This document shows, one piece after another, positions 1 through 64,000 of a stretch of 64,000 bases of DNA (positions are counted from its first letter, which is position 1; the number at the start of each line of letters is the position of its first letter). Under the pieces are notes generated by a model. It saw only the letters and a program-made list of their open reading frames with translations. It did not search any database and was not told the DNA's origin. Made by a program: the position numbers and the translations under genes. Source of the DNA: Gammaproteobacteria bacterium (GTDB lineage Bacteria; Pseudomonadota; Gammaproteobacteria; JBCCGL01); assembly GCA_965277715.1 (NCBI GenBank), contig OZ255836.1, positions 2,720,001 through 2,784,000 of the forward strand, written 5' to 3'.

Positions 1-906
1 GGCGCGCATTTGGCCTATGGCGATATCGGTGGTGACTTCCGGCCAGCGTGCAGCGGGGTTGACCCAGCCACCATCGGTGCCGGTGACTTCAAATTTGAGA
101 CCGTGGATGTGGATCGGGTGGTTGGTCATGGTGAGATTGCCCATACGCACGCGCACGCGCTCACCTGTGCGACACACCAAGTGATCAATACCGGGAAACA
201 CACGGCTGTTCCAGGTCCAGATATTGAAGTCCACCATGGTGTTGATTCGTGGAGTCATGGTGCCGGGGTCGATGTCGTAGGCGCTCATTAAAAAACAGTA
301 GTCCCGGTCGACGGCGTGCTGTTGTGGGTTTTTGGGGTGGACGACGAAAAAACCCATCATGCCCATAGCCATTTGTACCATCTCATCGGCGTGGGGGTGG
401 TACATAAAGGTGCCCGAATGGCGCGTGACGAATTCGTAGGCGAAGGTTTTACCAGGTGGAATTTGCGGTTGGCTGAGACCGCCCACACCGTCCATACCGC
501 TGGGGAGTAACATGCCGTGCCAGTGAATGGTGGTGTGTTCGGGCAATCGGTTGGTGACGTAGATGCGCACTTTATCCCCTTCTACGCACTCAATCGTCGG
601 GCCGGGTGCCTGGCCATTGTAACCCCACAGGCGCACGTCCATACCGGGAGAGAATTCACGTTCGATGGCTTCGGCAGTGAGGTGAAATTCTTTCCAGCCA
701 TTGCGCATACGGTAGGGGAGTGACCAGCCGTTGAGCGTGACGACTGGGCGATACCAGGGGCCACTGCCCGGCTCATCCGGTGGTTGCATGGTTGCGTTGC
801 TGACACTGGGTGATTCGGGTAGGGCGCCGAGCGCCGAGCGATTGACGAAACCGGCGCCCAGTGCGAGCGCGCCAGCGTGGCTTAAAAATTGTCTGCGTGT
901 TGTCAT
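1..906 (-). CDS. Multicopper oxidase (Tat-exported, CopA/Mco type), truncated by the window edge
   Basis: Not in the ORF track. Manual translation from ATG at 906 gives MTTRRQFLSHAG (twin-arginine signal) and the copper motifs TTIHWHG, FMYHPH and NHPIHIHG. The frame runs off position 1. Confidence 0.9.
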   Translation of the reverse strand, partial: MTTRRQFLSHAGALALGAGFVNRSALGALPESPSVSNATMQPPDEPGSGPWYRPVVTLNGWSLPYRMRNGWKEFHLTAEAIEREFSPGMDVRLWGYNGQAPGPTIECVEGDKVRIYVTNRLPEHTTIHWHGMLLPSGMDGVGGLSQPQIPPGKTFAYEFVTRHSGTFMYHPHADEMVQMAMGMMGFFVVHPKNPQQHAVDRDYCFLMSAYDIDPGTMTPRINTMVDFNIWTWNSRVFPGIDHLVCRTGERVRVRMGNLTMTNHPIHIHGLKFEVTGTDGGWVNPAARWPEVTTDIAIGQMRA

Positions 907-934
907 AATAATATTCCGGTTAGATGCAAGCCCT

Positions 935-2344
935 TTAGTGGGCTTCGCCGCCTACGCTGCTGGGCCGGGCGGTGTCACTGTCAAAATTCATGGTCATGGT
1001 GTTGTCATTGCCGATCAGCGCCTGTTTAAGCGCGGTGTCTGCCAGCCAGAAATCGCGTGTGGCGTCGACGTAACCGGCGGCGATGCCAGTGGCTTCACGG
1101 GCATCGTCGAGCAGGTCAAAAACACTGATTAGCATGCCGTTGTAGCGCAGTAGTTGCTCCTGGCTGATGCGCTGGCGCAATGGCAGTAGCTGGCGCTGAT
1201 AGAAACGCGCAATTTCCCAGGCGCTTTGGTAACCTGCCATGGCTTCACGGGCGCGTGAAACAGCGTTGATGGTGGTTGCCTCTGCCTGGGCCTGTGCCTG
1301 TTCAAAGAGTATTTTTGCCTTGTCATTTTTTACGCCCCCGGCGTCAAAAATGGGCAGCTTCCACTCGATTTCAAAGCCGCGCTCGGTCTCATCGTCGACA
1401 CGTTCTACCACCGGCCCGGCTTCGAGTACGCTGATAAAGGCGTTGCTACGTGTCAGGTCGAGGTTGCTGGCCATGGCCTCAAGGTTCATCTTGGCCATTT
1501 GCACATCAAGGCGTTGCAGTACTGCCTGTCGTTCGATGCTGTCGATTGCCAACGGTGTTTCCGGCAGGGTGGGAAGGCGCGATGGCAGGGACAATTGCTG
1601 TGCCTGTTCACCCCATAATCCAAGCTGGCGGATCAAGGATTCTCTGGCTGCGCCCTCGCGCAGTTGCTGCTTCGATAGGCTGGCTTTTAACTCGCCGAGA
1701 AACGCCTCTGAGCGCGCCGCATCCAGTACGCTGCTGTGGCCGATGGCACTCATCTGCCGGGTCAGGCTGTTGGCGGTTTGTGCCGCTTCGACCGCTCGCC
1801 GCACCAGCTCGGTGTGCTGGCGTTGGCTGACTGCCTGAATCCAGGCATTGCGGGTGTCCGCCAGGTAGTCGAGCACGGCGCCGGCGGCTACATAGCGCGC
1901 CTGTTCGAGGCGGCGTGCCGCCACCTGGCGGCGCAGTGGAATGAGAAACAGGCCATTGAGATCAAACAGCAGTGTCGAGTCGAATTCCCCGCCGGGAAAC
2001 TGCTCGTAGCTCAGGGTGGGGTTGGGTAGCCGCCCGGCTTGCGCGTAGTCGGCTTCGGCGACGCCAACACTCCACAGATTGGCCCTTAGCATAGGGTTTT
2101 TCTGTAGGGCGATTTTTTCAGCATCGAGCAAATCGAGTGGTTTGGCGAGTAAGTTGTCAACGACCTGTTGGCTGAGTGTTGATACCAGCCCCGGTTTTGG
2201 CAGCGCCTGTGCCAAATGGGTCTTGTTTTCCAGCAATGGTTCCAGTTGGCCGATGCCGTAGTCTTTCGGCACGCTGGTGCAGGCGGTCAGCACAGACAGT
2301 ATCAGCAATACACAAAAGCGCCTGGGGAGTATGCGCAACATCAT
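935..2344 (-). CDS. TolC-family outer membrane lipoprotein of the copper-resistance cluster
   Basis: Lipobox LTAC, helical OMF-like sequence, RYNGMLISVFDLL motif; lies directly upstream of the multicopper oxidase. Confidence 0.85.
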   Translation of the reverse strand: MMLRILPRRFCVLLILSVLTACTSVPKDYGIGQLEPLLENKTHLAQALPKPGLVSTLSQQVVDNLLAKPLDLLDAEKIALQKNPMLRANLWSVGVAEADYAQAGRLPNPTLSYEQFPGGEFDSTLLFDLNGLFLIPLRRQVAARRLEQARYVAAGAVLDYLADTRNAWIQAVSQRQHTELVRRAVEAAQTANSLTRQMSAIGHSSVLDAARSEAFLGELKASLSKQQLREGAARESLIRQLGLWGEQAQQLSLPSRLPTLPETPLAIDSIERQAVLQRLDVQMAKMNLEAMASNLDLTRSNAFISVLEAGPVVERVDDETERGFEIEWKLPIFDAGGVKNDKAKILFEQAQAQAEATTINAVSRAREAMAGYQSAWEIARFYQRQLLPLRQRISQEQLLRYNGMLISVFDLLDDAREATGIAAGYVDATRDFWLADTALKQALIGNDNTMTMNFDSDTARPSSVGGEAH

Positions 2345-3099
2345 GGCTTTTCCTCCGCGTTTGCCGTGGGAGTGGCGATATTGGTGATGACAAATCCACC
2401 CGCACTGTTGTCGATGTCAAAGTCGATTTCAGTACCTTGTTGTACGCCTTCCAGCAGAGCGGGGTCACTGACCTGAAACATCATGGTCATTGCGGGCATA
2501 CCGTATTTCTCGACTGGGCCATGTTGAATTTTGATCTTGCCCTGCTCGGCGCGTATCAACTTGACGATGCCTCTGGCGTCACTTTGTCGGCTTGCTGTCG
2601 TTAAGTGGGTGACAACAAACCCGCCACTGTCATTGTCGATGTTAAAACCAATCTCATCACCCACGGTCAGCCCCTGTAATAAGGCGGGGTCACGGGCGGT
2701 AAATAACATCGTCATCGCGGGCATGCCGTACTTTTCGACTGGGCCGTGCTGGATTTTAATTTTCCCCTGATCGACGCGTAGGTTTTTAATGACACCACGC
2801 GCATCACTACCGTTACCACTGGGTTTGGTGGGCACCTCGATCATTAGCAGTGGTTCAGGAGTGGGCAGTGAGTGTGCGCTGTTAAAGCGTTCATCACCGT
2901 TAAAGCGGGTTTTCCAGGGGAGTCGTGTATCGAGTGGTATAACCGGTTCGGTAAAAACGGTTTGGTATACCGTGCTACTGGTATGTGAGTCGGCGTGCAA
3001 TACCGGGGGGGCATGTTGGCCAATGGCTATGCTGACCGGTATGCTCGATGCTGCCAGCAGAATACTGCCGCAGATTAATTTTTTGGGTGTCGTGATCAC
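2341..3099 (-). CDS. Periplasmic copper-binding protein with two tandem CusF domains
   Basis: Two copies of KIKIQHGPVEKYGMPAMTM. Likely start is GTG at 3099 (AGAGGA upstream, signal peptide follows) rather than 3375. Confidence 0.8.
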   Translation of the reverse strand: MITTPKKLICGSILLAASSIPVSIAIGQHAPPVLHADSHTSSTVYQTVFTEPVIPLDTRLPWKTRFNGDERFNSAHSLPTPEPLLMIEVPTKPSGNGSDARGVIKNLRVDQGKIKIQHGPVEKYGMPAMTMLFTARDPALLQGLTVGDEIGFNIDNDSGGFVVTHLTTASRQSDARGIVKLIRAEQGKIKIQHGPVEKYGMPAMTMMFQVSDPALLEGVQQGTEIDFDIDNSAGGFVITNIATPTANAEEKP

Positions 3100-3215
3100 C
3101 TTGATATCCTCTTGAATCGATTGGGTGCCAGCGGTCAACCAAACCATTGACGGCTTGGCATGGGCCAGCAATCGGTAAACGCTACACAGGGCTGTGCGCC
3201 GAGCAGCGTGGGATA

Positions 3216-3569
3216 TCAGCTTTGAGGGGGGCGTTCGAGCCTTGAGATAAACCGTGTGGGCCTGCCAGGTAGGTAAACCGCCAACGGATTTATGCCAGAG
3301 GTGGGGGTTGATAGCGGTTCGGGCGGTGAGATAAACACCGTTGAGCCGACACAGTGATCCAGGCACATATTGCATTCGTCGCAGTCGAGATGCATAGAAG
3401 CGGGGAAGGCGTCATCAAACTCCACGCAGTGGGCGTTTGTGGGGGTGTCACTGGCAGGCAGTAAGGTAGGTGTTGCCAACAAGGGCGCGGCGAATAGCAG
3501 CACAGCGAGCAGGGTGCACAGGTCTTTGTGCCCTCTGGTTGCTGAAAAAAGGTGCTGTAAACCCATCAC
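3216..3569 (-). CDS. Small Cys/His-rich metal-associated protein (CopL/DUF2946-like)
   Basis: Hydrophobic N-terminus, HLDCDECNMCLDHC and C-terminal LERPP; sits at the head of the copper operon. Confidence 0.6.
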   Translation of the reverse strand: MMGLQHLFSATRGHKDLCTLLAVLLFAAPLLATPTLLPASDTPTNAHCVEFDDAFPASMHLDCDECNMCLDHCVGSTVFISPPEPLSTPTSGINPLAVYLPGRPTRFISRLERPPQS

Positions 3570-3618
3570 TTTTGAAAAGCCATTGTTTATTTAATCATCA
3601 GAATGATACAGCTGTGTT

Positions 3619-3986
3619 GTGATGCGTCAAGTGCGGAAGCCGTTACGTTACGGCAAGGCCGCTGCACCGGTTGTTGTCAACAATAGATCGGCTTTTGACT
3701 GTGGTGACGAGGCGTTAAACCTTTTTTTGCAGCGCCACGCCAGACAAAGCCATGAAAAAGGCAGTGCTAAAAGTTACCTCGTTATCGACGACGAGGATAA
3801 CAAAACCGTTTTAGGCTATTACAGTGTCAGCTCAGCCTCTATTACTTATGAACGTACACCGGCAGTAGTCAAGCGCAGTCTGGCCCGGTATGAAATACCG
3901 GTATTCCTTTGGATGATGCGCCGCTGACTTTGCTACTGCCCTTCAGTACTATCCATGCCGTGTTGGCATCGACCAGCAAGCTATGA
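3619..3986 (+). pseudogene. GNAT acetyltransferase toxin remnant (AtaT/TacT-like) with an internal deletion
   Basis: N-terminal half RSAFDCGDEALNLFLQRHARQ...LGYYSVS...YEIPVFL is joined out of frame to a C-terminal tail DDAPLTLLLPFSTI (3912-3986). The acetyl-CoA-binding core is missing and no antitoxin is seen. Confidence 0.7.
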
Positions 3987-4052
3987 TAAGCCTCTCTGCC
4001 TCTATAAAGCTATCCGGGTCGGAGTGCGCGAACAAATAAAGGGTACTGACCC

Positions 4053-5581
4053 CAATACCGCTACCTCAGCCTGGTGAAGAACTAAAATAACGTTAAAAGT
4101 CATATAGATGGGTAACGTTAGGTTTCCTTTTGAAGTATCCTTGTAAGCGACAAAACACACAAGTACTTCGCCAAAAAACCTAACGCTGACCTATTCTATG
4201 AAATTCGCTATCCGACAGCAAATTAAAACGATCAAATGTGTTTTTTTTCAGTTAAACACAGGAGACTTTAATAATTTACTCTGTTCCAAGCGTCTAAACG
4301 ACCTAAGCGAACTATCGGGCAGCTATCGAGACCGGGTATTCACCCCACTTGTTACACTGCGTTTATTTCTCTGGCAGGTGTTAAGTGATAATGGCAGTTG
4401 TAAAGAAACAGTCGCCCGTCTGCTAGTTGATCGTTTACAGGAAAACCTGCTTCCAAGTTCTTTTAATAGCGGTCCTTACTGTAAAGCCCGTCAACGTTTA
4501 TCTCTGTCGTGGGTACTTCAGGAGGTACGTTCAATCGGTTCAACGTTACATGCCAGAGCAGGTAAAATTTGGACATGGAAAGGGTATAATGTGGTGCTTG
4601 TGGATGGAACCACTGTTCTCATGCCTGATACCCAGAAAAATCAACATAAATACCCCCAGCAACAGACTCAAAAACCGGGTTTAGGTTTTCCTATTGCTCG
4701 AATAGTCGGACTCATTTCTTTAAGTTCTGGCGCTATTATTGATTATGCAATGGGAGAGTATCAAGGAAAGGGAACAGGGGAAATGTCATTATTCAGTACC
4801 CTGATGACGTCATTAACCGCCAATGATCTGTTACTGGCAGACCGCTATTACTGTACTTATGCTGTCTTAGCGGCTCTACAATCGAAAGGGGTTGCATTCG
4901 TCTCAATGAATCACGCACAAAAGAAAGCGGATTACAAAACAGGGTTAACGCTTGGTGCAAAAGATCATCTTATCGAGTGGGAAAAACCTAAAAGAAAACC
5001 GGTTTGGATGTCGCAATCAGACTTTGATCTATTGCCGAAAACCCTGACAGTTCGAGAATTTTCAGTGGATGGGACAGTCTATGTTAGCACTTTGTTGGAG
5101 GTTGATACTTACCCTAAGAAAGAGCTTTCAACACTGTATAAGGAACGTTGGAAAGTTGAATTGGATTTTCGTACAATTAAAACAGATTTGAAAATGGATA
5201 TGTTGCGATGCCATTCACCCGAGATGGTTGAAAAAGAAATAGCAACAACCTTTATGGCTTATAACCTGATTCGGGGTAGCATGGCAGAGTCAGCAAAAAC
5301 AGAGGGTGAAATAGCACGTCAAATAAGTTTTAAGGCAACGGTACAGCTACTGGGTATTGCTCATATTAAATTCATCCATTCAACATCCAGTATGATACAA
5401 AAAGCGTACACTTCCTTATTAAGGATAATCGCTTCAACGTTAATTGGCAGGAGAAAACGATCACCCCAACCAAGGGCAATTAAACGACGACCAAAAGCCT
5501 ACCCACTGTTAACTGAACCTCGTATCAAGGCCTCTCAGAGACTAAAAGATTCATTGGGTTAAACCTGAGGTAGCGGTATTG
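4053..5581 (+). mobile_element. IS4-family insertion sequence (IS-A)
   Basis: Perfect 17-bp TIR CAATACCGCTACCTCAG (4053-4069 / 5565-5581) and 11-bp direct repeat GGTACTGACCC (4042-4052 / 5582-5592). Confidence 0.93.
4198..5562 (+). CDS. IS4-family DDE transposase, apparently intact
   Basis: LVDGT, LADRYY and YKERWKVELDFRTIK (YREK signature). Confidence 0.93.
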   Translation: MKFAIRQQIKTIKCVFFQLNTGDFNNLLCSKRLNDLSELSGSYRDRVFTPLVTLRLFLWQVLSDNGSCKETVARLLVDRLQENLLPSSFNSGPYCKARQRLSLSWVLQEVRSIGSTLHARAGKIWTWKGYNVVLVDGTTVLMPDTQKNQHKYPQQQTQKPGLGFPIARIVGLISLSSGAIIDYAMGEYQGKGTGEMSLFSTLMTSLTANDLLLADRYYCTYAVLAALQSKGVAFVSMNHAQKKADYKTGLTLGAKDHLIEWEKPKRKPVWMSQSDFDLLPKTLTVREFSVDGTVYVSTLLEVDTYPKKELSTLYKERWKVELDFRTIKTDLKMDMLRCHSPEMVEKEIATTFMAYNLIRGSMAESAKTEGEIARQISFKATVQLLGIAHIKFIHSTSSMIQKAYTSLLRIIASTLIGRRKRSPQPRAIKRRPKAYPLLTEPRIKASQRLKDSLG

Positions 5582-5672
5582 GGTACTGACCCCAATACCC
5601 TGACCCCAATACCTGAAAAGGTATACCAAGATGATATACTCCGCGCCGCTTTGAATAACCCGGATTGATTGT

Positions 5673-6182
5673 GTGAATACCCTTGATTCCCCCCATTACA
5701 CCACTATTGGAGTGATCGCTGCCCTGTGGGGTGTCGGTGGGTTTCTACTGCTGTTGTTGTTTGCCATTTATCGGTTGACGCCTATCGCGCTGCAAGCATT
5801 TGAGAGCACGTTGTACTGGTATCAATGGCTGTTGTTGTTTGCCAATGGGCTTTTTATGGCGTACAGCGAAGGGTATCGCGGGTTTCAAAAGGGCTACTCA
5901 CCGCGTTTGGTTGCGCGTGCGCAGTCGCTGTTGCACGACACGACATTTATCAATCGAATCTTTGCGCCCCTGTTTTGTATGGGGTACTTCTCTGCTGAAA
6001 AGCGCCGGGTTGTCAGTACCTGGCTGCTCACTCTGATGATTGTTGTGCTGATTATTGTGTTTCATCAGTTACCACAACCGTGGCGTGGTTTGCTCGATGC
6101 CGGTGTGGTCGTGGGGTTGAGTTGGGGGGCGGTGGCGACGTTGCTGTGTGCCGTATCAGGCGGGCTGATGGTAAGAAAATAA
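5673..6182 (+). CDS. Hypothetical membrane protein
   Basis: 169 aa with about 4 hydrophobic segments and an MAYSEGYRGFQ loop; no function recognised. Confidence 0.7.
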   Translation: MNTLDSPHYTTIGVIAALWGVGGFLLLLLFAIYRLTPIALQAFESTLYWYQWLLLFANGLFMAYSEGYRGFQKGYSPRLVARAQSLLHDTTFINRIFAPLFCMGYFSAEKRRVVSTWLLTLMIVVLIIVFHQLPQPWRGLLDAGVVVGLSWGAVATLLCAVSGGLMVRK

Positions 6183-6277
6183 CGCGGGTAGCATCGGCAG
6201 GTGATGCGGGCGGTAAAGGTCTTTGTTTTGCCGCCGCTATTGGGTGTTTGTTAGCGATATTTATGCGGGCGACAGGC

Positions 6278-7141
6278 ATGGTTTCGATCAATGATACACA
6301 GGACAATGACACGGCAGCGCCGATGCCGGAGGTGCATCGCAGTATGCATAACCTCCACACATTGATGGTGGAGCCATCTATCCCCCAGCAAAAACTAATC
6401 CGGGAGCAGTTTGAAAGACAGGGCATCATTGATATAACAACGGTTGATAGTGGAACGACTGCGCTGGCCAGTATGGCTGAAATACTGCCTGATCTGGTTG
6501 TCAGTGCGATGTATTTACCCGATATGAGTGGCGTGGATTTAATCCATGCCATGCGGGTGCGCGACGATTTTGAATACACCCCATTTTTACTTATTTCCAG
6601 TGAGACGAATCATCAGCACTTGGAGCCGATTCGCCAGGCGGGGGTTGTTGGTATTTTACCCAAACCCTTTGAAGTGGATGATTTGCGCCGTGCGCTATAC
6701 GCGGCTTATGATTTGTGTGCTGCCGCCCATTTGCGCGAATCCTTTGGTATCGATTTCCACAAGCTGCAGGTGTTGTTGGTCGATGACAGTGTGATGTCCC
6801 GCAACTATATTCGACGGGTGATTGAAAACTTTGGCGTGGTGCATATCGATGACGCTGAAAACGGGCGGCAGGCAATGCAGTTATTGGCGACAAACCACTA
6901 TGATTTATTACTGACGGATTACAATATGCCGGAAATGGATGGGCAGGCATTATTGGCATTTGTCCGCCAGGAAAGCAATCAGCCAAATATCCCTGCGTTG
7001 ATGATAACCAGTGAGCAGCGTGCAGAGAGGTTGGCGGCGCTTGCGCAGGGTGGTTTGGTGACAATCTGTAATAAGCCGTTTGAACCAAGGGTAATAGGGA
7101 ATCTGATTCAGCAGGTATTGGCGTGCTCTGCGAAAAAGTGA
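6278..7141 (+). CDS. Response regulator with two CheY-like receiver domains
   Basis: First REC is degenerate (MVEPS...VVSAMYLPDMSG...KPF); second is canonical (LVDDS...LTDYNMPEMDG...KPF). Start is uncertain; the 6080 extension overlaps the upstream gene. Confidence 0.8.
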   Translation: MVSINDTQDNDTAAPMPEVHRSMHNLHTLMVEPSIPQQKLIREQFERQGIIDITTVDSGTTALASMAEILPDLVVSAMYLPDMSGVDLIHAMRVRDDFEYTPFLLISSETNHQHLEPIRQAGVVGILPKPFEVDDLRRALYAAYDLCAAAHLRESFGIDFHKLQVLLVDDSVMSRNYIRRVIENFGVVHIDDAENGRQAMQLLATNHYDLLLTDYNMPEMDGQALLAFVRQESNQPNIPALMITSEQRAERLAALAQGGLVTICNKPFEPRVIGNLIQQVLACSAKK

Positions 7142-7257
7142 GTTAGGCGCCGTTTTTTCAGATTACAGTAGATCCAATTGATTAATTTAGATTAATTAGC
7201 GGGCGTATTGGTTACAATTATTGCCTAATAGTTCATTCCATCGATACAAAGGTCACT

Positions 7258-8292
7258 ATGGATATATCTCAGTTATTAATGTTTAGCGTCAAAAATGGCT
7301 CATCAGATTTGCATTTGTCAGCGGGTGAACCGCCCATGATTCGTGTCGATGGTGAAATACGGCGTATCAACCTCCCGCCAATGGAACACAAGGAGGTGCA
7401 CACCATGATATATGACATCATGAACGATAAACAACGCAAGCAGTATGAAGAATTCCTGGAAGTCGACTTCTCATTTGAGCTACCCAATGTGGCGCGATTC
7501 CGTGTTAATGCCTTTAGCCAGAACCGTGGAGCAGGCGGGGTATTTCGTACTATTCCGACAAAGATTCAGTCACTGGAGGACTTGAAAGCACCGTCGATAT
7601 TCAAGGACATTGCTGAGTTTCCACGTGGTATTGTCCTGGTTACCGGGCCGACGGGCTCGGGCAAATCAACTACGCTGGCGGGGATGATCGATTATAAAAA
7701 TGAAAATGAGTCCGGTCATATTTTAACGATTGAAGACCCCATCGAATTTGTGCATAACAGCAAGAAGTCATTGATTAACCAACGCGAGGTACACCGCGAT
7801 ACCCACAGTTTCAGCGAGGCATTGCGCTCTGCATTGCGCGAAGACCCGGATACTATTCTGGTGGGGGAACTGCGTGACCTGGAAACTATTCGTTTGGCAT
7901 TGACCGCAGCGGAAACCGGTCACGTGGTATTCGGCACTCTGCATACCAGCTCGGCAGCTAAGACGATCGACCGTATTATCGATGTGTTTCCGGCGGCTGA
8001 GAAAAGTATGATGCGGGCGATGCTTTCAGAATCACTGCGAGCGGTTATTTCCCAGGTGCTGATGCGCAAGCCGGGTGGCGGGCGCATCGCGGCACATGAA
8101 ATCATGATCGGTACCCCCGCGATTCGCAATCTTATTCGCGAGGATAAGGTGGCACAAATGTATTCCTCCATTCAAACGGGCAGCGCGGCAGGTATGCAAA
8201 CACTCGATCAAAATCTGGCAAAACTGGTGCGCCGTGGCGAAGTCGATATTGAAGATGCAAGACGGGCGGCGGTTAATCCGGGCTCGATATAA
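7258..8292 (+). CDS. pilT: Type IV pilus retraction ATPase PilT
   Basis: SDLHLSAG, GPTGSGKST, TIEDPIE, LREDPD, AIRNLIRE. Confidence 0.96.
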   Translation: MDISQLLMFSVKNGSSDLHLSAGEPPMIRVDGEIRRINLPPMEHKEVHTMIYDIMNDKQRKQYEEFLEVDFSFELPNVARFRVNAFSQNRGAGGVFRTIPTKIQSLEDLKAPSIFKDIAEFPRGIVLVTGPTGSGKSTTLAGMIDYKNENESGHILTIEDPIEFVHNSKKSLINQREVHRDTHSFSEALRSALREDPDTILVGELRDLETIRLALTAAETGHVVFGTLHTSSAAKTIDRIIDVFPAAEKSMMRAMLSESLRAVISQVLMRKPGGGRIAAHEIMIGTPAIRNLIREDKVAQMYSSIQTGSAAGMQTLDQNLAKLVRRGEVDIEDARRAAVNPGSI

Positions 8293-8338
8293 TGTTCTTC
8301 TATAATTAACGTGGCTAACTGACAGGCAGAAGAGAGAC

Positions 8339-9439
8339 ATGGAGAGAGATAAAGCAATAAAACACATGCACGATATGTTGCGCATGCTCAAAAACAAAAA
8401 AGGTTCAGACTTATACCTCAACCCCGGCGCTGCACCCACGATAAAAATTCATGGGAAAATGGTGGCCGTCACTGAGCAAAAGCTCACCCCAGCGCATACC
8501 CAGGTGTTCGCCCGCTCGGTGATGAGTGATCGCCAGGCAGCCGAGTTTGAGGAGACCAATGAGTCTAATTTCGCTATCGATTTGCCGGGGGTTTCGCGCT
8601 TTCGTGTCAATGTCTATGTGCAACGCGGTAGTGTGGCCATTGTGGTGCGGATTATTGCCAACGAGATTCCCTCGTTCGAAGAGTTGTGCCTGCCAGATGT
8701 GCTGCGCGATGTGGCGATGACCAAGCGCGGGTTGGTGATTGTGGTGGGGGGGACCGGTACGGGTAAATCAACCACCCTGGCGTCGATGGTCGACCTGCGC
8801 AATGAGCAGGGTTCGGGGCATATTATTTCGATCGAAGATCCGGTTGAGTTTGTCCATCAGCATAAGGGCTGTCTGGTTAGCCAGCGGGAGGTTGGCACCG
8901 ATACAGAATCGTTTGCGATTGCACTGAAAAACAGCTTGCGCCAGGCGCCGGATGTTGTCCTGATTGGTGAAATTCGTGATCGGGAGACCATGGAACACGC
9001 CATCACTTTTGCCGAGACAGGGCATTTGTGCCTGGCCACATTGCACGCCAACAACACAAACCAGGCGCTGGATCGCATTATCAATTTTTTCCCGGAAGAG
9101 CGCCACCAACAACTGTTGCTCGATTTGTCGTTGAATCTGCGCGCACTGATCTCGCAGCGCCTGATACGTACCGTCGATGGCGGTGGGCGCCGTGCCGCCA
9201 TCGAAATACTGCTCAATTCGCCGTTGATGGCAGACTTGATGCTGAAAGGCGATGTAAACGAGATGAAGGAATTGATTGGCCGCTCCACGGAATCCGGGAT
9301 GCAAACATTCGACCAGGCATTATTTGAACTCATTGAAAGCGGTGTTATCTCAGCAGATGAGGCCCTGCGCCATGCTGATTCGGAGAATAATTTACGCTTG
9401 CGCATCAAGCTTGAGAGTAGACACAACCGTTTGGTTTGA
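8339..9439 (+). CDS. pilU: Type IV pilus ATPase PilU
   Basis: GGTGTGKST, LRQAPD, TLHANNTNQALDRIINFF; follows pilT. Confidence 0.94.
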   Translation: MERDKAIKHMHDMLRMLKNKKGSDLYLNPGAAPTIKIHGKMVAVTEQKLTPAHTQVFARSVMSDRQAAEFEETNESNFAIDLPGVSRFRVNVYVQRGSVAIVVRIIANEIPSFEELCLPDVLRDVAMTKRGLVIVVGGTGTGKSTTLASMVDLRNEQGSGHIISIEDPVEFVHQHKGCLVSQREVGTDTESFAIALKNSLRQAPDVVLIGEIRDRETMEHAITFAETGHLCLATLHANNTNQALDRIINFFPEERHQQLLLDLSLNLRALISQRLIRTVDGGGRRAAIEILLNSPLMADLMLKGDVNEMKELIGRSTESGMQTFDQALFELIESGVISADEALRHADSENNLRLRIKLESRHNRLV

Positions 9440-9450
9440 ATACACCCCCA

Positions 9451-10722
9451 TTACACAGCAATAAATTGCCCAGCGATCAGTGTGGCCGACACCTGCCCAC
9501 GCATCAGCCAGCCTTCATAGGGGGTGTTTTTACCCTGACTGTGTAGTGCTTTGCGTGTTACCTCCCACTCGTGGTCACGATTAAAAATACAGATATCCGC
9601 CGGTTTACCGAGGCTCAGCGTGCCGGCATTAATACCGAGGATGTTAGCGGGCATGGTGGTGGCCAGCGACAGGCAACGGGATAAATCCATGCCATCATCC
9701 GCCAGGCGCAACAACAGGGGCAACAGCGTTTCGATGCTGGACATACCAGGATACGTGGCTTGAAACGGCGCCATTTTTGCGTCTGATTCACAGGGGTTGT
9801 GATCGGAGCACACGGCATCGATCGTACCATCGGCCAGCGCCTCGCGCAGTGCCTGGAGGTCTCGCCGCTCGCGCAGTGGCGGCAATACATGGCACAGGCT
9901 GTTAAAGCCACTGATATCAATATCGCTCAAATGCAGGTGGTTGATACTAACATCCGCGCTGATGGGCAAACCATCGCGCTTTGCCTGGCGCAGCATATCG
10001 ACACCGCGCCGCGACGTGATACGCGACAAATGCAGGCGCGCCCCCGTCAGCGCCACCAGTTCAATCAATTGGGCGATTGCCACCGTCTCGGCTGCCATGG
10101 GAATACCCGGCAGGCCGAGCCGGGTCGACACTGCACCTTCATGCGCACAGCCGCCTGCGGCCAGCCAGCCATCTTGTGGTTGCAATACAATAGGAATGGC
10201 AAATGTCGCCGCGTATTCCATTGCACGGCGCAATACGCGGATATCGCGTATCGGCGTATCGGCGTTGCCCAGACCTACACACCCCTGCTGTGTCAGGGCG
10301 GATGACTCGCTTAAACGCTCGCCTTTCAGGTCGAGCGTCAATGCCCCCAGCGGCAATACCCGCGCATAGCCAGCCAGCTCGGCGCGGTTTAAAATCAGCT
10401 CGACCACAGAGGGCTCATCGATCACCGGATTGGTATCGGGCGGGCACACCAGCGAGGTCACGCCCGCCAGTGCAGCGGCGCGGGTTTCTGAGCGAATGGT
10501 GCCGCGCTGCTCGTGGCCGGGTTCACCGAGCCGTGCGCATAGATCGACTAAGCCCGGGCATACGATTTGCCCACGGGCATCAAAGGCCCGCTGTGCAGCA
10601 AAGCCTTCCGGTGCCGCACCCAAGGCAATAATGCACCCATCGGCAATGTGCAGATCAGCGACCTCATCGGTGCCATTGGCGGGGTCGATAATGCGCCCAC
10701 CTTCAATGGTAATCGCGCTCAT
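9451..10722 (-). CDS. pyrC: Dihydroorotase-like subunit (PyrC', probably non-catalytic)
   Basis: Amidohydrolase fold with PPLR, SDHNP and GKNTPY. The metal-binding HxH is replaced (DLCARL). Overlaps the end of pyrB. Confidence 0.88.
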
Positions 10723-11741
10723 TGCTCCACCCCTGATGATCCCATCGTCATTGACATTACCGCCATGCGCACAGCGATGCCGTAGGTAACCTGTTGGAGA
10801 ATTACCGATTGTGGCCCATCGGCAACACTGGCCTCAATTTCGATGCCGCGATTGGTCGGGCCGGGGTGCATGACAATCGCCTCCGGGTGGGCTTGTTGCA
10901 ACCGGGCGGGTGTCAGCCCGTATTTGTCGAAATACTCGTTGGCACTGGGCAGAAACGCGCCGTGCATTCGCTCGCGCTGCAAACGCATCATAATCACCAC
11001 ATCGACATCTTTTAGCCCCTGATCGAGCGCGGTGTAAACGCGCACGCCCAACTGCTCGACATCGGCGGGTAATAGAGTGCGCGGGGCGACGACGCGCACC
11101 TCGCCGGTATTCAATGTATTGAGTGCGTGGATTTGCGAGCGAAAAACCCGCGAGTGCAGCAAATCACCGACAATGGCGACCCGCAGCGATTCAAAGCGCC
11201 CCTTTTCACGGCGGATAGTAAACATATCCAGCATCGCCTGGGTAGGGTGTGCGTGTTGCCCGTCGCCCGCGTTGACAATGCTGATATGCGGCTCGACGTT
11301 GCGGGCAATAAAGTGCGCCGCCCCCGATTCGGCGTGGCGCACCACAAACATATCGCAGTGCATTGCCTGTAGATTGTGCAAGGTATCGAGTAGCGACTCC
11401 CCCTTTGCGGTGGCCGATGTGGCGATATTGATATTGAGCACATCGGCGGACAAACGCTTGGCCGCCAGCTCAAAGGTGGTGCGCGTGCGTGTGCTGTTTT
11501 CAAAAAACAGATTGGCTACTGTCCTGCCACGCAGCAGGGGCACCTTGCGCAGCTCGCGCTCATTAACACTGACAAAGTGCTCGGCGTTGTCGAGAATCGA
11601 CGTCAGCATGGCGCGGTTGAGCCCTTCGATGGTGAGAAAGTGCTTCAGCCTGCCATTGGCATCCAACTGGATAGTGTGTGGTACAGGCCCGGCGGGTGGG
11701 CGTGAGATGTTGTCGCCCCTCATTTCTGGCCCCTCATACAT
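10719..11741 (-). CDS. pyrB: Aspartate carbamoyltransferase catalytic subunit
   Basis: [26 protein letters not shown]. Confidence 0.96.
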
Positions 11742-12270
11742 CGGCCTGCTGGTGGGTTTCGCTGCTTACATGGCGCTGCAACGATAAATGCTGTGGGTGC
11801 AGTTTGACCTGTTCGCTCGGTTTTAACGCCAGGGTATGCCCCTTCACATCGGCGCGGATAGGTAACTCCTGCCCCTCGCGCTCAACCAACACGGCGAGGA
11901 TAACGCGTGCGGGCCTGCCGTAATCAAAAATTTCATTGAGAGCAGCGCGTACCGTGCGCCCGCTGTAGAGCACATCGTCGACCAGAATCACTGTGCGGTT
12001 TTCAATCGAAAAAGGCAGCGCGCTGGGCATTACCTGGGGGTGTAGGCCTATCTGGCTAAAATCATCCCGGTAGAAAGAAATGTTGAGTGTGCCCAAGGGT
12101 GAGGGCAGCGCGAGTTGCCGGTGTAATTGTTTGGCGATGCGCACACCGCCAGACTGGATGCCGATCAGCACAACCTCATCCACTGGGGTTTGTTGGATCA
12201 ACGCGCCCAATTCCCCGGCCATATTATCCAGCCAGCGGCTTACGGTTGTTGTGTCAGCTTTCTCCATCAA
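11734..12270 (-). CDS. pyrR: PyrR / uracil phosphoribosyltransferase
   Basis: [31 protein letters not shown]. Confidence 0.95.
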
Positions 12271-12697
12271 AGGCCTCTAACCAATAGTGCAGAATCAAAG
12301 CGGCGGCTATTCTATCGTCATCGCCTTTGCGCGTCTTGCTGCGCGTACCGTTTTGCCGTGCGGATTTTATCAGATCGTTAGCCTCGCGGCTGCTCAAACG
12401 CTCATCGCAATGATGCACCGGTAGGTTAAAGCGGCCATTGAGCTGGCGTGCAAAACGCCGGGCTTTATCGGTGATGCGCGTTGCTGAGCCATCCATATGT
12501 ACGGGGATACCGACGACAAGCCCATGTGGCTGCCACTCGGCTATTAAGCGGGCGATGTGTGGCCAGTCGGGCTTATTATTAACGGCCCGCAGCGTTTCCA
12601 GCGGTGTCGCCGAACGGGTAAGCAACTGACCGACGGCGACACCTATACGCTGCTCGCCATAATCAAACCCCAGGTAGTTTTTGCTGCTGTTTGTCAC
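12254..12697 (-). CDS. yqgF: YqgF/RuvX pre-16S rRNA nuclease
   Basis: LGFDYGEQRIGVAVG and DERLSS; upstream of pyrR. Confidence 0.93.
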   Translation of the reverse strand: MTNSSKNYLGFDYGEQRIGVAVGQLLTRSATPLETLRAVNNKPDWPHIARLIAEWQPHGLVVGIPVHMDGSATRITDKARRFARQLNGRFNLPVHHCDERLSSREANDLIKSARQNGTRSKTRKGDDDRIAAALILHYWLEAFDGES

Positions 12698-13029
12698 TCA
12701 GGCGCGCTTTAATCCCCAATACCCAAGTTGGGCGGGGTTATAAAAATGGCAAAATTCGGGTGCTGTATGGGTCATTGGCAGGGTGTGTGATATACCACTG
12801 ATTAGTTACATCATTAGTGTACCTTTGTAACGCATTATTTTCTTCTGGTATACCGATGAATATTCCTCTCACCCAAGACCTATGAAATCAGTTGGCAGCG
12901 GTGAAAATACACAATCAGGGTTTTGATATGCGCTCTATATTGCACGGAGGCTTTCGCCCATTGCTGATAACGCGGACAAATTTTCTCTTCAGCCTGATGA
13001 TCCGTGAGCGCTTGTGAAAACTAAAACGT

Positions 13030-13041
13030 GCAATCGATTGC
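13030..13041. promoter_or_regulatory. LacI-family-like palindromic operator candidate
   Basis: Perfect palindrome GCAATCGATTGC with central CG, upstream of the urate operon. Confidence 0.35.
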
Positions 13042-13125
13042 TCGACTTTGTCATTTCAACCGCGATTTAATACGTCTGCAACGCGTTGAGGGGAAGACAG
13101 GAAGGTGGTGAACAACAACCAAAAC

Positions 13126-13141
13126 TTGACCGAGTGGTCAG
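13126..13141. promoter_or_regulatory. RutR-like (TetR family) operator
   Basis: TTGACCGAGTGGTCAG differs at two positions from the RutR consensus TTGACCAnnTGGTCAA; about 20 bp before uraD. Confidence 0.6.
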
Positions 13142-13160
13142 GATCGTGGAGCATTACCCC

Positions 13161-13679
13161 ATGCAGGAGAAAATCCCCCTTACAACATTCAACAACCTTC
13201 CCGATGGGGCGGCGGCAACCGCCTTATTACAATGTTGTAGCGCGCAACGCTGGGTAGAACGCATGTTAATGGCGCGCCCATTTGCCGACGAACAACACCT
13301 TATCCGGCAGGCATCCCACTGCTGGCAGTCGCTGCAAGAACCGGATTACCTGCAGGCTTTTGCAGGCCACCCCAAAATTGGCGATATCCACTCACTGCGT
13401 GAAAAATACGCCAGTACCAAGGTACTGGCGAGTGGTGAGCAGGCAGGCGTCGGTGGTGCCGACGAGAGTATGTTGGAAAGGCTGAGCCAGGGTAACCGTG
13501 ACTATGAAGAAAAATTTGGGTTTATTTTTATTGTATGTGCCACCGGTAAAAGTGCCGGTGAAATGCTGGCACTATTAGAGACACGCCTGCCCAACACACG
13601 TGACGAGGAGATAAATAATGCCTGTAACGAACAAGAAAAAATCACCGCGATTCGTTTGCACAAGCTGTTTTCGGTCTAA
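13161..13679 (+). CDS. uraD: OHCU decarboxylase
   Basis: AFAGHPKIG, YEEKFGFIFIVCATGKS, EQEKITAIRL; ATG at 13161 preferred. Confidence 0.92.
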   Translation: MQEKIPLTTFNNLPDGAAATALLQCCSAQRWVERMLMARPFADEQHLIRQASHCWQSLQEPDYLQAFAGHPKIGDIHSLREKYASTKVLASGEQAGVGGADESMLERLSQGNRDYEEKFGFIFIVCATGKSAGEMLALLETRLPNTRDEEINNACNEQEKITAIRLHKLFSV

Positions 13680-13685
13680 CCACTG

Positions 13686-14870
13686 ATGGAAAGTCATATT
13701 ATCGAATGGCTGAACCTGCTGGTGCGCTGGGTGCATTTTATCGTCGGTGTAGCCTGGATTGGCGCTTCGTTTTATTTTAACTGGCTGGAAAACCAGCTCG
13801 ACAGGCGCGAGCCCCAGGCAGCGGGAATCGCGGGTAATTTATGGGCGGTACACGGCGGTGGTTTTTACCACTTACAAAAATTCCAGGTGGCGCCGGATAA
13901 ACTGCCCGAACGATTGCATTGGTTTAAATGGGAGGCGTATATGACCTGGGTCAGCGGTATGTGCCTGCTGACGATAGTGTATTACTTTAATGCCCGCGCC
14001 TATTTAATCGAGCCTGCACTGGCCGACCTCACCCCATTGACTGCCAGTGCGATTGGCCTGGCGGCAATTGTGGCCTCTTGGTTTATCTATGATTTATTGT
14101 GTAAATCACCGCTGCGCCACCGACCAATGTTGTTGGCAGGTGTGTTGTTTTTGTATTTGCTGGCGCTGGCCATTGGTTTAAGCCTGGTATTTAGCGGGCG
14201 TGGTGCGTATATCCACGTCGGGGCGGCGATTGGTACGATTATGGTCGCCAATGTGTTTTTTGTCATTATTCCGGCGCAGCGTGAGCTGGTGGCGGCGCTG
14301 GTGGAAAATCGCGCCCCCGATACACAGCCCGGCAAAAACGGCTTGCTGCGTTCGCGACACAATAATTACCTGACCCTGCCGGTGCTGTTTATTATGATTA
14401 GCAGCCACTTTCCGTCGACATATGGCCACGCATTCAATTGGTTTGTGTTGGCGGTGGTATCGCTGGTGGGGGTGGCTGTGCGCCACTATTTTAATATTCG
14501 CCACACACCCGATAAAAAGGTATGGATTTTACCGGTATCGCTTTTTGTGATTGTGTTGATTGTCGCTTATACCGCGCCCCAATCGGCCTTTGAATCGCTG
14601 GGGAGCAGTCGTGTGAGTACAGCGGATATCCGCCCGATTATTCAACAGCGGTGCAGTGTCTGCCACTCGGCAAACCCAAGTCAGCCGGGGTTTTCCAGTG
14701 CACCAGCGGGCTTGTCATTCGATGCTGACAATACGCTGGAGGCGAACGCGCAGCGCGTATTTAGCGCCACCGTCAGTACCCACATAATGCCGCCCGGCAA
14801 TCTTACCGGTATGAGCGAGGCAGAGCGCCAGCAGCTCGCCCAATGGTTTGCCGCGCTGCAACAACAATAA
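13686..14870 (+). CDS. puuD: Urate hydroxylase PuuD (membrane domain plus cytochrome c)
   Basis: RWVHFIVGVAWIGASFYF, LWAVHGGGFY, RSRHNNYLTLP and C-terminal CSVCH. Confidence 0.93.
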   Translation: MESHIIEWLNLLVRWVHFIVGVAWIGASFYFNWLENQLDRREPQAAGIAGNLWAVHGGGFYHLQKFQVAPDKLPERLHWFKWEAYMTWVSGMCLLTIVYYFNARAYLIEPALADLTPLTASAIGLAAIVASWFIYDLLCKSPLRHRPMLLAGVLFLYLLALAIGLSLVFSGRGAYIHVGAAIGTIMVANVFFVIIPAQRELVAALVENRAPDTQPGKNGLLRSRHNNYLTLPVLFIMISSHFPSTYGHAFNWFVLAVVSLVGVAVRHYFNIRHTPDKKVWILPVSLFVIVLIVAYTAPQSAFESLGSSRVSTADIRPIIQQRCSVCHSANPSQPGFSSAPAGLSFDADNTLEANAQRVFSATVSTHIMPPGNLTGMSEAERQQLAQWFAALQQQ

Positions 14871-14922
14871 GCCACCGGGATAAGTCGATACACACACGGC
14901 CAAACCTACCCATGAAGAGACA

Positions 14923-15921
14923 ATGTCTATGTTAGAAACCCTGCAAAACCAATGGATCAACCTCGCTTCAACCAAACTGGGCGCGCAGGCGCTGACGGCC
15001 AGCGATGATTTTTTTGCGCCCAAAGAGCGTATGCTCGACGATGCTGAGCCGGTGTTTATCGCAGATAAATACGATGACAACGGTAAATGGATGGATGGGT
15101 GGGAGTCCCGCCGCAAACGCGGTGAAGGTTACGATCACTGCATTGTGCAGTTGTGTCGGGCTGGCGTGATTTACGGCGTCGATATCGACACCCGTCACTT
15201 CACCGGCAACTACGCCCCCTCTGCATCCATCGACGCCTGCTACTCGCCTCAGACCGCGCCGGATACGCACACCGAGTGGTGTGAAATCGTCGCGGCGATG
15301 CCCTTACAGGGGGATAGCCACCACCCCGTCGCTATCGAAAACACCCGTGCCTTTACCCATGTGCGCCTGAATATTTACCCGGACGGGGGCGTTGCGCGTT
15401 TGCGGGTTTACGGCTGCCCTGAATACGACTGGGCGGGGCACGATAACACCAACACAGTCGATCTCGCCTCAATGCTGTTGGGCGCCCGTGCAGTGACCTG
15501 CAACAACGCACATTTTGGCCAGGCGCAAAACCTGCTGATGCCGGGGCGGGGCGTGAATATGGGAGATGGCTGGGAGACGCGTCGACGGCGTGAGCCTGGC
15601 CATGACTGGGCGATTATCGCACTCGCCCACGCGGGCACAATTGCCCGGGTGGAGATCGACACCGCGCACTTCAAAGGCAATTTTCCACACCAGTGCAGCA
15701 TACAGGGCGCGTATATGCCACACGCCGACGAACATACACTGGCGCCACAAAGCCTGTTCTGGCGGGAACTGTTGTCCGTACAAATGATGCAGATGGACCA
15801 TATCCACCACTACCAGAATGAAGTGCAGGATATTGGCCCGATCACCCATGCGCGGCTGAATATCTTCCCCGATGGTGGGGTGAGCCGTCTGCGTTTACAC
15901 GGCACAGTTTTTTCCGGTTAA
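14923..15921 (+). CDS. alc: Allantoicase
   Basis: Two repeats carrying DGWE(S/T)RR and NI(Y/F)PDGGV(A/S)RLR. Confidence 0.95.
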
Positions 15922-15938
15922 TCGCGGAGAGTCATTGC

Positions 15939-16430
15939 ATGCGCAATTTAACCCCACAACCTCTCACACAGGCGGCATTTGCCCCTTACGGTGAAGTGAT
16001 CGATGTGCGCAGCGCCCGCCAAATCCCGATCAATTATGGTTTGACCACACGCTTTAATGACCTGGCGAGCATTGATACCGGCGATGAAAATGGCCGCACA
16101 ATCGTCAATGTATTTCGCTCCAGGCCGGTGGCTTTACCCCATACTGTAAAAATAATGGAGCGTCACCCGTTGGGCAGCCAGGCTTTTATGTCCCTGTCGA
16201 ACCGGCCATTTTTGGTGCTGGTCGCGCCGCCGGGTGAAACGGTGTGTGCAGATGATTTGCAGTTGTTTATTACCGATGGTCAGCAGGGGGTTAATTTTTA
16301 TAAAAATACCTGGCACCACTATCAATTAGTGCTGGGTGAGCAAACGGATTTTATCGTTATTGACCGGGGGGGGCCTGGTGAGAATTTGGTTGAAGTGAAT
16401 TTGCAGGGCGAGGCGCAGGTTTTGTGCTAA
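15939..16430 (+). CDS. allA: Ureidoglycolate lyase
   Basis: AFAPYGEVI, MERHPLGSQAF, NTWHH. Confidence 0.93.
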   Translation: MRNLTPQPLTQAAFAPYGEVIDVRSARQIPINYGLTTRFNDLASIDTGDENGRTIVNVFRSRPVALPHTVKIMERHPLGSQAFMSLSNRPFLVLVAPPGETVCADDLQLFITDGQQGVNFYKNTWHHYQLVLGEQTDFIVIDRGGPGENLVEVNLQGEAQVLC

Positions 16431-16741
16431 TGCGTATCCGCACCAGGCCCCATGTATTGACTTGTGTGTAAGTTAATACATATAAAGAAGGTCTACAGCT
16501 GGCAGTGGTAACCTTCGATCACAGTGTCCACGCAGATCTTTACGAGCATGCAGACTTATCCCTGGATATCAAACTAGATAAGTTCTATCAGGAGCCTGCC
16601 GGATTCAGGAATAAACTTAGGTTTCTTTTACAGAACAAATCGCGAGGATAAGCCCAAAAAAACCACCACACCCCCATTGCCGCCAAGCGCCCATTAGTGC
16701 ATCTTAGCCATTATAAACAACCCGCTTAACGAACATTACCC

Positions 16742-18100
16742 ATGAACACCTCCCAAACCAAAACCCCACCCAATCGACACTGCTTCAACGGCTACCAACA
16801 GACTACGTCCCCACAGCCGGACGCCATACTCACCCGCGTTGGCCCCAATACCCCCTGCGGTGAGTACCTGCGCCGTTACTGGCACCCCGTGGCTATTGCT
16901 GCCGATATAGGCGAGCAACCGAAATTGATTAAAGCACTCGGTGAGGAACTGGTGTTGTTTCGCGATAAAAGCGGGCAGATCGGCCTGGTACACAAGCACT
17001 GCCCACACCGCCGTGCATCATTGGAGTACGGTCACTGTGAACAACACGGTATTCGCTGTTGCTACCACGGCTGGCTATTTGATATCGACGGCACCATCCT
17101 GGAAATACCCAGCGAGCCGCCTGGGTTGAAGTTGGTTGAACGGGTACAGCAAACCGTGCGGCTGGGCGCCTATCCAACCCACGAGTTTCGCGGGCTGGTG
17201 TTTGCCTATCTCGGCCCACCGCAGGCACAGCCCGCTTTTCCACACTACGATGCCTACGATACAGCCGATATCACAATGTCGCCGTACCAGGCGCCATTCA
17301 ACTGCAATTGGCTGCAAGTGCTGGACGCCATCGTCGATCCGGCACACACGGCTTTTTTACACCACGATCAATTCACCGATGGATTTGGCGTGCTCGGCGA
17401 AATGGAGTTTTACCAGCGCGATGGGCAGCGCTACCTTGGTTCAGCCACGCGCCGTGTCGGTGATAATGTATGGGTGCGCGTCAACGAATTGATTCTGCCG
17501 AATTTCACCCAGTCGGGCGCCGCGTTTGCCACCGATGGCAGTAAAACCAAATTTTTTGGCCGCAGCGCTTTCACCCGCTGGGTGACACCACTGGACGATG
17601 AACACTGTGTCGCCTTCGCCTGGGGCAACTTTGGCGAGCGCGGTGACCCGCACCAATACAATACACCCGAGGGCATGCAATTGATTGAGCAGGGCGCCCC
17701 GGTCAACCGCCATTACGCGGAGGCGCAGCGCAACCCCGGCGATGTCGAGGCCGTTGAGGGAATGGGGCCAATCACCGATCACAGCGGCGAGCATTTGCTG
17801 ACAAGCGACCGGGGAATTGCGCTCTACCGCAAGCGGCTGCGCGAATTGTGCGCCGCCCTTGAACGTGGCGAGGCACCGCCCCAACCCGCCGACTTGTCCC
17901 CGGATGCAATACCCACCCACGGCAGCGATACGGTATTGCACAGCCCCTATAACGATGAATCTGACGGCGAAAAGCTGCGCCAGATTAACGATGACGTGAT
18001 GGCGGCAATATTCTCTGGCGACACACTGCGAGGTGAAGCGCGGGATACCGCGATCATTGAGCAACTTGCCGCCCTCAATAACAAATGGTCAACGGTGTAG
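16742..18100 (+). CDS. Rieske oxygenase alpha subunit (phthalate 4,5-dioxygenase/LigX-like)
   Basis: RVGPNTPCGEYLRRYWHP, CPHR...CCYHGW, DPAHTAFLH, EHLLTSD. Confidence 0.88.
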   Translation: MNTSQTKTPPNRHCFNGYQQTTSPQPDAILTRVGPNTPCGEYLRRYWHPVAIAADIGEQPKLIKALGEELVLFRDKSGQIGLVHKHCPHRRASLEYGHCEQHGIRCCYHGWLFDIDGTILEIPSEPPGLKLVERVQQTVRLGAYPTHEFRGLVFAYLGPPQAQPAFPHYDAYDTADITMSPYQAPFNCNWLQVLDAIVDPAHTAFLHHDQFTDGFGVLGEMEFYQRDGQRYLGSATRRVGDNVWVRVNELILPNFTQSGAAFATDGSKTKFFGRSAFTRWVTPLDDEHCVAFAWGNFGERGDPHQYNTPEGMQLIEQGAPVNRHYAEAQRNPGDVEAVEGMGPITDHSGEHLLTSDRGIALYRKRLRELCAALERGEAPPQPADLSPDAIPTHGSDTVLHSPYNDESDGEKLRQINDDVMAAIFSGDTLRGEARDTAIIEQLAALNNKWSTV

Positions 18101-18104
18101 CCCT

Positions 18105-19133
18105 ATGAGCGACGACACTAAAATTCGCGTGCATATAAAAAGCAACCGCCACGCGCCAGATACCTTTCCCAACACACCAGAGGGCGAGGCGGTTTTTACC
18201 ATTACCCCGGAACGCTATGCCACAGCGGCAAGCCACTACCCGGATGTCGCCAGGCACCTCGATGTATTTATCGACATGGACACCGACCACTGGGAAACCT
18301 CAATGCAAACCGCCGAGGTGCTGGTGTGCTGGAACCTGCCAACGGACAACCTCGCGGCAGTCGCGCCAAAACTCAAATGGATTCACATTATCGGTGCCGG
18401 TGTCGAACACCTCAACCCGATGAGCTGGCTACCAGCGGAGGTACAACTGGTTAACAACAAAGGGGTTCACGCCGCCAAGGCCGGGGAGTTCGGCGCGATG
18501 AGTTTGTTAATGCTGCACAGCCATATGCCAGCGATTGTCACTAATCAGCGCAGCGCCACCTATGCCTCGCTGTATTCAACACCTATTGCCGGGAAGACCG
18601 TTGCCGTGGTCGGTGTGGGCAGCATTGGCAAGGCGGTGGCAGCACAGGCTAAACGGCTTGGCCTGCATGTGCTGGGTGTCAGCCGTCATGGCAAGCCTGT
18701 GGCAGCGGTGGATGAGATGTACCCACAAACGCAGATCGACGCGGTGTTGCCACGCGCCGATTATGTATTTGTCGCGACCCCACTGACCACCGAAACACGC
18801 AATTTGTTCGACCGCCGCCGACTCGACTTGCTCAAGCCGGGTGCAGGCGTTGTCAATATTGGCCGCGCCGGGGTCATGGATTACCAGGCGCTAAGTGAAA
18901 AACTCATCGACGGCAGTATTGGTGGTGCGATACTGGACGTTTTCGATCCCGAGCCGCTGCCCGCCGACTCGCCCTATTGGCAGGTGCCTAATCTGATTGT
19001 CTGCCCGCATATCTCCGCTGATGATGGCAACGCCTATGTGCCGGACACATTGGACTTGTTTTTCAGAAATATGCAGTGTTACCTGTCGGGTGCGCCTCTA
19101 CTTAACCCGGTACGCCCTGCGCTGGGTTATTAA
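18105..19133 (+). CDS. D-2-hydroxyacid dehydrogenase family protein
   Basis: GVGSIG, NIGR, LDVFDPEPLP, CPHIS; ATG at 18105. Confidence 0.88.
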   Translation: MSDDTKIRVHIKSNRHAPDTFPNTPEGEAVFTITPERYATAASHYPDVARHLDVFIDMDTDHWETSMQTAEVLVCWNLPTDNLAAVAPKLKWIHIIGAGVEHLNPMSWLPAEVQLVNNKGVHAAKAGEFGAMSLLMLHSHMPAIVTNQRSATYASLYSTPIAGKTVAVVGVGSIGKAVAAQAKRLGLHVLGVSRHGKPVAAVDEMYPQTQIDAVLPRADYVFVATPLTTETRNLFDRRRLDLLKPGAGVVNIGRAGVMDYQALSEKLIDGSIGGAILDVFDPEPLPADSPYWQVPNLIVCPHISADDGNAYVPDTLDLFFRNMQCYLSGAPLLNPVRPALGY

Positions 19134-19452
19134 TGCATTTCCCGGGGGCTACGCAGAAAATTTTGTGGCGCACTGGCCATAAAGCTGGCGCAGTGAAACC
19201 CACGGGCACATGGGTATCCGTGTGTCAATAACCCATTCGCTGGCGGTTTTCCCCGGCTGGCATAAAGAAATTCCCGATACCATCATTTCAGGTAATAAGG
19301 CAGGTAATAAGGCTGTCACCCGCCACTTGTCATCGGGTACGCAGTGCGGCAAAAGTACACGTTCATTGTTTCTCATCTTTAGTCACACTACACTGCAATG
19401 GCCAGGCACAATTGGCTTTGGCTTTCTTAAATAAAATAATGAGGATATCGCT

Positions 19453-20382
19453 ATGAAAAACTGGCAACTCTCTGCTATCAGCAGTGTTGCAACGGTGGGC
19501 ATATTGCTCGGCGTGGTCACTCAGGCAAGTGGTACAGGCCTGACATCGTGGATGTCAGGAAAGAACCACAATCGCCTGATTCAAGTTCAAAACGAGGGCG
19601 GAATACAGGCAGATACCGGTGAGGTTGATGTCGCCTACTACTCCAACTCATCGTTCAGTATCACTTCGCCTAAAGGTATTTCGATTTTATTTGACCCCTG
19701 GCGCAACGACCCTTCCGGCGCATGGGGTTTGTGGTATCGGGTTGATTTCCCCAAGGCAGAAGTCGATATTGGTGTCTCATCCCACGCCCACTTCGACCAC
19801 GATGCACTCGATAAAATCGATGCCAATATGCTGCTCGACCGCATGTCGGGTAGATTTGAATTGGGCGATATCAAGATCTACGGTATCGTCGATAAACACC
19901 AGTGTGTCGCCCCCGGTATTGTGCCCTGGACAGAGGCCGTCAAGCAATTTGAAGGCCGCGAGCAAATCTGCGCACCCACCAACGCCCGCCATATGGACAA
20001 CACCCTCTACATCGTTGAAACCGGCGGTATGCGCTTTTTGATGTGGGGTGACAATCGCCCGGAACCGCCTCAGGAAGTGTGGGATAAAATTGGTAAGGTC
20101 GATGTAGTATTTGTGCCGGTAGATGGTTCAAAACATATTCTGGACTACCAGCAAGCCGATTCTGTCGTGGCTAAATCGGGTGCCAGCATTGCCATTCCCC
20201 ATCACTATCTGGTGCCGGAGACCACTTTCTACACCTCGACACTGCAACCGGCGACCGAATGGGTAAAAACGCACGATCACACCCTGCTGGATTCACCGTC
20301 TGTCACAATTAAGCAGGCAGACCTCGAAGGTAAGTCAGGGCATGTGTATTACTTTGGCTCCAACAACAAAGTGAAAATGTAG
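19453..20382 (+). CDS. Exported MBL-fold metallo-hydrolase
   Basis: Signal peptide, LFDPW, SHAHFDHD, IPHHY; GAGGA RBS. Confidence 0.82.
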   Translation: MKNWQLSAISSVATVGILLGVVTQASGTGLTSWMSGKNHNRLIQVQNEGGIQADTGEVDVAYYSNSSFSITSPKGISILFDPWRNDPSGAWGLWYRVDFPKAEVDIGVSSHAHFDHDALDKIDANMLLDRMSGRFELGDIKIYGIVDKHQCVAPGIVPWTEAVKQFEGREQICAPTNARHMDNTLYIVETGGMRFLMWGDNRPEPPQEVWDKIGKVDVVFVPVDGSKHILDYQQADSVVAKSGASIAIPHHYLVPETTFYTSTLQPATEWVKTHDHTLLDSPSVTIKQADLEGKSGHVYYFGSNNKVKM

Positions 20383-20391
20383 TATTCACCA

Positions 20392-20419
20392 GCGGGTGGT
20401 GGGGCATACCATCACCCGC
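20392..20419 (+). terminator. Intergenic hairpin after the MBL gene
   Basis: GCGGGTGGTGG / CCATCACCCGC stem with no U-tract, so it may be a stabilising hairpin rather than a terminator. Confidence 0.4.
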
Positions 20420-20441
20420 ACTCACTGAGGGCGTCGGCAAT

Positions 20442-21719
20442 ATGCAACGACAAAGCGCCTGGCTGCTGCGCACCCTAATACCGCTAGTATCATTGCTGGG
20501 CCTGTTATTGAGTCACAGCGCCAGCGCTCACTTTAATCTCAGCGTCAATATTCGCATAGTACATGTCGAGCACCTGCGCGATGGTATACGTGTTTATTTT
20601 CGTGTGCCAACCCCCTACCTGCTGGCAGATCGCTTGGGTGCACCGGATGCCGATGGCAACCGTGAAGCCGCACCTTACACATACAACCGCATCGAGAAGG
20701 GTGAGCTAATGCACTACATCGATTTCGATGCACTGCGCCTCGATCCGCTGGGTTTAGGCCATTTACTTGAGCGAGGCCATCACTTTACCGTCGACGAACA
20801 GCCGCTGGTGGGCACCGTTGAAGCTGTGCGGCTTTATACCGCTAAACAACAACCGGCCTTTGCAACACTCGACGAGGCACGCGCCGCCTTCGAGCGCCCG
20901 CCTGCACAGGCCGATGGCACAGACGTTTTTGTTGGCGATACTGTTAGTGACGTCATCATCCACTACGGTAGCGACGATACCGTTTATCAATACAGCGTAT
21001 CGAGCAGTCTCGATCCGGGGCTGAAAGATCAGGAGAAAACCGCCAACCTGATACTCGACCACTTTCCAGGGGGCACACGGGTGTACCGTGCCACCGGCCT
21101 GCTTGCCGAAGCCATCACCGTTAGCCGTTCAGCGTGGTTAGCCGCCTGGACATTTGTCACCGAGGGCGCCCGCCATATCCTTGAAGGCTACGACCATGTG
21201 TTATTTGTTATTTGCCTGATTATCGGTGCCACCACCAGCGCCGGGTTACTGTGGCGGGTAACCGGCTTTACACTCGGCCATAGTATCACCCTGGCAATGG
21301 GGTTTTTTGGCTGGGTGCCAGCCGCTGCATGGTTTATTCCCGCCATTGAAACGGGTATCGCCTTATCAATTATTTACGCCGCCGCAATGGCGTTGGCACA
21401 GCGTGAAGGCAACTCATCGTTTGCAGTAACAACCGCCATTGGTCTACTACACGGTTTGGGGTTTTCTTTTTTACTGCGTGAAATTCTACAAATAAATGCG
21501 CCTAATTTATGGCACAGCTTACTGGCGTTTAATATTGGCGTGGAAATGGGGCAGTTGGCTATTGTCATGCTGATCTGGCCACTGGTTTATTGTGTACAGA
21601 GATACTGGCAGCGTTATATGGTGCCATTGCGCTGGTTAATTGCCTTTCCCTGTATTGCTGTGGCAGGATTGTGGGTGGGAGAGCGAACGGTGCTGTTTTT
21701 TGATGCGGTTTACGGTTGA
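20442..21719 (+). CDS. HupE/UreJ-family membrane protein with a long periplasmic N-terminal domain
   Basis: GARHILEGYDHVLFV, GFTLGHSITL, GLLHGLGFS, FNIGVEMGQ; signal peptide ending ASA-H. Confidence 0.85.
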   Translation: MQRQSAWLLRTLIPLVSLLGLLLSHSASAHFNLSVNIRIVHVEHLRDGIRVYFRVPTPYLLADRLGAPDADGNREAAPYTYNRIEKGELMHYIDFDALRLDPLGLGHLLERGHHFTVDEQPLVGTVEAVRLYTAKQQPAFATLDEARAAFERPPAQADGTDVFVGDTVSDVIIHYGSDDTVYQYSVSSSLDPGLKDQEKTANLILDHFPGGTRVYRATGLLAEAITVSRSAWLAAWTFVTEGARHILEGYDHVLFVICLIIGATTSAGLLWRVTGFTLGHSITLAMGFFGWVPAAAWFIPAIETGIALSIIYAAAMALAQREGNSSFAVTTAIGLLHGLGFSFLLREILQINAPNLWHSLLAFNIGVEMGQLAIVMLIWPLVYCVQRYWQRYMVPLRWLIAFPCIAVAGLWVGERTVLFFDAVYG

Positions 21720-21826
21720 TCGCTTTGCATTTAGGGTATTGGAAAAACAGTAAATATTGACAGGCTCAGCGTTGCCCATAAAGACCTGACCTGACCCGAA
21801 TACGCTAACGTTGACACGAGGTAACC

Positions 21827-22504
21827 ATGAGCTGGAAAACCGCCTATCGGTCTTTTTACTACGCCAATGCCGAACCACCAGAAGACATCAGCCTGCCGCC
21901 AGGGAAAACTGCGCTGCTGGTTATCGATATTCAAAATACCTACCTTGAAGCCAGGCAGGACAGTGATGAAAACGCCCGTTGGCAGCCTTTTTTTACCCGC
22001 ATGAATGATACGGTAATCCCCAATACCATCAGGTTGCTTGAGGATGCACGCCGCCGTGGCGTGGAGGTTATTTTTGCGCGCATAGCCTGCCTTAAAGAGG
22101 ATGGGCGCGACCGCTCACTCAGCCAGAAAAAGCCGGGGTTTAATTATCTGTTACTGCCAAAAGACAGGCAGGACAGCCAGCTTATTCCCGCGCTCGCGCC
22201 TCAGGGAGATGAAATCACCGTTCTGAAGACCACCGACAGTGCATTGACCGGCACCAACCTACGCTTGATTCTGCACAATATGGGAATCGAGCATGTCGTT
22301 GTCGCCGGGATTTTTACCGATCAGTGCGTGTCTTCAACGGTGCGTAGCCTGGCAGATGAAAGTTTTAATGTGCTGGTGGTGGATGACTGTTGTGCGGCGG
22401 CTACCGATACCCTGCACCAGCGTGAGCTGGAGATTATCAATATGATCTATTGCCATGTAGTGCAGCTTGATGAGTTGGTAACGTTTTATCCCCCGCTAAC
22501 CTAA
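21827..22504 (+). CDS. Isochorismatase-family cysteine hydrolase
   Basis: ALLVIDIQN, KTTDSA, GIFTDQCVSST. Confidence 0.88.
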   Translation: MSWKTAYRSFYYANAEPPEDISLPPGKTALLVIDIQNTYLEARQDSDENARWQPFFTRMNDTVIPNTIRLLEDARRRGVEVIFARIACLKEDGRDRSLSQKKPGFNYLLLPKDRQDSQLIPALAPQGDEITVLKTTDSALTGTNLRLILHNMGIEHVVVAGIFTDQCVSSTVRSLADESFNVLVVDDCCAAATDTLHQRELEIINMIYCHVVQLDELVTFYPPLT

Positions 22505-22600
22505 ACCCGATAGATCAGGAACCCGTCGGGGTCAGTTAGCCCACGGTAAATACGGTATAACGCACATTCACAAAACGGCAACAACACAGCGAGATACAAA

Positions 22601-23398
22601 GTGGAATCGATGCAGGCCTCTTCTCCCCCTTCTCTTGGCATTATCGGCGTAGGCCAGTTAGCGGATTACTGCCTGGCCGGTATGCGCCGTGGTGGCGACC
22701 AGCGCCGGGTGGTGCTCAGCCCACACAACCGCGCCAATGCGCAGGCTTTGGCAGAAAAATATGGGTGTGAAATTGCCGATAGCAATCAGGCCACGGTTGA
22801 GCAGGCTGATGTGGTGTTGCTGTCGACACGCCCGGAGAATACACCACAGGCCTTATCGGACCTCACCCTACATGCGGATCAACTACTTATCTCCGTGGTG
22901 GCCGGTGTGCCACTCGATGTATTAGTGCCACTTGCGGCGCCTGCCACTGTCGTGCGCAGCTTGCCTGTGTGCAGCGCAGAGGTAGGGATTGGCGGTATGC
23001 CACTGTACCCGGACAGCTCAAAAGCCAGAGCACTGCTGGGTACACTGGGCGAAATAGTGGTGATGGACGATGAAATCAGTTTCGACAAAATTGCCGTCAT
23101 CGGCTGTGCGATTGGCTGGTTTTTTCAACTCTTTGCCGAGCTACAGGACTGGATGGTCTCCACTGGCATTCCGCTGGAGCAGGCGCGTGCAATGGCCCTG
23201 CACAGCGCGCACGGTGCCAGTGGTCTGGCGCTGGCAAAACCGCAGATGGGCTTGTCTGAATTGGCCAACACCATTGCCCGCCCAGGAACCTATACGCTGG
23301 CCGGTATGCAGGTATTGCGTGAGCGGGGTGGGTTGCGTGCTATGCACGCGGCGTGTGATGAAGTGCAGCGCCGGTTTGATGAAGCAGGTGCGCCTTAG
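22601..23398 (+). CDS. Pyrroline-5-carboxylate reductase-like oxidoreductase
   Basis: GIIGVGQL, LISVVAGV, IARPGTYT; divergent ProC homologue. Confidence 0.75.
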   Translation: MESMQASSPPSLGIIGVGQLADYCLAGMRRGGDQRRVVLSPHNRANAQALAEKYGCEIADSNQATVEQADVVLLSTRPENTPQALSDLTLHADQLLISVVAGVPLDVLVPLAAPATVVRSLPVCSAEVGIGGMPLYPDSSKARALLGTLGEIVVMDDEISFDKIAVIGCAIGWFFQLFAELQDWMVSTGIPLEQARAMALHSAHGASGLALAKPQMGLSELANTIARPGTYTLAGMQVLRERGGLRAMHAACDEVQRRFDEAGAP

Positions 23399-23517
23399 AT
23401 AACCGTTTTATTGTTTGTGTGTAAACACTTATTGTAAGACGCTGTCATACGGTGTTATCATCAACGCTCAACGGCCCAATGATAAGGCTATCGCAAGCAC
23501 GGTATGAGGCAACACCC

Positions 23518-23778
23518 ATGAGAATCAATGCCAGGCTGGATAAAGCCACCGAACGTAAAGTGACTTACCTTAAAGAAGTCACACAACAAAGCCACACGAA
23601 CATCGTTAAGGACGCGATAGCGTTGTACTACCAAAACACTTACGCACAAACGGCGTATAAAATGCAATCCCTGCTGAGCAGTGATTTCATTGGTTGTGCG
23701 CAAGGCGATACCGATTTATCGACCGACTACAAAGACCACTTAGCTGACAGCCTGTCGCGCAAACATGATATTGACTGA
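23518..23778 (+). CDS. Putative RHH/CopG antitoxin
   Basis: MRINARLD...FIGCAQGDTDLSTDYK; overlaps the start of the PIN gene. Confidence 0.75.
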   Translation: MRINARLDKATERKVTYLKEVTQQSHTNIVKDAIALYYQNTYAQTAYKMQSLLSSDFIGCAQGDTDLSTDYKDHLADSLSRKHDID

Positions 23779-24181
23779 TACCGGCTATTGGCTAGCCCTG
23801 GCCAATGCACGGGATAAATACCACACCCGGGCCATCGAAGTCAGCCGCGGGATTAACGACGAACTGCTGATTACCTGGCCAGTCATCACCGAAACCTGCC
23901 ATTTGTTAGCGCAGCGCCTATACCCAGGGGTAGCGGTAAAATTTCTCCACCAGGTTAAGCAGACAACCACTATTTTTGAGATAGACGATGAAGGGTTAAA
24001 CCGCTGCCAGGTGTTGATGTGTCACTACCTGGAGTTGCCGATGGATTTAGCGGATGCCTCGTTGGTATTGGCCGCAGAAGAATGGCGCGATGGGCGTATT
24101 CTCTCTACGGATAAAAGAGACTTTCAAACCTATCGATGGAAAAACAGCTACCCGTTTACCAATTTATTGTTAGCCGATTAG
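23765..24181 (+). CDS. PIN-domain (VapC-like) toxin
   Basis: MILTDTG, VITE, MDLADASLV, STDKRDF. Confidence 0.9.
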   Translation: MILTDTGYWLALANARDKYHTRAIEVSRGINDELLITWPVITETCHLLAQRLYPGVAVKFLHQVKQTTTIFEIDDEGLNRCQVLMCHYLELPMDLADASLVLAAEEWRDGRILSTDKRDFQTYRWKNSYPFTNLLLAD

Positions 24182-24341
24182 ATGGCAGTTTCATGGGCGA
24201 ATGAATGGCCGATTCGACGGGAACATGCAATCGAACACAGCGTTGCTTAATGGCGCAAAAACAACAAATTGAGGCGTGTTGTATTGTCATGGTACATCAA
24301 CCCCTGCAAGATAATCGCCATTCGTTTCAGGTCACTCAACG

Positions 24342-25523
24342 GTGAGGGTTAACAACGTGCTCTGTGAAAAAACCTTAACAGCCATCAATCAGCCAACCGC
24401 CAGCGCGACCGGCCTACCCAATCAGGCGTATACCGACGCGGCATTTTTTCTCGCTGAGCGCGACTCGGTATTTTCCAATAACTGGGCCTGCCTGGGGTTT
24501 GTCTCGGCAATGCCAGCAGCGGGCCACGCAGCACCTATCAACTTTCTGGGCCTGCCGCTGGTGGCCGTGCGTGACAGCGATAACACGCTGCGCATTTTCC
24601 ACAATGTATGCAGCCATCGCGGTCAATTGCTGGTCCACGAGGCCTGCAAAATGCGCGGTGGGCTGCGCTGCCCCTACCACGCCTGGAATTATGCGCCAGA
24701 CGGCGAGCTGCGCGGCACACCGCATATCGGTGGCACAGGCGTGCATGAAATCGCTGCTTTCAAACGTGAAAAGCACGGCCTCAAAGCGGTGCGTTCACGG
24801 GTTTGGCTAGGGATGGTATTTATCAATTTATCAGGTGATGCACCCGACTTCGACGATTATTTAAGCCCGCTAACGCAGCGTTGGGAGGCATTTTGTGGCG
24901 TGAGCGCACTGGGTGGTATCGGCACCGTAACCCGTAGTAAACCCCAGACGATGGAAGTGCAATCGAACTGGAAGCTGGCAGTAGAAAACTATTGCGAGTC
25001 GTACCACCTGCCCTGGGTACACCCTGAGCTGAACCGGGTGTCTAAGCTTGAAGACCATTACAATATTACCGTTGGCGACAACTTTGCCGGGCAGGGCAGC
25101 TACGCCTACACCCAAACAGGCGAGGCCGCCACCCTGCTACCGGTATTTGCCGACTGGCCACACGACAAAATCAAACAATCGGAATACCTGAGCTTTTACC
25201 CCAATGTGCTCCTCGGCCTGCACGCTGACCACGCCTTTGCCATGATTATCGAACCGCTGGCGCACAACCGTACCGCCGAGCACTGGCAGTTATTTTATGT
25301 CGACGAGCAGGCACGTGATGAGCGGTTTAGCACCACGCACACCGCGCTACTCGGGTTTTGGCGGGATGTGTTCAATGAGGATGTCGACGCCGTCGAAGGG
25401 CTGCAAAAAGGGCGCGATTCACCCGGTTTTCAGGGTGGCGCGTTTACCCCCGTGATGGATGTACCGACCCACCATTTTCACCGCTGGGTGGCCAATAATG
25501 TGACTACTGGAAACAAGGTATGA
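24342..25523 (+). CDS. Rieske oxygenase alpha subunit (choline monooxygenase-like)
   Basis: NVCSHRG...CPYHAW, NWKLAVENYCESYHLPWVH, EDVDAVEGLQ. Confidence 0.88.
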   Translation: MRVNNVLCEKTLTAINQPTASATGLPNQAYTDAAFFLAERDSVFSNNWACLGFVSAMPAAGHAAPINFLGLPLVAVRDSDNTLRIFHNVCSHRGQLLVHEACKMRGGLRCPYHAWNYAPDGELRGTPHIGGTGVHEIAAFKREKHGLKAVRSRVWLGMVFINLSGDAPDFDDYLSPLTQRWEAFCGVSALGGIGTVTRSKPQTMEVQSNWKLAVENYCESYHLPWVHPELNRVSKLEDHYNITVGDNFAGQGSYAYTQTGEAATLLPVFADWPHDKIKQSEYLSFYPNVLLGLHADHAFAMIIEPLAHNRTAEHWQLFYVDEQARDERFSTTHTALLGFWRDVFNEDVDAVEGLQKGRDSPGFQGGAFTPVMDVPTHHFHRWVANNVTTGNKV

Positions 25524-26932
25524 CAGCGGACCTTTCACTGGTCAACAAAACCGCCTGCGAGGTACTCGATCTACTGAACAGGGGCGAGGTATCGCCGCTG
25601 GATTTACTCGACACCCTAGAACAGCGCATCGATGCCGTCGATGGCAGTATTCACGCGCTACCCACCCTGTGCTTTGACCGCGCCCGCGAGCAGGCCCGCG
25701 CATTGATGAAAAAACCACTGGTGGCGCGTGGTGTGTTGCGCGGTATGCCACTCCCCATCAAAGACCTCGACGAGGTGGCCGGGGTGCGCACAACCTACGG
25801 TTCATCAATTTACCGCGAACATATCCCCACCACCTCAAACTACCTGGTGCAGCAACTGGAAAGCAATGGTGCATTGGTCTACGCCAAATCCAATACCCCG
25901 GAATTTGGCAGCGGCGCCCAGACCTTCAACGTCTTGTTCCCCACCACCTGCAACCCGCGCAATACGGCGCTGTCGGTCGCCGGTTCCTCGGGGGGCGCGG
26001 CGGCGGCGCTGGCCTCTGGCAGTGCCTGGTTGGCGCAGGGGTCTGATATGGCGGGGTCACTGCGCACCCCGGCGAGTTTTTGCGGTGTGGTTGGCATGCG
26101 GCCCTCGCCAGGGCGGGTGGTCGCCGGGCCGGGTAACGCGATGATTTTCGACGTGCTCTCCACCAGTGGGCCAATGGCGCGCACCGTCGAAGACACCGCA
26201 TTATTACTGGACGCCATGTGTGGGCGCAACCCCGGTGATCCACTGGTACAGTCCCGACCGGGCACCCCCTTTCGCACGGCGGCACAGCGGATTGAGAAAC
26301 CGCAAAAGATCGCTTTTAGTGCCGATCTGGGCATCAGCCCGCTAGACCCGGCGGTATCGGCAGTGTTTTCCCGTGCACTGGAAACCCTCGGCGCCGATGG
26401 CATCGAACTGATCGGCGCGTGCCCGGATTTCAGTGGCGTCCACGAGACATTTGGCGTGCTGCGTGCGCATAGCTACGCCGTGGGAATGGAGAGCCTACTA
26501 CGTGACCACCGCGATCAACTCAAGCCTGATAACGTGTGGAATATCGAGCGGGGGCTGGCCCTAACCGCCGCGCAGATTGCTGAGGCGCAACGCCAGCGCA
26601 GCGCACTTTTTTATCGCAGCAGTGAATTTATGCAAAGTGTCGATGCGTTGATATGCCCAACGGCCATCGTGCCCTCTTTTCCCCTGGAACAACGCTTTGT
26701 CGACGCCTGCAATGGCGTGACCTTTGACCACTACTACCACTGGCTGGCGCTGGTATATGCGATTACCCTGACCGCCCTGCCCGCCATCAGCATTCCCTGT
26801 GGAATCGCTGGCAATGGCATACCCATAGGCCTTCAGGTAATCGGTAAGGTCCAGGGTGAGGTGACATTGCTGAGCGTGGCGCGCTACCTGGAGACCTTGT
26901 TTGCTTTCGATACCACCCCTGTTACCCCGTGA
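25520..26932 (+). CDS. Amidase-signature family protein
   Basis: PIKDL, GSSGGAAAA, GSDMAGSLRTPA. Confidence 0.9.
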   Translation: MTADLSLVNKTACEVLDLLNRGEVSPLDLLDTLEQRIDAVDGSIHALPTLCFDRAREQARALMKKPLVARGVLRGMPLPIKDLDEVAGVRTTYGSSIYREHIPTTSNYLVQQLESNGALVYAKSNTPEFGSGAQTFNVLFPTTCNPRNTALSVAGSSGGAAAALASGSAWLAQGSDMAGSLRTPASFCGVVGMRPSPGRVVAGPGNAMIFDVLSTSGPMARTVEDTALLLDAMCGRNPGDPLVQSRPGTPFRTAAQRIEKPQKIAFSADLGISPLDPAVSAVFSRALETLGADGIELIGACPDFSGVHETFGVLRAHSYAVGMESLLRDHRDQLKPDNVWNIERGLALTAAQIAEAQRQRSALFYRSSEFMQSVDALICPTAIVPSFPLEQRFVDACNGVTFDHYYHWLALVYAITLTALPAISIPCGIAGNGIPIGLQVIGKVQGEVTLLSVARYLETLFAFDTTPVTP

Positions 26933-26945
26933 CCCCGATTAACTG

Positions 26946-28289
26946 GTGGCACCGCCCATGACATTTTACACACAGCATGCTCCTGTTACCTTCGCCGATG
27001 CATTGCCGGAAAAAGTGGATGTTGTGGTTATCGGTGCGGGGGTGATTGGTATCTCTATCGCCTGGTTTTTGGCCAAACAGGGCGTCACAGTTGCCGTGTG
27101 CGAAAAGGGCCGCGTGGCGGGCGAGCAATCCAGCCGCAACTGGGGGTGGATTCGCAAACACGGGCGCGACTACGCCGAACTGCCGATTATGATGGAGAGC
27201 ATCGACTTATGGGAATCAATGGCCAACTCGCTTGATGAAGATATCGGCTTTACCCGCAGCGGAGTGCTCTATCTAGCAAAAAACGCCGCCGAAATGGCAC
27301 AGCGTGAAGCCTGGTTAAGCGTTGCCAAACCGCACAAACTGGACACGCAAATGCTCAATGCCAGGCAAATCGGCGCGCTGGTTAAAGGTAACCCCGGCAA
27401 CTGGGTAGGCGGCGCCTACACCGCCAGCGATGGCCGGGCAGAGCCGTCACTGGCCGTGCCTGCGCTGGCGCGGGCCATACAAAAAAAGGGGGCGCGCATT
27501 AGTGAAAACTGCGCGGTGCGCGCCCTGGAAACCAGCGCAGGTGCGGTTTCTGGAGTCATTACCGAAAAAGGGGTGATTAAATGCAGCACCGCCGTGTGTG
27601 CCGGTGGTGCCTGGGCATCACTGTTCAGCCGCCATCACGGTTGTGACTTTCCACAACTCACTGTGCGCGCCACGGTGGCGCGCACCGCCAGCGCACCGAA
27701 TTTTTTTGCCGGTGCCGCCGCCAGCGGCGAGCTGGCTTTTCGGCGCCGCCAAGACGGCGGTTACACACTGGCGGCGGCAGGTGGCTTTGATCACTTTATC
27801 AACCGCGACAGCTTTCGCTATAGCAAAGCGTTTTTACGCTGTTTTTTAAAATCGCACCACGCCTTGGTTCTGCGCCCCGGTGGCCTGCTTTCCCGGTTGA
27901 ACAGCACGCCCAGTTGGCGCGGTGATGATGTCAGCCCGTTTGAGCGTGAGCGCGTACTGAACCCCGACCCATCCCCCCGGGCTATCGCCACAATTAAAAA
28001 ACAACTGGCTGCACAGTTATCGCCGCTGGCCGATACCCACATTGAGCAAGTGTGGGCGGGTATGATCGATGCGACCCCGGATATAGTGCCGGTGATCGAT
28101 GCCGTTGCCCCCCTGCCGGGTTACTACATTGCCGCTGGGTTTTGTGGCCATGGTTTTGGCATTGGCCCCGGTGCCGGGCGTGTCATGGCGGATATGATTT
28201 TGGGTAAGCCCCCCGGCCATGATATATCCCGGTTTCGCTTTGGGCGCTTTACCGATGGCAGTAAGTTGGATTTGGGGCCAGCCTTATGA
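26946..28289 (+). CDS. FAD-dependent D-amino-acid oxidase/DadA-family oxidoreductase
   Basis: VIGAGVIG, GEQSSRNWGW, GHGFGIGPGAG. Confidence 0.9.
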   Translation: MAPPMTFYTQHAPVTFADALPEKVDVVVIGAGVIGISIAWFLAKQGVTVAVCEKGRVAGEQSSRNWGWIRKHGRDYAELPIMMESIDLWESMANSLDEDIGFTRSGVLYLAKNAAEMAQREAWLSVAKPHKLDTQMLNARQIGALVKGNPGNWVGGAYTASDGRAEPSLAVPALARAIQKKGARISENCAVRALETSAGAVSGVITEKGVIKCSTAVCAGGAWASLFSRHHGCDFPQLTVRATVARTASAPNFFAGAAASGELAFRRRQDGGYTLAAAGGFDHFINRDSFRYSKAFLRCFLKSHHALVLRPGGLLSRLNSTPSWRGDDVSPFERERVLNPDPSPRAIATIKKQLAAQLSPLADTHIEQVWAGMIDATPDIVPVIDAVAPLPGYYIAAGFCGHGFGIGPGAGRVMADMILGKPPGHDISRFRFGRFTDGSKLDLGPAL

Positions 28290-29038
28290 TCGTTCGCTAT
28301 CTGTTAAAAACACTGGTGATGCCGCCCGCATCCAACCTGTTATTAATGCTACTCGGCGTATGCCTGTGGCGGGTTTACCCACGCCTGGCCAAAGGGTGTA
28401 TCGTCTTGGGGATCGTCAGCCTGTGGCTGCTATCGACCCCCTGGTTCGCTTTTCAGTTAATCAGCCCACTTGAGCATCGATGGCCGCCACTCGCGCCCAG
28501 CCAGGATTGCGGCGATGCCGGTGCGATTGTTGTGCTCGGCGGTGGTTTGTATCGTTATGCACCTGAATACAGCGATAGTGGTGATGTGTCACCCCCTTCA
28601 CTCAGCAGATTACGCTATGCCGCTACGTTGGCACGGCGTTGTAACTTACCCGTTGCTATATCGGGTGGCGGAATACTCAAGCGCCAGGCCAAAAGCGAAG
28701 CTGAATTGATGGCATCGGTGCTGGAAAACGAATTCCGTGTCCCCGTTCGCTGGCGCGAAATGGAAAGCCGTAATACGGCTGAAAACGCCGCGCTGACGGT
28801 GCCACTGCTGCTGCGTGAAGGTATTAGTACAATTATCCTAGTGACATCTGCAAGCCATATGCCCCGCTCGGTGAGTTCGTTTAGCCGGGAATCGATAGCG
28901 GTTATCGCTGCACCTACCGTTTTCACCGGGAGGCCTGGTGGCTTAATTCGATGGTTACCGTCGGTCGAAGCGTTACAGCGCAGCCAGATCGCCTTGCACG
29001 AATACCTGGGAATGTTGGTCTATAAAATCCTGTATTGA
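28286..29038 (+). CDS. YdcF/ElyC (DUF218) family protein
   Basis: IVVLGGG, SRNTAENA, LVTSASHMPR, LHEYLG. Confidence 0.88.
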   Translation: MIVRYLLKTLVMPPASNLLLMLLGVCLWRVYPRLAKGCIVLGIVSLWLLSTPWFAFQLISPLEHRWPPLAPSQDCGDAGAIVVLGGGLYRYAPEYSDSGDVSPPSLSRLRYAATLARRCNLPVAISGGGILKRQAKSEAELMASVLENEFRVPVRWREMESRNTAENAALTVPLLLREGISTIILVTSASHMPRSVSSFSRESIAVIAAPTVFTGRPGGLIRWLPSVEALQRSQIALHEYLGMLVYKILY

Positions 29039-29110
29039 CTACGCGCTGCAAGCGGGCAGGCAGTATACTGCGCCGTCACCGCCTATTGGCAATACCGCTA
29101 CGGAATTAAC

Positions 29111-30112
29111 ATGCGCAAACAGGTCTACCTCACCGGTATCACCACCACCGGAACCCCCCATCTGGGCAACTATGCCGGGGCCATTCGCCCCGCTATCGAA
29201 GCCAGCCGTGACAGCAATAACCAGGCGTATTATTTTCTCGCCGACTACCACGCGCTGATCAAATGCCACGACCCGCAACGCGTCCGGCAGTCCCGCCTGG
29301 AAATTGCCGCCACCTGGCTGGCGATGGGGCTGGACCCAGAGCAGGTCACTTTTTACCGGCAATCCGATGTGCCGGAGATTATGGAACTCACCTGGATGCT
29401 CACCTGCCTGACCGCCAAAGGTCTGATGAACCGCGCACACGCCTACAAAGCGGTCGCGCAGAACAATATCGATTCAGGTGAGGCAGACCCGGATAAAGGC
29501 ATCACAATGGGTTTGTTCAGTTACCCGATTTTGATGAGTGCCGATATTTTGATGTTCAACGCAAACAAAGTGCCGGTGGGTCGCGACCAGATACAGCACC
29601 TGGAAATGGCGCGGGATATTGCCCAGCGTTTTAATCACCATTTTGGTGAATATTTTGTATTGCCGCAGGCGCAGGTCGACGATGACACCGCTGTGCTCGC
29701 CGGGCTGGATGGGCGCAAGATGAGCAAAAGTTATAACAACACTATTCCTCTGTTTGAGCCGGAGAAAAAATTCCGCAAGTTGATTATGAAGATTAAGACC
29801 AACTCGCAGGAACCCGGTGAGCCGAAAGACCCACAAGGTAATACGCTGTTTGAAATTTACCGGGCGTTTGCCACTGCACCTGAAGTCGCGGAAATGCGCC
29901 AGCACTATGCCGGGGGTATCGCCTGGGGTGAAGCCAAACAACAGGTGTTTGAATGCCTCAATAATGTGCTTAAAGCACCGCGTGAACATTACCTGGAGCT
30001 GATGGCAGAGCCGGAAAAAATTGAACGTATATTGGTCAGAGGGGCGGAAAAGGCGCGGGCTGTCAGTGTGCCGTTTTTGCAACAGTTGCGTCGGGCTACG
30101 GGGATTGCGTGA
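29111..30112 (+). CDS. trpS: Tryptophan--tRNA ligase
   Basis: [27 protein letters not shown]. Confidence 0.96.
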
Positions 30113-30474
30113 CACGTGACGCCTAACCAGGCTCGAATATTGCTTTGATTATTCCAGGTTTCTTTCGGGTCGCAGATGAGTGCGGTACAGTCCGTGAGCA
30201 TATCCTGCTAGTCGTATCGGGTTTGTACTTTGGCGCATTGCTTGCTTATCTACTATTTTTAATTGGTGGGCTATCCGTTTCAATCAGCCAACCTCGGTAA
30301 CGTTAGATCACCTTGTGTATTAATAAATTAAAAGTTGGGAGGTATTAGTAACAATTGATTAATTTAACGTTCATTTTATTGACATTGTGCTATATCTAAT
30401 AGGGCGGTGGCGACTGTTTGAATAATTCATTAGTGGCTACTGACTATTTAAGCTAAGTTAAACAGCAGGTAGGT

Positions 30475-31251
30475 ATGGATTTAGCATCATTTGTCGGCAT
30501 TGTTTCCGGCTTGTTTTTAATTGTCTTCGCGATTGTTTTCGGTGGTGATGTGCATAATTTTTATAATGCACCAGGTTTGATGATTGTGCTCGGTGGCACT
30601 ACGGCGGCCACTTTGTTAACGTTCCAGTTCAAGGATGTGTTAGCGGCATTTAAGGCCGCCTTTATTGTTTTTCTTACGGATAAACAAGACCCTAACGATA
30701 TGGTGTCGACTATGTTGCGCGTCTGTACGATCAGTCGGCGTGAGGGGTTATTGGGTTTGGGTAATGTTAAAACTGATTCGCCATTTATTAAACGGGTATG
30801 TAATTTAATTGCCGATGCCTCTGATGAAGATACAATCCGCGCCACGCTGCGCACTGAAATAGATTCGATGAAAATGCGCCACTTTATTATTCAGGATGTG
30901 TTTCGGCGTATGGCGATTTACGCACCTTCATTTGGTATGTTGGGCACGCTGATTGGCTTGATTCAAATGCTCAGTAAACTCACCGAACCAGAATACCTGG
31001 GACCGGCGATGGCGGTGGCATTGTTGACGACATTTTATGGTTCGTTGTTATCCACTATGTTATTTATGCCGATAGCTGGCAAGCTGCGTTCACGCACTAT
31101 GCTCGAAGCGATTAATCTGGAAATTGCCTACGAAGGCGCGGTGTCTATTCTACAGGATAACAATTCGCTGTCGGTTTATGAAAAACTCTCAGCTTATATT
31201 CCAAAAGCCTCGCGTAAACCGATGCCAAATATGCGTGAACGCCAGGCGTAA
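30475..31251 (+). CDS. MotA/PomA-family stator subunit
   Basis: MIVLGGT, APSFGMLGTLIGLIQML, ALLTTFYG. Confidence 0.9.
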   Translation: MDLASFVGIVSGLFLIVFAIVFGGDVHNFYNAPGLMIVLGGTTAATLLTFQFKDVLAAFKAAFIVFLTDKQDPNDMVSTMLRVCTISRREGLLGLGNVKTDSPFIKRVCNLIADASDEDTIRATLRTEIDSMKMRHFIIQDVFRRMAIYAPSFGMLGTLIGLIQMLSKLTEPEYLGPAMAVALLTTFYGSLLSTMLFMPIAGKLRSRTMLEAINLEIAYEGAVSILQDNNSLSVYEKLSAYIPKASRKPMPNMRERQA

Positions 31252-31281
31252 CAGCCAGGCTCAACAGTAAGTAATGTAACA

Positions 31282-32013
31282 ATGCGCAAGTCGACTAAAT
31301 CATCGTTTAGTGAGTTCTTCGACCAGCAAGACGCCAATATATGGGTGACCACTTACGCGGACATGATGACCCTGCTGCTGGTATTTTTTATCCTGCTATA
31401 TTCGATCTATTACCTCGATGCACAACGTTTCAAGGCGTCGCTGTCATCGATCCAGATTTCGGTCGATCAGCAGGGGGAAACGGTGAGCCTGATTGAGTTT
31501 CACGAACCTGTCTTATCCCGGCAGATGATAACGCTGGAAGAAATAACCGGCCTCAGTAAACCTGAAGAATACGTGCGCAATGAGCTGCAGCATATTGTCG
31601 ATGCGGCGAATTTGGGCAACCGTATCTTTGCCTATGTCGATGCCGATAAAGTGGTGTTGCAGGTGCCGGGTGAATTATTGTTTGACTCAGGGCAGGCGAC
31701 ACTCAATGCAACGGCATTGCCGCTGTTTGATACGCTGCAAAAAACCTTCGATAGCTACCCGGACTACACCATCAGCATACGCGGGCATACCGATAACCGT
31801 GCGATAAACACACAACAGTTTCCTTCAAACTGGGAACTTTCGGCGGTGCGTGCAACAACGGTATTACGGTATTTTTTAAGCAATGGCACATTGCCAGAAC
31901 GTATATCGGCAACAGGCTATGCGGATTTATTGCCCATCGACAGCAACGACACCCCTGAAGGCCGCTCGGCAAACCGAAGGGTTGAATTTGTTCTGGAAAA
32001 ACTCGTTAGGTAA
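31282..32013 (+). CDS. MotB/PomB-family stator subunit
   Basis: WVTTYADMMTLLLVFF plus OmpA-like GHTD...NWELS...NRRVE. Confidence 0.9.
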   Translation: MRKSTKSSFSEFFDQQDANIWVTTYADMMTLLLVFFILLYSIYYLDAQRFKASLSSIQISVDQQGETVSLIEFHEPVLSRQMITLEEITGLSKPEEYVRNELQHIVDAANLGNRIFAYVDADKVVLQVPGELLFDSGQATLNATALPLFDTLQKTFDSYPDYTISIRGHTDNRAINTQQFPSNWELSAVRATTVLRYFLSNGTLPERISATGYADLLPIDSNDTPEGRSANRRVEFVLEKLVR

Positions 32014-32017
32014 CTTG

Positions 32018-32371
32018 ATGAGCGATCGATACGATTACGAACGTATGGCCTATCGCGTGGTGCCAGACAGAAATGACCCGGTCATCCTGCAGGTGGAGGC
32101 TAAATTAGTACGTGTGATTAATATCAGCGCGGGCGGTGTTTCGTGTGCATCGGAACATATTCACCCTGGCAAACACTACCCGGCACGGGTTAACCTGCCT
32201 GATGAGTCGGCAGATATTCCGTGTGAACTGGAAGCGCTGTGCAAAGACAAGCGCAATCTCCTGCACTGTCGTTTTCTTGGTATGGATGCCAGGCATGTCG
32301 ACAGGCTCCACCACTATGTGCTGGAACGTCAGAAAAGTGCGATTAAATCAGTACGTGAAAAAATCACCTGA
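32018..32371 (+). CDS. PilZ-domain protein
   Basis: RMAYR and NISAGG motifs; ATG at 32018. Confidence 0.82.
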   Translation: MSDRYDYERMAYRVVPDRNDPVILQVEAKLVRVINISAGGVSCASEHIHPGKHYPARVNLPDESADIPCELEALCKDKRNLLHCRFLGMDARHVDRLHHYVLERQKSAIKSVREKIT

Positions 32372-32375
32372 CTAA

Positions 32376-32528
32376 GGAACGTGCACGAAATAATTCCCCT
32401 TTTTATAAGATTATTTAAATAATGTGCCATGCGTTAATAATCCTAAATTCCGCAGTTGAATCGTAGCGAGGGCGTCTAAGGTGAATCGATATATTGACTA
32501 ATCCCGAAATTTATTTCGTGCACATTCC
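32376..32528. mobile_element. 153-bp MITE
   Basis: TIRs GGAACGTGCACGAAATAA / TTATTTCGTGCACATTCC (1 mismatch), with TAA on both flanks; non-coding. Confidence 0.75.
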
Positions 32529-32545
32529 TAAAGGGCTGTATTCCC

Positions 32546-34369
32546 CTACGCACTCATCGGTAATAACAGCGTATCAGCCACCGGCAGGTAAGTGCCTATT
32601 AATGTGCACAAAGCCTTCTCACCGACGGGCGGGCTATACAGATAACCCTGTATTTCATCACACCCCAAATCCCGTAAAATAGCGGCCTGCGTCTCTGTTT
32701 CAACACCCTCGGCAATCACTTTAAGGTGCAGGGATTTAGCGATTGAAATAACCGATGTGACAATCGCCAGGCTACTCGAACAGGTGGTTAAATCCGTGAT
32801 AAAAGACTGGTCTATTTTGAGGTAATCGACAGGGAATTGTGTGAGATAACTCAATGAGGAATAGCCGGTGCCAAAATCGTCAATAGCCAACTTTATCCCC
32901 AGACTCTTTAGTTTTTGCATGGAATTCAACACCTGCTCTACATTGTCAACCATCACACTTTCAGTAATTTCCAACTCAAGAAATTTTTCTGCTGCGACAT
33001 CAACTTCAGCAACAGCGCGGGCGATACGCTGATGAAATGTACTGGTTTGAATTTGATAAGGCGAGACATTGACCGCTAATAGAAAAGGCGGTTTCCCCCC
33101 GGCAGACAATCGCTGGGTTAGTCGGCAAACCTGCCCGATCACCCATTCACCTACCGGCACAATAAGGCCCGATGACTCCAGTAACGGGATAAAATCACTG
33201 GGTGATACAAACCCGCGAACAGGGTGTTGCCAGCGCAATAATACCTCTGCGGCTGTTACCAATTGTGTCTTGGCATTGACGCGGGGTTGAAAGTCGAGTG
33301 ATAACTCACCGTTTTCATATGCCTGGTGTAAATCATTGTTAAGTGATAATTTTGAGTTTGCATTGGAGTACGATGCATTATCGTAAAACACTATTTTTTT
33401 CTCGGTATTATTACGTGCCTTATGCATCGCGGATAAGGCACTTTCGATTAACTGTGGCGCACTGGAGCCGTGTTTGCCATAGACACTGATACCTGCACAG
33501 ATATTAAAATACGTTTTCCCCAAAGCACTATCCTGATCACTGTAAACAGGCTGAATAAGTCTTTGAGCAAATTCAAGTATTTCATCAGTAGAACCATTTT
33601 TTATCGTCGATATGCATAGGGCATCGGTGCGCACGCGGGCCATTATATCGCTCGATCGAAGTTTACGCTTTATTTGCCCGGCGATGCTGCGAATAATATT
33701 GTTGTACTGGTTCTTACCCAGACCCTCATTAAGCAACTCATGGTCGAGTATTCCAATTGCGATGAAGATGATCTTTTGATTTGAATACGTGCATCTTTCA
33801 ATACTTTTAACTGCCCCTTTTATTAATAATTTGTTGTTGGGTAAATCAGTTTCCATATCGTAGTACTGGCTTTTATCCAGCTTCTTTGTGGTGTCATCCA
33901 ATTGTGTTGATAAGTTGGAATTCAATAAATAGAGTTCGTTGTTGGCTTCGAGTAATTGCTCACTCAAAAACTGATTTTCCTGTTCCAGTGAATATAAACT
34001 GATGCACTCCTGGATGGCATTGGCAAGCGTAAAATTATCCCACGGCTTGGCAAAGAATTTATGTACTCCGCCGTCGTTAACGGCTGATATGACACCATTA
34101 ATATCGGCTTGTCCGGTGAGTAATATGCGTTTTGTCTCTGGTTTCATCTCGCGCACCAGAAATAAAAACTCAACGCCTGACATTTCCGGCATACGGTAAT
34201 CTGAAATAACCACCGCAATGGTTTGCCCGGCGATCAATTGGAGTGCACGGCTGGTGGAGGTTGTGGTGATAACAGTCAATGGCAGATACCGCAGGCAGCG
34301 CTTGAGTGCGTTGAGGACACTCTGCTCATCATCCACGCATAAAATCGTTTGTTCAGTGGCGTTTTGCAT
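32546..34369 (-). CDS. REC - degenerate GGDEF - EAL c-di-GMP phosphodiesterase
   Basis: VDDE...SDYRMP, RTDAL in place of GGDEF, EVLLRW, DDFGTGYSS. Start 34369 overlaps the upstream stop (TAATG). Confidence 0.88.
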   Translation of the reverse strand: MQNATEQTILCVDDEQSVLNALKRCLRYLPLTVITTTSTSRALQLIAGQTIAVVISDYRMPEMSGVEFLFLVREMKPETKRILLTGQADINGVISAVNDGGVHKFFAKPWDNFTLANAIQECISLYSLEQENQFLSEQLLEANNELYLLNSNLSTQLDDTTKKLDKSQYYDMETDLPNNKLLIKGAVKSIERCTYSNQKIIFIAIGILDHELLNEGLGKNQYNNIIRSIAGQIKRKLRSSDIMARVRTDALCISTIKNGSTDEILEFAQRLIQPVYSDQDSALGKTYFNICAGISVYGKHGSSAPQLIESALSAMHKARNNTEKKIVFYDNASYSNANSKLSLNNDLHQAYENGELSLDFQPRVNAKTQLVTAAEVLLRWQHPVRGFVSPSDFIPLLESSGLIVPVGEWVIGQVCRLTQRLSAGGKPPFLLAVNVSPYQIQTSTFHQRIARAVAEVDVAAEKFLELEITESVMVDNVEQVLNSMQKLKSLGIKLAIDDFGTGYSSLSYLTQFPVDYLKIDQSFITDLTTCSSSLAIVTSVISIAKSLHLKVIAEGVETETQAAILRDLGCDEIQGYLYSPPVGEKALCTLIGTYLPVADTLLLPMSA

Positions 34370-35772
34370 TAGTGATCGCTTGGCGGGGTCTGGGTGTTTC
34401 CGGCCACATAAATTATCCGTGACCCGCTGTCGTCCTCCAGACAAAGCTGGATGCGTTGTATCAATGATTCATTGAGTTGCTGGCCTTTTCTAAGCAATAA
34501 CATACCGTTATCGGCGGTAATATCCCTGGTCACCACCAGGCCGGGCACCAGATCCTGATGGTTGACTTTCATTTCTTTCAAGGTGCGTGTTTGCCCTGAG
34601 AGAGCGTTGATCACTCTGCAAAAGACGTTGACTACCTGTGGGTCGTAGCGGTTGTTTACCTGGTTTTTGATATAGGCGACGGCTTCAGCCTGCGATAACT
34701 GATCGCCGAGGAAAATGCCGTTTTGCAGATCATCGAAGTCGCTGGCGACAGCGAGGATACGTGCGCCGAGTGGAATATCCTCACCGCTGAGCCCATCGGG
34801 GAAGCCTTTGCCATTGTAGTACTCATGGTGTGAACGAATAATGATGCCGGTTTTGTCCAGGGCGTTGATAGAGAGCAGTGCGGCCTGGCCGATGCGGGGG
34901 TGTGACTGGTAGTGTTCCTGTTGCTCTTTATCCAGGCGGTTGTAGGGGGTTGTGCTCAGTTCATCTGAAAAGCCGAGCTTGCCTATATCGTGTAGTAACG
35001 CTGCATTGGCAAGGTCAGATAAAGCATCGTCATCCAGATTGAGTGCTTTGCCGATAGCCTCTGATAAGGTGGCAACGTGTTGCCCGTGCAATGAAGAGCG
35101 GCCCTCGCGCAATTCAATCAACTGTGAAAATACCGAGATCGAATGTTTATAGCTCTCTTTGAGCTGGGCAAACGATTTATTTAACAGTTTGGTTGCTTTG
35201 GCAATTTCCAGTGTGCGCGCTTTGACCTTTGTTTCAAGGTTTTCATTGAGATCGACCAATTCGCTGTTTTGCTTTTGGGTCAGGGCGGTCAGCACCGCGT
35301 GTTCATCGCGGAGTTTTTTGTGTTCGAGTGCTGAGTTGATAGTGACGACCAGCTCATCATTGTTCCAGGGTTTTGATATATAACGGTAAATTTGTGCCTT
35401 GTTGATTGCCGCGACGGTTGATTCCATGTCGGAATAGCCGGTCAATAAAATACGCAGTGTGTTGGGCCAGCGATTGAATACGTTGCCTAGTAGCTCGGCA
35501 CCGTCCATGTTGGGCATGCGCATATCTGAGATGATTAAATCGATCCCGCGCCCGGCCATTATGTCGAGTGCCTCCTGGCCGCTATTGGCGATAAGTAATT
35601 GGTAGGGTTGTTTGCGCAGTGCGCGTTTTAGGGAAGTTAGGATGCTTTGCTCATCATCCACGCAGAGTACTACCGGTTGGGGTGCCTGCCCGGTGTTTTG
35701 CAACCTGGTGTTTTGCAACCCCGGGTCCTGTGGTGTGGGGTCTTGCGTATGTGGCGTTGTCGTTGAATCCAT
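34369..35772 (-). CDS. REC-HD-GYP phosphodiesterase response regulator
   Basis: VDDE...SDMRMP, LLHDIGK, HHEYYNGKGFPDGL. Confidence 0.9.
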   Translation of the reverse strand: MDSTTTPHTQDPTPQDPGLQNTRLQNTGQAPQPVVLCVDDEQSILTSLKRALRKQPYQLLIANSGQEALDIMAGRGIDLIISDMRMPNMDGAELLGNVFNRWPNTLRILLTGYSDMESTVAAINKAQIYRYISKPWNNDELVVTINSALEHKKLRDEHAVLTALTQKQNSELVDLNENLETKVKARTLEIAKATKLLNKSFAQLKESYKHSISVFSQLIELREGRSSLHGQHVATLSEAIGKALNLDDDALSDLANAALLHDIGKLGFSDELSTTPYNRLDKEQQEHYQSHPRIGQAALLSINALDKTGIIIRSHHEYYNGKGFPDGLSGEDIPLGARILAVASDFDDLQNGIFLGDQLSQAEAVAYIKNQVNNRYDPQVVNVFCRVINALSGQTRTLKEMKVNHQDLVPGLVVTRDITADNGMLLLRKGQQLNESLIQRIQLCLEDDSGSRIIYVAGNTQTPPSDH

Positions 35773-36017
35773 TGGTGTTTCTCTATAATGGGGGCGCCTG
35801 AGGCGATACGTTTGGGCAGTTGCTTACTGTATCGGCGGTTGTGCAGAATAATTTAGAGGGGGTTTTGGGTAGTGTGTTGATCGGTTTGAGATTGGGGTGT
35901 GGTGGCGCCCCGCTGATTAATACAGGTGTACGCCAACCGTTTTGATGGAATGTAGATTCAAGTATTTTATTCGGTAGCCGACAACACTATTCCATGTGCC
36001 TACCTGGATAAGCTCCT

Positions 36018-36836
36018 ATGAATAAAATAGCCGCGTTGGTTATCGCGTTTACCTTGTCACTGCCTGCAATGGCGCAGGCAGAATCACTCACCTTTAGTGT
36101 AGTGCCACAACAATCAGCCAGTAAGTTGGCACGACTTTGGTCGCCGGTGCTGGCTTATCTCAGTGAAAAATCTGGCGTGAAGCTGCAATTTACGACAGCT
36201 AAAGACATACCGACGTTTGAAAAACGCCTGTCAGAGGGGCGTTATGATATCTCTTATATGAACCCCTATCACTATACGGTGTTTAATCGACAGCCAGGGT
36301 ATGTTGCCTTTGCACGCCAAAAAGATAAGAAAATTAAAGGCATTGTTGTCGTGCGAAAAGACAGCCCGTTAACTGAGCTGTCCCAGTTGGCAGATGAAAA
36401 CCTGGCGTTTCCGTCACCGGCGGCTTTTGCGGCCAGTGTGTTGCCTCGCGCCCAATTGCAACGGGAAAATATTCACTACCAACCAAAATATGTGTCTTCA
36501 CATGATTCGGTTTACCTCGGTGTGTCCAGAGGGGTGTTCCCTGCCGGTGGTGGCGTCATGCGCACCTTTAATAACACTGACCCCGCTGTGCGGGAGAGCC
36601 TTAAAGTATTGTGGACAACCAATACCTATACCCCCCATGCCATCGCTGCACACCCAAGGGTCTCTGCGCATACCGTCGCCAAAGTACAACAGGCGATGCT
36701 GGGTATGAATGATGACCCGGCGGGACAGGCACTGTTAAAAACCATTAACTTTAAAGGGATGCAAGCTGCCGTTAATGACGACTGGAACGATGTGCGCGAC
36801 CTCGGCATTGCGCTACTCGATCAACTGGTAAAATAA
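36018..36836 (+). CDS. PhnD-like phosphate/phosphonate substrate-binding protein with no adjacent transporter
   Basis: Signal peptide, VVPQQS, YMNPYHY, SHDSVY. Confidence 0.82.
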   Translation: MNKIAALVIAFTLSLPAMAQAESLTFSVVPQQSASKLARLWSPVLAYLSEKSGVKLQFTTAKDIPTFEKRLSEGRYDISYMNPYHYTVFNRQPGYVAFARQKDKKIKGIVVVRKDSPLTELSQLADENLAFPSPAAFAASVLPRAQLQRENIHYQPKYVSSHDSVYLGVSRGVFPAGGGVMRTFNNTDPAVRESLKVLWTTNTYTPHAIAAHPRVSAHTVAKVQQAMLGMNDDPAGQALLKTINFKGMQAAVNDDWNDVRDLGIALLDQLVK

Positions 36837-36875
36837 ACTGTCAGTACGCACAGGCGGTTGCATGTTGGATAGCAC

Positions 36876-38507
36876 ATGTCGCTCAGGCTAAAAACCATAT
36901 TGGGGGTCGCGGCCATTGAGGCTGTTCTGCTGGTATTCTTGGTGAGCACAGTGCTGCGCTATATGCAGAATACTAACGAGGAGGGTTTGATCCAGCGCGC
37001 CGAAACGGTGGCGTCGCTGTTTGCCACCACCTCAAAAGATGCCGTGCTGTCGTATGACCTGGCCTCGCTGGAAACGTTTTCCAGCGAGGTAATGAAAAAC
37101 CCCGGCATGGTATATGCCCGCGTTATAGGGCCAGATGATGCGCTATTTGCCGAGGCGGGGGATAAACAGCAACTCAGCAAACGCTTTAAAGCCGACAGTA
37201 CCTTGCAGGGAGTAACGGGCAGTGTGTTTAACAGTTACGCAGATATTGAGGAAAGCGGGATTGTTTATGGTCGTGTAGAGGTGGGTATCAGTACCCAAAG
37301 CATCGATGTGGCGATTGCCGAGGCGCAACAATTGAGTGCGATTATCGCCGTGATTGAGATGTGCCTGGTGGCGTTGTTCTCCTATTTTCTGGGTGCTTAT
37401 TTAACCGGGCAGTTGAAATCGCTACGCCATGCGGCGCGCTCAATTTCCAAAGGCGAGCTGAATGTGGAAGTACCGATAAAAGGTAAGGATGAGATTGCCG
37501 AAGTGGCCAGTGCATTTAATCGCATGGCGGTCAACCTCAAGGCGTTTCGCAGCAAGCGGGACGAGCACGAAAAAGCGTTACAGGAACTCAATCAATCGCT
37601 TGAAGACCGCGTTGCCAGGCGCACCGCCACACTGGAAGAAAAACACCGGGAATTATCGTGCGCTTATGAGAAAATCAAAAAGGCTCAGGCGCAATTGCTG
37701 CAATCAGAGAAAATGGCCTCGGTGGGGCAGTTGGCGGCTGGCGTGGCCCATGAAATCAATAACCCGGTGGGTTTTGTCAGTAGCAACCTTGAGTCGTTGC
37801 AGGGTTATATCACCCTGTATCAAACCCTGCTTGAGCAGTATGCCGCCTACCTCAACAGTAACGATGAAGGTGAACGTGCGCGCATCGCCGGGGAGATACG
37901 GCAACTCTCTGAGGAAGAGGATGTCGACTTTGTTCACGAAGATATTACCGCCTTACTCAGCGATTCAATCGAGGGGGCAACGCGTGTGCGCGATATTGTC
38001 CAGGGCCTGAAAGATTTTTCACACGTCGATAACAGTGAGCGTCAACTGACCGACATTAATAAGTGCATCGAATCCACCTTAAAAATGGCTAACAATGAAC
38101 TGAAATACCGCTGTGAAGTGAAAACAGATTTACAGTCATTGCCGGATATCCCCTGTAATCCAGGACAACTAAACCAGGTATTACTCAATCTGGTCGTTAA
38201 CGCCAGCCATGCAATTGAAGACAAGGGGGTGATTGATATCACCACCCAGCACTGCAGTGAGCATGTCGAAATCAGGATAAAGGACAATGGCAAAGGTATT
38301 TCTCAGGAAAATATCGATAAGTTGTTTGATCCCTTTTTTACCACCAAGCCGGTTGGCCAGGGCACCGGGCTGGGCCTGGCGATTGTGTACGGTATTATTC
38401 AGGATCACGCGGGCGATATTCTGGTCGAGAGTGAGGTGGGGGTTGGCACGCAGTTCCTTATTCGGTTGCCAGTTGTCGCGGCGGAGGCTATTGTGCAGGC
38501 GGCTTAA
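36876..38507 (+). CDS. HAMP sensor histidine kinase (NtrB-like)
   Basis: Two TM segments, HAMP, GVAHEINNP, DNGKG, PFFTTK, GTGLGL. Confidence 0.92.
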   Translation: MSLRLKTILGVAAIEAVLLVFLVSTVLRYMQNTNEEGLIQRAETVASLFATTSKDAVLSYDLASLETFSSEVMKNPGMVYARVIGPDDALFAEAGDKQQLSKRFKADSTLQGVTGSVFNSYADIEESGIVYGRVEVGISTQSIDVAIAEAQQLSAIIAVIEMCLVALFSYFLGAYLTGQLKSLRHAARSISKGELNVEVPIKGKDEIAEVASAFNRMAVNLKAFRSKRDEHEKALQELNQSLEDRVARRTATLEEKHRELSCAYEKIKKAQAQLLQSEKMASVGQLAAGVAHEINNPVGFVSSNLESLQGYITLYQTLLEQYAAYLNSNDEGERARIAGEIRQLSEEEDVDFVHEDITALLSDSIEGATRVRDIVQGLKDFSHVDNSERQLTDINKCIESTLKMANNELKYRCEVKTDLQSLPDIPCNPGQLNQVLLNLVVNASHAIEDKGVIDITTQHCSEHVEIRIKDNGKGISQENIDKLFDPFFTTKPVGQGTGLGLAIVYGIIQDHAGDILVESEVGVGTQFLIRLPVVAAEAIVQAA

Positions 38508-38527
38508 ACGTAACGCGGTCTATTGGA

Positions 38528-39958
38528 ATGCATCTATCTGAATACACTGAATTTGACGGTATCGGGCTTGCTGCCGCGATTAAGCGGGGTGACTTTTCCC
38601 GTGAAGAGGTAGTGGAGGCATCGATTGCGGCTATCGATGCGTTCAACCCTCACCTGAATGCTGTCGTGATAAAAAACTTTGCCCCGGCACGCAAGGTGTC
38701 GACAGCGGCCATCGATGGCCCTTTATCTGGCGTACCCTTTTTACTCAAAGACGTTAACGTGTTTTCACACGATATGCCGACGACGTTTTCCAGCCGTTTT
38801 TTTAGTACAGTGCCAGCGAAACCGGACAGCGAAATTGTGCAGTGCTGGCGACAGGCCGGGCTAGTGATCATGGGTAAAACCAATACCCCGGAGTTTGCCG
38901 AAGATTATGTGTGTGAGCCGACCTTTCGCGGGCCGACACTCAACCCCTGGAACCCTGCCCTGACCGTTGGTGGTAGCAGTGGTGGTGCTGGCGCTGCGGT
39001 AGCAGCGGCTATGGTGCCCATCGCGCACGGCACCGATTTGGGCGGGTCTATCCGTATTCCCGCCGCGTGCTGTGGGGTTTTTGGGTTTAAACCGACGAGT
39101 GGCCTTAGCCCGGTCGATGCGGGTGCCGCAGAAATTGCCAGCGGCTTTAATGCAGACCATGTGTTGACCCGCAGTGTGCGAGATAGCGCCGCCGTGCTCG
39201 ATATAACGGCCAAACCACTACTGGGTAGCCGTTATCGGGTGGTGCCACAGGTGGCCTCGTACCTCGATTGCCTGCAAACACCGCTGCCCGCGCTACGCAT
39301 TGGTGTCTGCGTGCAAACCCCTACTGGCGAAACCGTGCCTGAGCGTCAGCAGCAGGCGGTGCAAAAAGTCAGCAAGCTACTTGAGGCCAGTGGCCATGAA
39401 CTGTTTGAGTATCAGTACCCCAGTGATCTGGATCTTGGCAGTTGGTCAGAAACGCTGTGGATGCTGGATGTCGTCTACGAAATTGAGCGGCAGATTGCGG
39501 CAATGGGTCGCGAGCCGGCATACGATGAGCAAGAGGCACTCACGCGCTATCTACGCGCCCGCGTCAGCACCATGACCGCCATGCAACACCATGAGGCGCG
39601 CCTGCGCGCCCACGGCAACAGCGTTAAACTGATGCAATCGATGGCGAATATGGATCTGTTATTGACCCCCGCATTGGGCAGTGACCCCATCCCACTGGGT
39701 TCGCTTGACAGCCGCACAGAGGCCTTTGATTATGAAACCTGGGCAAACCGGGGCTACGCCTTTGCGCCGTTTGCGCAGGTGTGTAACTTCACCGGTCAGC
39801 CAGCGGCATCACTGCCGGTGCAATTGACCAAAAACACCTTACCCTGTGCCGTGCAACTGGCGGGGCACACCTGCCAGGATCACCATGTGCTACAAGTCTC
39901 AGCGCAACTGGAAGAGGCACTTGGGTGGTGTGATTACCGGCCACCGATGAATATATAG
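38528..39958 (+). CDS. Amidase-signature family protein
   Basis: LLKD, GGSSGG, TDLGGSIRIPA. Confidence 0.9.
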   Translation: MHLSEYTEFDGIGLAAAIKRGDFSREEVVEASIAAIDAFNPHLNAVVIKNFAPARKVSTAAIDGPLSGVPFLLKDVNVFSHDMPTTFSSRFFSTVPAKPDSEIVQCWRQAGLVIMGKTNTPEFAEDYVCEPTFRGPTLNPWNPALTVGGSSGGAGAAVAAAMVPIAHGTDLGGSIRIPAACCGVFGFKPTSGLSPVDAGAAEIASGFNADHVLTRSVRDSAAVLDITAKPLLGSRYRVVPQVASYLDCLQTPLPALRIGVCVQTPTGETVPERQQQAVQKVSKLLEASGHELFEYQYPSDLDLGSWSETLWMLDVVYEIERQIAAMGREPAYDEQEALTRYLRARVSTMTAMQHHEARLRAHGNSVKLMQSMANMDLLLTPALGSDPIPLGSLDSRTEAFDYETWANRGYAFAPFAQVCNFTGQPAASLPVQLTKNTLPCAVQLAGHTCQDHHVLQVSAQLEEALGWCDYRPPMNI

Positions 39959-40013
39959 ACCAACCCAATAATCAATTGAACCCACTATAACTACTGAATG
40001 CACTGAAACCCCA

Positions 40014-41129
40014 TTGACAGCTTTAACCCCACAATCACACTACCAGCAGTTGCTGGATAGTGGCGAGTTTGAATACGACCCGGCTCAAGCGATCATTGTC
40101 GGTCACCTCGACCGCCTTCACCACGATCTGGTCGACGGATTGAATGCCGATAATACCGGCATCGCACGGTTTTTCTCGCTACTGAGTGGCACGCGCAGAG
40201 GGCGGGTAGTGCCGCGTGGCCTGTATATCTGGGGAGGCGTTGGCCGGGGTAAAACCCACCTGCTGGATATGTTTGTCGACGGCCTGCCATTTGACGACAA
40301 ACTGCGCGTACACTTTCACCGTTTTATGCGCCTGGTGCACGATGAACTCAATACCCTAAAAGGCGTGAGCGACCCGCTGGAAATTGTCGCCGAACGGTTT
40401 GCCAGTCGCACCCGCATCCTCTGCCTGGATGAAATGCAAGTCAGCGACATTACTGACGCGATGCTGATGGCGGGTTTATTCAAAGGCCTGTTCGAGCGCG
40501 GTGTGGCGCTGGTGACCACCTCCAACATCGCCCCGGACAACCTGTACCGCGATGGTCTGCAACGCCAGCGTTTTGTGCCCGCTATTGAATTGATTAAAAC
40601 CTACACCGATGTGGTGAATATGGACGGCGAGCTGGACTACCGATTGCGCGCCCTGGAGCAGGCTGAGATTTACCACACACCGCTGGATGCCGATACCGAT
40701 CAATTGTTGGAGGAAAATTTTCACACCATTGCCGCTGTTGAGCGGCACCGTGGTTCGTCTTCTATCATCGTCAACCACCGTGAAATCCCCGTCGTTATGT
40801 GGGCGGATGGCATCGCCTGGTTTGAGTTTTCAACCTTGTGCAATACCCCGCGCTCGAAAGACGACTACATCGAAATCGCGCAATACTTTCACAGCGTTAT
40901 CGTGGGCAACATTCCACAAATGGGCAAAATGCACGACGATGCAGCGCGGCGTTTCGTCAATATGATCGATGAATTTTACGACCGCAATATCAAGTTGATC
41001 GTCTCGGCTGACGTACCACCGGAACAACTTTATACAGGGTCGCGTTTAGGTTTTGAATTTGAACGAACGGTCAGCCGGTTGCGTGAAATGCAGTCGCTGG
41101 CGTATTTGTCGCAGGTGCATTTGAAGTAG
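40014..41129 (+). CDS. zapE: Cell division ATPase ZapE
   Basis: GLYIWGGVGRGKT, LDEMQVSDITDAM, RRFVNMIDEFYD. Confidence 0.93.
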   Translation: MTALTPQSHYQQLLDSGEFEYDPAQAIIVGHLDRLHHDLVDGLNADNTGIARFFSLLSGTRRGRVVPRGLYIWGGVGRGKTHLLDMFVDGLPFDDKLRVHFHRFMRLVHDELNTLKGVSDPLEIVAERFASRTRILCLDEMQVSDITDAMLMAGLFKGLFERGVALVTTSNIAPDNLYRDGLQRQRFVPAIELIKTYTDVVNMDGELDYRLRALEQAEIYHTPLDADTDQLLEENFHTIAAVERHRGSSSIIVNHREIPVVMWADGIAWFEFSTLCNTPRSKDDYIEIAQYFHSVIVGNIPQMGKMHDDAARRFVNMIDEFYDRNIKLIVSADVPPEQLYTGSRLGFEFERTVSRLREMQSLAYLSQVHLK

Positions 41130-41250
41130 GTTAAGGGTTTAACCCAGGTTTGACACTGACGTTTTGCGGGGTGCACTCCACCGCGCTCAGAGATACCCCA
41201 CAAATCGACTTTATTGACGTGGCAGGCTTTCGTGTATTTTAGTATCAAAT

Positions 41251-42078
41251 TTACATTACCCTGGCTGTTCCAGAAATACGAATCGAACTACCACGGACAG
41301 GCGGTATTTCTGCTCTTAACAGAGAGCGCATACCCATATCCTCACCTTGTATTACATCTATCACGCCCTTGTGTGGCCATTCAATATCACGTAGATAACC
41401 AGCAAAGGCAGCCGTTGCAGCACCTGTTGCCGGATCTTCGTAAACGCCACCTGACGCAAATGGGTTACGCGTATGAAAACGTTGCGGTGTTTCTGCATAG
41501 GCTAAAAGGATAGTCACCAATTCCGCTCGATTCATCAGGTCGCGACCCAACGCAAAGTCGTACGCCATAGTGGCTAAAGCTTCTCGTGTCCTCAGCCCAA
41601 ACACGAGATGGTTTGCACCCGCATTTACAAAAGCGGGCGGAATATCAGGATCCAGATCGTCTTTTGTATAGCCAAACAAATCGAGCGCCTCCGCGACCAA
41701 TTGAGGCGACGCCTCCGTGCTGTACGTAGATGGCGACTGTAGTGCGGCTGATACAATGCCGTCATGTCGGCGGCCTTCAACCGTAATATCAGCGTCATTC
41801 AGTACCAGATTGAAAATGCCATCGCCTTTATCGAGGGCTAAAGCCGCACCGAGAGCAATTGTCGCATGACCACAAAAAGACACCTCAGATTCAAGCGAAA
41901 AATAGCGAACGCGAAAAGCTCCGTTAACGGGAGCTGCAAACGCTGTCTCTGAAAAACCCACTTCAACCGCAATTTTCTGCATATCGGCATCACTGGGGTG
42001 GCTTTCAGAAATTAAAACACCAGCGGGATTTCCACCTTTATCGCCATCTGAAAAAGCAGCAATCTTTTGAGTATTCAT
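41251..42078 (-). CDS. PhzF-family epimerase/isomerase
   Basis: GGNPAGV, FSETAF, FCGHAT, EDPATGAA. Confidence 0.9.
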   Translation of the reverse strand: MNTQKIAAFSDGDKGGNPAGVLISESHPSDADMQKIAVEVGFSETAFAAPVNGAFRVRYFSLESEVSFCGHATIALGAALALDKGDGIFNLVLNDADITVEGRRHDGIVSAALQSPSTYSTEASPQLVAEALDLFGYTKDDLDPDIPPAFVNAGANHLVFGLRTREALATMAYDFALGRDLMNRAELVTILLAYAETPQRFHTRNPFASGGVYEDPATGAATAAFAGYLRDIEWPHKGVIDVIQGEDMGMRSLLRAEIPPVRGSSIRISGTARVM

Positions 42079-42289
42079 AGCACTTTACCTTTCCGGTTCA
42101 CGATTCATAAGAATGGCACTTGACAATATACTACACAGGCTCCTGATATGTAGTGACTTGTGTGCAAGTTAATACATGGGGTCTAAACCTACTTTGGAGG
42201 AATGAGAAAAGCCCGCATTGCCTGCACTGTAAGGAGGTTTACCTTCTATTTGACGGTTATTAATCACCTGGCAGGCCTCACTGAATCGG

Positions 42290-42458
42290 CGGCAACCCCT
42301 GTTCTTTTTGCGCAGCCAATTCGTAGTTATCAGAGATAGCGCAAAAACAAAAACGACAGCATATAGTCGCGAAAGTCATCGGCATTCATCGCGCCGCGTA
42401 GCTGATCGGCAATATCCCAGAGGGTTTTACCGAGGTGGTTGAGTTGTTCTTGGGTCAT
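42290..42458 (-). pseudogene. Type I restriction-modification HsdM N-terminal remnant
   Basis: Manual translation from ATG 42458 gives MTQEQLNHLGKTLWDIADQLRGAMNADDFRDYMLSFLFLRYL, then a frameshift (DNYELAAQKE continues in another frame). End is approximate. Confidence 0.75.
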
Positions 42459-42850
42459 GGTGCGTCGTGTGTTGCCAGGTTGCTAATCGATTGAGCGATG
42501 TTTGATCTTATTTTCCAACGCCTTGAGCTCTGCTTCATCGGCTTGGTCGGCCTCCAGCGCCTCTTGCGCTTTGCGGCGTTGATCAAAGCCAATATAAAAC
42601 TCGCTGGTCTGTAGAGTTTGGTTCGGTAGGCCTTGCCGTCCGAGGCAGTTGTCAAGGATTCCTTGACAACTGCCTCGGGAGTCAACTCGCCACCAGCAAA
42701 GATGTTTTTCAAGTGCAGCGCAATGTTCTGCTTGGTGGCATTGAACAGTTCCGCCATTTCCAGTTGGGTCAGCCAGGCCGTATCACCCTGCGCCCGCAAC
42801 TGGATCTTGCCGCTACCGTCTTCCGTGGTGTAGAGGATGAGTTCGCTCAT
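42455..42850 (-). pseudogene. RhuM-family DNA-binding protein remnant with a large internal deletion
   Basis: N-terminus ELILY...WLTQLEMAELF...HLKNIF...DGKAYRTKLY is fused out of frame to a C-terminal piece EFYIGFDQRRKAQEALEAD. Confidence 0.78.
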
Positions 42851-42908
42851 ACACCCACCGCCTTCGTACGTTCTCTTTTCAACAACTTGATGTTAGCGTT
42901 AACAGGCA

Positions 42909-44981
42909 TTAATTCAACGCCTTAATCCATACCGCCGTGTCGTGAAAAACGGCCCCCCCATTGGGTTTGCCCGGCTCGGCAGAAATAAGGGCATTGACAC
43001 CCACGCCCTCCTCAAACGCCGCGTTTGGCCAGAGGCTTTCAATCACCACCACCCCGGCTTGCAAGCCGTCGAATACCCTGGCGTGCAATACGATAGTGGC
43101 TAATGCATTGCCAACCCGCACGCGCATACCATCCTGAATGGTTAAACGGGCGCAGTCCTGTGGGTGTATCAGTAGCGTGGGCCGCCCCTCGCGCTGTACC
43201 GATGTGGGTGTCTCGGTAAAGCTGGTGTTGAGGAAGTTGCGTGCAGGTGCCGCGACCAGGCGGAAGGGGTGTTGCCGGTCTGCCGCGTTCATTACCGGCA
43301 TATAGTCTGGCAATGTGGGCATAGCGGCTGTATCGGCACCGACCCGCGACCAATCCGGCTTGAAATGAAATTTTTTGTCAGGGGTTTCAAAGCCGTTTAA
43401 AAAGTTACTGTTTTTAAAGTCCAGGCCACAGTCGTGCCAGTGTTTATCGAAGAGGGTTTGCTCGTCTGGCAGGTTGGAATTGCGCAGTGTTTTATCGATA
43501 AGCGCCCGTTCATCCAGTTCAAATGACGGGTGAGAGAGGCCCAGCCGCTTGGCCAGTTGTTGTAACACCCAGTGATTACTGCGGCACTCACCGGGCGCCT
43601 CAATGACTTTGCGGGTGGTCTGTACGTGGGTGTGCCCGCTGGCCTGGTAGAGGTCGTCGTGTTCGAGAAACATAGTGGCGGGAAGCACGATATCAGCCAT
43701 CGCGGCGGTTTCGGTCATAAACTGTTCGTGGACGCAAATAAATAAATCTTCGCGTGACAAACCGTTCTGTACTTTTAAGGTCTCCGGCGCGACGACCAGT
43801 GGGTTGGTGTTTTGAATAAACAAGGCAGTGACCGGCGGGCCGCCCTGTAAATCCTGCGGGTTGTTGCACAGCACATCACCAATACGCGACTGGTCGAATA
43901 CCCGCGTGCTGGCATCCAGACAATCGGATGCGGTAATCAGGGTGTTATCGATGGTATACAGCGCGGTGTTGCCGTACAGGGCGCCACCGCCGGGGTATTG
44001 CCAGGCACCACTGACCGCAGGCAGACAGGTCACTGCATGAACGTTGGCCGCGCCGTTGCGCGAGCGGGAGAAACCATAGCCGATACGAATAAAGCTGCGC
44101 TGTGTATTGCCATAGAGATGTGCAAAACGGACGATCTCATCGACACTCAGGCCAGTGATGTCTGCGGCCCACTGCGGGGTGCGGGTGCTTAGGTGTTGTT
44201 CCAGTTCGGCGGGTACGTCAGTGTATTTTTCGAGGTATTTGCGGTCTGCCAGGCCATCGCGAAACAACACGTGCATCACCGCGCAGGCCAGAGCGCCATC
44301 GCTGCCTGGGCGCAACATTAAGTGCATATCGGCTTTTTCTGCTGTCGGCGTGCGGTAGGGGTCGATTACCACCAGCCTGGCATTGCGGTGGCGTTTTGCC
44401 TTCGCGATGTGGTGCATAACATTGACTTGGGTGCTGACCGGGTTACCTCCCCAGATTACAATCAAATCGCTGTCGGCGATTGTGCGCGGATCTGCGCCGC
44501 GTTTTTTGCCTGTGCCTGCAATCCAGCCCGCGTCTGCCAGGGTGACGCAAAAGGTCGAGTGTTGGCGTGAGGTTTTTAGCAAATGGCGAAAGCGGTCGAG
44601 ACCATCGCGCTGTACCAGGCCCATCGTACCCGCATAGTGGTAGGGCCACAGGGTTTCACCGCCGTGTCTGTCGATAGCGGTAGAAAATTGTTTTGCTACC
44701 TGATCGAGCGCTTCATTCCAGCCAATCGGCTCAAAGGCCCCGATACCTTTTCCTTTTGCGCCCACGCGTCGCAATGGCTGGGTGAGTCGGTCGGGGTGGT
44801 GAATGCGCTCAGCGTAACGCGACACCTTGGCGCAAATAACCCCGGCTGTGTAGCTGTTGGCTTTGGCGCCGTAGACGCGGCCAATCGTGTGCGCATCGAC
44901 CACTTCGACTTCCAGTGCACAGGTGCTGGGGCAGTCGTGTGGGCAGGTTGAGTGTACGCGCTGGTGAGGTGAGTTAGCCAT
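42909..44981 (-). CDS. Molybdopterin-dependent oxidoreductase
   Basis: CPHDCPSTC, RLTQPLRR, ADIVLPA, C-terminal Mo-dinucleotide-binding domain. Confidence 0.9.
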   Translation of the reverse strand: MANSPHQRVHSTCPHDCPSTCALEVEVVDAHTIGRVYGAKANSYTAGVICAKVSRYAERIHHPDRLTQPLRRVGAKGKGIGAFEPIGWNEALDQVAKQFSTAIDRHGGETLWPYHYAGTMGLVQRDGLDRFRHLLKTSRQHSTFCVTLADAGWIAGTGKKRGADPRTIADSDLIVIWGGNPVSTQVNVMHHIAKAKRHRNARLVVIDPYRTPTAEKADMHLMLRPGSDGALACAVMHVLFRDGLADRKYLEKYTDVPAELEQHLSTRTPQWAADITGLSVDEIVRFAHLYGNTQRSFIRIGYGFSRSRNGAANVHAVTCLPAVSGAWQYPGGGALYGNTALYTIDNTLITASDCLDASTRVFDQSRIGDVLCNNPQDLQGGPPVTALFIQNTNPLVVAPETLKVQNGLSREDLFICVHEQFMTETAAMADIVLPATMFLEHDDLYQASGHTHVQTTRKVIEAPGECRSNHWVLQQLAKRLGLSHPSFELDERALIDKTLRNSNLPDEQTLFDKHWHDCGLDFKNSNFLNGFETPDKKFHFKPDWSRVGADTAAMPTLPDYMPVMNAADRQHPFRLVAAPARNFLNTSFTETPTSVQREGRPTLLIHPQDCARLTIQDGMRVRVGNALATIVLHARVFDGLQAGVVVIESLWPNAAFEEGVGVNALISAEPGKPNGGAVFHDTAVWIKALN

Positions 44982-45143
44982 GTTATGTTGTTAATAACCG
45001 TGGGTTTAATAATTCAATCGGGCATGGAGGCATATCGATTACATTTTTGGTGATGACAATACAATTGTGCACCAGCCTGCAAGCTGCTATCAACCCATCG
45101 ATAGTGGGTAGCGATTGCCCTTGTCGCTCAGCCAACCCTTAAA

Positions 45144-45183
45144 CCTAAATTCTGCAGTTGAATCGTAGCGAGGGCGTCTAAGG
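45144..45183 (+). repeat. 40-bp dispersed repeat, also at 32442-32481
   Basis: CCTAAATTC(T/C)GCAGTTGAATCGTAGCGAGGGCGTCTAAGG; the two copies differ by 1 base. Confidence 0.8.
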
Positions 45184-45572
45184 CTGGCCGGTCAGGGTTG
45201 GTATGGAATCAGTTGCCGGAGGGAGCTTACTCTAGATCATGGGGGCATACATCCTTATATGCCCTCAGATCAGCCGATGGGTTCCTTTGAGCCTGTGCTG
45301 GAATACCCATCATTAACTAACACCAGCAGCACCCCGAAAGTGTCCTTAATTGTCCGTGTAATCCTTGCGTATCACCACCTATATAAACCCGTTCCCTGTC
45401 TGTATCAGCAGGAGACGAACCAACTACACAACGCTATGCCTCCCTGCCACCCTACACCAAAAATCCACCATTAGAACCGGGGTTATTAAACAACAGTGAA
45501 CTTTCCTGTGGCTTGCAATATTATGCGTATCGCCATAGCGAATCTGTGAAAAATTACCTTTTTTACCAATCG

Positions 45573-46037
45573 ATGTTACATATTGTTTTATATCAACCTG
45601 AAATCCCACCCAATACGGGCAATGTTATTCGCCTGTGTGCGAATACCGGTGCACAGTTACATCTAATTCGCCCCCTGGCCTTTGAAATGGACGATAAGCG
45701 CCTGCGTCGTGCAGGACTCGACTACCGGGAATGGGCAAACATACGCGAACACGACTCCATCGAGGCATTTTGCCGTGGTGTTGAGCATAATCGGCTATAC
45801 GCCTTTACCACCCACGCCACGCGTATCTATAGCGAGGTAAACTTCGCGCATAACGATGCATTCCTGTTTGGCCCTGAAACACGGGGATTGCCCAAAGACT
45901 ACCTGCAATCACTCCCCGACAAACAGCGCATACGACTACCAATGCGTGAAGGCTCGCGTAGTATGAATTTATCCAATAGCGTGGCGGTAGCCGTTTATGA
46001 AGCCTGGCGGCAATTGGATTTTTGTGGTGGAAAATAG
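45573..46037 (+). CDS. trmL: tRNA (cytidine/uridine-34 2'-O)-methyltransferase TrmL
   Basis: [36 protein letters not shown]. Confidence 0.95.
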
Positions 46038-46308
46038 CAGGAATATGCCATAGAACGGCTATGTAAATCAGCACAAATGCTGAGCTGCTTAAAGACCAAT
46101 GAACACTAGCTATGCTTAGGAACGTGCACGAAATAACTTCCGGGGTTTGCAAATGTATCGATTTACCTTATAGCTGAGTTGGCTGAGTGTGTCATTAACA
46201 CATAGCCTATTATTTAAATAACATTATAAGAGTGGACATTATTTTGTGTGTGTTCCATAACACCCTACGCTGCCCACATAGAAAAAGAGTAGACGTTAGC
46301 TCACCTTT

Positions 46309-46494
46309 TACTAACCTTTGTATTTATTCGTGGTGCTGTAGGGGGTTCGTTCGCGGGGCGCAGGTGTATTTATTTATGCTGTGCACAGCGAGCGAATTCC
46401 TTTTTACTAGCACACAGCAGAGAAAGACACTTACACTTCGCGAGCGAAACCCCAAACAGTAAAGTGCCTGCCCTTTTGAATAGTAGTGTTAAGT
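46309..46494 (-). other. Long imperfect hairpin with attC-like ends
   Basis: Minus strand begins ACTTAAC and ends GTTAGTA. Nested stems: GGGGGTTCGTTCGCG/CGCGAGCGAAACCCC, AGGTGT/ACACTT, TGCTGTG/CACAGCA. Confidence 0.4.
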
Positions 46495-46534
46495 ATGCTA
46501 TTTCAATATACAAACTGTGGCTGTCCGTGCAGTA

Positions 46535-46750
46535 CTACTCAAATTCAAATAATGCCTTTACTTCGACACTCAGCCCCCTCGCGATCTTTTCCAGGTTATC
46601 AAACTTAGGGCCAAATACACCTCGCTCAATATTACTAATCGATTCAACAGTCAAACCCGTGCTTTCGGCAAGCTGATCTTGCGTTAAACCCGCTTGTTTG
46701 CGAAGCACTTTAAGCTTAAGGCCAAACTGTGTTTTCAAGTTTGCTTGCAT
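46535..46750 (-). CDS. XRE-family HTH regulator
   Basis: FGLKLKVLRKQAGLTQDQLAE...ISNIERG; GGAGG RBS. Confidence 0.88.
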   Translation of the reverse strand: MQANLKTQFGLKLKVLRKQAGLTQDQLAESTGLTVESISNIERGVFGPKFDNLEKIARGLSVEVKALFEFE

Positions 46751-46800
46751 TCACGCCTCCAATATCGAGGCAAACAGAATATTGAAGTTGTACTTCCATA

Positions 46801-46823
46801 AAAACGAATTTAAATTTCGTTTT
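46801..46823. promoter_or_regulatory. Palindromic operator candidate between divergent genes
   Basis: AAAACGAA-N7-TTCGTTTT upstream of the XRE gene. Confidence 0.45.
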
Positions 46824-46846
46824 ATTGATATGAAATAAAAAACCAC

Positions 46847-47227
46847 TTGCTACACCTGAATTTAAGTCAACACCAACAGAATTTATTGAGCATCACTATG
46901 CAAAACCCCAGCCAAAAATCACACCTAACGACCAGAACAACAGCAGAGCCTGCACACGAAACACAAAACAGAATAATCATCGATCGCAAACAGGCCGGGC
47001 GGATTAACCCGCTAATTGACCGTAATGGCGCATCCGATACCTTATTCCGCTGTCGCTATATTCTGGCATTAATCACCGAATTAACAGGTGAGCAGCAAGC
47101 CTATGGCGAAGTACTCCAACTAGGCCATCGTTCAACAACGGGCCTGCACTACCTTTTGGAAATTTTAGATGCCGCACTGGAATATGAAGAATATGGGAGT
47201 ACAGGGCTGTCTGAGGTTCGTGAGTAG
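46847..47227 (+). CDS. Hypothetical protein divergent from the XRE regulator
   Basis: 126-aa ORF with an alternative ATG at 46898; no recognised domain. Confidence 0.5.
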   Translation: MLHLNLSQHQQNLLSITMQNPSQKSHLTTRTTAEPAHETQNRIIIDRKQAGRINPLIDRNGASDTLFRCRYILALITELTGEQQAYGEVLQLGHRSTTGLHYLLEILDAALEYEEYGSTGLSEVRE

Positions 47228-47405
47228 TTTTTGTTTTTTCTCAGCAATTGGATCAAGAGTCAGGCACAAATATTAAAAATGTGATTTAAAGAACTCCCGG
47301 AAAAACCACCCGCTCTGGATTAAGTTTCAAGCAAGCCATATAGCAAATAATATCGAGAACGCAATAATTAAATGTGTAAGATGATATTTGACCCCCTTCG
47401 TTTTT

Positions 47406-47697
47406 CCAGCGGCGGCCAATAGGCCAAGCTCGTAGCCAGAGGAGCTGGCGGTCTTGGTCTTGGTCATGGTCGCGGCGATGGGCTTTGCCGCCACCGAGGT
47501 CAGGGTTTTCGTCAGTAACAGCTCCACACAGGAGAACATAAAACAAAAGAATGCCGCCACGCCAATGCCCGAGTGGATGGTCAGCAAGAAGATTCGCAGG
47601 AAGAAGCGTGGAAATGAATAGCCGTCGATATACGCGGTTTCATCCAGCTCTTTGGGCACGCCGGACATAAACCCATCGAATATCCATACCGCCAGCA
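47406..47697 (-). pseudogene. Carbohydrate (glycerol-type) ABC permease internal fragment
   Basis: LAVWIFDGFMSGVPKELDETAYIDGYSFPRFF...FFCFMFS..ELLL...LLAAAG; GC-rich piece within AT-rich flanks. Boundaries approximate. Confidence 0.75.
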
Positions 47698-47889
47698 GTA
47701 AAAGTGCTTGTCCTTTTGAATATTTTTTTGGTGCCTGCTTTCTTGATTTGCGGTGCAACTTTCCCAAAGTATACTACAATTTTAAGTAGTAGGTTATTGG
47801 TTGGCAAAAAATCTAAACGATACCAATTAAAACTCCTACTACACCAAGCCAACTGTGCTTAATTACCTAACTAATTTTAGGGTTACCTT

Positions 47890-49044
47890 ATGCTACCAAA
47901 AAACAATATCGATATTACCTCGACTCAATACTTTCGCCCCACGTCATTATCAATTGAGTCACTCTTCTACGGTCTACAAGCGTTAAAAAATCCTCCCCCT
48001 CTTTTCAAGCAATTGGGGCTTGATCTGCATTATTTTGAGTTTTCTTCACCTGAAAGTGACAACAAAGACAGGAGGCCACAGGGTGTTACCAAGAAGGGGG
48101 ACTACATCATCAATAGCTGGTATTTTACAAATGATGCTACTTCAACCAATAAAGATAAGTGTAAATTAACAATCGCAGATACCAATACTAATGCCTATGT
48201 TAATGTTGTACCCGTTGAGCGTAATTCAGCAGGAAAATATGAGGGTATCACGTCTCATGCTGGAGGTATCACTATAGTGGGAGACTATTTATACATGGTG
48301 GATAAGATTGGCTCGGATAAGGGAATGAGAGTATTTTCCCTCAATAACATTCTCGAGGTAAACAAAAACACTCAGGATATTGCAACTGATGCCAGTAGCT
48401 TTATACTCGACTATAGTTATATGCTGCCAGAAGTGGGAGTGTTTACTGTCGATACACCGAGTAATGTTAATTTGAGTTATTTGTCTGTGGCGATGATTGA
48501 TAATACATCTTATTTCTTAACGGGTAATTTTTATAAAAGCGACGAATCTAAATACAACGCAGGGGGGAAATCTATGATGTGGCTATTTCCAATAAACACG
48601 AACGGGCCATCTTTTCCCTTTATCGATACAACTGCCAAGACTTATCAAATTGAACCGATGTATCCATCTGGTGAACATAAAAATAAGACAGTTTCTCGTA
48701 TTCAAGGAGCGACGATCACTGATAATGTTTTAATGATCAGCCGCTCTTGGGCTGATAAAAGTTATCAGTTGATTGGAATTGAATATAGTAGGGATATTCG
48801 TAAATTAGATGACTATAAGACTGATAAAATATCAGAATATTTTGATGGAACAGATACTTCACCTGAAAATAATAATGCTAAAAACTGGCTAGTAGGTTGT
48901 GAGAATCTACATCATGATAGGGAGACGGGTAATCTTTATACAGTAACAGAATTTAAGCCAGATTATAGATCGTCACCTGGAAGAAGAAATTATTATGTAG
49001 ACTATGATTCTGTAAAAGCGTTAATTAATCAACCGCCTTCCTAG
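47890..49044 (+). CDS. Low-GC hypothetical protein, possibly a beta-propeller
   Basis: 384 aa, beta-rich, with RPQGVT, HAGGI, IQGA and CENL motifs. Confidence 0.75.
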   Translation: MLPKNNIDITSTQYFRPTSLSIESLFYGLQALKNPPPLFKQLGLDLHYFEFSSPESDNKDRRPQGVTKKGDYIINSWYFTNDATSTNKDKCKLTIADTNTNAYVNVVPVERNSAGKYEGITSHAGGITIVGDYLYMVDKIGSDKGMRVFSLNNILEVNKNTQDIATDASSFILDYSYMLPEVGVFTVDTPSNVNLSYLSVAMIDNTSYFLTGNFYKSDESKYNAGGKSMMWLFPINTNGPSFPFIDTTAKTYQIEPMYPSGEHKNKTVSRIQGATITDNVLMISRSWADKSYQLIGIEYSRDIRKLDDYKTDKISEYFDGTDTSPENNNAKNWLVGCENLHHDRETGNLYTVTEFKPDYRSSPGRRNYYVDYDSVKALINQPPS

Positions 49045-49056
49045 GCAAATCGATAA

Positions 49057-49091
49057 AAATAAACGAGGCCATAATATGGCCTCGTTTATTT
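49057..49091. terminator. Intrinsic terminator-like hairpin
   Basis: AAATAAACGAGGCCAT-AAT-ATGGCCTCGTTTATTT, perfect 16-bp stem. Confidence 0.75.
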
Positions 49092-49149
49092 GATCCACGG
49101 GTGAGTGAGAAAAGAAAAAAGAAGGCAAGCATATTTTAAACGCCAGGTT

Positions 49150-49362
49150 ATTTTCATCAACACTTGATTCGTCAAAATACTCCTCTTCAGGTTTCCAACA
49201 ATTGTCGAGGTATTCCCATCGCCTTAATCCAAATGCTTCAGCAATTTTCCTGAGCCAGCGACCATCTATCTCTCGACACAGGTACATACATATCGAGCGT
49301 GTTAACGGCGTCTGCTGTTCGCCACGTTTGGCGTTTATTAAAACCTCTCTGATCAACTTCAT
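49150..49362 (-). pseudogene. C-terminal HTH remnant of a second RAYT-like transposase
   Basis: RSICMYLCREIDGRWLRKIAEAFGL aligns by eye with RKLAMYYCQRFGDMSLKAITQHFGL of 52177-53145. Boundaries approximate. Confidence 0.6.
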
Positions 49363-49422
49363 TTTCTTCGCTGTGCGTGTAATTAGAACGGTATTGGTAC
49401 CTCTACGGTAATAACTTGTCCA

Positions 49423-49637
49423 TTAAGCGCGCAAATAGTTATCAATAAACGCCTGCAAAGCCAGCTCAGCCCCCTTAGGTACATGCAAGCCTTTTTTACT
49501 GCGCCGCCACAGAATGTCATCCGCGCTGGATGCCCATTCGTGCTCGATCAGGTATTCCACTTCGCGTTGGTAGAGTGGCCCACCAAAATGCTGGCCCAGT
49601 TCCGCCATTGTGTTGGCATCGCCAATCAGTGTGTGAA
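49423..49637 (-). pseudogene. Glycerol-3-phosphate dehydrogenase (GlpD) C-terminal fragment
   Basis: LGQHFGGPLYQREVEYLIEHEWASSADDILWRRSKKGL. Confidence 0.82.
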
Positions 49638-49655
49638 GTGAAAGGGGTCATATAT

Positions 49656-51215
49656 CAATGGCACTAAGTTAAGCGGTTTTAGCGGGTAAAATAAACGAAA
49701 AAATAACTGTAATAAACCCAACAAAACAGGCTGAAATGTTATAATTTTGTATGAAAAATACAACCTTATTTCTACCCGGATTTAACATCCAAACACTCCG
49801 CAAAACACCCCGTTCAGCCATTCAAATCTTGCACGATAAGATAGCAAAAATACGTCACAAATCACTGAGTGAACTACCTGTTTTTCTTGGCGATATCATA
49901 CCCACGAATATTCTTAAACCGAATGATTGTGGTGTGAATAGTCGTCGACGTATTTTCAGTAAAGAAAATACTTTCTGGTTGTTTTTTTAACAAATAATAA
50001 ACGCCGATGGTGGCTGTAAAGAAGTCGTTAGACAACTGCAAAATGTCGCCCACAACCAAGGCATTCCCATACCTTCATCATCCACCTCCGCCTATTGCCA
50101 AGCACGTAAAAAACTACCCATGGACGATCTTAAAAACGTATTTTCAGGGACGTGTCGATTATCGACACCTCAACCCAAAGCGCTCCAAGGTCGACCGGTT
50201 ATCGTTGCCGATGGGACAGGCCTATCCATGCCCGATACGCCCGCGAATCAACAAACTTACCCACAACCAAAATCACAAACACAGGGATGCGGATTTCCTC
50301 AAGCACGGCTTTTAGCTTGTTTTAATCTTTATAGCGGTTTAATTCTGAGCTATGCACTAGGAAATAAAAAAAGTCATGAGCTAAGACTTTTAGAAGAACA
50401 ATGGGATACCTTCAATGAAGGTGACATTTTCTTAGGTGATAAAGGTTTTTGCAGCTTCTACGATATTGACTGCCTCTCTCGACGAACGGTTGACAGTGTC
50501 GTTACATTGGCGCGGAGAACGCCCAGCACTGCCTCCCAGGCCAAAAAGAAGATAGCCGATAATGACCTTCATATTGAATGGCAAAAACCTAAACACACAA
50601 AAGCGACCCGTTACACAAAAGAGCAGCATAGCGACCTTCCAAAGACCTTAACTTTACGACAAATACACGTCAGTATTGTACGAAAAGGATTTAGGACGAA
50701 CCATTTTTATATCATCACGACACTACTTGATGCTCAGCAATATCCCGCTATAGAAATTATCGACCTCTATGCACAGCGCTGGAATGTGGAACTGTATTTT
50801 CGCAATATTAAAACCACCATGGGTATGGATATATTACGCTGTAAAACACCTGATATGGTTCGTAAGGAAATCATCATGCACATGATTGTTTACAACACGA
50901 TCAGGCACATCATGTGTGTCGCTTCATACCGACATGACACACCGGTTGATCGGCTAAGTCTTAAAGGTGTTTTGCAAACACTCCGACAAAGCACTTCATC
51001 ACTTGGTAGTGGGCAGAGTCCAGCACAAAAAAGACGGCAATATCTTGATTATTTATATGCAGCGATTGCGGATGACCGTGTGCTTCATCGACCTTTTAGG
51101 TTTGAACCAAGAGTGGTAAAAAGGCGACCTAAACCACGGGCATTAATGACTCGACCAAGGAACGTTTTAAAAACTGAATATTGGCAAGCTAAAGCGGCTT
51201 AACTTAGTGCCATTG
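49656..51215 (+). mobile_element. IS4-family insertion sequence (IS-B)
   Basis: 19-bp TIR CAATGGCACTAAGTTAAGC; 11-bp direct repeat GGGTCATATAT (49645-49655 / 51216-51226). Confidence 0.93.
49751..51202 (+). pseudogene. IS4 transposase with a single in-frame stop
   Basis: ORFs 49751 and 50120 share a frame, interrupted by TAA at 49988-49990. Motifs VADGT, LGDKGF, YAQRWNVELYFRNIK. Confidence 0.88.
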
Positions 51216-51221
51216 GGGTCA

Positions 51222-52170
51222 TATATGGACCCGCAGTTAAATTCAACAATTTTTTAATCGTTCATTCATTTTTTTAGCGTTCAGAGCAGACACAGTAAAT
51301 AAGGTTAGCAGTCATATATCCGGCTTCTCGATAGGACGGATTGTATTTGTTTATCCGTCCAGAGCCATAATGGGAACCGTGCTCAGACACCTCATCAAGC
51401 AATCGGTCTGTGAAGACCATGACCCCCTCCAGGTTCTGTCTGAGCCGGTTTAACCTGTTATACCCTTTACTGCTCTTTCGCTACCTCGTGGTAAGAAATC
51501 TTCAACGACGTTATTAAACTGTTTTATGCACGTAAGTTGTATTATTAGCCGCTACCGCCCAGCTAATTCTGGCGAGCTTATTGGCCAATGCCACCGCCGC
51601 CACACAATGGCCCCGACGTGCTTTGACACGACAGGCCCAACGACTTAGCCCATCATCGTGTTTAGGCATTCGACTTAATGCCGCTTGCGCCCCCTGTATC
51701 AACAAAGTGCGCACGTGTTCGTCCCCGCGTTTACTGATACCTTTGAGTTGCGTTTTGCCCCCCGAACTATATTGACGAGGAATGAGACCCAAAAAGGCGG
51801 AAAACTCACGCCCGTTTTTATAAAAACCCGGATCGCCCATTGCTGTAAACAAGGCAGTGGCGACCAGAGGCCCTACACCCGGCAGTGTTTTTAATTGCTA
51901 GCAGCGCTCATGCTGGTTACTCAACTGGGTTAACCGTTTTGTGTAGTGTGTTACGCGTTTATCAATCTCCACTCGTTCATCATACAAAGCACTGAACACT
52001 TCACGTGCTGTGCTTGAAAAATATTTTTGGCTAGATCAATACCCAATCGGGTGATATTCTCGTTCATGGACTCGCTCCTACCTTTATTAGGTGATAATAG
52101 ATTGGTTGTGTTACCGCTCAATCTTGGCACATTGTGATGCCGATTCAAAGGGAGCGGGTCCATCCCATCA
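51222..52170 (-). mobile_element. IS1111-type (IS110 family) element, copy 1, internally deleted
   Basis: Sub-terminal IRs ATGGACCCGC (51225-51234 / 52154-52163). GIDLAK start, DEDD domain mostly deleted, premature TAG, and C-terminal PRQYSSGGK...ANKLAR. Confidence 0.9.
51225..51513 (-). ncRNA. Putative bridge/seek RNA region of IS1111 copy 1
   Basis: Near-identical reverse complement of 61197-61483. Confidence 0.65.
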
Positions 52171-52176
52171 GGCAAG

Positions 52177-53145
52177 TTATTTACTATTTAACTGATTTTC
52201 AATTTGATGCATCACCTCTTTAAGTTCTCCCTTGTCCAGCTCTTTCTTGACGTGAGCTATTGCACTCGACACACCACCAGGGTGACTTAACCCAAAATGT
52301 TGAGTAATCGCCTTTAACGACATATCACCAAACCGCTGGCAGTAATACATGGCCAATTTGCGGGGAGTGTTCGCGCTACCTCCCTTACCTTGACTATCCG
52401 AAATACTGCCTTCACTCACTCGGCAACAATTTGCCACCGTTTTTACTATCACACTGCTGGCTACCTTTTCCCGCAATTGGGGCCGCACATCAACGCCACT
52501 CTGGCTTTCTTTGTACTCGGCCAACTGTGAGCGGAACACCTTGTCACCTAACACCGTCGATAGGTTATTTTTGCCGTAAAAGCGCTGTATATCCTCATCA
52601 ATCCCTTGGTCTACATAGTCTGTGTAACATTGACAGTCGTTTTTCACCGGTAAACAGGCATAAACACGATCACGACACAACCAAGCAGGGTTCAATGCTC
52701 TTCCTATGTAAGCCGGGTAACTAGACCAGGGATAGTTCTTTAGCGATTGAACCAGAGGTCGTTTAGTCTCAATGGGGTTTCTATGTATATAGCGAGACAG
52801 GGGTAATAGATACGCATCTTCATCGACATTGATGGCTTTAAATCGCCCTCTAAACTGAGGGCCATCCGTTTTTTTAAGGCGGTTATAACGCTGTGTATAG
52901 ACACCATCGATATGCTGCATAATGCGACTGAGGTTAGCATCAGGTGTTTCCAGCAGTAGGTGGTAGTGATTGCCCATTAGGCAATAAGCGTGAATCACGG
53001 CGTGAAAACGCTCTGCGGCTTCGGTCAATGTGGCGAGAAACGCTTGGTAGTAAGCTTCGCTATGAAAAACCGTCTTACGCTCCCGACCACGGTTTATTAT
53101 ATGGTAGAAGGCGTTTTCATATTCTATGCGGTGAGGTCTTGGCAT
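52177..53145 (-). CDS. RAYT-like HUH/Y1 transposase with a C-terminal DnaA-like HTH
   Basis: FYHIINRG, CLMGNHYHLL (HUH), GRFK, RYIHRNP (catalytic Tyr), YPWSSY, and C-terminal RKLAMYY...SLKAITQHFG. Confidence 0.9.
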   Translation of the reverse strand: MPRPHRIEYENAFYHIINRGRERKTVFHSEAYYQAFLATLTEAAERFHAVIHAYCLMGNHYHLLLETPDANLSRIMQHIDGVYTQRYNRLKKTDGPQFRGRFKAINVDEDAYLLPLSRYIHRNPIETKRPLVQSLKNYPWSSYPAYIGRALNPAWLCRDRVYACLPVKNDCQCYTDYVDQGIDEDIQRFYGKNNLSTVLGDKVFRSQLAEYKESQSGVDVRPQLREKVASSVIVKTVANCCRVSEGSISDSQGKGGSANTPRKLAMYYCQRFGDMSLKAITQHFGLSHPGGVSSAIAHVKKELDKGELKEVMHQIENQLNSK

Positions 53146-53297
53146 GGGGTGATATTGACATAATCTATGATAAATAACTAGCCTGACCCCTTTTCCCTAT
53201 ATGGTAGAAGGCGTTTTCATATTCTATGCGGTGAGGTCTTGGCATGGGGTGATATTGACATAATCTATGATAAATAACTAGCCTGACCCCTTTTCCC
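53098..53297 (+). repeat. Exact 2 x 100-bp tandem duplication of the RAYT 5' end and terminal motif
   Basis: 53098-53197 equals 53198-53297; each unit ends AAATAACTAGCCTGACCCCTTTTCCC. Confidence 0.92.
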
Positions 53298-53329
53298 TTT
53301 TTCCCTTTCTTTCCTTATGTTTTTACAAT

Positions 53330-53354
53330 AGCCAGCCTTCTATGAAGGCTGGCT
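53330..53354 (-). terminator. Hairpin terminator after the adhesin gene
   Basis: AGCCAGCCTTC-TAT-GAAGGCTGGCT. Confidence 0.65.
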
Positions 53355-53377
53355 TTATACGCTTTTCTAGGATGAAA

Positions 53378-56300
53378 TCAAAACCACGCTTTTAGAACGT
53401 GTTTTTTACTGACGCGCGTCTTAATACAAGGAAAACGCAGCCACAACGACAGTAGTAACAGCGTTAATAGACCAGTCAGTTCGATAATAGTCATGGCGCC
53501 ACCACCACCACCGCCGCCGCTGCTGCTGCTAGTGTCACTACCACTACCAACATTTCCGGGGTCAGCTATTTGACCATTGGTGGCATTATCCGCATCGTTG
53601 GGGCCACCATCAGTAATCGTTAGGCGTAAGCAGTTATTGCCTACCACTAGATTTGACTGCCAGCTGGCATCATCATAATCCGGGCAAGTACTCGTACCTA
53701 TACTCATCGTCGATGCCAATGCATCAGTGGCACCATTGCTATTGACTGTGGTGGTATCAAAATTTACCCAGCCCGAACGACCAGAATTAGTCAGTGCTAT
53801 GGGTAAATATTTTCGATAAACCGGGTTTATCGGTAGGGGCACACTGAGTGGAATAACCACATTGACCTGTTGACCGGCTACCGGCAGATTGAGCACTTCA
53901 AAGTCCACAATATCGCCGACACGCGATACGGTATCAGCAGGAAGAATTTCAGACCCAGAAGCATTCTGTGCCTGTGGTGTCACTGCCGCATTAAAACCCG
54001 TCGCGGCGCTTGAATTCGTGACAGCCGAGGCAAAGGCAATATTACCCAGACGTAAACTGACACCTGGCTCAGAGGTCACAAAACGAGACTCAGCCGTATC
54101 AATAGGCAGCAACTGGCTATTGTTATCCAGACGTTCAAGAAAGTTGGGCACCCGGTCACCGTCATCATCAGCCAGGCCCTCTGCCATATCGTCTTCTCCA
54201 TCGTTATCCCGATCCGAGCTGTTAGTCAAACCAGGGTCAGCCAATACCCTAAGCTGCAACTGCGTGCGTACTGTGGCAACACTATCCGAGACAGATAAGA
54301 TAACCACGGCAATACCTGCCTGGGCCGGAGCCGTAGCCATAACCGATGGAGTGTTGGTGTTCGGTACAACAATACCTGTGGAGGCACTCCAGTCATAGGT
54401 CAGGGTGTCGCCATTGGTATCTGTGGCATTGGCGTTGATAGTAATGGTACTCCCTGCCACAACAGATGAAACTGCTTTACTGCTGTTATTGATTGTGGAC
54501 GTTACTGTTAGTTCTGTTTGTGGTGCAATATTGTCGCTGATAACATTAATAGTCTGGGTACTATTAGCTCCGGAGGTAACCCGTTCAATAACCGGGTTTA
54601 TATTGTTATCGTTTTGTACAAATACCGCAGCGCTATTGTTCACCTGCAAAGTAATACTGCCAGTATTGGCACCAATGGCCAGGTTGATACGACTGCTCAA
54701 CTGATTTGGCGCAAAGCTGAAAGTGCCAGTACTGCTTACGGTATTGGTTGAGTTGCCGGTACTATTGGCTGTTATCCTATAGGGCACTGTCAAGGTGGAA
54801 GTACGATCAACCGGGTTACCGTTGAGGGTCAGAACCACGCTCGCCGTACCATTGGTGGACGTCGTGATATTTTCCGAATTAAAGGATACTCTCGGTATCA
54901 CATTAATAACCTGGGTTGCACCACCACCTAATGGCCAGTTGCCATTACTGTCTACGGCTATCCACCACAATGAGTGGGCGCCCGCTAACAGTAACAGGTT
55001 ATTGTTATTATCACGTCGCACAGCTTGACAAGCGGATGCAAAATTAGCGGGTAGAACTGTGCCAGTACACCGACCCGTACGAAAATAGGCTGAGGCAGGC
55101 ACAGTCAGTGTCGCTGAGGTTGACCCATTACTGTTGCTGGCAGTAGCAGCTGGCACGGCCGTGAAAACCGCCGTCGATATGACATTAACCGGTGTACTCA
55201 GGCTAATCACTGGGCGACTGTCACCAACCGACACCGTACTGTGATTGGAGATAGCAGGGTTTAAACCAATGCCCACTTCGACGACATCGGGTATACCATT
55301 ATTATTGGTATCGGTAGTTTGAGTCACATCAGCGCCATTGCCAATAAAGGTTTCCACATCATCGCTAATACCATCGGCATCACTGTCTGTAGCGCTACTA
55401 TCTGCGCTTTGTAGACTATCCGCGAGGCCGTCATTATCGACATCTACTGCCGACAATGTTCTGAACGTCGTGCTTGTGTAGTTGCTGCGATTGTTCTGCG
55501 TATCTGCCACAACAACGCTAATAGTATGAGAGTGGCCTGGCACCAAGTCACTAAAAGTGGCGCTGGTCGCTGATACTGACAATGTTTGGATACTATTGGT
55601 TATGGTATCGGTTACCGTCACCGTATAAGTCACTGGATTGGCATCGGTCGCAGCGTTCCAATTGATAGCCACCCCATTGGGTGTCGCTGTCACTGTGAGC
55701 GTAGTATCTGCGGGTAAGACGGGCGCATCTCTATCTGCTGGGGCGATATTAACGGTGATGCTAGGGGTGGTGGTCAAGTTGCCGCCATTGCCATCATTGC
55801 CACTGATAGTAATACTTGTGGCGGTTGTATTGTTTAGCGCCGTTGTATAACTCACATTGGACGTGGTATCCAAAAAGGTATTGAGATTGGCTGGGCTACC
55901 GGCAAGGATCAAGCCAGCTGTTCCCGAACCGCTGACAGTCACACCACCTGAGGTGCCATTACCCGATGCGGCGGCTAAGGTGCCTGAGGCAGCCGTCAAG
56001 GTAATGGTTAGGGCATCGCCATCAATATCGGCAAAGGTAGTGGCAGATAAATTGATAGTCGTCGCTACATTTTCAATCACCATTACCGTTGCAGGCGTAC
56101 CGGTGATGGTGGGTGCATCATTCGCTGGAGTGATATTAACGGTGATGCCAGGGTTGGTGGTCAAGTCACCACTATTGCCATCATTGCCAGTGATAGTAAT
56201 GCTTGTGGCGGCTGTATTGTTTAGCGCCGTTGTATAGGCCACATTGGTGGTGGTATCTAAAAAAGTATTGAGATTGGCTGGGCTACCGGCAAGGATCAAG

Positions 56301-58219
56301 CCAGCTGTTCCCGAACCGCTGACAGTCACGCCTGCGGCGGTGCCATTGCCCGATGCGGTGGCTAAGGTGCCCGAAGCAGCCGTCAAGGTGATGGTCAGGG
56401 TATCGCCATCGACATCGGCAAAGGTACTGGCAGATAAATCGATATCAGTGGCTATATCTTCAGTCACCGTGACCATTGCGGGCGTACCGGTGATGGTGGG
56501 TGCATCATTCGCTGGAGTGATATTAACGGTGATGCCAGGGTTGGTGGTCAAGTTGCCGCCATTGCCATCATTGCCACTGATAGTAATACTTGTGGCGGTT
56601 GTATTGTTTAGCGCCGTTGTATAACTCACATTGGTGGTGGTATCTAAAAAAGTATTGAGATTGGCTGGGCTACCGGCAAGTACCAGAGCAGCTGTTCCCG
56701 AATCGCTGACAGTCACACCACCTGAGGTGCCATTACCCGATGCGGCGGCTAAGGTGCCTGAGGCAGCCGTCAAGGTGATGGTTAGGGCATCGCCATCAAT
56801 ATCGGCAAAGGTGCTGGTAGATAAATCGATACTAGTCGCTACATCTTCAGCCACCGTTACCGTTGCAGGCGTACCGGTGATGGTGGGTGCATCATTCGCT
56901 GGGGTGATATTAACGGTGATGCCAGGGTTGGTGGTCAAGTCACCACTATTGCCATCATTGCCAGTGATAGTAATGCTTGTGGCAGTTGTATTGTTTAGCG
57001 CCGTGGTATAGGTCACATTGGTGGTGGTATCTAAAAAAGTATTGAGGTTGGCTGGGCTACCGGCAAGGATCAAGCTAGCTGTTCCCGAACCGCTAGCAGT
57101 TACGCCGCCTGAGGTGCCATTGCCCGATGCGGTGGCTAAGGTGCCCGAAGCAGCCGTCAAGGTGATGGTTAGGGTATCGCCATCGACATCGGCAAAGGTG
57201 CTGGCAGATAAATCGACATCAGTGGCTACATCTTCAGTCACCGTTACCATTGCGGGCGTACCGGTGATGGTGGGTGCATCATTCACTGCGGTGATATTAA
57301 CGGTGATACCAGGGGTGGTAGTCAAGTTGCCACCATTACCATCACCACCACTGATAGTAATGCTTGTGGCGGTTGTATTGTTTAGCGCCGTTGTATAACT
57401 CACATTGGTGGTGGTATCTAAAAAAGTATTGAGATTGGCTGGGCTACCGGCAAGTACCAGAGCAGCTGTTCCCGAACCGCTGACAGTCACGCCTGCGGCG
57501 GTGCCATTACCTGATGCGGTGGCCAGAGTGCCTGAGGCAGCAGTCAGGGTCGCAGTTATAGTATTGTTTTCAGCATCAGCAAAAGTGCTGGCAGATAAGT
57601 CGATACTGGTGGCTACATCTTCAGTCACCGTTACCGACGCAGGCACACTCGTTATGGTTGGCGGCGTATTAGATACAAGCGCCCTGATATCGGATATGGT
57701 AAAACCGCTTAATACAGCGTTAACACTATCATTCGATCCCTGGAATGAGAGCGAAACCGAGAATTGGGTGATATTATCAAATCTACCTGCTGTAGTATCC
57801 AGGCTGACTACGTTTGACAATGAACTCGAACCGACCATAAAGGTTTCTTGTGCACCATTACTGGCATTAATCACAACATTCATGGTACGTGTACTTCCAA
57901 AATCGAAGGCCCGAATCTGATCCAGGTCAAACGTCGCAAGATCAGTATTATCTGCGGTAAATGTCCAAGTGTGCTCACTTATGCTGATATTAGTCTCTCT
58001 TGCCAAGCCATTAACAAAACCCGAGTTAGTCGAGCTGAAAGCTGCCATATCTCCTACTGACGTAAGACCAATGGTAAACCCGTCGTTCGTATTGCCGTTC
58101 GTGTTATTGGAATAGTAGGCTGCATCAGTATTGTGAACAGTGGGTATGGTGGCAAACGCACTGGTGCTCAAACTTGCCAAGAGCACACTAAAGGTAAGGA
58201 AACAGGGTTTTTTATACAT
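53378..58219 (-). CDS. Large repetitive surface protein/adhesin with a GlyGly-CTERM anchor
   Basis: Signal peptide; five 129-aa cadherin/Ig-like repeats (NDAPTI...FADxDGD); FN3-like domain; DxDxDG Ca-binding motifs; choice-of-anchor-U-like TITDGGPNDAD; GGGGGGG plus TM helix and basic tail. Confidence 0.87.
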   Translation of the reverse strand: MYKKPCFLTFSVLLASLSTSAFATIPTVHNTDAAYYSNNTNGNTNDGFTIGLTSVGDMAAFSSTNSGFVNGLARETNISISEHTWTFTADNTDLATFDLDQIRAFDFGSTRTMNVVINASNGAQETFMVGSSSLSNVVSLDTTAGRFDNITQFSVSLSFQGSNDSVNAVLSGFTISDIRALVSNTPPTITSVPASVTVTEDVATSIDLSASTFADAENNTITATLTAASGTLATASGNGTAAGVTVSGSGTAALVLAGSPANLNTFLDTTTNVSYTTALNNTTATSITISGGDGNGGNLTTTPGITVNITAVNDAPTITGTPAMVTVTEDVATDVDLSASTFADVDGDTLTITLTAASGTLATASGNGTSGGVTASGSGTASLILAGSPANLNTFLDTTTNVTYTTALNNTTATSITITGNDGNSGDLTTNPGITVNITPANDAPTITGTPATVTVAEDVATSIDLSTSTFADIDGDALTITLTAASGTLAAASGNGTSGGVTVSDSGTAALVLAGSPANLNTFLDTTTNVSYTTALNNTTATSITISGNDGNGGNLTTNPGITVNITPANDAPTITGTPAMVTVTEDIATDIDLSASTFADVDGDTLTITLTAASGTLATASGNGTAAGVTVSGSGTAGLILAGSPANLNTFLDTTTNVAYTTALNNTAATSITITGNDGNSGDLTTNPGITVNITPANDAPTITGTPATVMVIENVATTINLSATTFADIDGDALTITLTAASGTLAAASGNGTSGGVTVSGSGTAGLILAGSPANLNTFLDTTSNVSYTTALNNTTATSITISGNDGNGGNLTTTPSITVNIAPADRDAPVLPADTTLTVTATPNGVAINWNAATDANPVTYTVTVTDTITNSIQTLSVSATSATFSDLVPGHSHTISVVVADTQNNRSNYTSTTFRTLSAVDVDNDGLADSLQSADSSATDSDADGISDDVETFIGNGADVTQTTDTNNNGIPDVVEVGIGLNPAISNHSTVSVGDSRPVISLSTPVNVISTAVFTAVPAATASNSNGSTSATLTVPASAYFRTGRCTGTVLPANFASACQAVRRDNNNNLLLLAGAHSLWWIAVDSNGNWPLGGGATQVINVIPRVSFNSENITTSTNGTASVVLTLNGNPVDRTSTLTVPYRITANSTGNSTNTVSSTGTFSFAPNQLSSRINLAIGANTGSITLQVNNSAAVFVQNDNNINPVIERVTSGANSTQTINVISDNIAPQTELTVTSTINNSSKAVSSVVAGSTITINANATDTNGDTLTYDWSASTGIVVPNTNTPSVMATAPAQAGIAVVILSVSDSVATVRTQLQLRVLADPGLTNSSDRDNDGEDDMAEGLADDDGDRVPNFLERLDNNSQLLPIDTAESRFVTSEPGVSLRLGNIAFASAVTNSSAATGFNAAVTPQAQNASGSEILPADTVSRVGDIVDFEVLNLPVAGQQVNVVIPLSVPLPINPVYRKYLPIALTNSGRSGWVNFDTTTVNSNGATDALASTMSIGTSTCPDYDDASWQSNLVVGNNCLRLTITDGGPNDADNATNGQIADPGNVGSGSDTSSSSGGGGGGGAMTIIELTGLLTLLLLSLWLRFPCIKTRVSKKHVLKAWF
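55745..57670 (-). repeat. Five tandem 387-bp intragenic repeats
   Basis: Equivalent positions at 55857, 56244, 56631, 57018 and 57405 (period 387). Array ends approximate. Confidence 0.9.
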
Positions 58220-58339
58220 AGAGTCTGGCTCGTAATAGTTTTTTAAAATCGTTAAGGTCGCAGCAAGCTAGACTAGTTTTTCGATAATGTAAACTTAAAT
58301 AATGCTTTTTATGAAAGATGAATGAAAGGGGTCAGGCAA

Positions 58340-59905
58340 GAATGGCACTTCCTTAAGCTCTAAGTACATGAAAAATATGGAAGTATTTTCATTGTAAATG
58401 ACCTATTTCTGTTTTTTGGGATGGCCATATTTTTTAACAACACTTCTGGCCACGTTCCTTGGCTGCATCAATAAAGGATATGGTTTGGGTCTTCGTTTAA
58501 CCACTCTTGGTTCAATACGCCCCGGTCGATTACCCACACAGTTTTCTGCAATCAACGCACATAGCGCCAACACCTTATCACTACCCAGAGGGCTACTGCC
58601 TTTCTGATAACGATACGCTACCCAAATTTGTAACGTATGCTTAAAACTTATCTGTCGAGGCAGTATGTCCACTAGTAAGGCAGATTGCGCCATTAATAAG
58701 CGAATAAGGTTGTAAGCTAATATGTGTACCCACATTTCCTTCTCAACCATTTCTGGCGTCTTACAACGGAAGGTGTGCATCTTCATTGTCGTTTTTATAT
58801 GGCGTAAATCAAGTTCGACATGCCAGCGTTCTTTGTAGAGCTGTTTAAGCGCCTCTTTAGACGCCGATTTAACTGATAACAACGTTGTCACCAACAGTTT
58901 TTTACCCACTTTCAGTTCACGTATAACCACTTCATCAGCAGCCGCTTCATAGGCTTCTTCGCTCATCCACTCTGGTCTCTTCTTGGGCTTTGTATAACAA
59001 ATCAGGTGATCCTTCGATCCAAGCCTTTTGCCTTCTCGAAAATCTGTGGATTTACGCCGCGCACCATGCGGCTCAAATACACCGTCTACTCCTTGCTCTA
59101 TAAGGTTTGCTAGAAAAAAATAACCCGCAAAATAGGCATCACCCACCACAATATCACCCGGTTTAAGCGCATTTTGTATTTTTCTCAATAACGTTTGCTC
59201 ATCCGCTCCCTTACCTTTAAAAGGACCCATTGCCGCATCGAGAACACCACCACTGGCTAAACAAATAATTCCTACCCAGCGACAAAGAGGAAAACCGATC
59301 CCCACTTGCTGGCCTGACTGTTGCGGATAAACTACCTGATTTTCAGGCGTATCGGGCATTGTCACAGTGGTGCCGTCAACCAATTTAACTGAACGCCCTT
59401 GCCAGTGCCAGTGACTGGCCGCTTCATTCGCCACACACTCGCCTGTACAACGGGCAAGCCCTGAGACGAGGGGGGTTGGCAGCCTTTGTCGCGCTTTACA
59501 ATAACTCCCTGTATACGTATTACTCACTGATAAACCTTCACTTAATCGCTGTACAGCGAGTGTGTTGACAGCTTGTTGGCAGGACTGATCTGCACTCATT
59601 GTTTGGTATAAAAACAGCGATAAGGTGTCTAGAGGAGGATAGCGACGCGCTCGAAAATCCGGTTGTAATTCTTCCAGTTTCGTAAGTAACTGAGAGGATG
59701 TCAGCAAGTGATAAAAACTCAATGCATCCGAGGATTGAGCTCGGCTTTTGATGCGACGTTGAAGAATGTTGACTTTTACATTACTCTGCATGATGGCTGG
59801 TTCCTGTGGGATAAAGGGTATTTGTGTTGGCAATAAATAACCTACCATAGAACCAGCTTTTTTTGTAATTACTTCAAATACTTACAGCTTAAGGAAGTGC
59901 CATTC
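58340..59905 (-). mobile_element. IS4-family insertion sequence (IS-C)
   Basis: 19-bp TIR GAATGGCACTTCCTTAAGC at both ends; the flanks are not direct repeats. Confidence 0.92.
58403..59791 (-). CDS. IS4-family DDE transposase, apparently intact
   Basis: LVDGT, VGDAYF, YKERWHVELDLRHIK; start at 59791 or 59848. Confidence 0.92.
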   Translation of the reverse strand: MQSNVKVNILQRRIKSRAQSSDALSFYHLLTSSQLLTKLEELQPDFRARRYPPLDTLSLFLYQTMSADQSCQQAVNTLAVQRLSEGLSVSNTYTGSYCKARQRLPTPLVSGLARCTGECVANEAASHWHWQGRSVKLVDGTTVTMPDTPENQVVYPQQSGQQVGIGFPLCRWVGIICLASGGVLDAAMGPFKGKGADEQTLLRKIQNALKPGDIVVGDAYFAGYFFLANLIEQGVDGVFEPHGARRKSTDFREGKRLGSKDHLICYTKPKKRPEWMSEEAYEAAADEVVIRELKVGKKLLVTTLLSVKSASKEALKQLYKERWHVELDLRHIKTTMKMHTFRCKTPEMVEKEMWVHILAYNLIRLLMAQSALLVDILPRQISFKHTLQIWVAYRYQKGSSPLGSDKVLALCALIAENCVGNRPGRIEPRVVKRRPKPYPLLMQPRNVARSVVKKYGHPKKQK

Positions 59906-59916
59906 TAGCCTGACCC

Positions 59917-60124
59917 GAATGGCACTTCCTTAAGCTGTAAGTATTTGAAAGTATTGGTACTACATGCTTGGTTCAGATAACTTGGCATATGGTTCTTGAA
60001 AGCAATATTTGTAAAACTATCCCGGTTATCATTGGCGGCAACTTTCAAAATATCATTTTTTTTCTTAGAAATAATAAATAAACTCTTTACTATCAGTTGC
60101 TTACGTCTTAAGGAAGTGCCATTC
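59917..60124. mobile_element. 208-bp MITE-like derivative of IS-C
   Basis: Both ends read GAATGGCACTTCCTTAAG inward; no transposase. Confidence 0.82.
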
Positions 60125-60312
60125 GGGTCAATGCAGTTATTTCCTATACTTCTTGCTGGAAATCACTGTTTTTATCCGTATTAGTCGTTGTATGGTGAAT
60201 AATAAGCCTGATGGGATGGACCCGCTCCCTTTGAATCGGCATCACAATGTGCCAAGATTGAGCGGTAACACAACCAATCTATTATCACCTAATAAAAGGT
60301 AGGAGCGAGTCC

Positions 60313-61196
60313 ATGAACGAGAATATCACCCGATTGGGTATTGATCTAGCCAAAACTATTTTTCAAGTGTGTGGTGCTAATAAACACGGTAAAGTGGTGT
60401 TTAATAAAAAAACTTAAACGCGATCAGCTACCGTCTTATATCGCCAATGTACCGGCCTGTGAGGTGGTGATGGAAGCGTGTGCGACGTCCAGTTATTGGT
60501 CGCAGGTTTTCACACGCTACGGCCATACAGTCAAACTCATTAACCCAGCCTATGTACGCCCTTACGTTAAAACAAAGAAGAACGATGCAGCGGATGCAGA
60601 GGCGCTGTGTGAAGCAGCCTCACGTCCGAGTATGCGATTTGTTCAGCCCAAAACACCCGACCAACAAGACAGCCAATTACTCCACCGGGTGCGCAGTCGG
60701 CTAGTGTCAAAACGGACGAGTTTAAGTAATCAGATAAGAGGGTTACTGGGTGAGTATGGGCTGATTATTCCGGTGGGTATTCACCACGTTCACCAGCACT
60801 TGCCTGCGCTTTTAGAGGATGCTGAAAACGGGTGTAGGGCCTCTGGTCGCCACTGCTTTGTTTGTAGCAATGGGTGATCCGGGTTTTTATAAAAATGGGC
60901 GTGAGTTTTCCGCCTTTTTGGGTCTCGTTCCTCGTCAATATAGTTCGGGGGGCAAAACACAACTCAAAGGTATCAGTAAACGCGGAGACGAACACGTGCG
61001 CACTTTGTTGATACAGGGGGCGCAAGCGGCATTAAGTCGAATGCCTAAACACGATGATGGGCTAAGTCGTTGGGCCTGTCGTGTCAAAGCACGTCGGGGC
61101 CATTGTATGGCGGCGGTGGCATTGGCCAATAAGCTCGCCAGAATTAGCTGGGCGGTAGCGGCTAATAATACAACTTACGTGCATAAAACGGCTTAA
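60313..61196 (+). pseudogene. IS110 recombinase pseudogene
   Basis: MNENITRLGIDLAK start; frameshift in an A-run near 60405-60412; VMEAC and KNDAADAEA motifs; out-of-frame deletion near 60830; then GVGP...SSGGK...ANKLAR. Confidence 0.88.
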
Positions 61197-61483
61197 TAAC
61201 GTCGTTGAAGATTTCTTACCACGAGGTAGCGAAAGAGCAGTAAAGGGTATAACAGGTTAAACCGGCTCAGACAGAACCTGGAGGGGTCATGGTCTTCACA
61301 GACCGATTGCTTGATGAGGTGTCTGAGCACGGTTCCCATTATGGCTCTGGACGGATAAACAAATACGATCCGTCCTATCGAGAAGCCGGATATATGACTG
61401 CTAACCTTATTTACTGTGTCTGCTCTGAACGCTAAAAAATGAATAAACGATTAAAAAATTGTTGAATTTAACTGCGGGTCCAT
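61197..61483 (+). ncRNA. Putative bridge/seek RNA region of IS1111 copy 2
   Basis: Two stem-closed internal loops matching the target (GGGGTCA 61283-61289; TTGCTTGA 61307-61314) and the donor junction (TCCCATTAT 61334-61342; ATATATGA 61390-61397). Confidence 0.7.
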
Positions 61484-61608
61484 ATATGACCCCTTTTCTT
61501 TTCTTTCCCTTTTCCTTTCCAGATTAAAATACCCTCGATACTATTTTTTATTTCCAGAATTTTTTAGTGCCTTTATATAATGCCTGTCCTTAATCATTTC
61601 TTTTAGAC

Positions 61609-62805
61609 CTATTTTTTACTCTTGAACTCACCGTCAGACGAAGTTTTGACCTGCCCAGCGACTATTACCTCAATATCTCCATTGTCACCGGATGAACCAT
61701 CATTGCCTGACGATCCAGAGTTTCCTGGTGAGCCGTTAGACCCGACTCTTCCCGCTGACTTGCAAGGTCCACTAAGTGCTCCCTCAGCGCCTCCAGTTCC
61801 TTCATTACCGCCTGAACCACCCTTCCCATGAGAACCAGGCAAACCACCTTTTGTCACAATGGTTACCGAGCCTGATATTGATTGGGCTTCAACAAATGCT
61901 GGCCCACCATTACCGCCATTTCCTGCATTTCCACCTGCGCCTCCATCTCCTCCGTTTCCACCGTCGCCACCTTTTTTAGGGCCTTCTTGACAATCACCGA
62001 CATAGCCGATACTAATTCCTGCCAAAGACGGTTGTCCCTGACCACCATTTCCCCCATTACCACCTTTGCCTCCTCGGCCACCATTTCCGCCATTTTGGCC
62101 TCTGTTAGATATGATAATGTTTGCCGAGATATCGTTGGCAACTATCTTCACCTTTCCAGCCGATTGCCCCGATTGGCCCGAAGTACCATTATTTCCGTTT
62201 TCACCATTGCTCCCATCTTGGCCTGAGCCACCATTGCCATGCCTACCTTTCCTTCCATCTTCTACATTACCACCGTTTCCTGCTCGGCCCGGGGAATACG
62301 ACCTAATTTGTGCGCTGCCACCAATCAAGTTGTTCACTTTTAGTGAAACATCGAACCCGTTGGTAATCACTTCGCCTGTAAATTCATAATCAGAGGCGGG
62401 GTCGTTAACAATAAGTGGCGCATCAAGAGAAATGGCTGAAATGGTTTTAATCGGGGCCTTTACGATAATTAATTGTTTTTTTTGTATTGACTTGCTTCCG
62501 TCGCTAGCTATGACTTTTATTTCAAACTGACCAGGGACAGGAAAACTGAAATCGTATGTATTTAGGTCGCCTTCTGTTTGAAGTTCATTGTCCAGATACC
62601 AAGAGATTTTTATTTCGTCATTATCAGGATCAAAGGCGTTTGCATTTGCTACCACCCTCAGTGGTGCATCTCCTTTTGTCGCGCTTAACTCTATGCTTAA
62701 CTGTGGTGGCTCGTTGATGAGGCCTCGAATAATATCTGGCGCCAACCCAATCAATGCAGCAAGTACTCCGCCTCCGATTAATACACCGATGATGATTTTC
62801 TTCAT
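61609..62805 (-). CDS. Membrane-anchored PKD-domain protein with a collagen-like Gly-X-Y region
   Basis: N-terminal TM, GDAPLRV...DPDND...SW PKD-like domain, and long GxxGxxG runs. Confidence 0.8.
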   Translation of the reverse strand: MKKIIIGVLIGGGVLAALIGLAPDIIRGLINEPPQLSIELSATKGDAPLRVVANANAFDPDNDEIKISWYLDNELQTEGDLNTYDFSFPVPGQFEIKVIASDGSKSIQKKQLIIVKAPIKTISAISLDAPLIVNDPASDYEFTGEVITNGFDVSLKVNNLIGGSAQIRSYSPGRAGNGGNVEDGRKGRHGNGGSGQDGSNGENGNNGTSGQSGQSAGKVKIVANDISANIIISNRGQNGGNGGRGGKGGNGGNGGQGQPSLAGISIGYVGDCQEGPKKGGDGGNGGDGGAGGNAGNGGNGGPAFVEAQSISGSVTIVTKGGLPGSHGKGGSGGNEGTGGAEGALSGPCKSAGRVGSNGSPGNSGSSGNDGSSGDNGDIEVIVAGQVKTSSDGEFKSKK

Positions 62806-62814
62806 GATGTGCCC

Positions 62815-62985
62815 TTATTTCGACATGTCTTTTTGAGGATTTCTTCTTGTAACAATATTGCTTTGCCTATGACTTTTGCATCTCTCTTTAGGGCGGCCCC
62901 CAACTTTGCCTCTTTGTAAATCAACAGTAGAACAGCCGGAAGCCCCGGAGACTGCGACAGCAATAATTCCATACTTAATTTTCAT
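62815..62985 (-). CDS. Small putative lipoprotein (56 aa), possibly a remnant
   Basis: Below the ORF cutoff. GGAGGA RBS followed by MKIKYGIIAVAVSGASGCST; stops 9 bp before the PKD gene. Confidence 0.4.
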   Translation of the reverse strand: MKIKYGIIAVAVSGASGCSTVDLQRGKVGGRPKERCKSHRQSNIVTRRNPQKDMSK

Positions 62986-63001
62986 CTATATCCTCCGATC
63001 A

Positions 63002-64000
63002 TCAGTGTTTCAAAATTCCTGGCTGTCGAGGTTTTAAATGCCTCACTAAGCTATGCATAATAGTTCTAAGGGACTTTCTTGTCATTATTGCATTTTGCAG
63101 AGAGCGGATGGTGAATGAGCATATACGGGTAATTCTAGCGTAAAAAAACAATGGATTAACAAAGCCGCCTTTTTTCTGGGCAATTTGTTGTCTCTTATCA
63201 AGCATTTTAGTGTATTTTTTATCAGATGGATGAATACATTCCAGGTTTTTTGTTTTTGATATTTCTTCAAAAATACGCATGATATTATAGGCCATAGCAG
63301 TAAAACGCATTTGACTGTTCAGCGCATTCAGGTTTGAAGACCAGGCTTTTCTTTCGGTGAAATCACTTTTACTATTGTTGAATGATTTTTCTATCGTCCA
63401 ACGCTTGTAATAGAGCATAGCAATAGTGCCTGGGTTAATTGACTCTGGTAGCGTTGAAATAAATTGATGTAATTGACCTGTTTCTGGGTCGCGGTATTTA
63501 ACAATATGAAATTGAACCTTTTTATTTTTATATACACTATAGCCTTCAACCCCTGTATTAATTTCACTACCCTGGTCATAGGGTATAGAGTTGACAAAAG
63601 TTGCAACTGCATTTTCTTTGAGTACTGAAATCATAAAATTCTGATGCTGTTTTTGCTTTTCCCACCATGCATAATCAGTCACCGCCTTATCGTATATATA
63701 GAGATGCTTTTGCCAAGTCTCTTTTTCGCCACAACGTTGTTCAATATAAGAACGTAACGCGGGTATTTCCTGGTGCCGTTCAGTACCGTTAGTCACGACA
63801 CAAAGTGGTCTTAGAAGTCCATTTCTGAGGTTCAAGGCATGAATAAAGCCTGCTGCGAAGACGTTGCCCTGACGATTTTTCTCTGTGTGACAAGCATGCT
63901 GTATAAAATGACCATCAGCTGCTTCTACTCGATATTCTTCAAGTTCAGGAAATTGTTTTAAATAATCAATGTCCAAAGAAGATAATTTCTCACTTTGCAG
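63002..64000 (-). CDS. IS4-like DDE transposase, 5' part beyond the window
   Basis: AADGH, IYDKA, YYKRWTIEKSFNNSK; probable element end CATCAGTG near 63000. Confidence 0.8.
   Translation of the reverse strand: MQSEKLSSLDIDYLKQFPELEEYRVEAADGHFIQHACHTEKNRQGNVFAAGFIHALNLRNGLLRPLCVVTNGTERHQEIPALRSYIEQRCGEKETWQKHLYIYDKAVTDYAWWEKQKQHQNFMISVLKENAVATFVNSIPYDQGSEINTGVEGYSVYKNKKVQFHIVKYRDPETGQLHQFISTLPESINPGTIAMLYYKRWTIEKSFNNSKSDFTERKAWSSNLNALNSQMRFTAMAYNIMRIFEEISKTKNLECIHPSDKKYTKMLDKRQQIAQKKGGFVNPLFFYARITRICSFTIRSLQNAIMTRKSLRTIMHSLVRHLKPRQPGILKH

Follow-up and report, generated by a model that had tools for sequence, protein, structure and literature searches.

A putative TIRtron encoding a RAYT-like Y1 transposase, with end repeats struck by insertion sequences, in a gammaproteobacterial genome

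Introduction

TIRtrons have been described as RAYT-like genes, termed TIRYTs, that lie between terminal inverted repeats with the end consensus GGGGWSAS (Di Nocera, De Gregorio, Rocco 2013, BMC Genomics 14:522, PMC3733652). In a later classification, RAYT-like proteins with a Bac_DnaA_C domain and no REPs nearby form TnpA_REP subclass 2.1, which was equated with the TIRYTs, and their motif was found to be unlike a DnaA box (Quentin, Siguier, Chandler, Fichant 2018, BMC Genomics 19:475, PMC6006769). Comparisons with published work here refer to parts of the text of these papers. In a literature search, no transposition, cleavage, or binding was found to have been demonstrated for any TIRYT.

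Here, we analyze a 64,000-nucleotide stretch of DNA (the window) from a gammaproteobacterium. A sequence-only reading of the window had proposed that a RAYT-like HUH enzyme uses inverted end motifs to capture and shuffle gene cargo. On sequence grounds, we identify the locus as a TIRtron encoding a TIRYT, a new example of the family described in 2013 (Di Nocera 2013). Like the elements in the portions of that paper used here, it has terminal inverted repeats, in place of REPs, on either side of a RAYT-like Y1 gene, a set distance between the upstream end and the gene, a 3′ end that overlaps the gene, and extra ends arranged as dimers or clusters; its core, GGGGTCAG, which every full end copy carries, fits the published GGGGWSAS. 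Relative to the same portions, the window differs in that both end-bearing units have been struck by site-specific insertion sequence (IS) insertions, the element is apparently repeated in this organism, and a 100-bp end duplication takes in the gene start.

Results

The transposase is predicted to combine a RAYT-type Y1 domain with a DnaA-type helix-turn-helix. The gene product matched Y1_Tnp (Pfam; E = 1.4e-13), and its C terminus matched Bac_DnaA_C (E = 3.1e-7), the latter at 30.8 bits, slightly below the cut-off of 31.5. The top NCBIfam match was REP_Tyr_transpos (E = 4.5e-17). The putative active site comprises the HUH motif H60-Y61-H62 and the catalytic Tyr119; among 32 aligned sequences, Y61, H62, and Y119 were invariant and H60 almost invariant. 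The helix-turn-helix (HTH), similar to DnaA domain IV, spans approximately residues 225 to 320, and a PDB sequence search with the protein matched DnaA domain IV chains only. In a predicted structure (pLDDT 79.9), the N-terminal domain was closest in fold to 4er8_A, a RAYT-REP complex (TM on target 0.67; E = 2.8e-6), and the C-terminal part resembled DnaA domain IV (3pvp_B, TM 0.75; 1j1v_A, TM 0.70). Domain, sequence, and fold matches therefore bear out the prior claim that the enzyme is RAYT-like, of the Y1/HUH type, and equipped with a DnaA-type HTH; we regard the predicted protein as a fusion of such an HTH to a RAYT-lineage Y1 HUH transposase. Its domain make-up, and that criterion only, matches subgroup 2.1.2 of TnpA_REP subclass 2.1, whose members are characterized, in the parts of the source used, by a long Y1 protein with a Bac_DnaA_C-like HTH at its C terminus and by a lack of REP-like sequences nearby.

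Two other groups resemble the locus in part. The classical RAYT of Escherichia coli (TnpA_REP, PDB 4ER8) shares the N-terminal fold and inverted repeats beside the gene; however, the window protein scored 62.3 bits against the classical RAYT model NF047646, under the cut-off of 80, and carries approximately 180 extra residues with the HTH. The TnpA proteins of the IS200/IS605 group (IS608, ISDra2) share the HUH/Y1 fold, but the IS200 model NF033573 gave only 25.7 bits (cut-off, 55), and the ends of that group are distinct, non-inverted subterminal hairpins on the left and right, whereas those of the window are inverted repeats.

The gene of this element, which we call TIRtron-1, is enclosed by inverted 22-bp repeats with the GGGGTCA core at the outer edge (Table 1). 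The exact 22-mer occurs twice, at 53172 to 53193 and 53272 to 53293, both on the minus strand, and not at all in shuffled sequence. The inverted copy, AAAGGGGTCA plus GGCAAGTTATT, is restored when 49641 to 49650 is joined to 52171 to 52181, since nested insertion sequences divide the 3′ repeat; the stop codon TAA (52177 to 52179) lies inside it. A gap of 26 nt separates the 5′ repeat from the ATG at 53145. The bracketing of the gene by inverted motifs, reported earlier, is thus real, with 22-bp copies at the stop codon and upstream of the ATG. All five occurrences of the 9-mer AAGGGGTCA fall within 49642 to 61487, and the first 47 kb of the window contains none. The end repeat has neither a GTAG tag nor a palindrome, and folding it alone gave no hairpin (0 kcal/mol); the view that these ends are neither classical REPs nor IS200/IS605 ends accordingly holds, and the missing tag and hairpin set them apart from those of classical RAYTs. 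An Rfam scan of 46000 to 64000 returned no named RNA, only sub-threshold hairpin matches at the ends of abutting insertion sequences, and an exact-match search with a 20-nt end pattern gave nothing in metagenome contigs.

Table 1. Features of the TIRtron-1 locus and its surroundings (window coordinates)
Feature	Position	Strand	Description
Weak solo end-like site (GAAGGGGGTCA)	47389..47400	minus	
3′ terminal inverted repeat of TIRtron-1, outer half (GAAAGGGGTCA)	49640..49650	plus	AAGGGGTCA match at 49642; resumes at 52171 without the IS block
IS4-like element a	49656..51215	plus	1560 bp; transposase frame broken; DDE_Tnp_1, E = 3.9e-26
IS110-like copy 1	51222..52170	minus	Internal deletions; Transposase_20, E = 2.8e-16; ends identical to copy 2
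3′ terminal inverted repeat of TIRtron-1, inner half (GGCAAGTTATTT...)	52171..52192	plus	Contains transposase stop codon
TIRYT gene	52177..53145	minus	322 aa; intact frame; Y1/HUH domain and DnaA-domain-IV-like HTH
5′ terminal inverted repeat of TIRtron-1	53172..53193	minus	Exact 22-mer; GGGTCA begins 44 nt before ATG
Second unit of 100-bp tandem duplication	53198..53297	minus	End repeat, leader, and first 48 nt of gene; contains motif copy 53272-53293
Cadherin-like/fn3 repeat surface protein (adhesin)	53378..58219	minus	1613 aa; Cadherin_4, E = 2.1e-12; fn3
3′-type end repeat, outer 16 nt only (GAAAGGGGTCAGGCAA)	58324..58339	plus	Interrupted by IS4-like b
IS4-like element b	58340..59905	minus	1566 bp; 481-aa transposase; DDE_Tnp_1, E = 1.5e-19; ends
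5′-type end repeat piece (reverse complement GGGTCAGGCTA)	59906..59916	minus	11 nt; between IS4b and MITE
MITE	59917..60124	.	208 bp; IS4b-type ends (33 nt + 18 nt at 100% to IS4b ends); interior unrelated
Empty end-repeat doublet	60125..60211	plus	Variant left end, spacer, and inner right end to IS110 insertion point
IS110-like copy 2	60212..61489	plus	1278 bp; frame broken; DEDD_Tnp_IS110, E = 6.7e-14
Doublet right end, outer part (CCCCTTTT...)	61490..61500	minus	

End repeats recur at fixed positions around homologous genes. We collected 80 homologue loci by the Y1 protein alone and inspected each within up to 20 kb of sequence; 17 were excluded because the gene was cut or close to a contig end, leaving 63 evaluable. 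GGGTCA was present within 150 nt upstream of the gene in 61 of these, compared to 46 of 1,260 control windows, and in 50 of the 61 it stood 42 to 53 nt from the ATG (44 nt in the window). TGACCC was found at or near the stop codon in 48 of 63 loci, with three position classes accounting for 40 of the 48, and both ends were in place in 46 of 63. This survey, which the sequence-only reading had proposed as a check, shows that the ends are family-wide. In the same 46 loci, the nearest end pair encloses the ~1-kb transposase gene alone, and no end-bounded gene cassette was found among the 63 loci or between pairs elsewhere. Target duplications were absent in 44 of 46 end pairs, as in shuffled sequence, a trait shared with IS200/IS605. 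A stem of at least 5 bp was present in 25 of 61 family ends, and same-orientation end arrays in 22 of 61 loci; in one locus (L016), both the 5′ and the 3′ end of the gene are duplicated within the arrays, resembling the 100-bp duplication of the window. By eye, the end subtype covaries with protein similarity; this was not used as evidence, since the ends are passed on with the gene.

Ends also occur away from the gene. One genome (G002) has 16 end matches, compared to none in the control, comprising solo copies, a single 111-bp doublet, and three pairs whose ends are separated by ~1 kb; its three TIRtrons fit one 19-nt end pattern without mismatch, and two of them lie with the doublet and solo ends within 11 kb, amid unrelated accessory genes. 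A second genome (G001) has 29 end matches, scattered beyond the gene locus, against none in the control. End-repeat numbers in these genomes are therefore in the tens, as opposed to hundreds for classical REPs. Doublets in homologues enclose 50 to 110 bp of nothing and are predicted to form long hairpins as single-stranded DNA (z = −8 to −18); in this, the empty inverted doublets resemble REPINs. Relatives of the TIRYT are numerous, with 7,364 proteins at E ≤ 0.001 among 8,000 candidates scored in a word-filtered search.

Most homologue loci, within the sequence inspected, have two flanking ends only, a pattern that also fits an immobile, domesticated gene. Under such an explanation, the motifs would be operators bound by the HTH for autoregulation, with extra copies arising by local duplication only. 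The fixed upstream spacing agrees with it, as do the 50 to 60% protein identity kept across distant taxa and the housekeeping-like character of several RAYT groups (as stated in the part of Bertels et al. 2017 drawn on here). However, conservation is just as strong for the inverted second copy, whose position at the stop codon serves no promoter, and a search of the end region upstream of the window's transposase gene yielded no sigma-70-like promoter. Dispersed doublets and solo copies, the uniform ends of the three G002 TIRtrons, and several contigs with different flanks in this organism (see below) also argue against domestication, to which we assign a low probability.

Both end-bearing units of the window have been interrupted by insertion sequences. 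IS4-like element a has inverted ends at 49656 to 49695 and 51215 to 51188 and is flanked by an 11-bp target duplication, GGGTCATATAT, at 49645 to 49655 and 51216 to 51226. IS110-like copy 1 is inserted in the 3′ end repeat of TIRtron-1 between GGGGTCA and GGC, and an alignment of both IS110-like copies places copy 2 at the same position within its end repeat; TGA is present on both flanks of copy 2. The three 11-mers flanking IS4b and the MITE are mutually different, one of them being inverted. Frequent contact of this kind raises the question of whether the motif is a target or a carried flank of the insertion sequences, so that its bracketing of the Y1 gene is a by-product of IS traffic. Five of the eight listed motif copies abut an IS110-like or IS4-type end, and the 3′ non-coding region of the IS110-like element contains GGAGGGGTCATGG. 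The family survey contradicts this, since the loci were collected with only the Y1 protein as query and 61 of the 63 evaluable ones carry the core with the same spacing. The 5′ end repeat of TIRtron-1 touches no insertion sequence either, and we consider this explanation extremely improbable. The host bacterium itself is IS-rich and sponge-associated.

The remaining motif copies in the window comprise a tandem end duplication, likely remains of a second TIRtron by the adhesin gene, an empty doublet, and a weak solo site. The duplication is exact (53098 to 53298; period 100 bp, 2.0 copies, 100% by TRF), and a tblastn fragment at 53245 to 53183 also points to the second unit. The left end of the doublet (60125 to 60142) is a diverged variant, GGGTCAATGCAGTTATTT, and its right end (60190 to 60211 plus 61490 to 61500) is separated by the second IS110-like copy; the doublet ends match those of TIRtron-1 over 13 and 16 nt. 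With the IS110-like copy removed, an inward-facing pair forms an empty doublet of ~98 bp, so the empty unit proposed earlier does exist. The further copies that had been listed fared unevenly: that at 53284 is exact and that at 60201/61487 a split copy, but those at 58328 and 59911 are partial, that at 60125 is diverged, and that at 47389, which consists of GGGGGTCA and a few bases, is by sequence alone no better than chance. Short motifs are common at this level, with GGGGTCA occurring 23 times in the window and GGGGTCAGGC matching 7 times at up to one mismatch, compared to 3.7 expected.

Two sets of candidates were set aside. GGGGTCA at 4047, 5587, and 5601 was rejected as family ends, since a different IS-like unit accounts for these sites through its ends and flank. 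The second candidate, a possible decayed third TIRtron at 49095 to 49402 where a small ORF has a DnaA_C-like HTH, was dropped as a claim because of weak support: tblastn gave 36% identity over 36 aa (E = 0.03), and matches to TIRtron-1 DNA were at most 10 nt long (E ≥ 0.3).

Public contigs of this organism suggest that the element is repeated. We used strain contigs from four runs (X1, X3, X6, and X8); X4 and X5, which had small shares, were left out. At 53095, a variant letter was carried by 3 contigs in X1, 7 in X3, 5 in X6, and 1 in X8. Summed depth over the TIRYT gene was ~5 to 10 times that of single-copy neighbors, a ratio that is not equivalent to copy number. Three X1 contigs join position 52168 from the left; their consensus ends in GAAAGGGG, with low agreement upstream. 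In X1 and X3, the adhesin upstream region (to 58259) passes through an end repeat into TIRYT 3′-end sequence, the joint running from 58259 to 52168 with AATGAAAGGGG between. The adhesin may therefore sit between two TIRtrons of the same orientation. X6 and X8 contain a paralogous doublet without interruption, seen as a loose end.

Other contigs are rearranged. An IS110-like copy is inserted exactly at the weak site 47389 in X1 (joint 47388 to 60209; shorter side 29 letters, below our caution threshold of 30). Another X1 contig links 49403 to 49635, via 1,671 unknown letters, to 47409 to 47696, and X6 does likewise, with 30 letters on one side; the order differs from that of the window, the breakpoints fall at end copies, and the TIRtron model does not account for this contig. 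X1 and X3 lack cover over 47803 to 49004 and 61626 to 62827, although missing cover is not evidence of absence. In the strain comparison that had been proposed as a check, breakpoints lie within ~10 bp of motif copies, but the same places hold IS insertions and repeated elements, and this comparison therefore cannot discriminate between models.

These observations bear on the proposal that ends of neighboring units delimit cargo that the Y1 enzyme excises, captures, or shuffles, in the manner of an integron or composite transposon. The breakpoints near end copies, the interval lacking cover at 47803 to 49004, the contig with 1,671 letters, the adhesin's possible place between two TIRtrons, and the G002 cluster among accessory genes are all compatible with it. 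In contrast, the end pair is fixed around the transposase alone in 46 of 63 loci, and pairs elsewhere are ~1 kb apart or enclose nothing. The window has no same-orientation cassette array and no attC-like unit, unlike an integron-like platform. Moreover, the same breakpoints bear IS110-like or IS4-like insertions in repeats, where homologous recombination would give the same picture. The adhesin gene, which contains a 387-bp repeat in 4.9 copies, is a neighbor located between TIRtron-1 and the next end repeat, and its membership in the element is not supported. The outward-facing pairs said to enclose cargo (adhesin, glp/orphan) bound only DNA between adjacent repeated-element copies, and the suggested capture and shuffling platform does not agree with homologue end pairs that enclose the transposase or nothing. 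We consider the cargo model very unlikely.

Discussion

We hold with good confidence that the locus is an IS-like TIRtron of ~1.03 kb, consisting of the TIRYT gene only between two 22-bp terminal inverted repeats, and that intervening genes are bystanders. By analogy with the family, the enzyme would recognize its own ends and cut one DNA strand using Tyr119 and the HUH metal site, as do RAYTs and the IS200/IS605 TnpA. Given that the window's end has no hairpin and stems occur in only 25 of 61 family ends, a RAYT-like hairpin mechanism would not be general unless two ends pair. The two inverted ends could pair in single-stranded DNA to form a double-stranded stem, which the HTH may bind. The element would then move without target duplication, as expected from its family, and doublets may be mobilized in trans as non-autonomous units. 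The IS110-like element inserts site-specifically in the end repeat, between TCA and GGC, and IS4-like elements generate 11-bp target duplications starting at GGGTCA. For the second TIRtron, we infer an IS4b-mediated deletion, in which recombination between such IS copies probably removed the interior, although the mutually different 11-mers beside IS4b and the MITE count against it.

A broader hypothesis is that an active, repeated TIRtron provides ends that serve genome-wide as landing pads for IS4-like elements and an RNA-guided IS110-like element, with neighboring ends jointly moving or permuting the DNA between them. Two arrangements of the glpD and ugpE fragments do occur, and their breakpoints lie at end repeats. 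If this hypothesis were true, the Y1-HTH enzyme would drive segment shuffling, close to what the sequence-only reading had proposed. We find this highly improbable, and the window reveals no new kind of gene-capture system.

The TIRYT family is very large but has no demonstrated function. To this family, the window adds a case in which the element looks repeated and recently active, accompanied by an empty doublet and end duplications, and in which the ends have been repeatedly struck by site-specific insertion sequences. The genome of this organism thus constitutes a useful natural data set; the 22-bp end, in turn, offers a concrete substrate for the biochemistry of the family.

End repeats in the window

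The TIRYT gene, which encodes the Y1 transposase of TIRtron-1, lies between inverted end repeats. A search of the window for the 22-nt end motif returned two exact copies, both on the minus strand, against none in shuffled sequence, and reading of the sequence located their inverted partner, which is split by 2520 bases consisting of two nested insertion sequences (one IS4-like, one IS110-like). The stop codon of the gene falls within this partner. The 9-mer AAGGGGTCA has five copies, all at 49642-61487, and none in the first 47 kb. Further motif copies, as the sequence-only reading had listed, are present; however, the exact copy at 53272-53293 is not independent, as it lies in the second repeat unit of a tandem duplication without mismatches, and others are partial, diverged or, at 47389, at chance level. 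The empty doublet of the window (~98 bp) has 13-16 nt past the core in common with the TIRtron ends, and the end repeat itself showed no small perfect palindrome and no folding.

Features of the TIRtron-1 region and other units in the window
Feature	Position	Remarks
IS-like unit	~4053-5580	~19-bp inverted ends (CCCAATACCGCTACCTCAG...), long ORF
Weak site	47389	only GGGGGTCA and a few bases; by sequence alone not above chance
ORF, 113 aa	49021-49362 (-)	DnaA_C-like HTH, below Pfam cut-off (E = 3.7e-5)
Inverted partner end	49641-49650, resuming at 52171	AAAGGGGTCA, then GGCAAGTTATT...
IS4a (IS4-like)	49656-51215	11-bp target duplication GGGTCATATAT
IS110-like copy 1	51222-52170
TIRYT gene	52177-53145 (-)
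Tandem duplication, 100 bp	53098-53298	includes repeat of the gene's first 48 nt
Exact end motif	53172-53193 (-)
Exact end motif	53272-53293 (-)
Cadherin-like/fn3 surface protein, 1613 aa	53378-58219 (-)	387-bp repeat, 4.9 copies, 88% identity
End, outer 16 nt	58324-58339	truncated by IS4b
IS4b (second IS4-like element)	58340-59905
End piece, 11 nt	59906-59916	between IS4b and MITE
MITE, 208 bp	59917-60124	ends same as IS4b
Diverged end variant	60125-60142
End copy	60190-60211 and 61490-61500	interrupted by IS110-like copy 2
IS110-like copy 2	60212-61489
IS110-like 3' non-coding region, 290 nt	61197-61486	strong fold, z = -5.4
DDE transposase ORF	63002-63976
11-mers adjoining IS4-type ends	49645-49655, 51216-51226, 58329-58339, 59906-59916, 60125-60135

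Across 46000-64000, G+C falls to 0.39-0.50 from 0.52-0.60. This stretch contains at least five IS-type units besides the DDE transposase ORF and resembles a variable region, rich in ISs, that includes fragments of genes. The 113-aa ORF, which matched the TIRYT tail at 36% identity over 36 aa (E = 0.03), may be what is left of a further TIRYT or else an HTH gene with no relation to it. At the other side of the window, GGGGTCA matches at 4047, 5587 and 5601 are due to the IS-like unit, beyond whose right end lie repeated end-like pieces.

The element is a TIRtron

The TIRYT product (322 aa) matched Y1_Tnp (E = 1.4e-13) and, with a score slightly below the Pfam cut-off, Bac_DnaA_C in its tail (E = 3.1e-7). 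Its top NCBIfam match was the RAYT model at a sub-threshold score (62.3 versus a cut-off of 80), and it fell below the cut-off of the IS200 model as well. The only solved structures related to it by sequence were DnaA domain IV chains, with weak E-values. In an AlphaFold model built from 32 sequences (pLDDT 79.9), structure comparison matched the N-terminal domain to the E. coli RAYT-REP complex (4er8_A) and the C-terminal domain to DnaA domain IV (3pvp_B and 1j1v_A; TM on target 0.70-0.75). The HUH motif (H60-Y61-H62) and Tyr119 are conserved, and the frame is unbroken, with the IS110-like insertion 6 nt beyond the stop.

Di Nocera et al. 2013 (PMC3733652) names a RAYT-like gene between inverted repeats a TIRtron and its enzyme TIRYT, gives the end consensus GGGGWSAS, with which the window end GGGGTCAG agrees, and notes dimers and clusters of ends. 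Quentin et al. 2018 (PMC6006769) assigns most TIRYTs to TnpA_REP subclass 2.1, in which tails are of Bac_DnaA_C or HTH type and REPs are absent nearby, and describes the end motif as unlike a DnaA box. A full-text literature search found TIRYT named nowhere beyond these two papers. The element in the window is a TIRtron, a kind already described, with putative activity.

The ends are shared across the family

The TIRYT family is very large (at least 7364 proteins at E ≤ 0.001 among 8000 candidates scored), and both domains are present in nearly all of the best 120 homologues. We collected 80 homologue loci from reference genomes, of which 63 were evaluable; in the other 17 the gene was cut or too near a contig end. 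In 61 of the 63 loci, the 150 nt preceding the ATG contained GGGTCA; of 1260 control windows drawn from these loci, 46 did. The start of GGGTCA lay 42-53 nt ahead of the ATG in 50 of the 61 (44 nt in the window). TGACCC was present at the stop or close to it in 48 loci, and 46 had both. The inverted motifs that the sequence-only reading saw around the Y1 gene are real, far beyond chance, and general in the family, and its expectation of a shared motif on the flanks of homologues was borne out. Paired ends within one locus were typically inverted repeats of 20-30 nt, and 44 of the 46 pairs were without target duplication, the chance expectation. A small perfect palindrome lay within the end at 25 of 61 loci.

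Insertion sequences at the ends

All four 11-mers beside IS4-type ends (IS4a, IS4b and the MITE) begin with GGGTCA in end-repeat orientation, which suggests that the end repeat is a preferred target of the IS4-like elements. Neither IS4b nor the MITE has matching direct repeats, a state that recombination between copies would be expected to leave. To the right of the adhesin gene, a second TIRtron probably lost its interior when IS copies recombined, which is supported by contigs from two public sequencing runs (X1 and X3) that pass from 58259 via an end into TIRYT 3'-end sequence. In another run, X6, one contig abuts the right end of IS4b (59905) to a MITE-type left end (59917), the intervening 11 nt being absent; this junction could come from a further copy in the genome or from a form with abutted ends.

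Both IS110-like copies have broken frames, and their ends are identical. Each is inserted into a different end copy but at one and the same position, flanked on both sides by TCA/TGA. The copy in the 3' end of TIRtron-1 carries internal deletions. In X1 the weak site 47389 holds another copy, although the shorter side of that joint is just 29 letters long. The 3' non-coding region of the element contains GGAGGGGTCATGG (target-like) and ATATATGAC (own-end-like), and we take its appearance to be that expected of an IS110/IS1111 guide (bridge) RNA, for which it is a candidate only. The loops of this candidate might have AAAGGGGTCAGGC and the element's own ends as partners.

Other strains and the cargo reading

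The stretch was found in sponge-metagenome runs from two studies and in runs of organism A. A variant letter at 53095 appeared in several contigs (three in X1, seven in X3, five in X6 and one in a fourth run, X8), and summed depth, which is not equivalent to copy number, was ~5-10x that of single-copy neighbours across the TIRYT gene. Three X1 contigs meet 52168 from the left, with a consensus that ends GAAAGGGG and low agreement upstream. X6 and X8 hold a paralogous copy of the doublet.

In an X1 contig (and in X6, with a short side), a glpD fragment (49403-49635) is followed by 1671 letters absent from the window and then by a permease fragment (47409-47696), an order opposite to that in the window, with both breakpoints at end copies. 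X6 appears to contain both orders of the permease fragment and this C-terminal glpD fragment. End-motif pairs had been read as borders of cargo captured in an integron-like manner (the adhesin; the glp/orphan segment), with strain differences expected to follow the motifs. The reordering is the sole result that keeps this idea alive; however, ISs and repeated DNA lie at the same breakpoints. Integron-like capture is not supported, because end pairs in relatives enclose the transposase only, or nothing, and the "cargo" of the window is DNA between neighbouring end copies in a low-GC, IS-rich stretch.

Extra ends, doublets and arrays in relatives

Many members of the family have additional ends. 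In one homologue's genome, 29 end matches were found versus 0 in the control, including sites elsewhere than the gene locus; a second gave 16 versus 0. These 16 comprise three TIRtrons (pairs of ends ~1 kb apart), a 111-bp doublet and solo copies, and most lie inside 11 kb amid unrelated genes. Empty doublets form long hairpins when single-stranded (z = -8 to -18), a likeness to REPINs.

Two or more same-orientation ends occurred on at least one side at 22 of 61 loci, and in such arrays the 5' or 3' end of the gene is often duplicated, the period being ~100-110 nt. At one locus (L016, 9900-11480), both 5' and 3' gene ends are duplicated with periods of 102-110 nt, resembling the exact 100-bp duplication of the window. 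A description of arrays with duplicated gene ends was not found in the available portions of the TIRtron and TIRYT literature. From its fold and the anatomy of the locus, TIRYT would recognise its own ends and cut single strands with Tyr119 and the HUH motif, the element would move without target duplication, and doublets would be mobilised in trans. The end arrays with duplicated gene ends may be the footprint of the enzyme acting on its own ends.

Follow-up and report, generated by a model that had tools for sequence, protein, structure and literature searches.

Background

Flanking A/T-rich bent DNA matters to the IS4-family insertion sequence IS231A, which in nature inserts preferentially into the ends of another transposon. 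Table 1 of PMC2577343, citing Hallet et al. 1994, lists for this element an 11-bp duplication and the palindromic target GGGNNNNNCCC, that is GGG-N5-CCC (the same string in PMC11893778 is an unrelated motif and was set aside). As described in the text of De Palmenaer, Siguier and Mahillon 2008 (PMC2266710), members of the IS4 subgroup are 1400-1650 bp long, have ends of the form -AATR--------WTW, encode their DDE/YREK transposase in a single ORF and are flanked by direct repeats of 10-13 bp, and some of them show a 'spectacular apparent insertion specificity', a phrase used there of target arms. Insertion sequences that target REPs include ISRm22 (IS4 family), ISPa11, ISPpu9 and ISPpu10 (IS110 family) (PMC1525189, Tobes and Pareja 2006). 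Elements of the IS1111 family with a seekRNA carry a DEDD transposase, subterminal inverted repeats and a non-coding region 3' of the gene (PMC11187229, Siddiquee et al. 2024).

Results and discussion

One 11-mer register at four elements

Three IS4-subgroup elements (IS-A, IS-B and IS-C) and a 208-bp MITE in the window (the whole 64,000-nucleotide stretch of DNA that was analysed) each adjoin an 11-mer with GGGTCA as its first six letters, always in one register, and all five 11-mers are present. The features concerned are as follows.

4042-4052 and 5582-5592: target duplication of IS-A, GGTACTGACCC, which reads GGGTCAGTACC on the other strand
4053..5581, + strand: IS-A, intact IS4-subgroup element, 1529 bp, TIR C-AATACCGCTACCTCAG
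4198-5562: IS-A transposase ORF, 454 aa
49645-49655 and 51216-51226: direct target duplication of IS-B, GGGTCATATAT, 11 bp
49656..51215, + strand: IS-B, IS4-subgroup element, 1560 bp, TIR CAATGGCACTAAGTTAAGC; inverted repeat, Pfam DDE_Tnp_1 and NF033592 matches
58325..58339, + strand: left part of repeat R4, including the left flank of IS-C, GGGTCAGGCAA (58329-58339)
58340..59905, - strand: IS-C, intact IS4-subgroup element, 1566 bp, TIR GAATGGCACTTCCTTAAGC; Pfam DDE_Tnp_1 match
58403-59848: IS-C transposase ORF, 481 aa
59906-59916: 11-bp spacer TAGCCTGACCC between the right end of IS-C and the left end of the MITE
59917-60124: MITE, 208 bp, with IS-C-type ends, inverted and direct repeats and no ORF of at least 80 aa
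60125..60144, + strand: right part of repeat R4, including the right flank of the MITE, GGGTCAATGCA (60125-60135)

The first TIR base (N-AATGGCAC or C-AATACC) directly touches every 11-mer, so the register is constant. Seven matches to the TIR pattern occur in the window against 0.12 expected, and AAAGGGGTCA occurs exactly five times, always between 49641 and 61496; chance as the cause of the shared register is excluded. The three transposases are distinct, being 34-44% identical to one another (IS-A and IS-C 44%), and score 215 (IS-A), 168 (IS-B) and 216 bits (IS-C) against NF033592, which has a cut-off of 115. The first-pass annotation had recognised three distinct IS4-family elements and a MITE, and these domain matches and identities bear it out. 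It had also taken the sites for targets, and two of the four are no target duplications: true direct duplications are found at IS-A and IS-B only, whereas IS-C and the MITE have inverted flanks.

The IS-A site lies 45 kb from the other elements in a different sequence context. Its exact direct repeat can be read as 11-13 bp long, the 13-bp extent being 4041-4053 and 5581-5593, because the outermost C/G can be assigned either to the repeat or to the TIR. At the IS-A end (CAATACCGCTACCTCA) AATR fits the subgroup pattern and TCA stands at the WTW positions; the ends of IS-B (CAATGGCACTAAGTTA) and IS-C (GAATGGCACTTCCTTA) fit -AATR--------WTW in full. The IS-B transposase frame (49751-51202) is interrupted by one in-frame TAA at 49988-49990.

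IS-B, IS-C, the MITE and two IS1111-type copies form a 12-kb nest of mobile elements. The flanks of IS-C are inverted relative to each other at 10 of 11 positions, with no direct repeat at this copy, and extend its inverted repeat to 44 nt (91%). The spacer, whose sequence TAGCCTGACCC is the reverse complement of GGGTCAGGCTA, lies between TIRs that are complementary at 33 of 33 positions. The MITE likewise has inverted flanks without a direct duplication, its right 11-mer being unlike the left at most positions. An unoccupied version of the right part of R4, in a run contig at 60153, is one base away from the 11-mer.

A symmetric target consensus in other genomes

We scanned species genomes for TIRs (130 unique ends) and metagenome contigs for IS-C-type TIRs (132 ends), and in both sets the 11 bp outside the TIR have the consensus GGGTCWGACCC, preceded further out by a G and then an A-rich arm. 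The pooling of left and right ends makes the matrix two-fold symmetric by construction, and for single sites the evidence of symmetry consists of base frequencies above 50% and of self-complementarity, which reaches 2.45 of 5 pairs in direct duplications (random sequence, 1.25). Among the species-genome ends, 16 have GGGTC at -11, 22 have GACCC at -5 and 36/130 have at least one of the two; at any other offset within 40 nt each word occurs at most once. The same two words are found at 24 and 12 of the metagenome ends (either, 36/132). Their co-occurrence is about what independence predicts (2 observed against 2.7 expected in one set, 0 against 2.2 in the other).

Direct 11-bp duplications with at most one mismatch flank 40 of the 72 complete elements and clean 10-bp duplications flank five, with the proviso that in short-read assemblies some of the flanks without duplication may result from chimeric joining across a repeated element. 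Of the 11 consensus positions the direct duplications match 7.08, the background being 3.05, and 65% of them score at least 7, against 1.1%. Among elements retrieved through their protein similarity and not their TIR, nine have perfect 11-bp duplications, seven of which match the consensus at seven or more positions. The preference extends across TIR variants, the score being 6.8 for TAC, 6.45 for AAG, 5.7 for ACC and a weaker 4.25 for AGC (8 ends). The consensus is a preference and not a rule, many clean duplications lacking GGGTC (GGTTGAGAATT and GATTATGAGGC, for example). It is found in assemblies labelled as several phyla.

The IS-A duplication agrees with the consensus at 9 of 11 positions. 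In a class-level sample 11 of 399 genomes had a match to IS-A; the best relative, 54% identical, is cut by a contig end, its order is represented by three genomes, and a TIR pattern search of its genome gave one match. Plasmid relatives of the IS-A transposase number 93 records, all below 60% identity, and none was found in viral contigs. The single available flank of the 54%-identity relative matches the consensus poorly, and a target preference of the IS-A clade would rest on the clade's own site in the window and this one end, the clade being barely sampled.

Short tandem repeats are modestly enriched beside insertion sites (28/286; control windows gave 17 and 9). That they are tandem 11-bp footprints left by past insertions was considered and rejected, the phase of the repeats misfitting simple duplication plus excision. 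Target arms resembling the TIR tip (AATGG) appeared in the genome set, were absent from the metagenome set and were dropped.

Copies in public sequencing runs

In contigs from public runs, which represent the same organism or population, word depth over IS-C, the MITE and the IS1111-type element is 6-11 fold that of the flanks, with the rise for IS-C at 58308-58434; this depth is summed over all contigs and is thus no copy number, and the elements are probably multi-copy. IS-C appears in loose ends with unrelated flanks, which diverge exactly at 58340 and after 59905, and of the 12 listed loose ends that adjoin an end of IS-C or MITE type, 11 have one of the two words, GGGTC or GACCC, in register. 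The bias towards GGGTCA that had been proposed from the window therefore extends to the run-contig copies and to relatives (130 and 132 ends, 72 elements).

No listed run contig covers the whole stretch. One contig has a joint, 59905>59917, that omits the 11-bp spacer and could reflect the assembly folding back on the palindrome; further joints are 59916>60186 (side 25) and 58259>58321.

The repeat R, the Y1 gene and the IS1111-type copies

The insertions of IS-B, IS-C and the MITE all lie in copies of R, a local repeat of about 22 bp that contains GGGGTCAGGC / AAAGGGGTCAGGC and provides a perfect half-site and an A-rich arm. Copies of R in the window are confined to 49.6-61.5 kb. The associated features are:

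51222..52170, - strand: IS1111-type copy 1, internally deleted, inserted in R1; inverted repeats relative to copy 2
52177..53145, - strand: RAYT-like Y1 (IS200-like) transposase, 322 aa, with a C-terminal DnaA-type helix-turn-helix; Pfam Y1_Tnp and Bac_DnaA_C matches
53172..53193, - strand: repeat R2, unoccupied, AAATAACTAGCCTGACCCCTTT on the + strand
53272-53293: repeat R3, identical to R2, inside a 100-bp tandem duplication
60209..61486, + strand: IS1111-type copy 2, with a frameshifted DEDD transposase, inserted in R5

The inverted repeats R1 and R2 bracket the Y1 transposase gene. Its Y1_Tnp match and these arms agree with the first-pass annotation, which had reported a RAYT-like gene here; the protein scores 62.3 bits against the RAYT model NF047646, under the cut-off of 80, and has three weak matches in plasmids. 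No fold is seen for R on its own (z from +0.97 to -1.31). A reconstructed R4-R5 inverted doublet is REPIN-like, with a 13-bp terminal stem (z -4.9, none of 300 shuffles as good, one example).

In IS1111-type copy 2, PF01548 (DEDD_Tnp_IS110) and PF02371 (Transposase_20) match two ORF fragments, the subterminal 10-bp inverted repeats ATGGACCCGC and GCGGGTCCAT are offset by 7 bp at the left end and by 3 bp at the right end, and a non-coding region of about 290 bp (61197-61486) lies 3' of the gene. Both copies are inserted at GCC^TGACCCC in R, which falls within the IS4 11-mer, and the earlier suggestion that an IS1111-type element uses the same site as the IS4 elements is thus upheld; that this site is a safe harbour, as also suggested there, is conjecture. 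Of the 11-mer of IS-B, 6 bp belong to R1 and 5 bp to the right end of IS1111-type copy 1; IS-B used the half-site left where R meets the IS1111 end. A seekRNA of this family would hold brief stretches that match each strand of the target; by eye, the non-coding region of copy 2 contains GGGGTCA (61283-61289) and, at about 61383-61398, AAGCC and then ATATATGAC. A search of 49000-62000 with Rfam found no IS1111 RNA family and only sub-threshold hairpin look-alikes on the palindrome of abutted ends (about 59863-59983).

A probable intrinsic preference and its alternatives

We consider it likely that the shared GGGTCA is a half-site of an intrinsic target preference of IS4-subgroup DDE transposases and no local specialisation. 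Elements with N-AATGGCAC or C-AATACC ends cut with an 11-bp stagger, each half-site probably being read independently by a transposase dimer. Each insertion, in duplicating 11 bp, would restore the preferred site at either end of the element, where further insertions could stack. Since GGGTCWGACCC matches the published target of IS231A, IS-A, IS-B and IS-C most likely share the preference by descent.

The inverted flanks of IS-C and the MITE would then stem from later rearrangement among the many copies in R repeats, either through recombination between copies or through a flip of the 11-bp spacer between the perfect 33-bp inverted ends. Another origin is that a transposase-driven reaction at regenerated palindromic targets, an inside-out or intramolecular attack with abutted ends, produced them in place of homologous recombination. 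Inverted 11-bp flanks recur in 4 of 28 other elements whose flanks differ at more than two positions (permutation P = 0.0002), and exactly 11 bp separates IS-C from the MITE end to end. We regard this origin as unlikely; if true, a regenerated target would be a self-propagating rearrangement hot spot.

The first-pass annotation favoured dependence on the REP-like repeat or the RAYT, with a clade of IS4 elements specialised for R, either by its structure or by Y1 recruitment. The insertions of IS-B, IS-C and the MITE in R copies beside a RAYT-like gene suggest as much, as do run-contig copies that also abut R-like arms (further R-like sites there being both occupied and empty) and the IS4-family ISRm22, found in REPs in 10/10 copies (PMC1525189, Table 2). 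Against this, the preference is register-specific in 262 ends from assemblies of many labelled taxa, and R was not found at any of the 276 other loci (527 kb); the single R has no fold, the IS-A site lies outside R and the Y1 protein falls under the RAYT cut-off. Specialisation for R is therefore distinctly improbable, and GGGTCA is better described as half of GGGTCWGACCC.

It is very improbable that the four cases represent a single local hot spot, re-hit or copied by rearrangement, with no bearing on transposase preference. R is indeed the source of the three 11-mers that flank IS-C and the MITE, IS-B sits at an R junction and the nest spans only 12 kb, but the distant IS-A lies in another context and the external data sets return the same consensus. 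That GGGTCA belongs to longer terminal repeats and not to target DNA, as the inverted flanks of IS-C and the MITE might suggest, and likewise the element L074, with inverted copies in the 18-19 nt outside both ends, can be dismissed, given the direct 11-bp repeats of very different sequence in 40/72 complete elements, those at IS-A and IS-B, and the divergence of other IS-C copies precisely at the element's ends.

Comparison with known systems

The observation is real and mostly accounted for by known biology; no new mechanism is revealed. What is new is the refined consensus, stacking at regenerated targets and the recurrence of inverted flanks. GGGTCWGACCC, with its outer G and A-rich arm, offers a testable target rule for a widespread IS group, one that aids the calling of element boundaries and duplications in genome annotation and explains why members of the group nest in REP-like repeats and at the termini of other mobile DNA.

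The IS1111-type copies resemble the family described in PMC11187229 in their DEDD transposase, 7 bp/3 bp offsets, downstream non-coding region and one fixed insertion point without duplication, and differ in that both copies here are broken. Choices read by protein (IS4) and probably guided by RNA (IS1111) can overlap on the same few bases with no co-adaptation being required. As in the cases of PMC1525189, IS4-family and IS110/IS1111-type elements occupy a short repeat tied to a Y1 transposase; unlike those REPs, the single R is not palindromic, and the preference of the IS4 elements here does not depend on the repeat.

The IS4-type elements match the IS4 subgroup in size, end form (IS-A deviating at WTW), direct-repeat length (IS-A and IS-B) and single-ORF DDE transposase (with a stop in IS-B). 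The consensus GGGTCWGACCC was not found in the text or text supplements of PMC2266710, figures excluded, and our literature search found neither a published target consensus for the IS4 subgroup nor GGGTCNGACCC. IS231A belongs to a different subgroup (IS231, ends CAT...); here the inner bases TC-W-GA are also specified, and the consensus comes from natural insertions and not from an assay. As in IS231A, the 11-bp target consensus from the 130 and 132 ends begins with GGG (positions 1-3) and ends with CCC (positions 9-11).

Three IS4-subgroup elements and a MITE at one type of target

The GGGTCA motif shared by the targets of three IS4-subgroup insertion sequences (IS-A, IS-B and IS-C) and a MITE in the window is real, and the sharing goes far beyond chance.

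Elements adjoining the GGGTCA-type target (window coordinates)
4053-5581, IS-A, intact transposase of 454 aa
49656-51215, IS-B, transposase frame interrupted by a single in-frame TAA
58340-59905, IS-C, intact transposase of 481 aa
59917-60124, MITE, 208 bp, ends of the IS-C type

As the first-pass annotation had held, the three transposases are different. NF033592, the IS4-family model, recognises all of them (168-216 bits, cut-off 115), and Pfam DDE_Tnp_1 also matches the IS-B and IS-C proteins, but pairwise identity is only 34-44%, so we count three separate insertion sequences. Both the ends, which follow -AATR--------WTW, and the sizes, which fall within 1400-1650 bp, agree with those listed for the IS4 subgroup in Table 1 of PMC2266710.

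Every 11-mer named in the annotation is present in the window and directly touches the first base of a terminal inverted repeat (TIR). IS-A is flanked by a direct repeat of GGTACTGACCC, the exact length of which is 11-13 bp since the outer C/G is ambiguous, and IS-B by a direct repeat of GGGTCATATAT. The flanks of IS-C are GGGTCAGGCAA and TAGCCTGACCC, an inverted pair that agrees at 10 of 11 positions. Those of the MITE are TAGCCTGACCC and GGGTCAATGCA. The letters and register of the proposed targets are thus upheld, but their status as target duplications falls for two of the four.

Two copies of a 14-nt unit, CTGACCCCAATACC, follow directly on the right duplication of IS-A (5582-5620). In each, the end of the target runs into the initial 7 bases of the IS-A TIR, and earlier insertions may have left these units as footprints.

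The stretch 57800-61600 is present in nine public runs, and we compared contigs from four of these, drawn from four studies. Compared with unique flank, word depth is about 6-11-fold higher over IS-C, the MITE and the IS1111-type element; as depth sums all contigs, this can serve only as a crude indication of multiple copies. The claimed GGGTCA bias persists in other copies: among the 24 loose ends listed, 12 adjoin an IS-C or MITE-type end, and 11 of these 12 have GGGTC or GACCC in register, the remaining one having only TCAG. An unoccupied version of the IS-A target was also found in a run contig.

Target preference across other genomes

When one genome of each species was scanned for the terminal-repeat pattern that the elements share, at least 126 loci were returned, with labels among the records listed that include Proteobacteria, Planctomycetota, Verrucomicrobiota, Cyanobacteria, Bacteroidota and others; among the matches listed, DNA identity to the window elements is at most about 68% at all loci. 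In 130 unique ends from these matches, the consensus of the 11 bases outside the TIR is GGGTCWGACCC, followed outwards by one G plus an A-rich tract. GGGTC lies precisely at -11 in 16 of the 130 ends and GACCC precisely at -5 in 22, and at other offsets within 40 nt each occurs at most once. A second, independent scan, of metagenomes with the IS-C-type terminal repeat as query, gave an identical consensus from 132 ends (GGGTC in 24, GACCC in 12, and at most two elsewhere). Elements retrieved by protein similarity, not by their ends, have the same preference, and so do the common TIR variants, though one group of 8 ends shows it less strongly.

The genome and metagenome sets contain 72 complete elements, of which 40 carry direct 11-bp duplications (at most one mismatch) and 5 carry clean 10-bp ones. 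Agreement with the consensus is 7.08 of 11 positions for the direct duplications and 3.05 for background 11-mers drawn from those loci, and a score of 7 or more is reached by 65% of the direct duplications as against 1.1% of background. The matrix is symmetric by construction, left and right ends having been pooled; despite this, base frequencies above 50% and self-complementarity within single duplications (2.45 of 5 pairs versus 1.25 for random) show that real sites lean towards two-fold symmetry. Perfect left and right halves occur together about as often as independence predicts.

Several further patterns were seen at these loci. One metagenomic sub-family with IS-C-type ends (L158, L165, L178, L193, L197, L200, L201, L217, L222, L243, L249 and L269) nearly always has GGGACACCATAC or the complementary sequence beside it in flanks that are unrelated in other respects, which suggests a highly specific target or else a repeat of the host. 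In one genome (G118), two copies of a single element (L136 and L144) occupy the same 11-mer in opposite orientations, and this 11-mer sits inside a 19-bp near-palindrome with arms similar to the element's own tips. Finally, among the 286 ends in the retrieved loci whose flank measures 130 nt or more, 28 have a direct repeat of at least 7 nt, spaced 7-22 nt, within 40 nt of the element (17 and 9 in control windows farther away); the repeated unit usually covers the A-rich arm together with the target's first half.

A local repeat shared with Y1 and IS1111-type elements

The window has five exact occurrences of AAAGGGGTCA, all within 49641-61496, and TGACCCCTTT is confined to the same zone. Both are parts of R, a repeat of about 22 bp with five copies (R1-R5), three of them interrupted by insertions.

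Unoccupied copies of R
53172-53193, R2
53272-53293, R3

R1 and R2 form an inverted pair around a gene for a Y1 transposase (322 aa, with a DnaA-type C-terminal domain) that matches Pfam Y1_Tnp and scores under the cut-off of the RAYT model. With insertions removed, R4 and R5 make a 118-nt doublet with a 13-bp terminal stem (z -4.9, a single example); a single R gave no folding in the folding test. Given the inverted pair and the foldable doublet, R is, judged from the window copies, REP/REPIN-like in arrangement. Unoccupied R-type sites are present in run contigs, and the right part of an unoccupied R4 differs by one base from the right 11-mer of the MITE.

The idea that the IS4 elements form a clade specialised for this local motif was not borne out: R was found in none of 276 other loci, and the preference elsewhere is therefore independent of it.

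The proposed overlap with IS1111-type elements, in contrast, holds. Two broken copies, in R1 and R5, are both inserted at GCC^TGACCCC, a point within the 11 bp duplicated by the IS4 elements. Their features are a DEDD transposase, subterminal repeats of 10 bp (offset by 7 bp on one side and 3 bp on the other) and, downstream of the transposase gene, a non-coding region; IS-B was inserted later, spanning the junction between R1 and the IS1111-type end. The non-coding region of copy 2 (61197-61486) contains GGGGTCA at 61283-61289, complementary to the right target flank, and AAGCC followed by ATATATGAC (about 61383-61398); by eye, these segments are candidate seekRNA guides.

Other repeats lie nearby. 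R2 and R3 were created by a 100-bp tandem duplication (53082-53281, 93% identical) that comprises the first Y1 codons, the upstream region and R. Between R3 and R4, a 1613-aa ORF (53378-58219, minus strand) includes five tandem repeats of 387 bp (55737-57584, 84-95% identical) and has no NCBIfam match at E <= 1e-10. Elsewhere, inverted and direct repeat pairs (32373-32531 and 46116-46259, 76-95% identical) enclose about 13.6 kb with borders of lower G+C, which may be another mobile or recombined segment.

Stacking and inverted flanks

Exactly 11 bp lie between IS-C and the MITE. Their ends around this spacer are complementary at 33 of 33 positions, and the same abutment occurs at one other locus. 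Target duplication would restore the preferred site, and since the site is regenerated, elements could stack there. The abutted ends (59873-59949) form a 77-nt near-perfect palindrome, on which sub-threshold Rfam matches to microRNA precursors were rejected as false positives.

Elsewhere, 28 elements (including the five with clean 10-bp duplications) have flanks with more than two differences in the 11-bp register. In 4 of these, one flank is an inverted copy of the other with no more than two mismatches, compared with an average of 0.35 for permuted partners (P = 0.0002). In the account that we favour, such stacking is followed by recombination among many copies in similar repeats, which would mix flanks, and a spacer between two inverted ends could flip. 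A transposase-driven route may also exist but is less likely, and chimeric assembly may contribute in short-read contigs.

Relationship to published IS4-family targets

IS231A, also of the IS4 family, makes an 11-bp duplication at the target GGGNNNNNCCC (Table 1 of PMC2577343, citing Hallet et al. 1994). For some IS4-subgroup elements, section 7 of PMC2266710 describes a 'spectacular apparent insertion specificity' in target arms; letters of the GGGTCWGACCC type are absent from its supplements, and no printed GGGTCWGACCC consensus was found in the literature searched. ISRm22 (IS4 family) and several IS110-family elements are reported in REP sequences (PMC1525189).

Judging from these sequence comparisons, the shared GGGTCA is due mainly to a family trait known before from IS231A, and the surprise is accordingly modest. 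New here are the sharper form of the consensus and the wide range of taxa that show it, together with stacking at regenerated targets, recurrent inverted flanks, and a small nest where one repeat is shared by IS4, IS1111-type and Y1 elements. Since the IS231A target is published and GGGTCWGACCC was not found in print, we regard the target described here as the known IS4-family architecture, common to IS231A, in a form extended and sharpened for the IS4 subgroup.

What the first reader, a model, noticed from the sequence alone, without database searches (positions are those of the whole stretch)
61197..61493. IS1111 bridge/seek RNA visibly programmed against the RAYT end motif
Seen: reconstructed targets are CTTGCC-TGA-CCCC and TAAGCC-TGA-CCCC, and the circle junction is CATATA-TGA-TGGGA. 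Loop 1 is closed by CTCAGACA/TGTCTGAG and GGTCT/AGACC and carries GGGGTCA and TTGCTTGA, matching both target halves (one G:U-compatible change). Loop 2 surrounds GGCT...GGACGGAT/ATCCGTCC...AGCC and carries TCCCATTAT and ATATATGA, matching both donor halves. Established: IS110/IS1111 recombinases use such bispecific guide RNAs, encoded downstream of the gene in IS1111. Inference: a natural guide aimed at another mobile system's recognition site, with an apparent 3-nt TGA core.
Basis: partly seen in the sequence, partly recalled or inferred. Interest (0 to 1): 0.8.

Follow-up and report, generated by a model that had tools for sequence, protein, structure and literature searches.

The report
Guide RNA of a decayed IS1111 element

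Summary
Observation confirmed. Window 60209-61486 (+) and 51222-52170 (-) are two decayed copies of one IS1111-group (IS110-family) element. The 290-nt region after the transposase stop holds a structured RNA (model hit 61241-61421).

- **Guide segments:** GGGGTCA and TTGCTTGA match the two strands of the target CTTGCC-TGA-CCCC. TCCCATTA and ATATATGA match the left and right element ends. All four occurred together in 0 of 20,000 shuffles.
[quoted passage not shown] 17 of 19 helix pairs show compensatory changes.
- **Guides track flanks and ends:** all four guide segments follow their own flanks or ends, with 0 of 2000 shuffles reaching the observed match.
- **Target:** the motif forms the 19-of-20 inverted repeats around a RAYT-like Y1 transposase gene (52177-53145) and also sits in a REP hairpin loop.
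- **Core:** the "3-nt core" is a real 3-nt identity. Relatives suggest only two guide-covered positions.

Guide RNAs in IS1111 elements, REP targets and targets belonging to other mobile elements are all in print. This is a new member of a known kind, and both copies here have broken transposase genes.

The parts
60209..61486 (+). IS copy 1, with ends set by the published 7-bp left / 3-bp right extension convention: TGATGGG + ATGGACCCGC ... GCGGGTCCAT + ATA.
   Evidence: The 10-bp subterminal inverted repeats lie at 60216-60225 and 61474-61483. The empty-site-like sequence at 58328-58340 holds TGA only once.
60313..61196 (+). Transposase pseudogene of copy 1. It has one extra base in the A-run at about 60406 (a frameshift) and lacks 143 nt between 60828 and 60829.
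   Evidence: Pfam DEDD_Tnp_IS110 and Transposase_20 match the two ORF pieces. Metagenome contigs lack 1 nt at 60406 and carry 143 nt at 60828/60829.
61241..61421 (+). Seek/bridge RNA gene of copy 1 (covariance-model hit, 129 bits).
61283..61289 (+). Target guide, 5' side of loop 1: GGGGTCA, complementary to the top strand TGACCCC.
61307..61314 (+). Target guide, 3' side of loop 1: TTGCTTGA, same sense as the left half-target plus TGA (TTGCCTGA). The single difference is G:U-compatible.
61334..61341 (+). Donor segment 5' of stem 2: TCCCATTA, complementary to the left end TGATGGGA with one G:U.
61390..61397 (+). Donor segment 3' of stem 2: ATATATGA, same sense as the right end ATATA plus TGA.
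61462..61489 (+). Candidate junction promoter half. TTGAAT (61462-61467) and a 17-nt spacer are followed by TATGA. This reads TATGAT only when joined to the left end, and TATGAC in the integrated state.
   Evidence: Read. The scan does not list it in the integrated state. Inference by analogy with junction promoters reported for the family (passages seen).
51222..52170 (-). IS copy 2. It has a large internal deletion and an in-frame TAG, and its RNA gene lies at 51288-51469 (134 bits). It is flanked CTTGCC-TGA ... TGA-CCCCAATGGCAC.
   Evidence: It is 97.7-98.7% identical to copy 1 in the shared parts.
52177..53145 (-). RAYT-like Y1 (HUH) transposase gene with a C-terminal DnaA-type helix-turn-helix.
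   Evidence: Pfam Y1_Tnp 51.4 bits and Bac_DnaA_C 30.8 bits. The NCBIfam REP_Tyr_transpos model gives the best hit, 62.3 bits against a cut-off of 80. HYH and YIHRNP motifs are present.
53171..53190 (+). 5'-flanking copy of the motif, TAAATAACTAGCCTGACCCC. It is unoccupied and is repeated at 53271-53290. It is the inverted partner of the copy that holds IS copy 2 (52168-52183 plus 51215-51218).
   Evidence: 19 of 20 positions identical.
58328..58340 (-). Unoccupied full target CTTGCCTGACCCC beside a REP arm.
59887..59940 (+). REP hairpin with an 18-bp stem. Its loop holds TAGCCTGACCC, a near-target.

Best explanation
61197-61493 is the right non-coding end of an IS1111-group (IS110-family) insertion sequence and encodes its seek/bridge RNA.

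**Structure.** Stem-loop 1 has an outer stem, a CCU/AGG helix and an inner hairpin. It presents two target guides: GGGGUCA for the top strand of TGACCCC, and UUGCUUGA for the bottom strand of TTGCCTGA. Two segments flanking stem 2, UCCCAUUA and AUAUAUGA, match the left and right element ends across the circle junction CATATA-TGA-TGGGA.

**Proposed mechanism (inferred).** By analogy with ISEc11, ISPa11 and IS621, the DEDD transposase bound to this RNA would pair the excised circle with the target and recombine them at the shared TGA.

**Target.** The natural target is a repeat, GCC-TGA-CCCC. It forms the inverted repeats around a RAYT-like gene and occurs in REP hairpin loops.

**Shown here:** the anatomy, homology, helix covariation, guide-to-DNA covariation, and the position of the target motif.

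**Inferred:** RNA expression, binding to the transposase, the cleavage positions, and recognition of the motif by the RAYT-like protein.

Both window copies have dead transposase genes. Any activity here would need an intact copy elsewhere in the genome.
For: **Element anatomy**
- Transposase domains PF01548 and PF02371 match the ORF pieces.
- The closest full-length relatives are 341 aa and 82% identical over the C-terminal piece.
- The element has 10-bp subterminal inverted repeats, a 7-bp left and 3-bp right extension, and a 290-nt region after the stop against about 100 nt before the start.

**RNA conservation and structure**
- The covariance model built from 25 sequences hits 84 places in 77 of 81 sources. 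In the window it hits only the two IS copies.
- 97.0% of cells are paired against 64.3% in shuffles, and 17 of 19 pairs show compensatory change.

**Target guides track flanks (55 unique guide sets)**
- 3' guide against left flank: 4.91 of 7 matches for cognate pairs, 2.06 for non-cognate.
- 5' guide against right flank: 5.05 against 3.05.
- 0 of 2000 shuffles reached either sum.

**Donor segments track ends (51 unique sets)**
- Left-end segment: 6.75 of 9 against 6.15.
- Right-end segment: 7.39 of 8 against 5.61.
- 0 of 2000 shuffles reached either sum.

**This element's own matches:** all four guide matches occurred together in 0 of 20,000 shuffles.

**Closest relatives show reprogramming**
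- L001/L002 keep the flanking TGA and CCCC but have left flank GCTGG(C/T), with guide CUGGCUGA.
- L005 has guides CGGCCUGA and GGGUGCCA. These fit a different REP hairpin that lies next to a RAYT-like gene fragment.

**Literature**
- IS1111 seekRNAs lie downstream of the transposase gene, with the top-strand match first (PMC11187229, sections 6, 9 and 13 read).
- 93% of IS1111 elements have a predicted bridge RNA in the right end, and the donor nucleotides often sit in a multi-loop (PMC11208160, section 12 read).
Against: - No expression data exist for this RNA.
- Both window copies have inactivated transposase genes. The RNA region is no better conserved between the copies than the rest of the element (97.7-98.7%), so nothing shows current selection.
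- In the free-RNA minimum-energy fold the two target guides partly pair with each other. Mean unpaired probabilities are 0.34 and 0.39, against 0.37 for the whole RNA.
- Copy 1's left flank TAAGCC matches the guide at only 5 of 8 positions, plus one G:U-compatible position.
- The alignment was fitted to the model, which favours the modelled structure.
- Related loci are not phylogenetically independent.
- Rfam holds no matching family.
Confidence: 0.9

Rival explanations
1. Fossil only. The RNA gene is a correct homologue of a seek/bridge RNA, but in this genome it is an inert relic carried by two dead IS copies, with no guide activity today.
For: - Copy 1 has a frameshift and a 143-nt deletion. 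Copy 2 has a large deletion and a stop codon.
- The region is crowded with other transposase genes and remnants.
- No whole genome was available to look for an intact copy.
Against: - Contigs of four public runs carry the version without the frameshift. Contigs of two of them (X1, X6) also carry the extra 143 nt. Intact copies therefore exist in related populations and could act in trans.
- Both RNA genes score full-length against the model (129 and 134 bits).
Confidence: 0.3
2. The segment TCCCATTA and its family counterpart CCAUCA are mainly one strand of an RNA helix formed with a conserved 5' leader (family consensus UGAUGG). On this reading it is not a donor guide.
For: The leader and segment columns are paired in 92.6% of cells. 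16 cells show changes on both sides, against 3.0 in shuffles.
Against: - In L009 and L061 the segment follows the left-end DNA (TGTA) and not the leader.
- The match to the left end runs further than the leader complement does.
- The helix is not in the minimum-energy fold of the window's own RNA.
- The two roles are not mutually exclusive.
Confidence: 0.1
3. The matches are DNA-level repeats of the element ends, acting as extra transposase-binding sites, or simply chance. They are not RNA guides.
For: ATATATGA is a direct repeat of the right end. TCCCATTA is an inverted near-repeat of the left end.
Against: - All four matches occurred together in 0 of 20,000 shuffles.
- Compensatory changes in 17 of 19 RNA helix pairs frame the segments.
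- The target-matching segments follow flanking DNA that is not part of the element.
- RNA dependence has been shown experimentally for family members (PMC11187229, abstract and section 9 read).
Confidence: 0.03

Closest known systems
ISPa11 (IS1111 family, Pseudomonas aeruginosa)
   Same: - Subterminal inverted repeats.
- The RNA lies downstream of the transposase gene and co-purifies with the transposase.
- The top-strand match lies 5' of the bottom-strand match.
- The target is a REP (PMC11187229, passages and section 9).
   Different: - The guide and target sequences and the host differ.
- No direct sequence comparison with ISPa11 was made here.
- The element here is known only as two broken copies plus metagenome contigs.
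ISEc11 (IS1111 family, seekRNA prototype)
   Same: - Same overall layout.
- A promoter forms at the circle junction.
- A programmable seekRNA is essential for movement.
   Different: ISEc11 has a short linear target rather than a repeat associated with another mobile element.
IS621 (IS110 group, bridge RNA prototype)
   Same: - A bispecific RNA with target and donor loops.
- The natural targets are REPs.
- A short core is shared by donor and target (PMC11208160).
   Different: - In IS621 the RNA lies upstream of the gene, the donor guides sit in a simple internal loop, and the core is the dinucleotide CT.
- Here the RNA lies downstream, the donor segments sit in a multi-branch loop, and the identity is TGA.
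IS4321/IS5075 and ISKpn4/ISPst6 (IS1111 family)
   Same: Their targets are recognition sequences of other mobile systems: Tn21-family terminal repeats and integron attC sites. These were seen as a reference title and an introduction passage of PMC11187229.
   Different: Here the targeted system is a RAYT-like gene with its flanking repeat.
ISPpu9 / ISPpu10 (IS110 group, Pseudomonas putida)
   Same: They insert at a fixed position in REPs. A target stem-loop contributes to ISPpu10 specificity (PMC12288879 passages; preprint 10.64898/2026.03.19.712850, abstract only).
   Different: They belong to the IS110 group, have an AG dinucleotide at the ends, and carry the RNA upstream.

Membership tests
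IS1111 group of the IS110 family | DEDD (RuvC-like) N-terminal domain plus a PF02371 C-terminal domain. | tested here: met
   PF01548 at 52.4 bits and PF02371 at 75.2 bits on the two ORF pieces. The gene is broken. The full-length relative P0001 scores 349.5 bits on NCBIfam transpos_IS110.
IS1111 group of the IS110 family | Subterminal inverted repeats of about 7-17 bp with asymmetric terminal extensions (7 or 6 bp left, 3 bp right). | tested here: met
   ATGGACCCGC / GCGGGTCCAT (10 bp). The extensions are TGATGGG and ATA once the single TGA of the empty-site-like sequence is assigned to the target.
IS1111 group of the IS110 family | The long non-coding region lies downstream of the transposase gene. 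| tested here: met
   61197-61486 (290 nt) after the stop, against 60209-60312 (104 nt) before the start.
seekRNA / bridge RNA | A structured RNA with two segments matching opposite strands of the target, overlapping at the insertion point, with the top-strand match 5' in IS1111 elements. | tested here: met
   GGGGTCA (61283) lies 5' of TTGCTTGA (61307), and the two overlap on TGA. Both segments track their flanks across 55 guide sets.
seekRNA / bridge RNA | Segments matching both element ends (donor recognition). | tested here: met
   TCCCATTA and ATATATGA. Both track the ends across 51 sets. The left-end signal is modest (6.75 against 6.15 of 9).
seekRNA / bridge RNA | The RNA is expressed, binds the transposase and is needed for transposition. 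| not testable with these tools
RAYT (REP-associated tyrosine transposase) | Y1 HUH transposase fold and motifs. | tested here: met
   PF01797 at 51.4 bits. HYH and YIHRNP motifs are present.
RAYT (REP-associated tyrosine transposase) | Passes the curated RAYT model. | tested here: not met
   NF047646 is the best-scoring family at 62.3 bits, below its 80-bit cut-off. The protein has an extra DnaA-type C-terminal domain. It is therefore called RAYT-like here.
RAYT (REP-associated tyrosine transposase) | The gene is flanked by inverted copies of the repeat it is associated with, and the 3' copy lies at or next to the stop codon. | tested here: met
   GGGGTCAGGC(T/A)AGTTATTTA matches at 19 of 20 positions, and the 3' copy overlaps the stop codon (compare the PMC2817692 discussion passage).
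RAYT (REP-associated tyrosine transposase) | The repeat is abundant genome-wide and the gene is single-copy. | not testable with these tools
   No genome is held for the window. In the window, GCCTGACCCC occurs 3 times against 0.12 expected, in addition to the two occupied sites.

The most novel reading that the evidence does not exclude
In this IS1111 subgroup the RNA carries a conserved 5' leader (family consensus UGAUGG) that copies the top strand of the element's own left end. The leader can pair with the left-end guide segment, making a built-in donor mimic. Such a mimic could keep the donor site of the RNA closed until the real left end or the transposase displaces it. In most relatives all guide segments also read G at the second junction position, where the integrated left junction has A. 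In this element and L001/L002 the position is G throughout, giving the full TGA identity.
Probability: 0.15. Interest if true: 0.55.

Novelty: new member of a known kind. Interest (0 to 1): 0.27.

Why it matters
The result shows that a tool-free reading can correctly pick out a natural guide RNA together with its target and donor matches.

It also provides a worked natural set for one IS1111 subgroup:
- 55 guide/target pairs and 51 guide/end pairs.
- Evidence on which positions are read: about six flank positions on each side, plus two junction positions.

Biologically, it adds a case in which an RNA-guided insertion sequence lives on the repeat that brackets a RAYT-like gene. The relative L005, with different guides, shows the same habit. 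This fits the long-known preference of the family for REPs and for sites belonging to other mobile elements. It does not change the current picture of how these systems work.

Tried and rejected
**Searches that found nothing or could not run**
- Rfam at gathering thresholds: 0 matches in the whole window.
- Distant DNA search of plasmids: only 9-24% of the query covered, at 66-73% identity. No close relative.
- Exact 43-nt pattern in metagenome contigs: 0 matches.
- The whole genome of the window is not held, so genome-wide copy numbers, an intact copy and a target logo could not be obtained.
- Sequencing runs: no RNA holder listed, so nothing can be said about expression.
- PDB sequence search with the RAYT-like protein: 0 hits at E <= 0.01.
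- Promoter and terminator scan of 60150-61560: no more sites than in shuffles (2 against 2.0, and 1 against 1.7). The one terminator-like hairpin is the right inverted repeat pairing with the flank.

**Ideas considered and set aside**
- The likeness of the right half-target TGACCCC to the element's own inverted repeat (GGACCCG) was treated as chance, because L003 and L006 share the target half but not the repeat sequence.
- The leader helix was not found in the minimum-energy fold of the window's own RNA.

**Rows dropped from the flank analysis**
- Automatic end-calling failed for 11 of 84 RNA hits.
- 13 further rows were dropped from the target-guide test because of contig ends, wrong inverted repeats or nested copies (listed).

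**Material not seen**
- Supplementary tables of the two 2024 papers were not seen. They may already list this element or its close relatives.
- ISfinder could not be consulted.

**Read laying settings.** One search was run at 90% likeness. The 143-nt joint has sides of 255 nt (X1) and 36 nt (X6).

Full report
**Anatomy**

The window holds two copies of one insertion sequence.
- Copy 1 is on the plus strand. It reads TAAGCC-TGA-TGGG-ATGGACCCGC ... GCGGGTCCAT-ATA-TGA-CCCC, with the inverted repeats at 60216-60225 and 61474-61483.
- Copy 2 is on the minus strand at 51222-52170 and is flanked CTTGCC-TGA ... TGA-CCCCAATGGCAC.
- The ORF pieces of copy 1 match the two Pfam domains of IS110-family transposases (PF01548 and PF02371).
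- The nearest full-length proteins in the large protein collection are 341 aa and at most 82% identical to the C-terminal piece.
- The finding's coordinates, 61197-61493, run from the base after the transposase stop codon through the right end and into the CCCC of the flank.

- The stretch folds far better than shuffles: z = -5.41, with 0 of 200 shuffles as good.
- In 20,000 shuffles of the RNA core, the two target matches occurred together at a frequency of 0.00055. All four matches never occurred together.

**Comparative evidence**

An alignment of 18 full-length relatives retrieved 80 loci from genome records, 42-59% identical to the query protein.
- The non-coding region of the window aligns to many of these loci.
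- A 25-sequence alignment gave a consensus structure with an outer stem, a conserved CCU/AGG helix, an inner hairpin and a second stem closed by GGCC/GGCC.
- The covariance model built from it found 84 matches in 77 of 81 sources. [quoted passage not shown] - On that alignment, 97.0% of cells are paired against 64.3% in shuffles, and 17 of 19 pairs show changes on both sides. Sliding the partners by one column drops pairing to 43-46%. The alignment was fitted to the model, so this leans towards the structure.

**Guides follow their DNA**

I located the element ends from the subterminal inverted repeats, independently of the RNA. Ends were called for 73 of 84 hits. I then compared guide segments at fixed positions of the RNA alignment with the flanks.

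Target guides, over 55 unique guide sets (60 rows kept):

| Guide | Compared with | Cognate | Non-cognate |
|---|---|---|---|
| 3' guide | left flank (7 nt) | 4.91 | 2.06 |
| 5' guide | complement of right flank (7 nt) | 5.05 | 3.05 |

0 of 2000 re-pairings reached either sum.

Donor segments, over 51 unique sets:

| Segment | Compared with | Cognate | Non-cognate |
|---|---|---|---|
| 3' of stem 2 | right end (8 nt) | 7.39 | 5.61 |
| 5' of stem 2 | left end (9 nt) | 6.75 | 6.15 |

- Again 0 of 2000 re-pairings reached either sum.
- For the right-end segment, three variable positions agree in all 51 sets or in all but three.
- The left-end signal is smaller.

Two relatives make this concrete.
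- L001/L002 keep TGA and CCCC but have left flank GCTGG(C/T), and their guide reads CUGGCUGA.
- L005 has guides CGGCCUGA and GGGUGCCA, which fit a different REP hairpin.

These loci are related to one another, so the counts are not independent events.

**What the target is**

The ORF at 52177-53145 on the minus strand has a Y1 (IS200-like) transposase domain and a DnaA-type helix-turn-helix.
- It carries HYH and YIHRNP motifs.
- Its best NCBIfam match is the RAYT model, but below that model's cut-off (62.3 against 80 bits).
- The gene is bracketed by inverted copies of a 20-nt motif identical at 19 of 20 positions. The 3' copy overlaps the stop codon, and IS copy 2 sits inside it at TGA.
- Copy 1 sits in a solo, diverged copy of the same motif. 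Compare the flanks of 60203-60211 and 61487-61500 with 53171-53300.
- Unoccupied copies lie at 53181, 53281 and 58328. A near-copy forms the loop of an 18-bp REP hairpin at 59887-59940.
- GCCTGACCCC occurs 3 times in the window against 0.12 expected.

That the protein recognises the motif remains inference. In L005 a fragment of a RAYT-like gene (46.7% identity over 75 residues) also lies next to the occupied REP.

**State of the copies**

- Copy 1 has a frameshift in an A-run and an internal deletion.
- Copy 2 has a larger deletion and a TAG stop.
- Contigs from four public runs were laid on copy 1. Three of these runs are labelled sponge metagenome.
- Wherever they cover it, the contigs lack one base at 60406. 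Contigs of two runs (X1, X6) carry 143 extra bases between 60828 and 60829. Both defects are therefore private to this copy, and full-length versions exist elsewhere.
- Loose ends in those contigs add further left flanks that end in GCC or ACC before TGA.

**The core**

For this element the donor junction and the target share TGA, and an empty-site-like sequence holds it once.

Across the 55 guide sets:
- The first of the three junction bases is the same at both ends in 52.
- The first two are the same in 12.
- All three are the same in 5. These are the two window copies, L001, L008 and L036.

The right-end segment tracks the first two positions but not the third. In 38 of 51 sets the left-end segment reads G where the integrated left junction has A.

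The published convention for IS1111 elements counts these bases as part of a 7-bp left extension (passage of PMC11187229). "Three-base core" is thus correct as an identity but not established as the exchanged segment.

**A probable junction promoter**

TTGAAT (61462-61467) followed by a 17-nt spacer reads TATGAT only when the right end is joined to the left end. In the integrated state it reads TATGAC, and the scan does not list it in that state. Junction promoters are reported for this family (passages seen). For this element it is inference.

**Comparison with what is known**

- SeekRNAs of IS1111 elements lie downstream of the transposase gene, with the top-strand match first (PMC11187229, abstract and sections 6, 9 and 13 read).
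- Bridge RNAs were predicted in 93% of IS1111 elements, often with the donor nucleotides in a multi-loop (PMC11208160, section 12 and passages read).
- REPs have been known as targets of this family since 2003-2006 (PMC1525189, abstract; reference titles; ISPpu9 passages; ISPpu10 preprint, abstract).
- Family members also target recognition sites of other mobile systems: Tn21-family ends and integron attC sites.
- A full-text search for papers holding both "RAYT" and "bridge RNA" found none. The explicit link to a RAYT flank may therefore be unstated in that library, but it follows directly from REP targeting.

The finding is a new member of a known kind.

**Limits**

- No genome was available for the window.
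- Supplementary files were not seen.
- No expression data could be obtained.

Noticed in passing
window 53101-53300: An exact-looking 100-bp tandem duplication. It covers the first roughly 15 codons of the RAYT-like gene, its upstream region and the flanking motif, so the unoccupied target motif appears twice (53181 and 53281).
   Followed up: partly
window 49632-49680 (minus strand): A REP scaffold like the one at 58328. Here the left half-target CTTGCC is replaced by GATATA, which resembles the last bases of the IS right end, and is followed by TGACCCC. This may be a scar of an aberrant excision or deletion.
   Followed up: no
alignment A3 columns 2-7 with 184-189; window 61241-61250 with 61334-61341: A conserved 5' leader (consensus UGAUGG) has the same sense as the element's left end and can pair with the left-end guide segment. 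The columns are paired in 92.6% of cells, with 16 double changes against 3.0 in shuffles. The helix is not in the minimum-energy fold of the window's own RNA.
   Followed up: partly
loci L001-L080 (table): In 38 of 51 unique relatives the guide segments specify G at the second junction position, while the integrated left junction reads A (TAA or CAA against TG or CG on the right). This element and L001/L002 are exceptions, with TGA on both sides.
   Followed up: partly
L005:2350-2420 and 3860-4400: A relative about 50% identical is inserted in a long REP hairpin. A RAYT-like gene fragment and a second copy of the same REP lie within 500 bp, and the relative's guides fit that different target.
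   Followed up: partly
window 61282-61286 and 51420-51428: The G-run of the 5' target guide differs in length between the two copies (GGGG against GGGGG). It also varies among metagenome contigs.
   Followed up: no
window 4047, 5587, 5601: A second repeat family, TGACCCCAATACC, occurs here, partly palindromic and once in tandem. It shares the right half-target and resembles the right flank of the related element in L003.
   Followed up: no
window 60108-60135: A lone left arm of the REP hairpin is followed by GGGTCA and then unrelated sequence, as if the repeat had been cut at the same TGA/TCA position by another event.
   Followed up: no
window 50120-51202 (+), 58403-59848 (-), 63002-63976 (-): Three DDE (PF01609) transposase genes lie in the same 14 kb as the two IS1111 copies and the RAYT-like gene. 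This is a patch rich in mobile elements.
   Followed up: partly
window 53378-58219 (-): A 1613-aa ORF with several near-identical internal repeats of about 129 residues. These are visible as a series of 126-aa antisense ORFs spaced 387 nt apart.
   Followed up: no
window 61476-61502: The right inverted repeat pairs with the right half-target (GGGTC/GACCC) and is followed by a T-rich flank, giving a terminator-like hairpin in the integrated state. The count is no higher than in shuffles.
   Followed up: no
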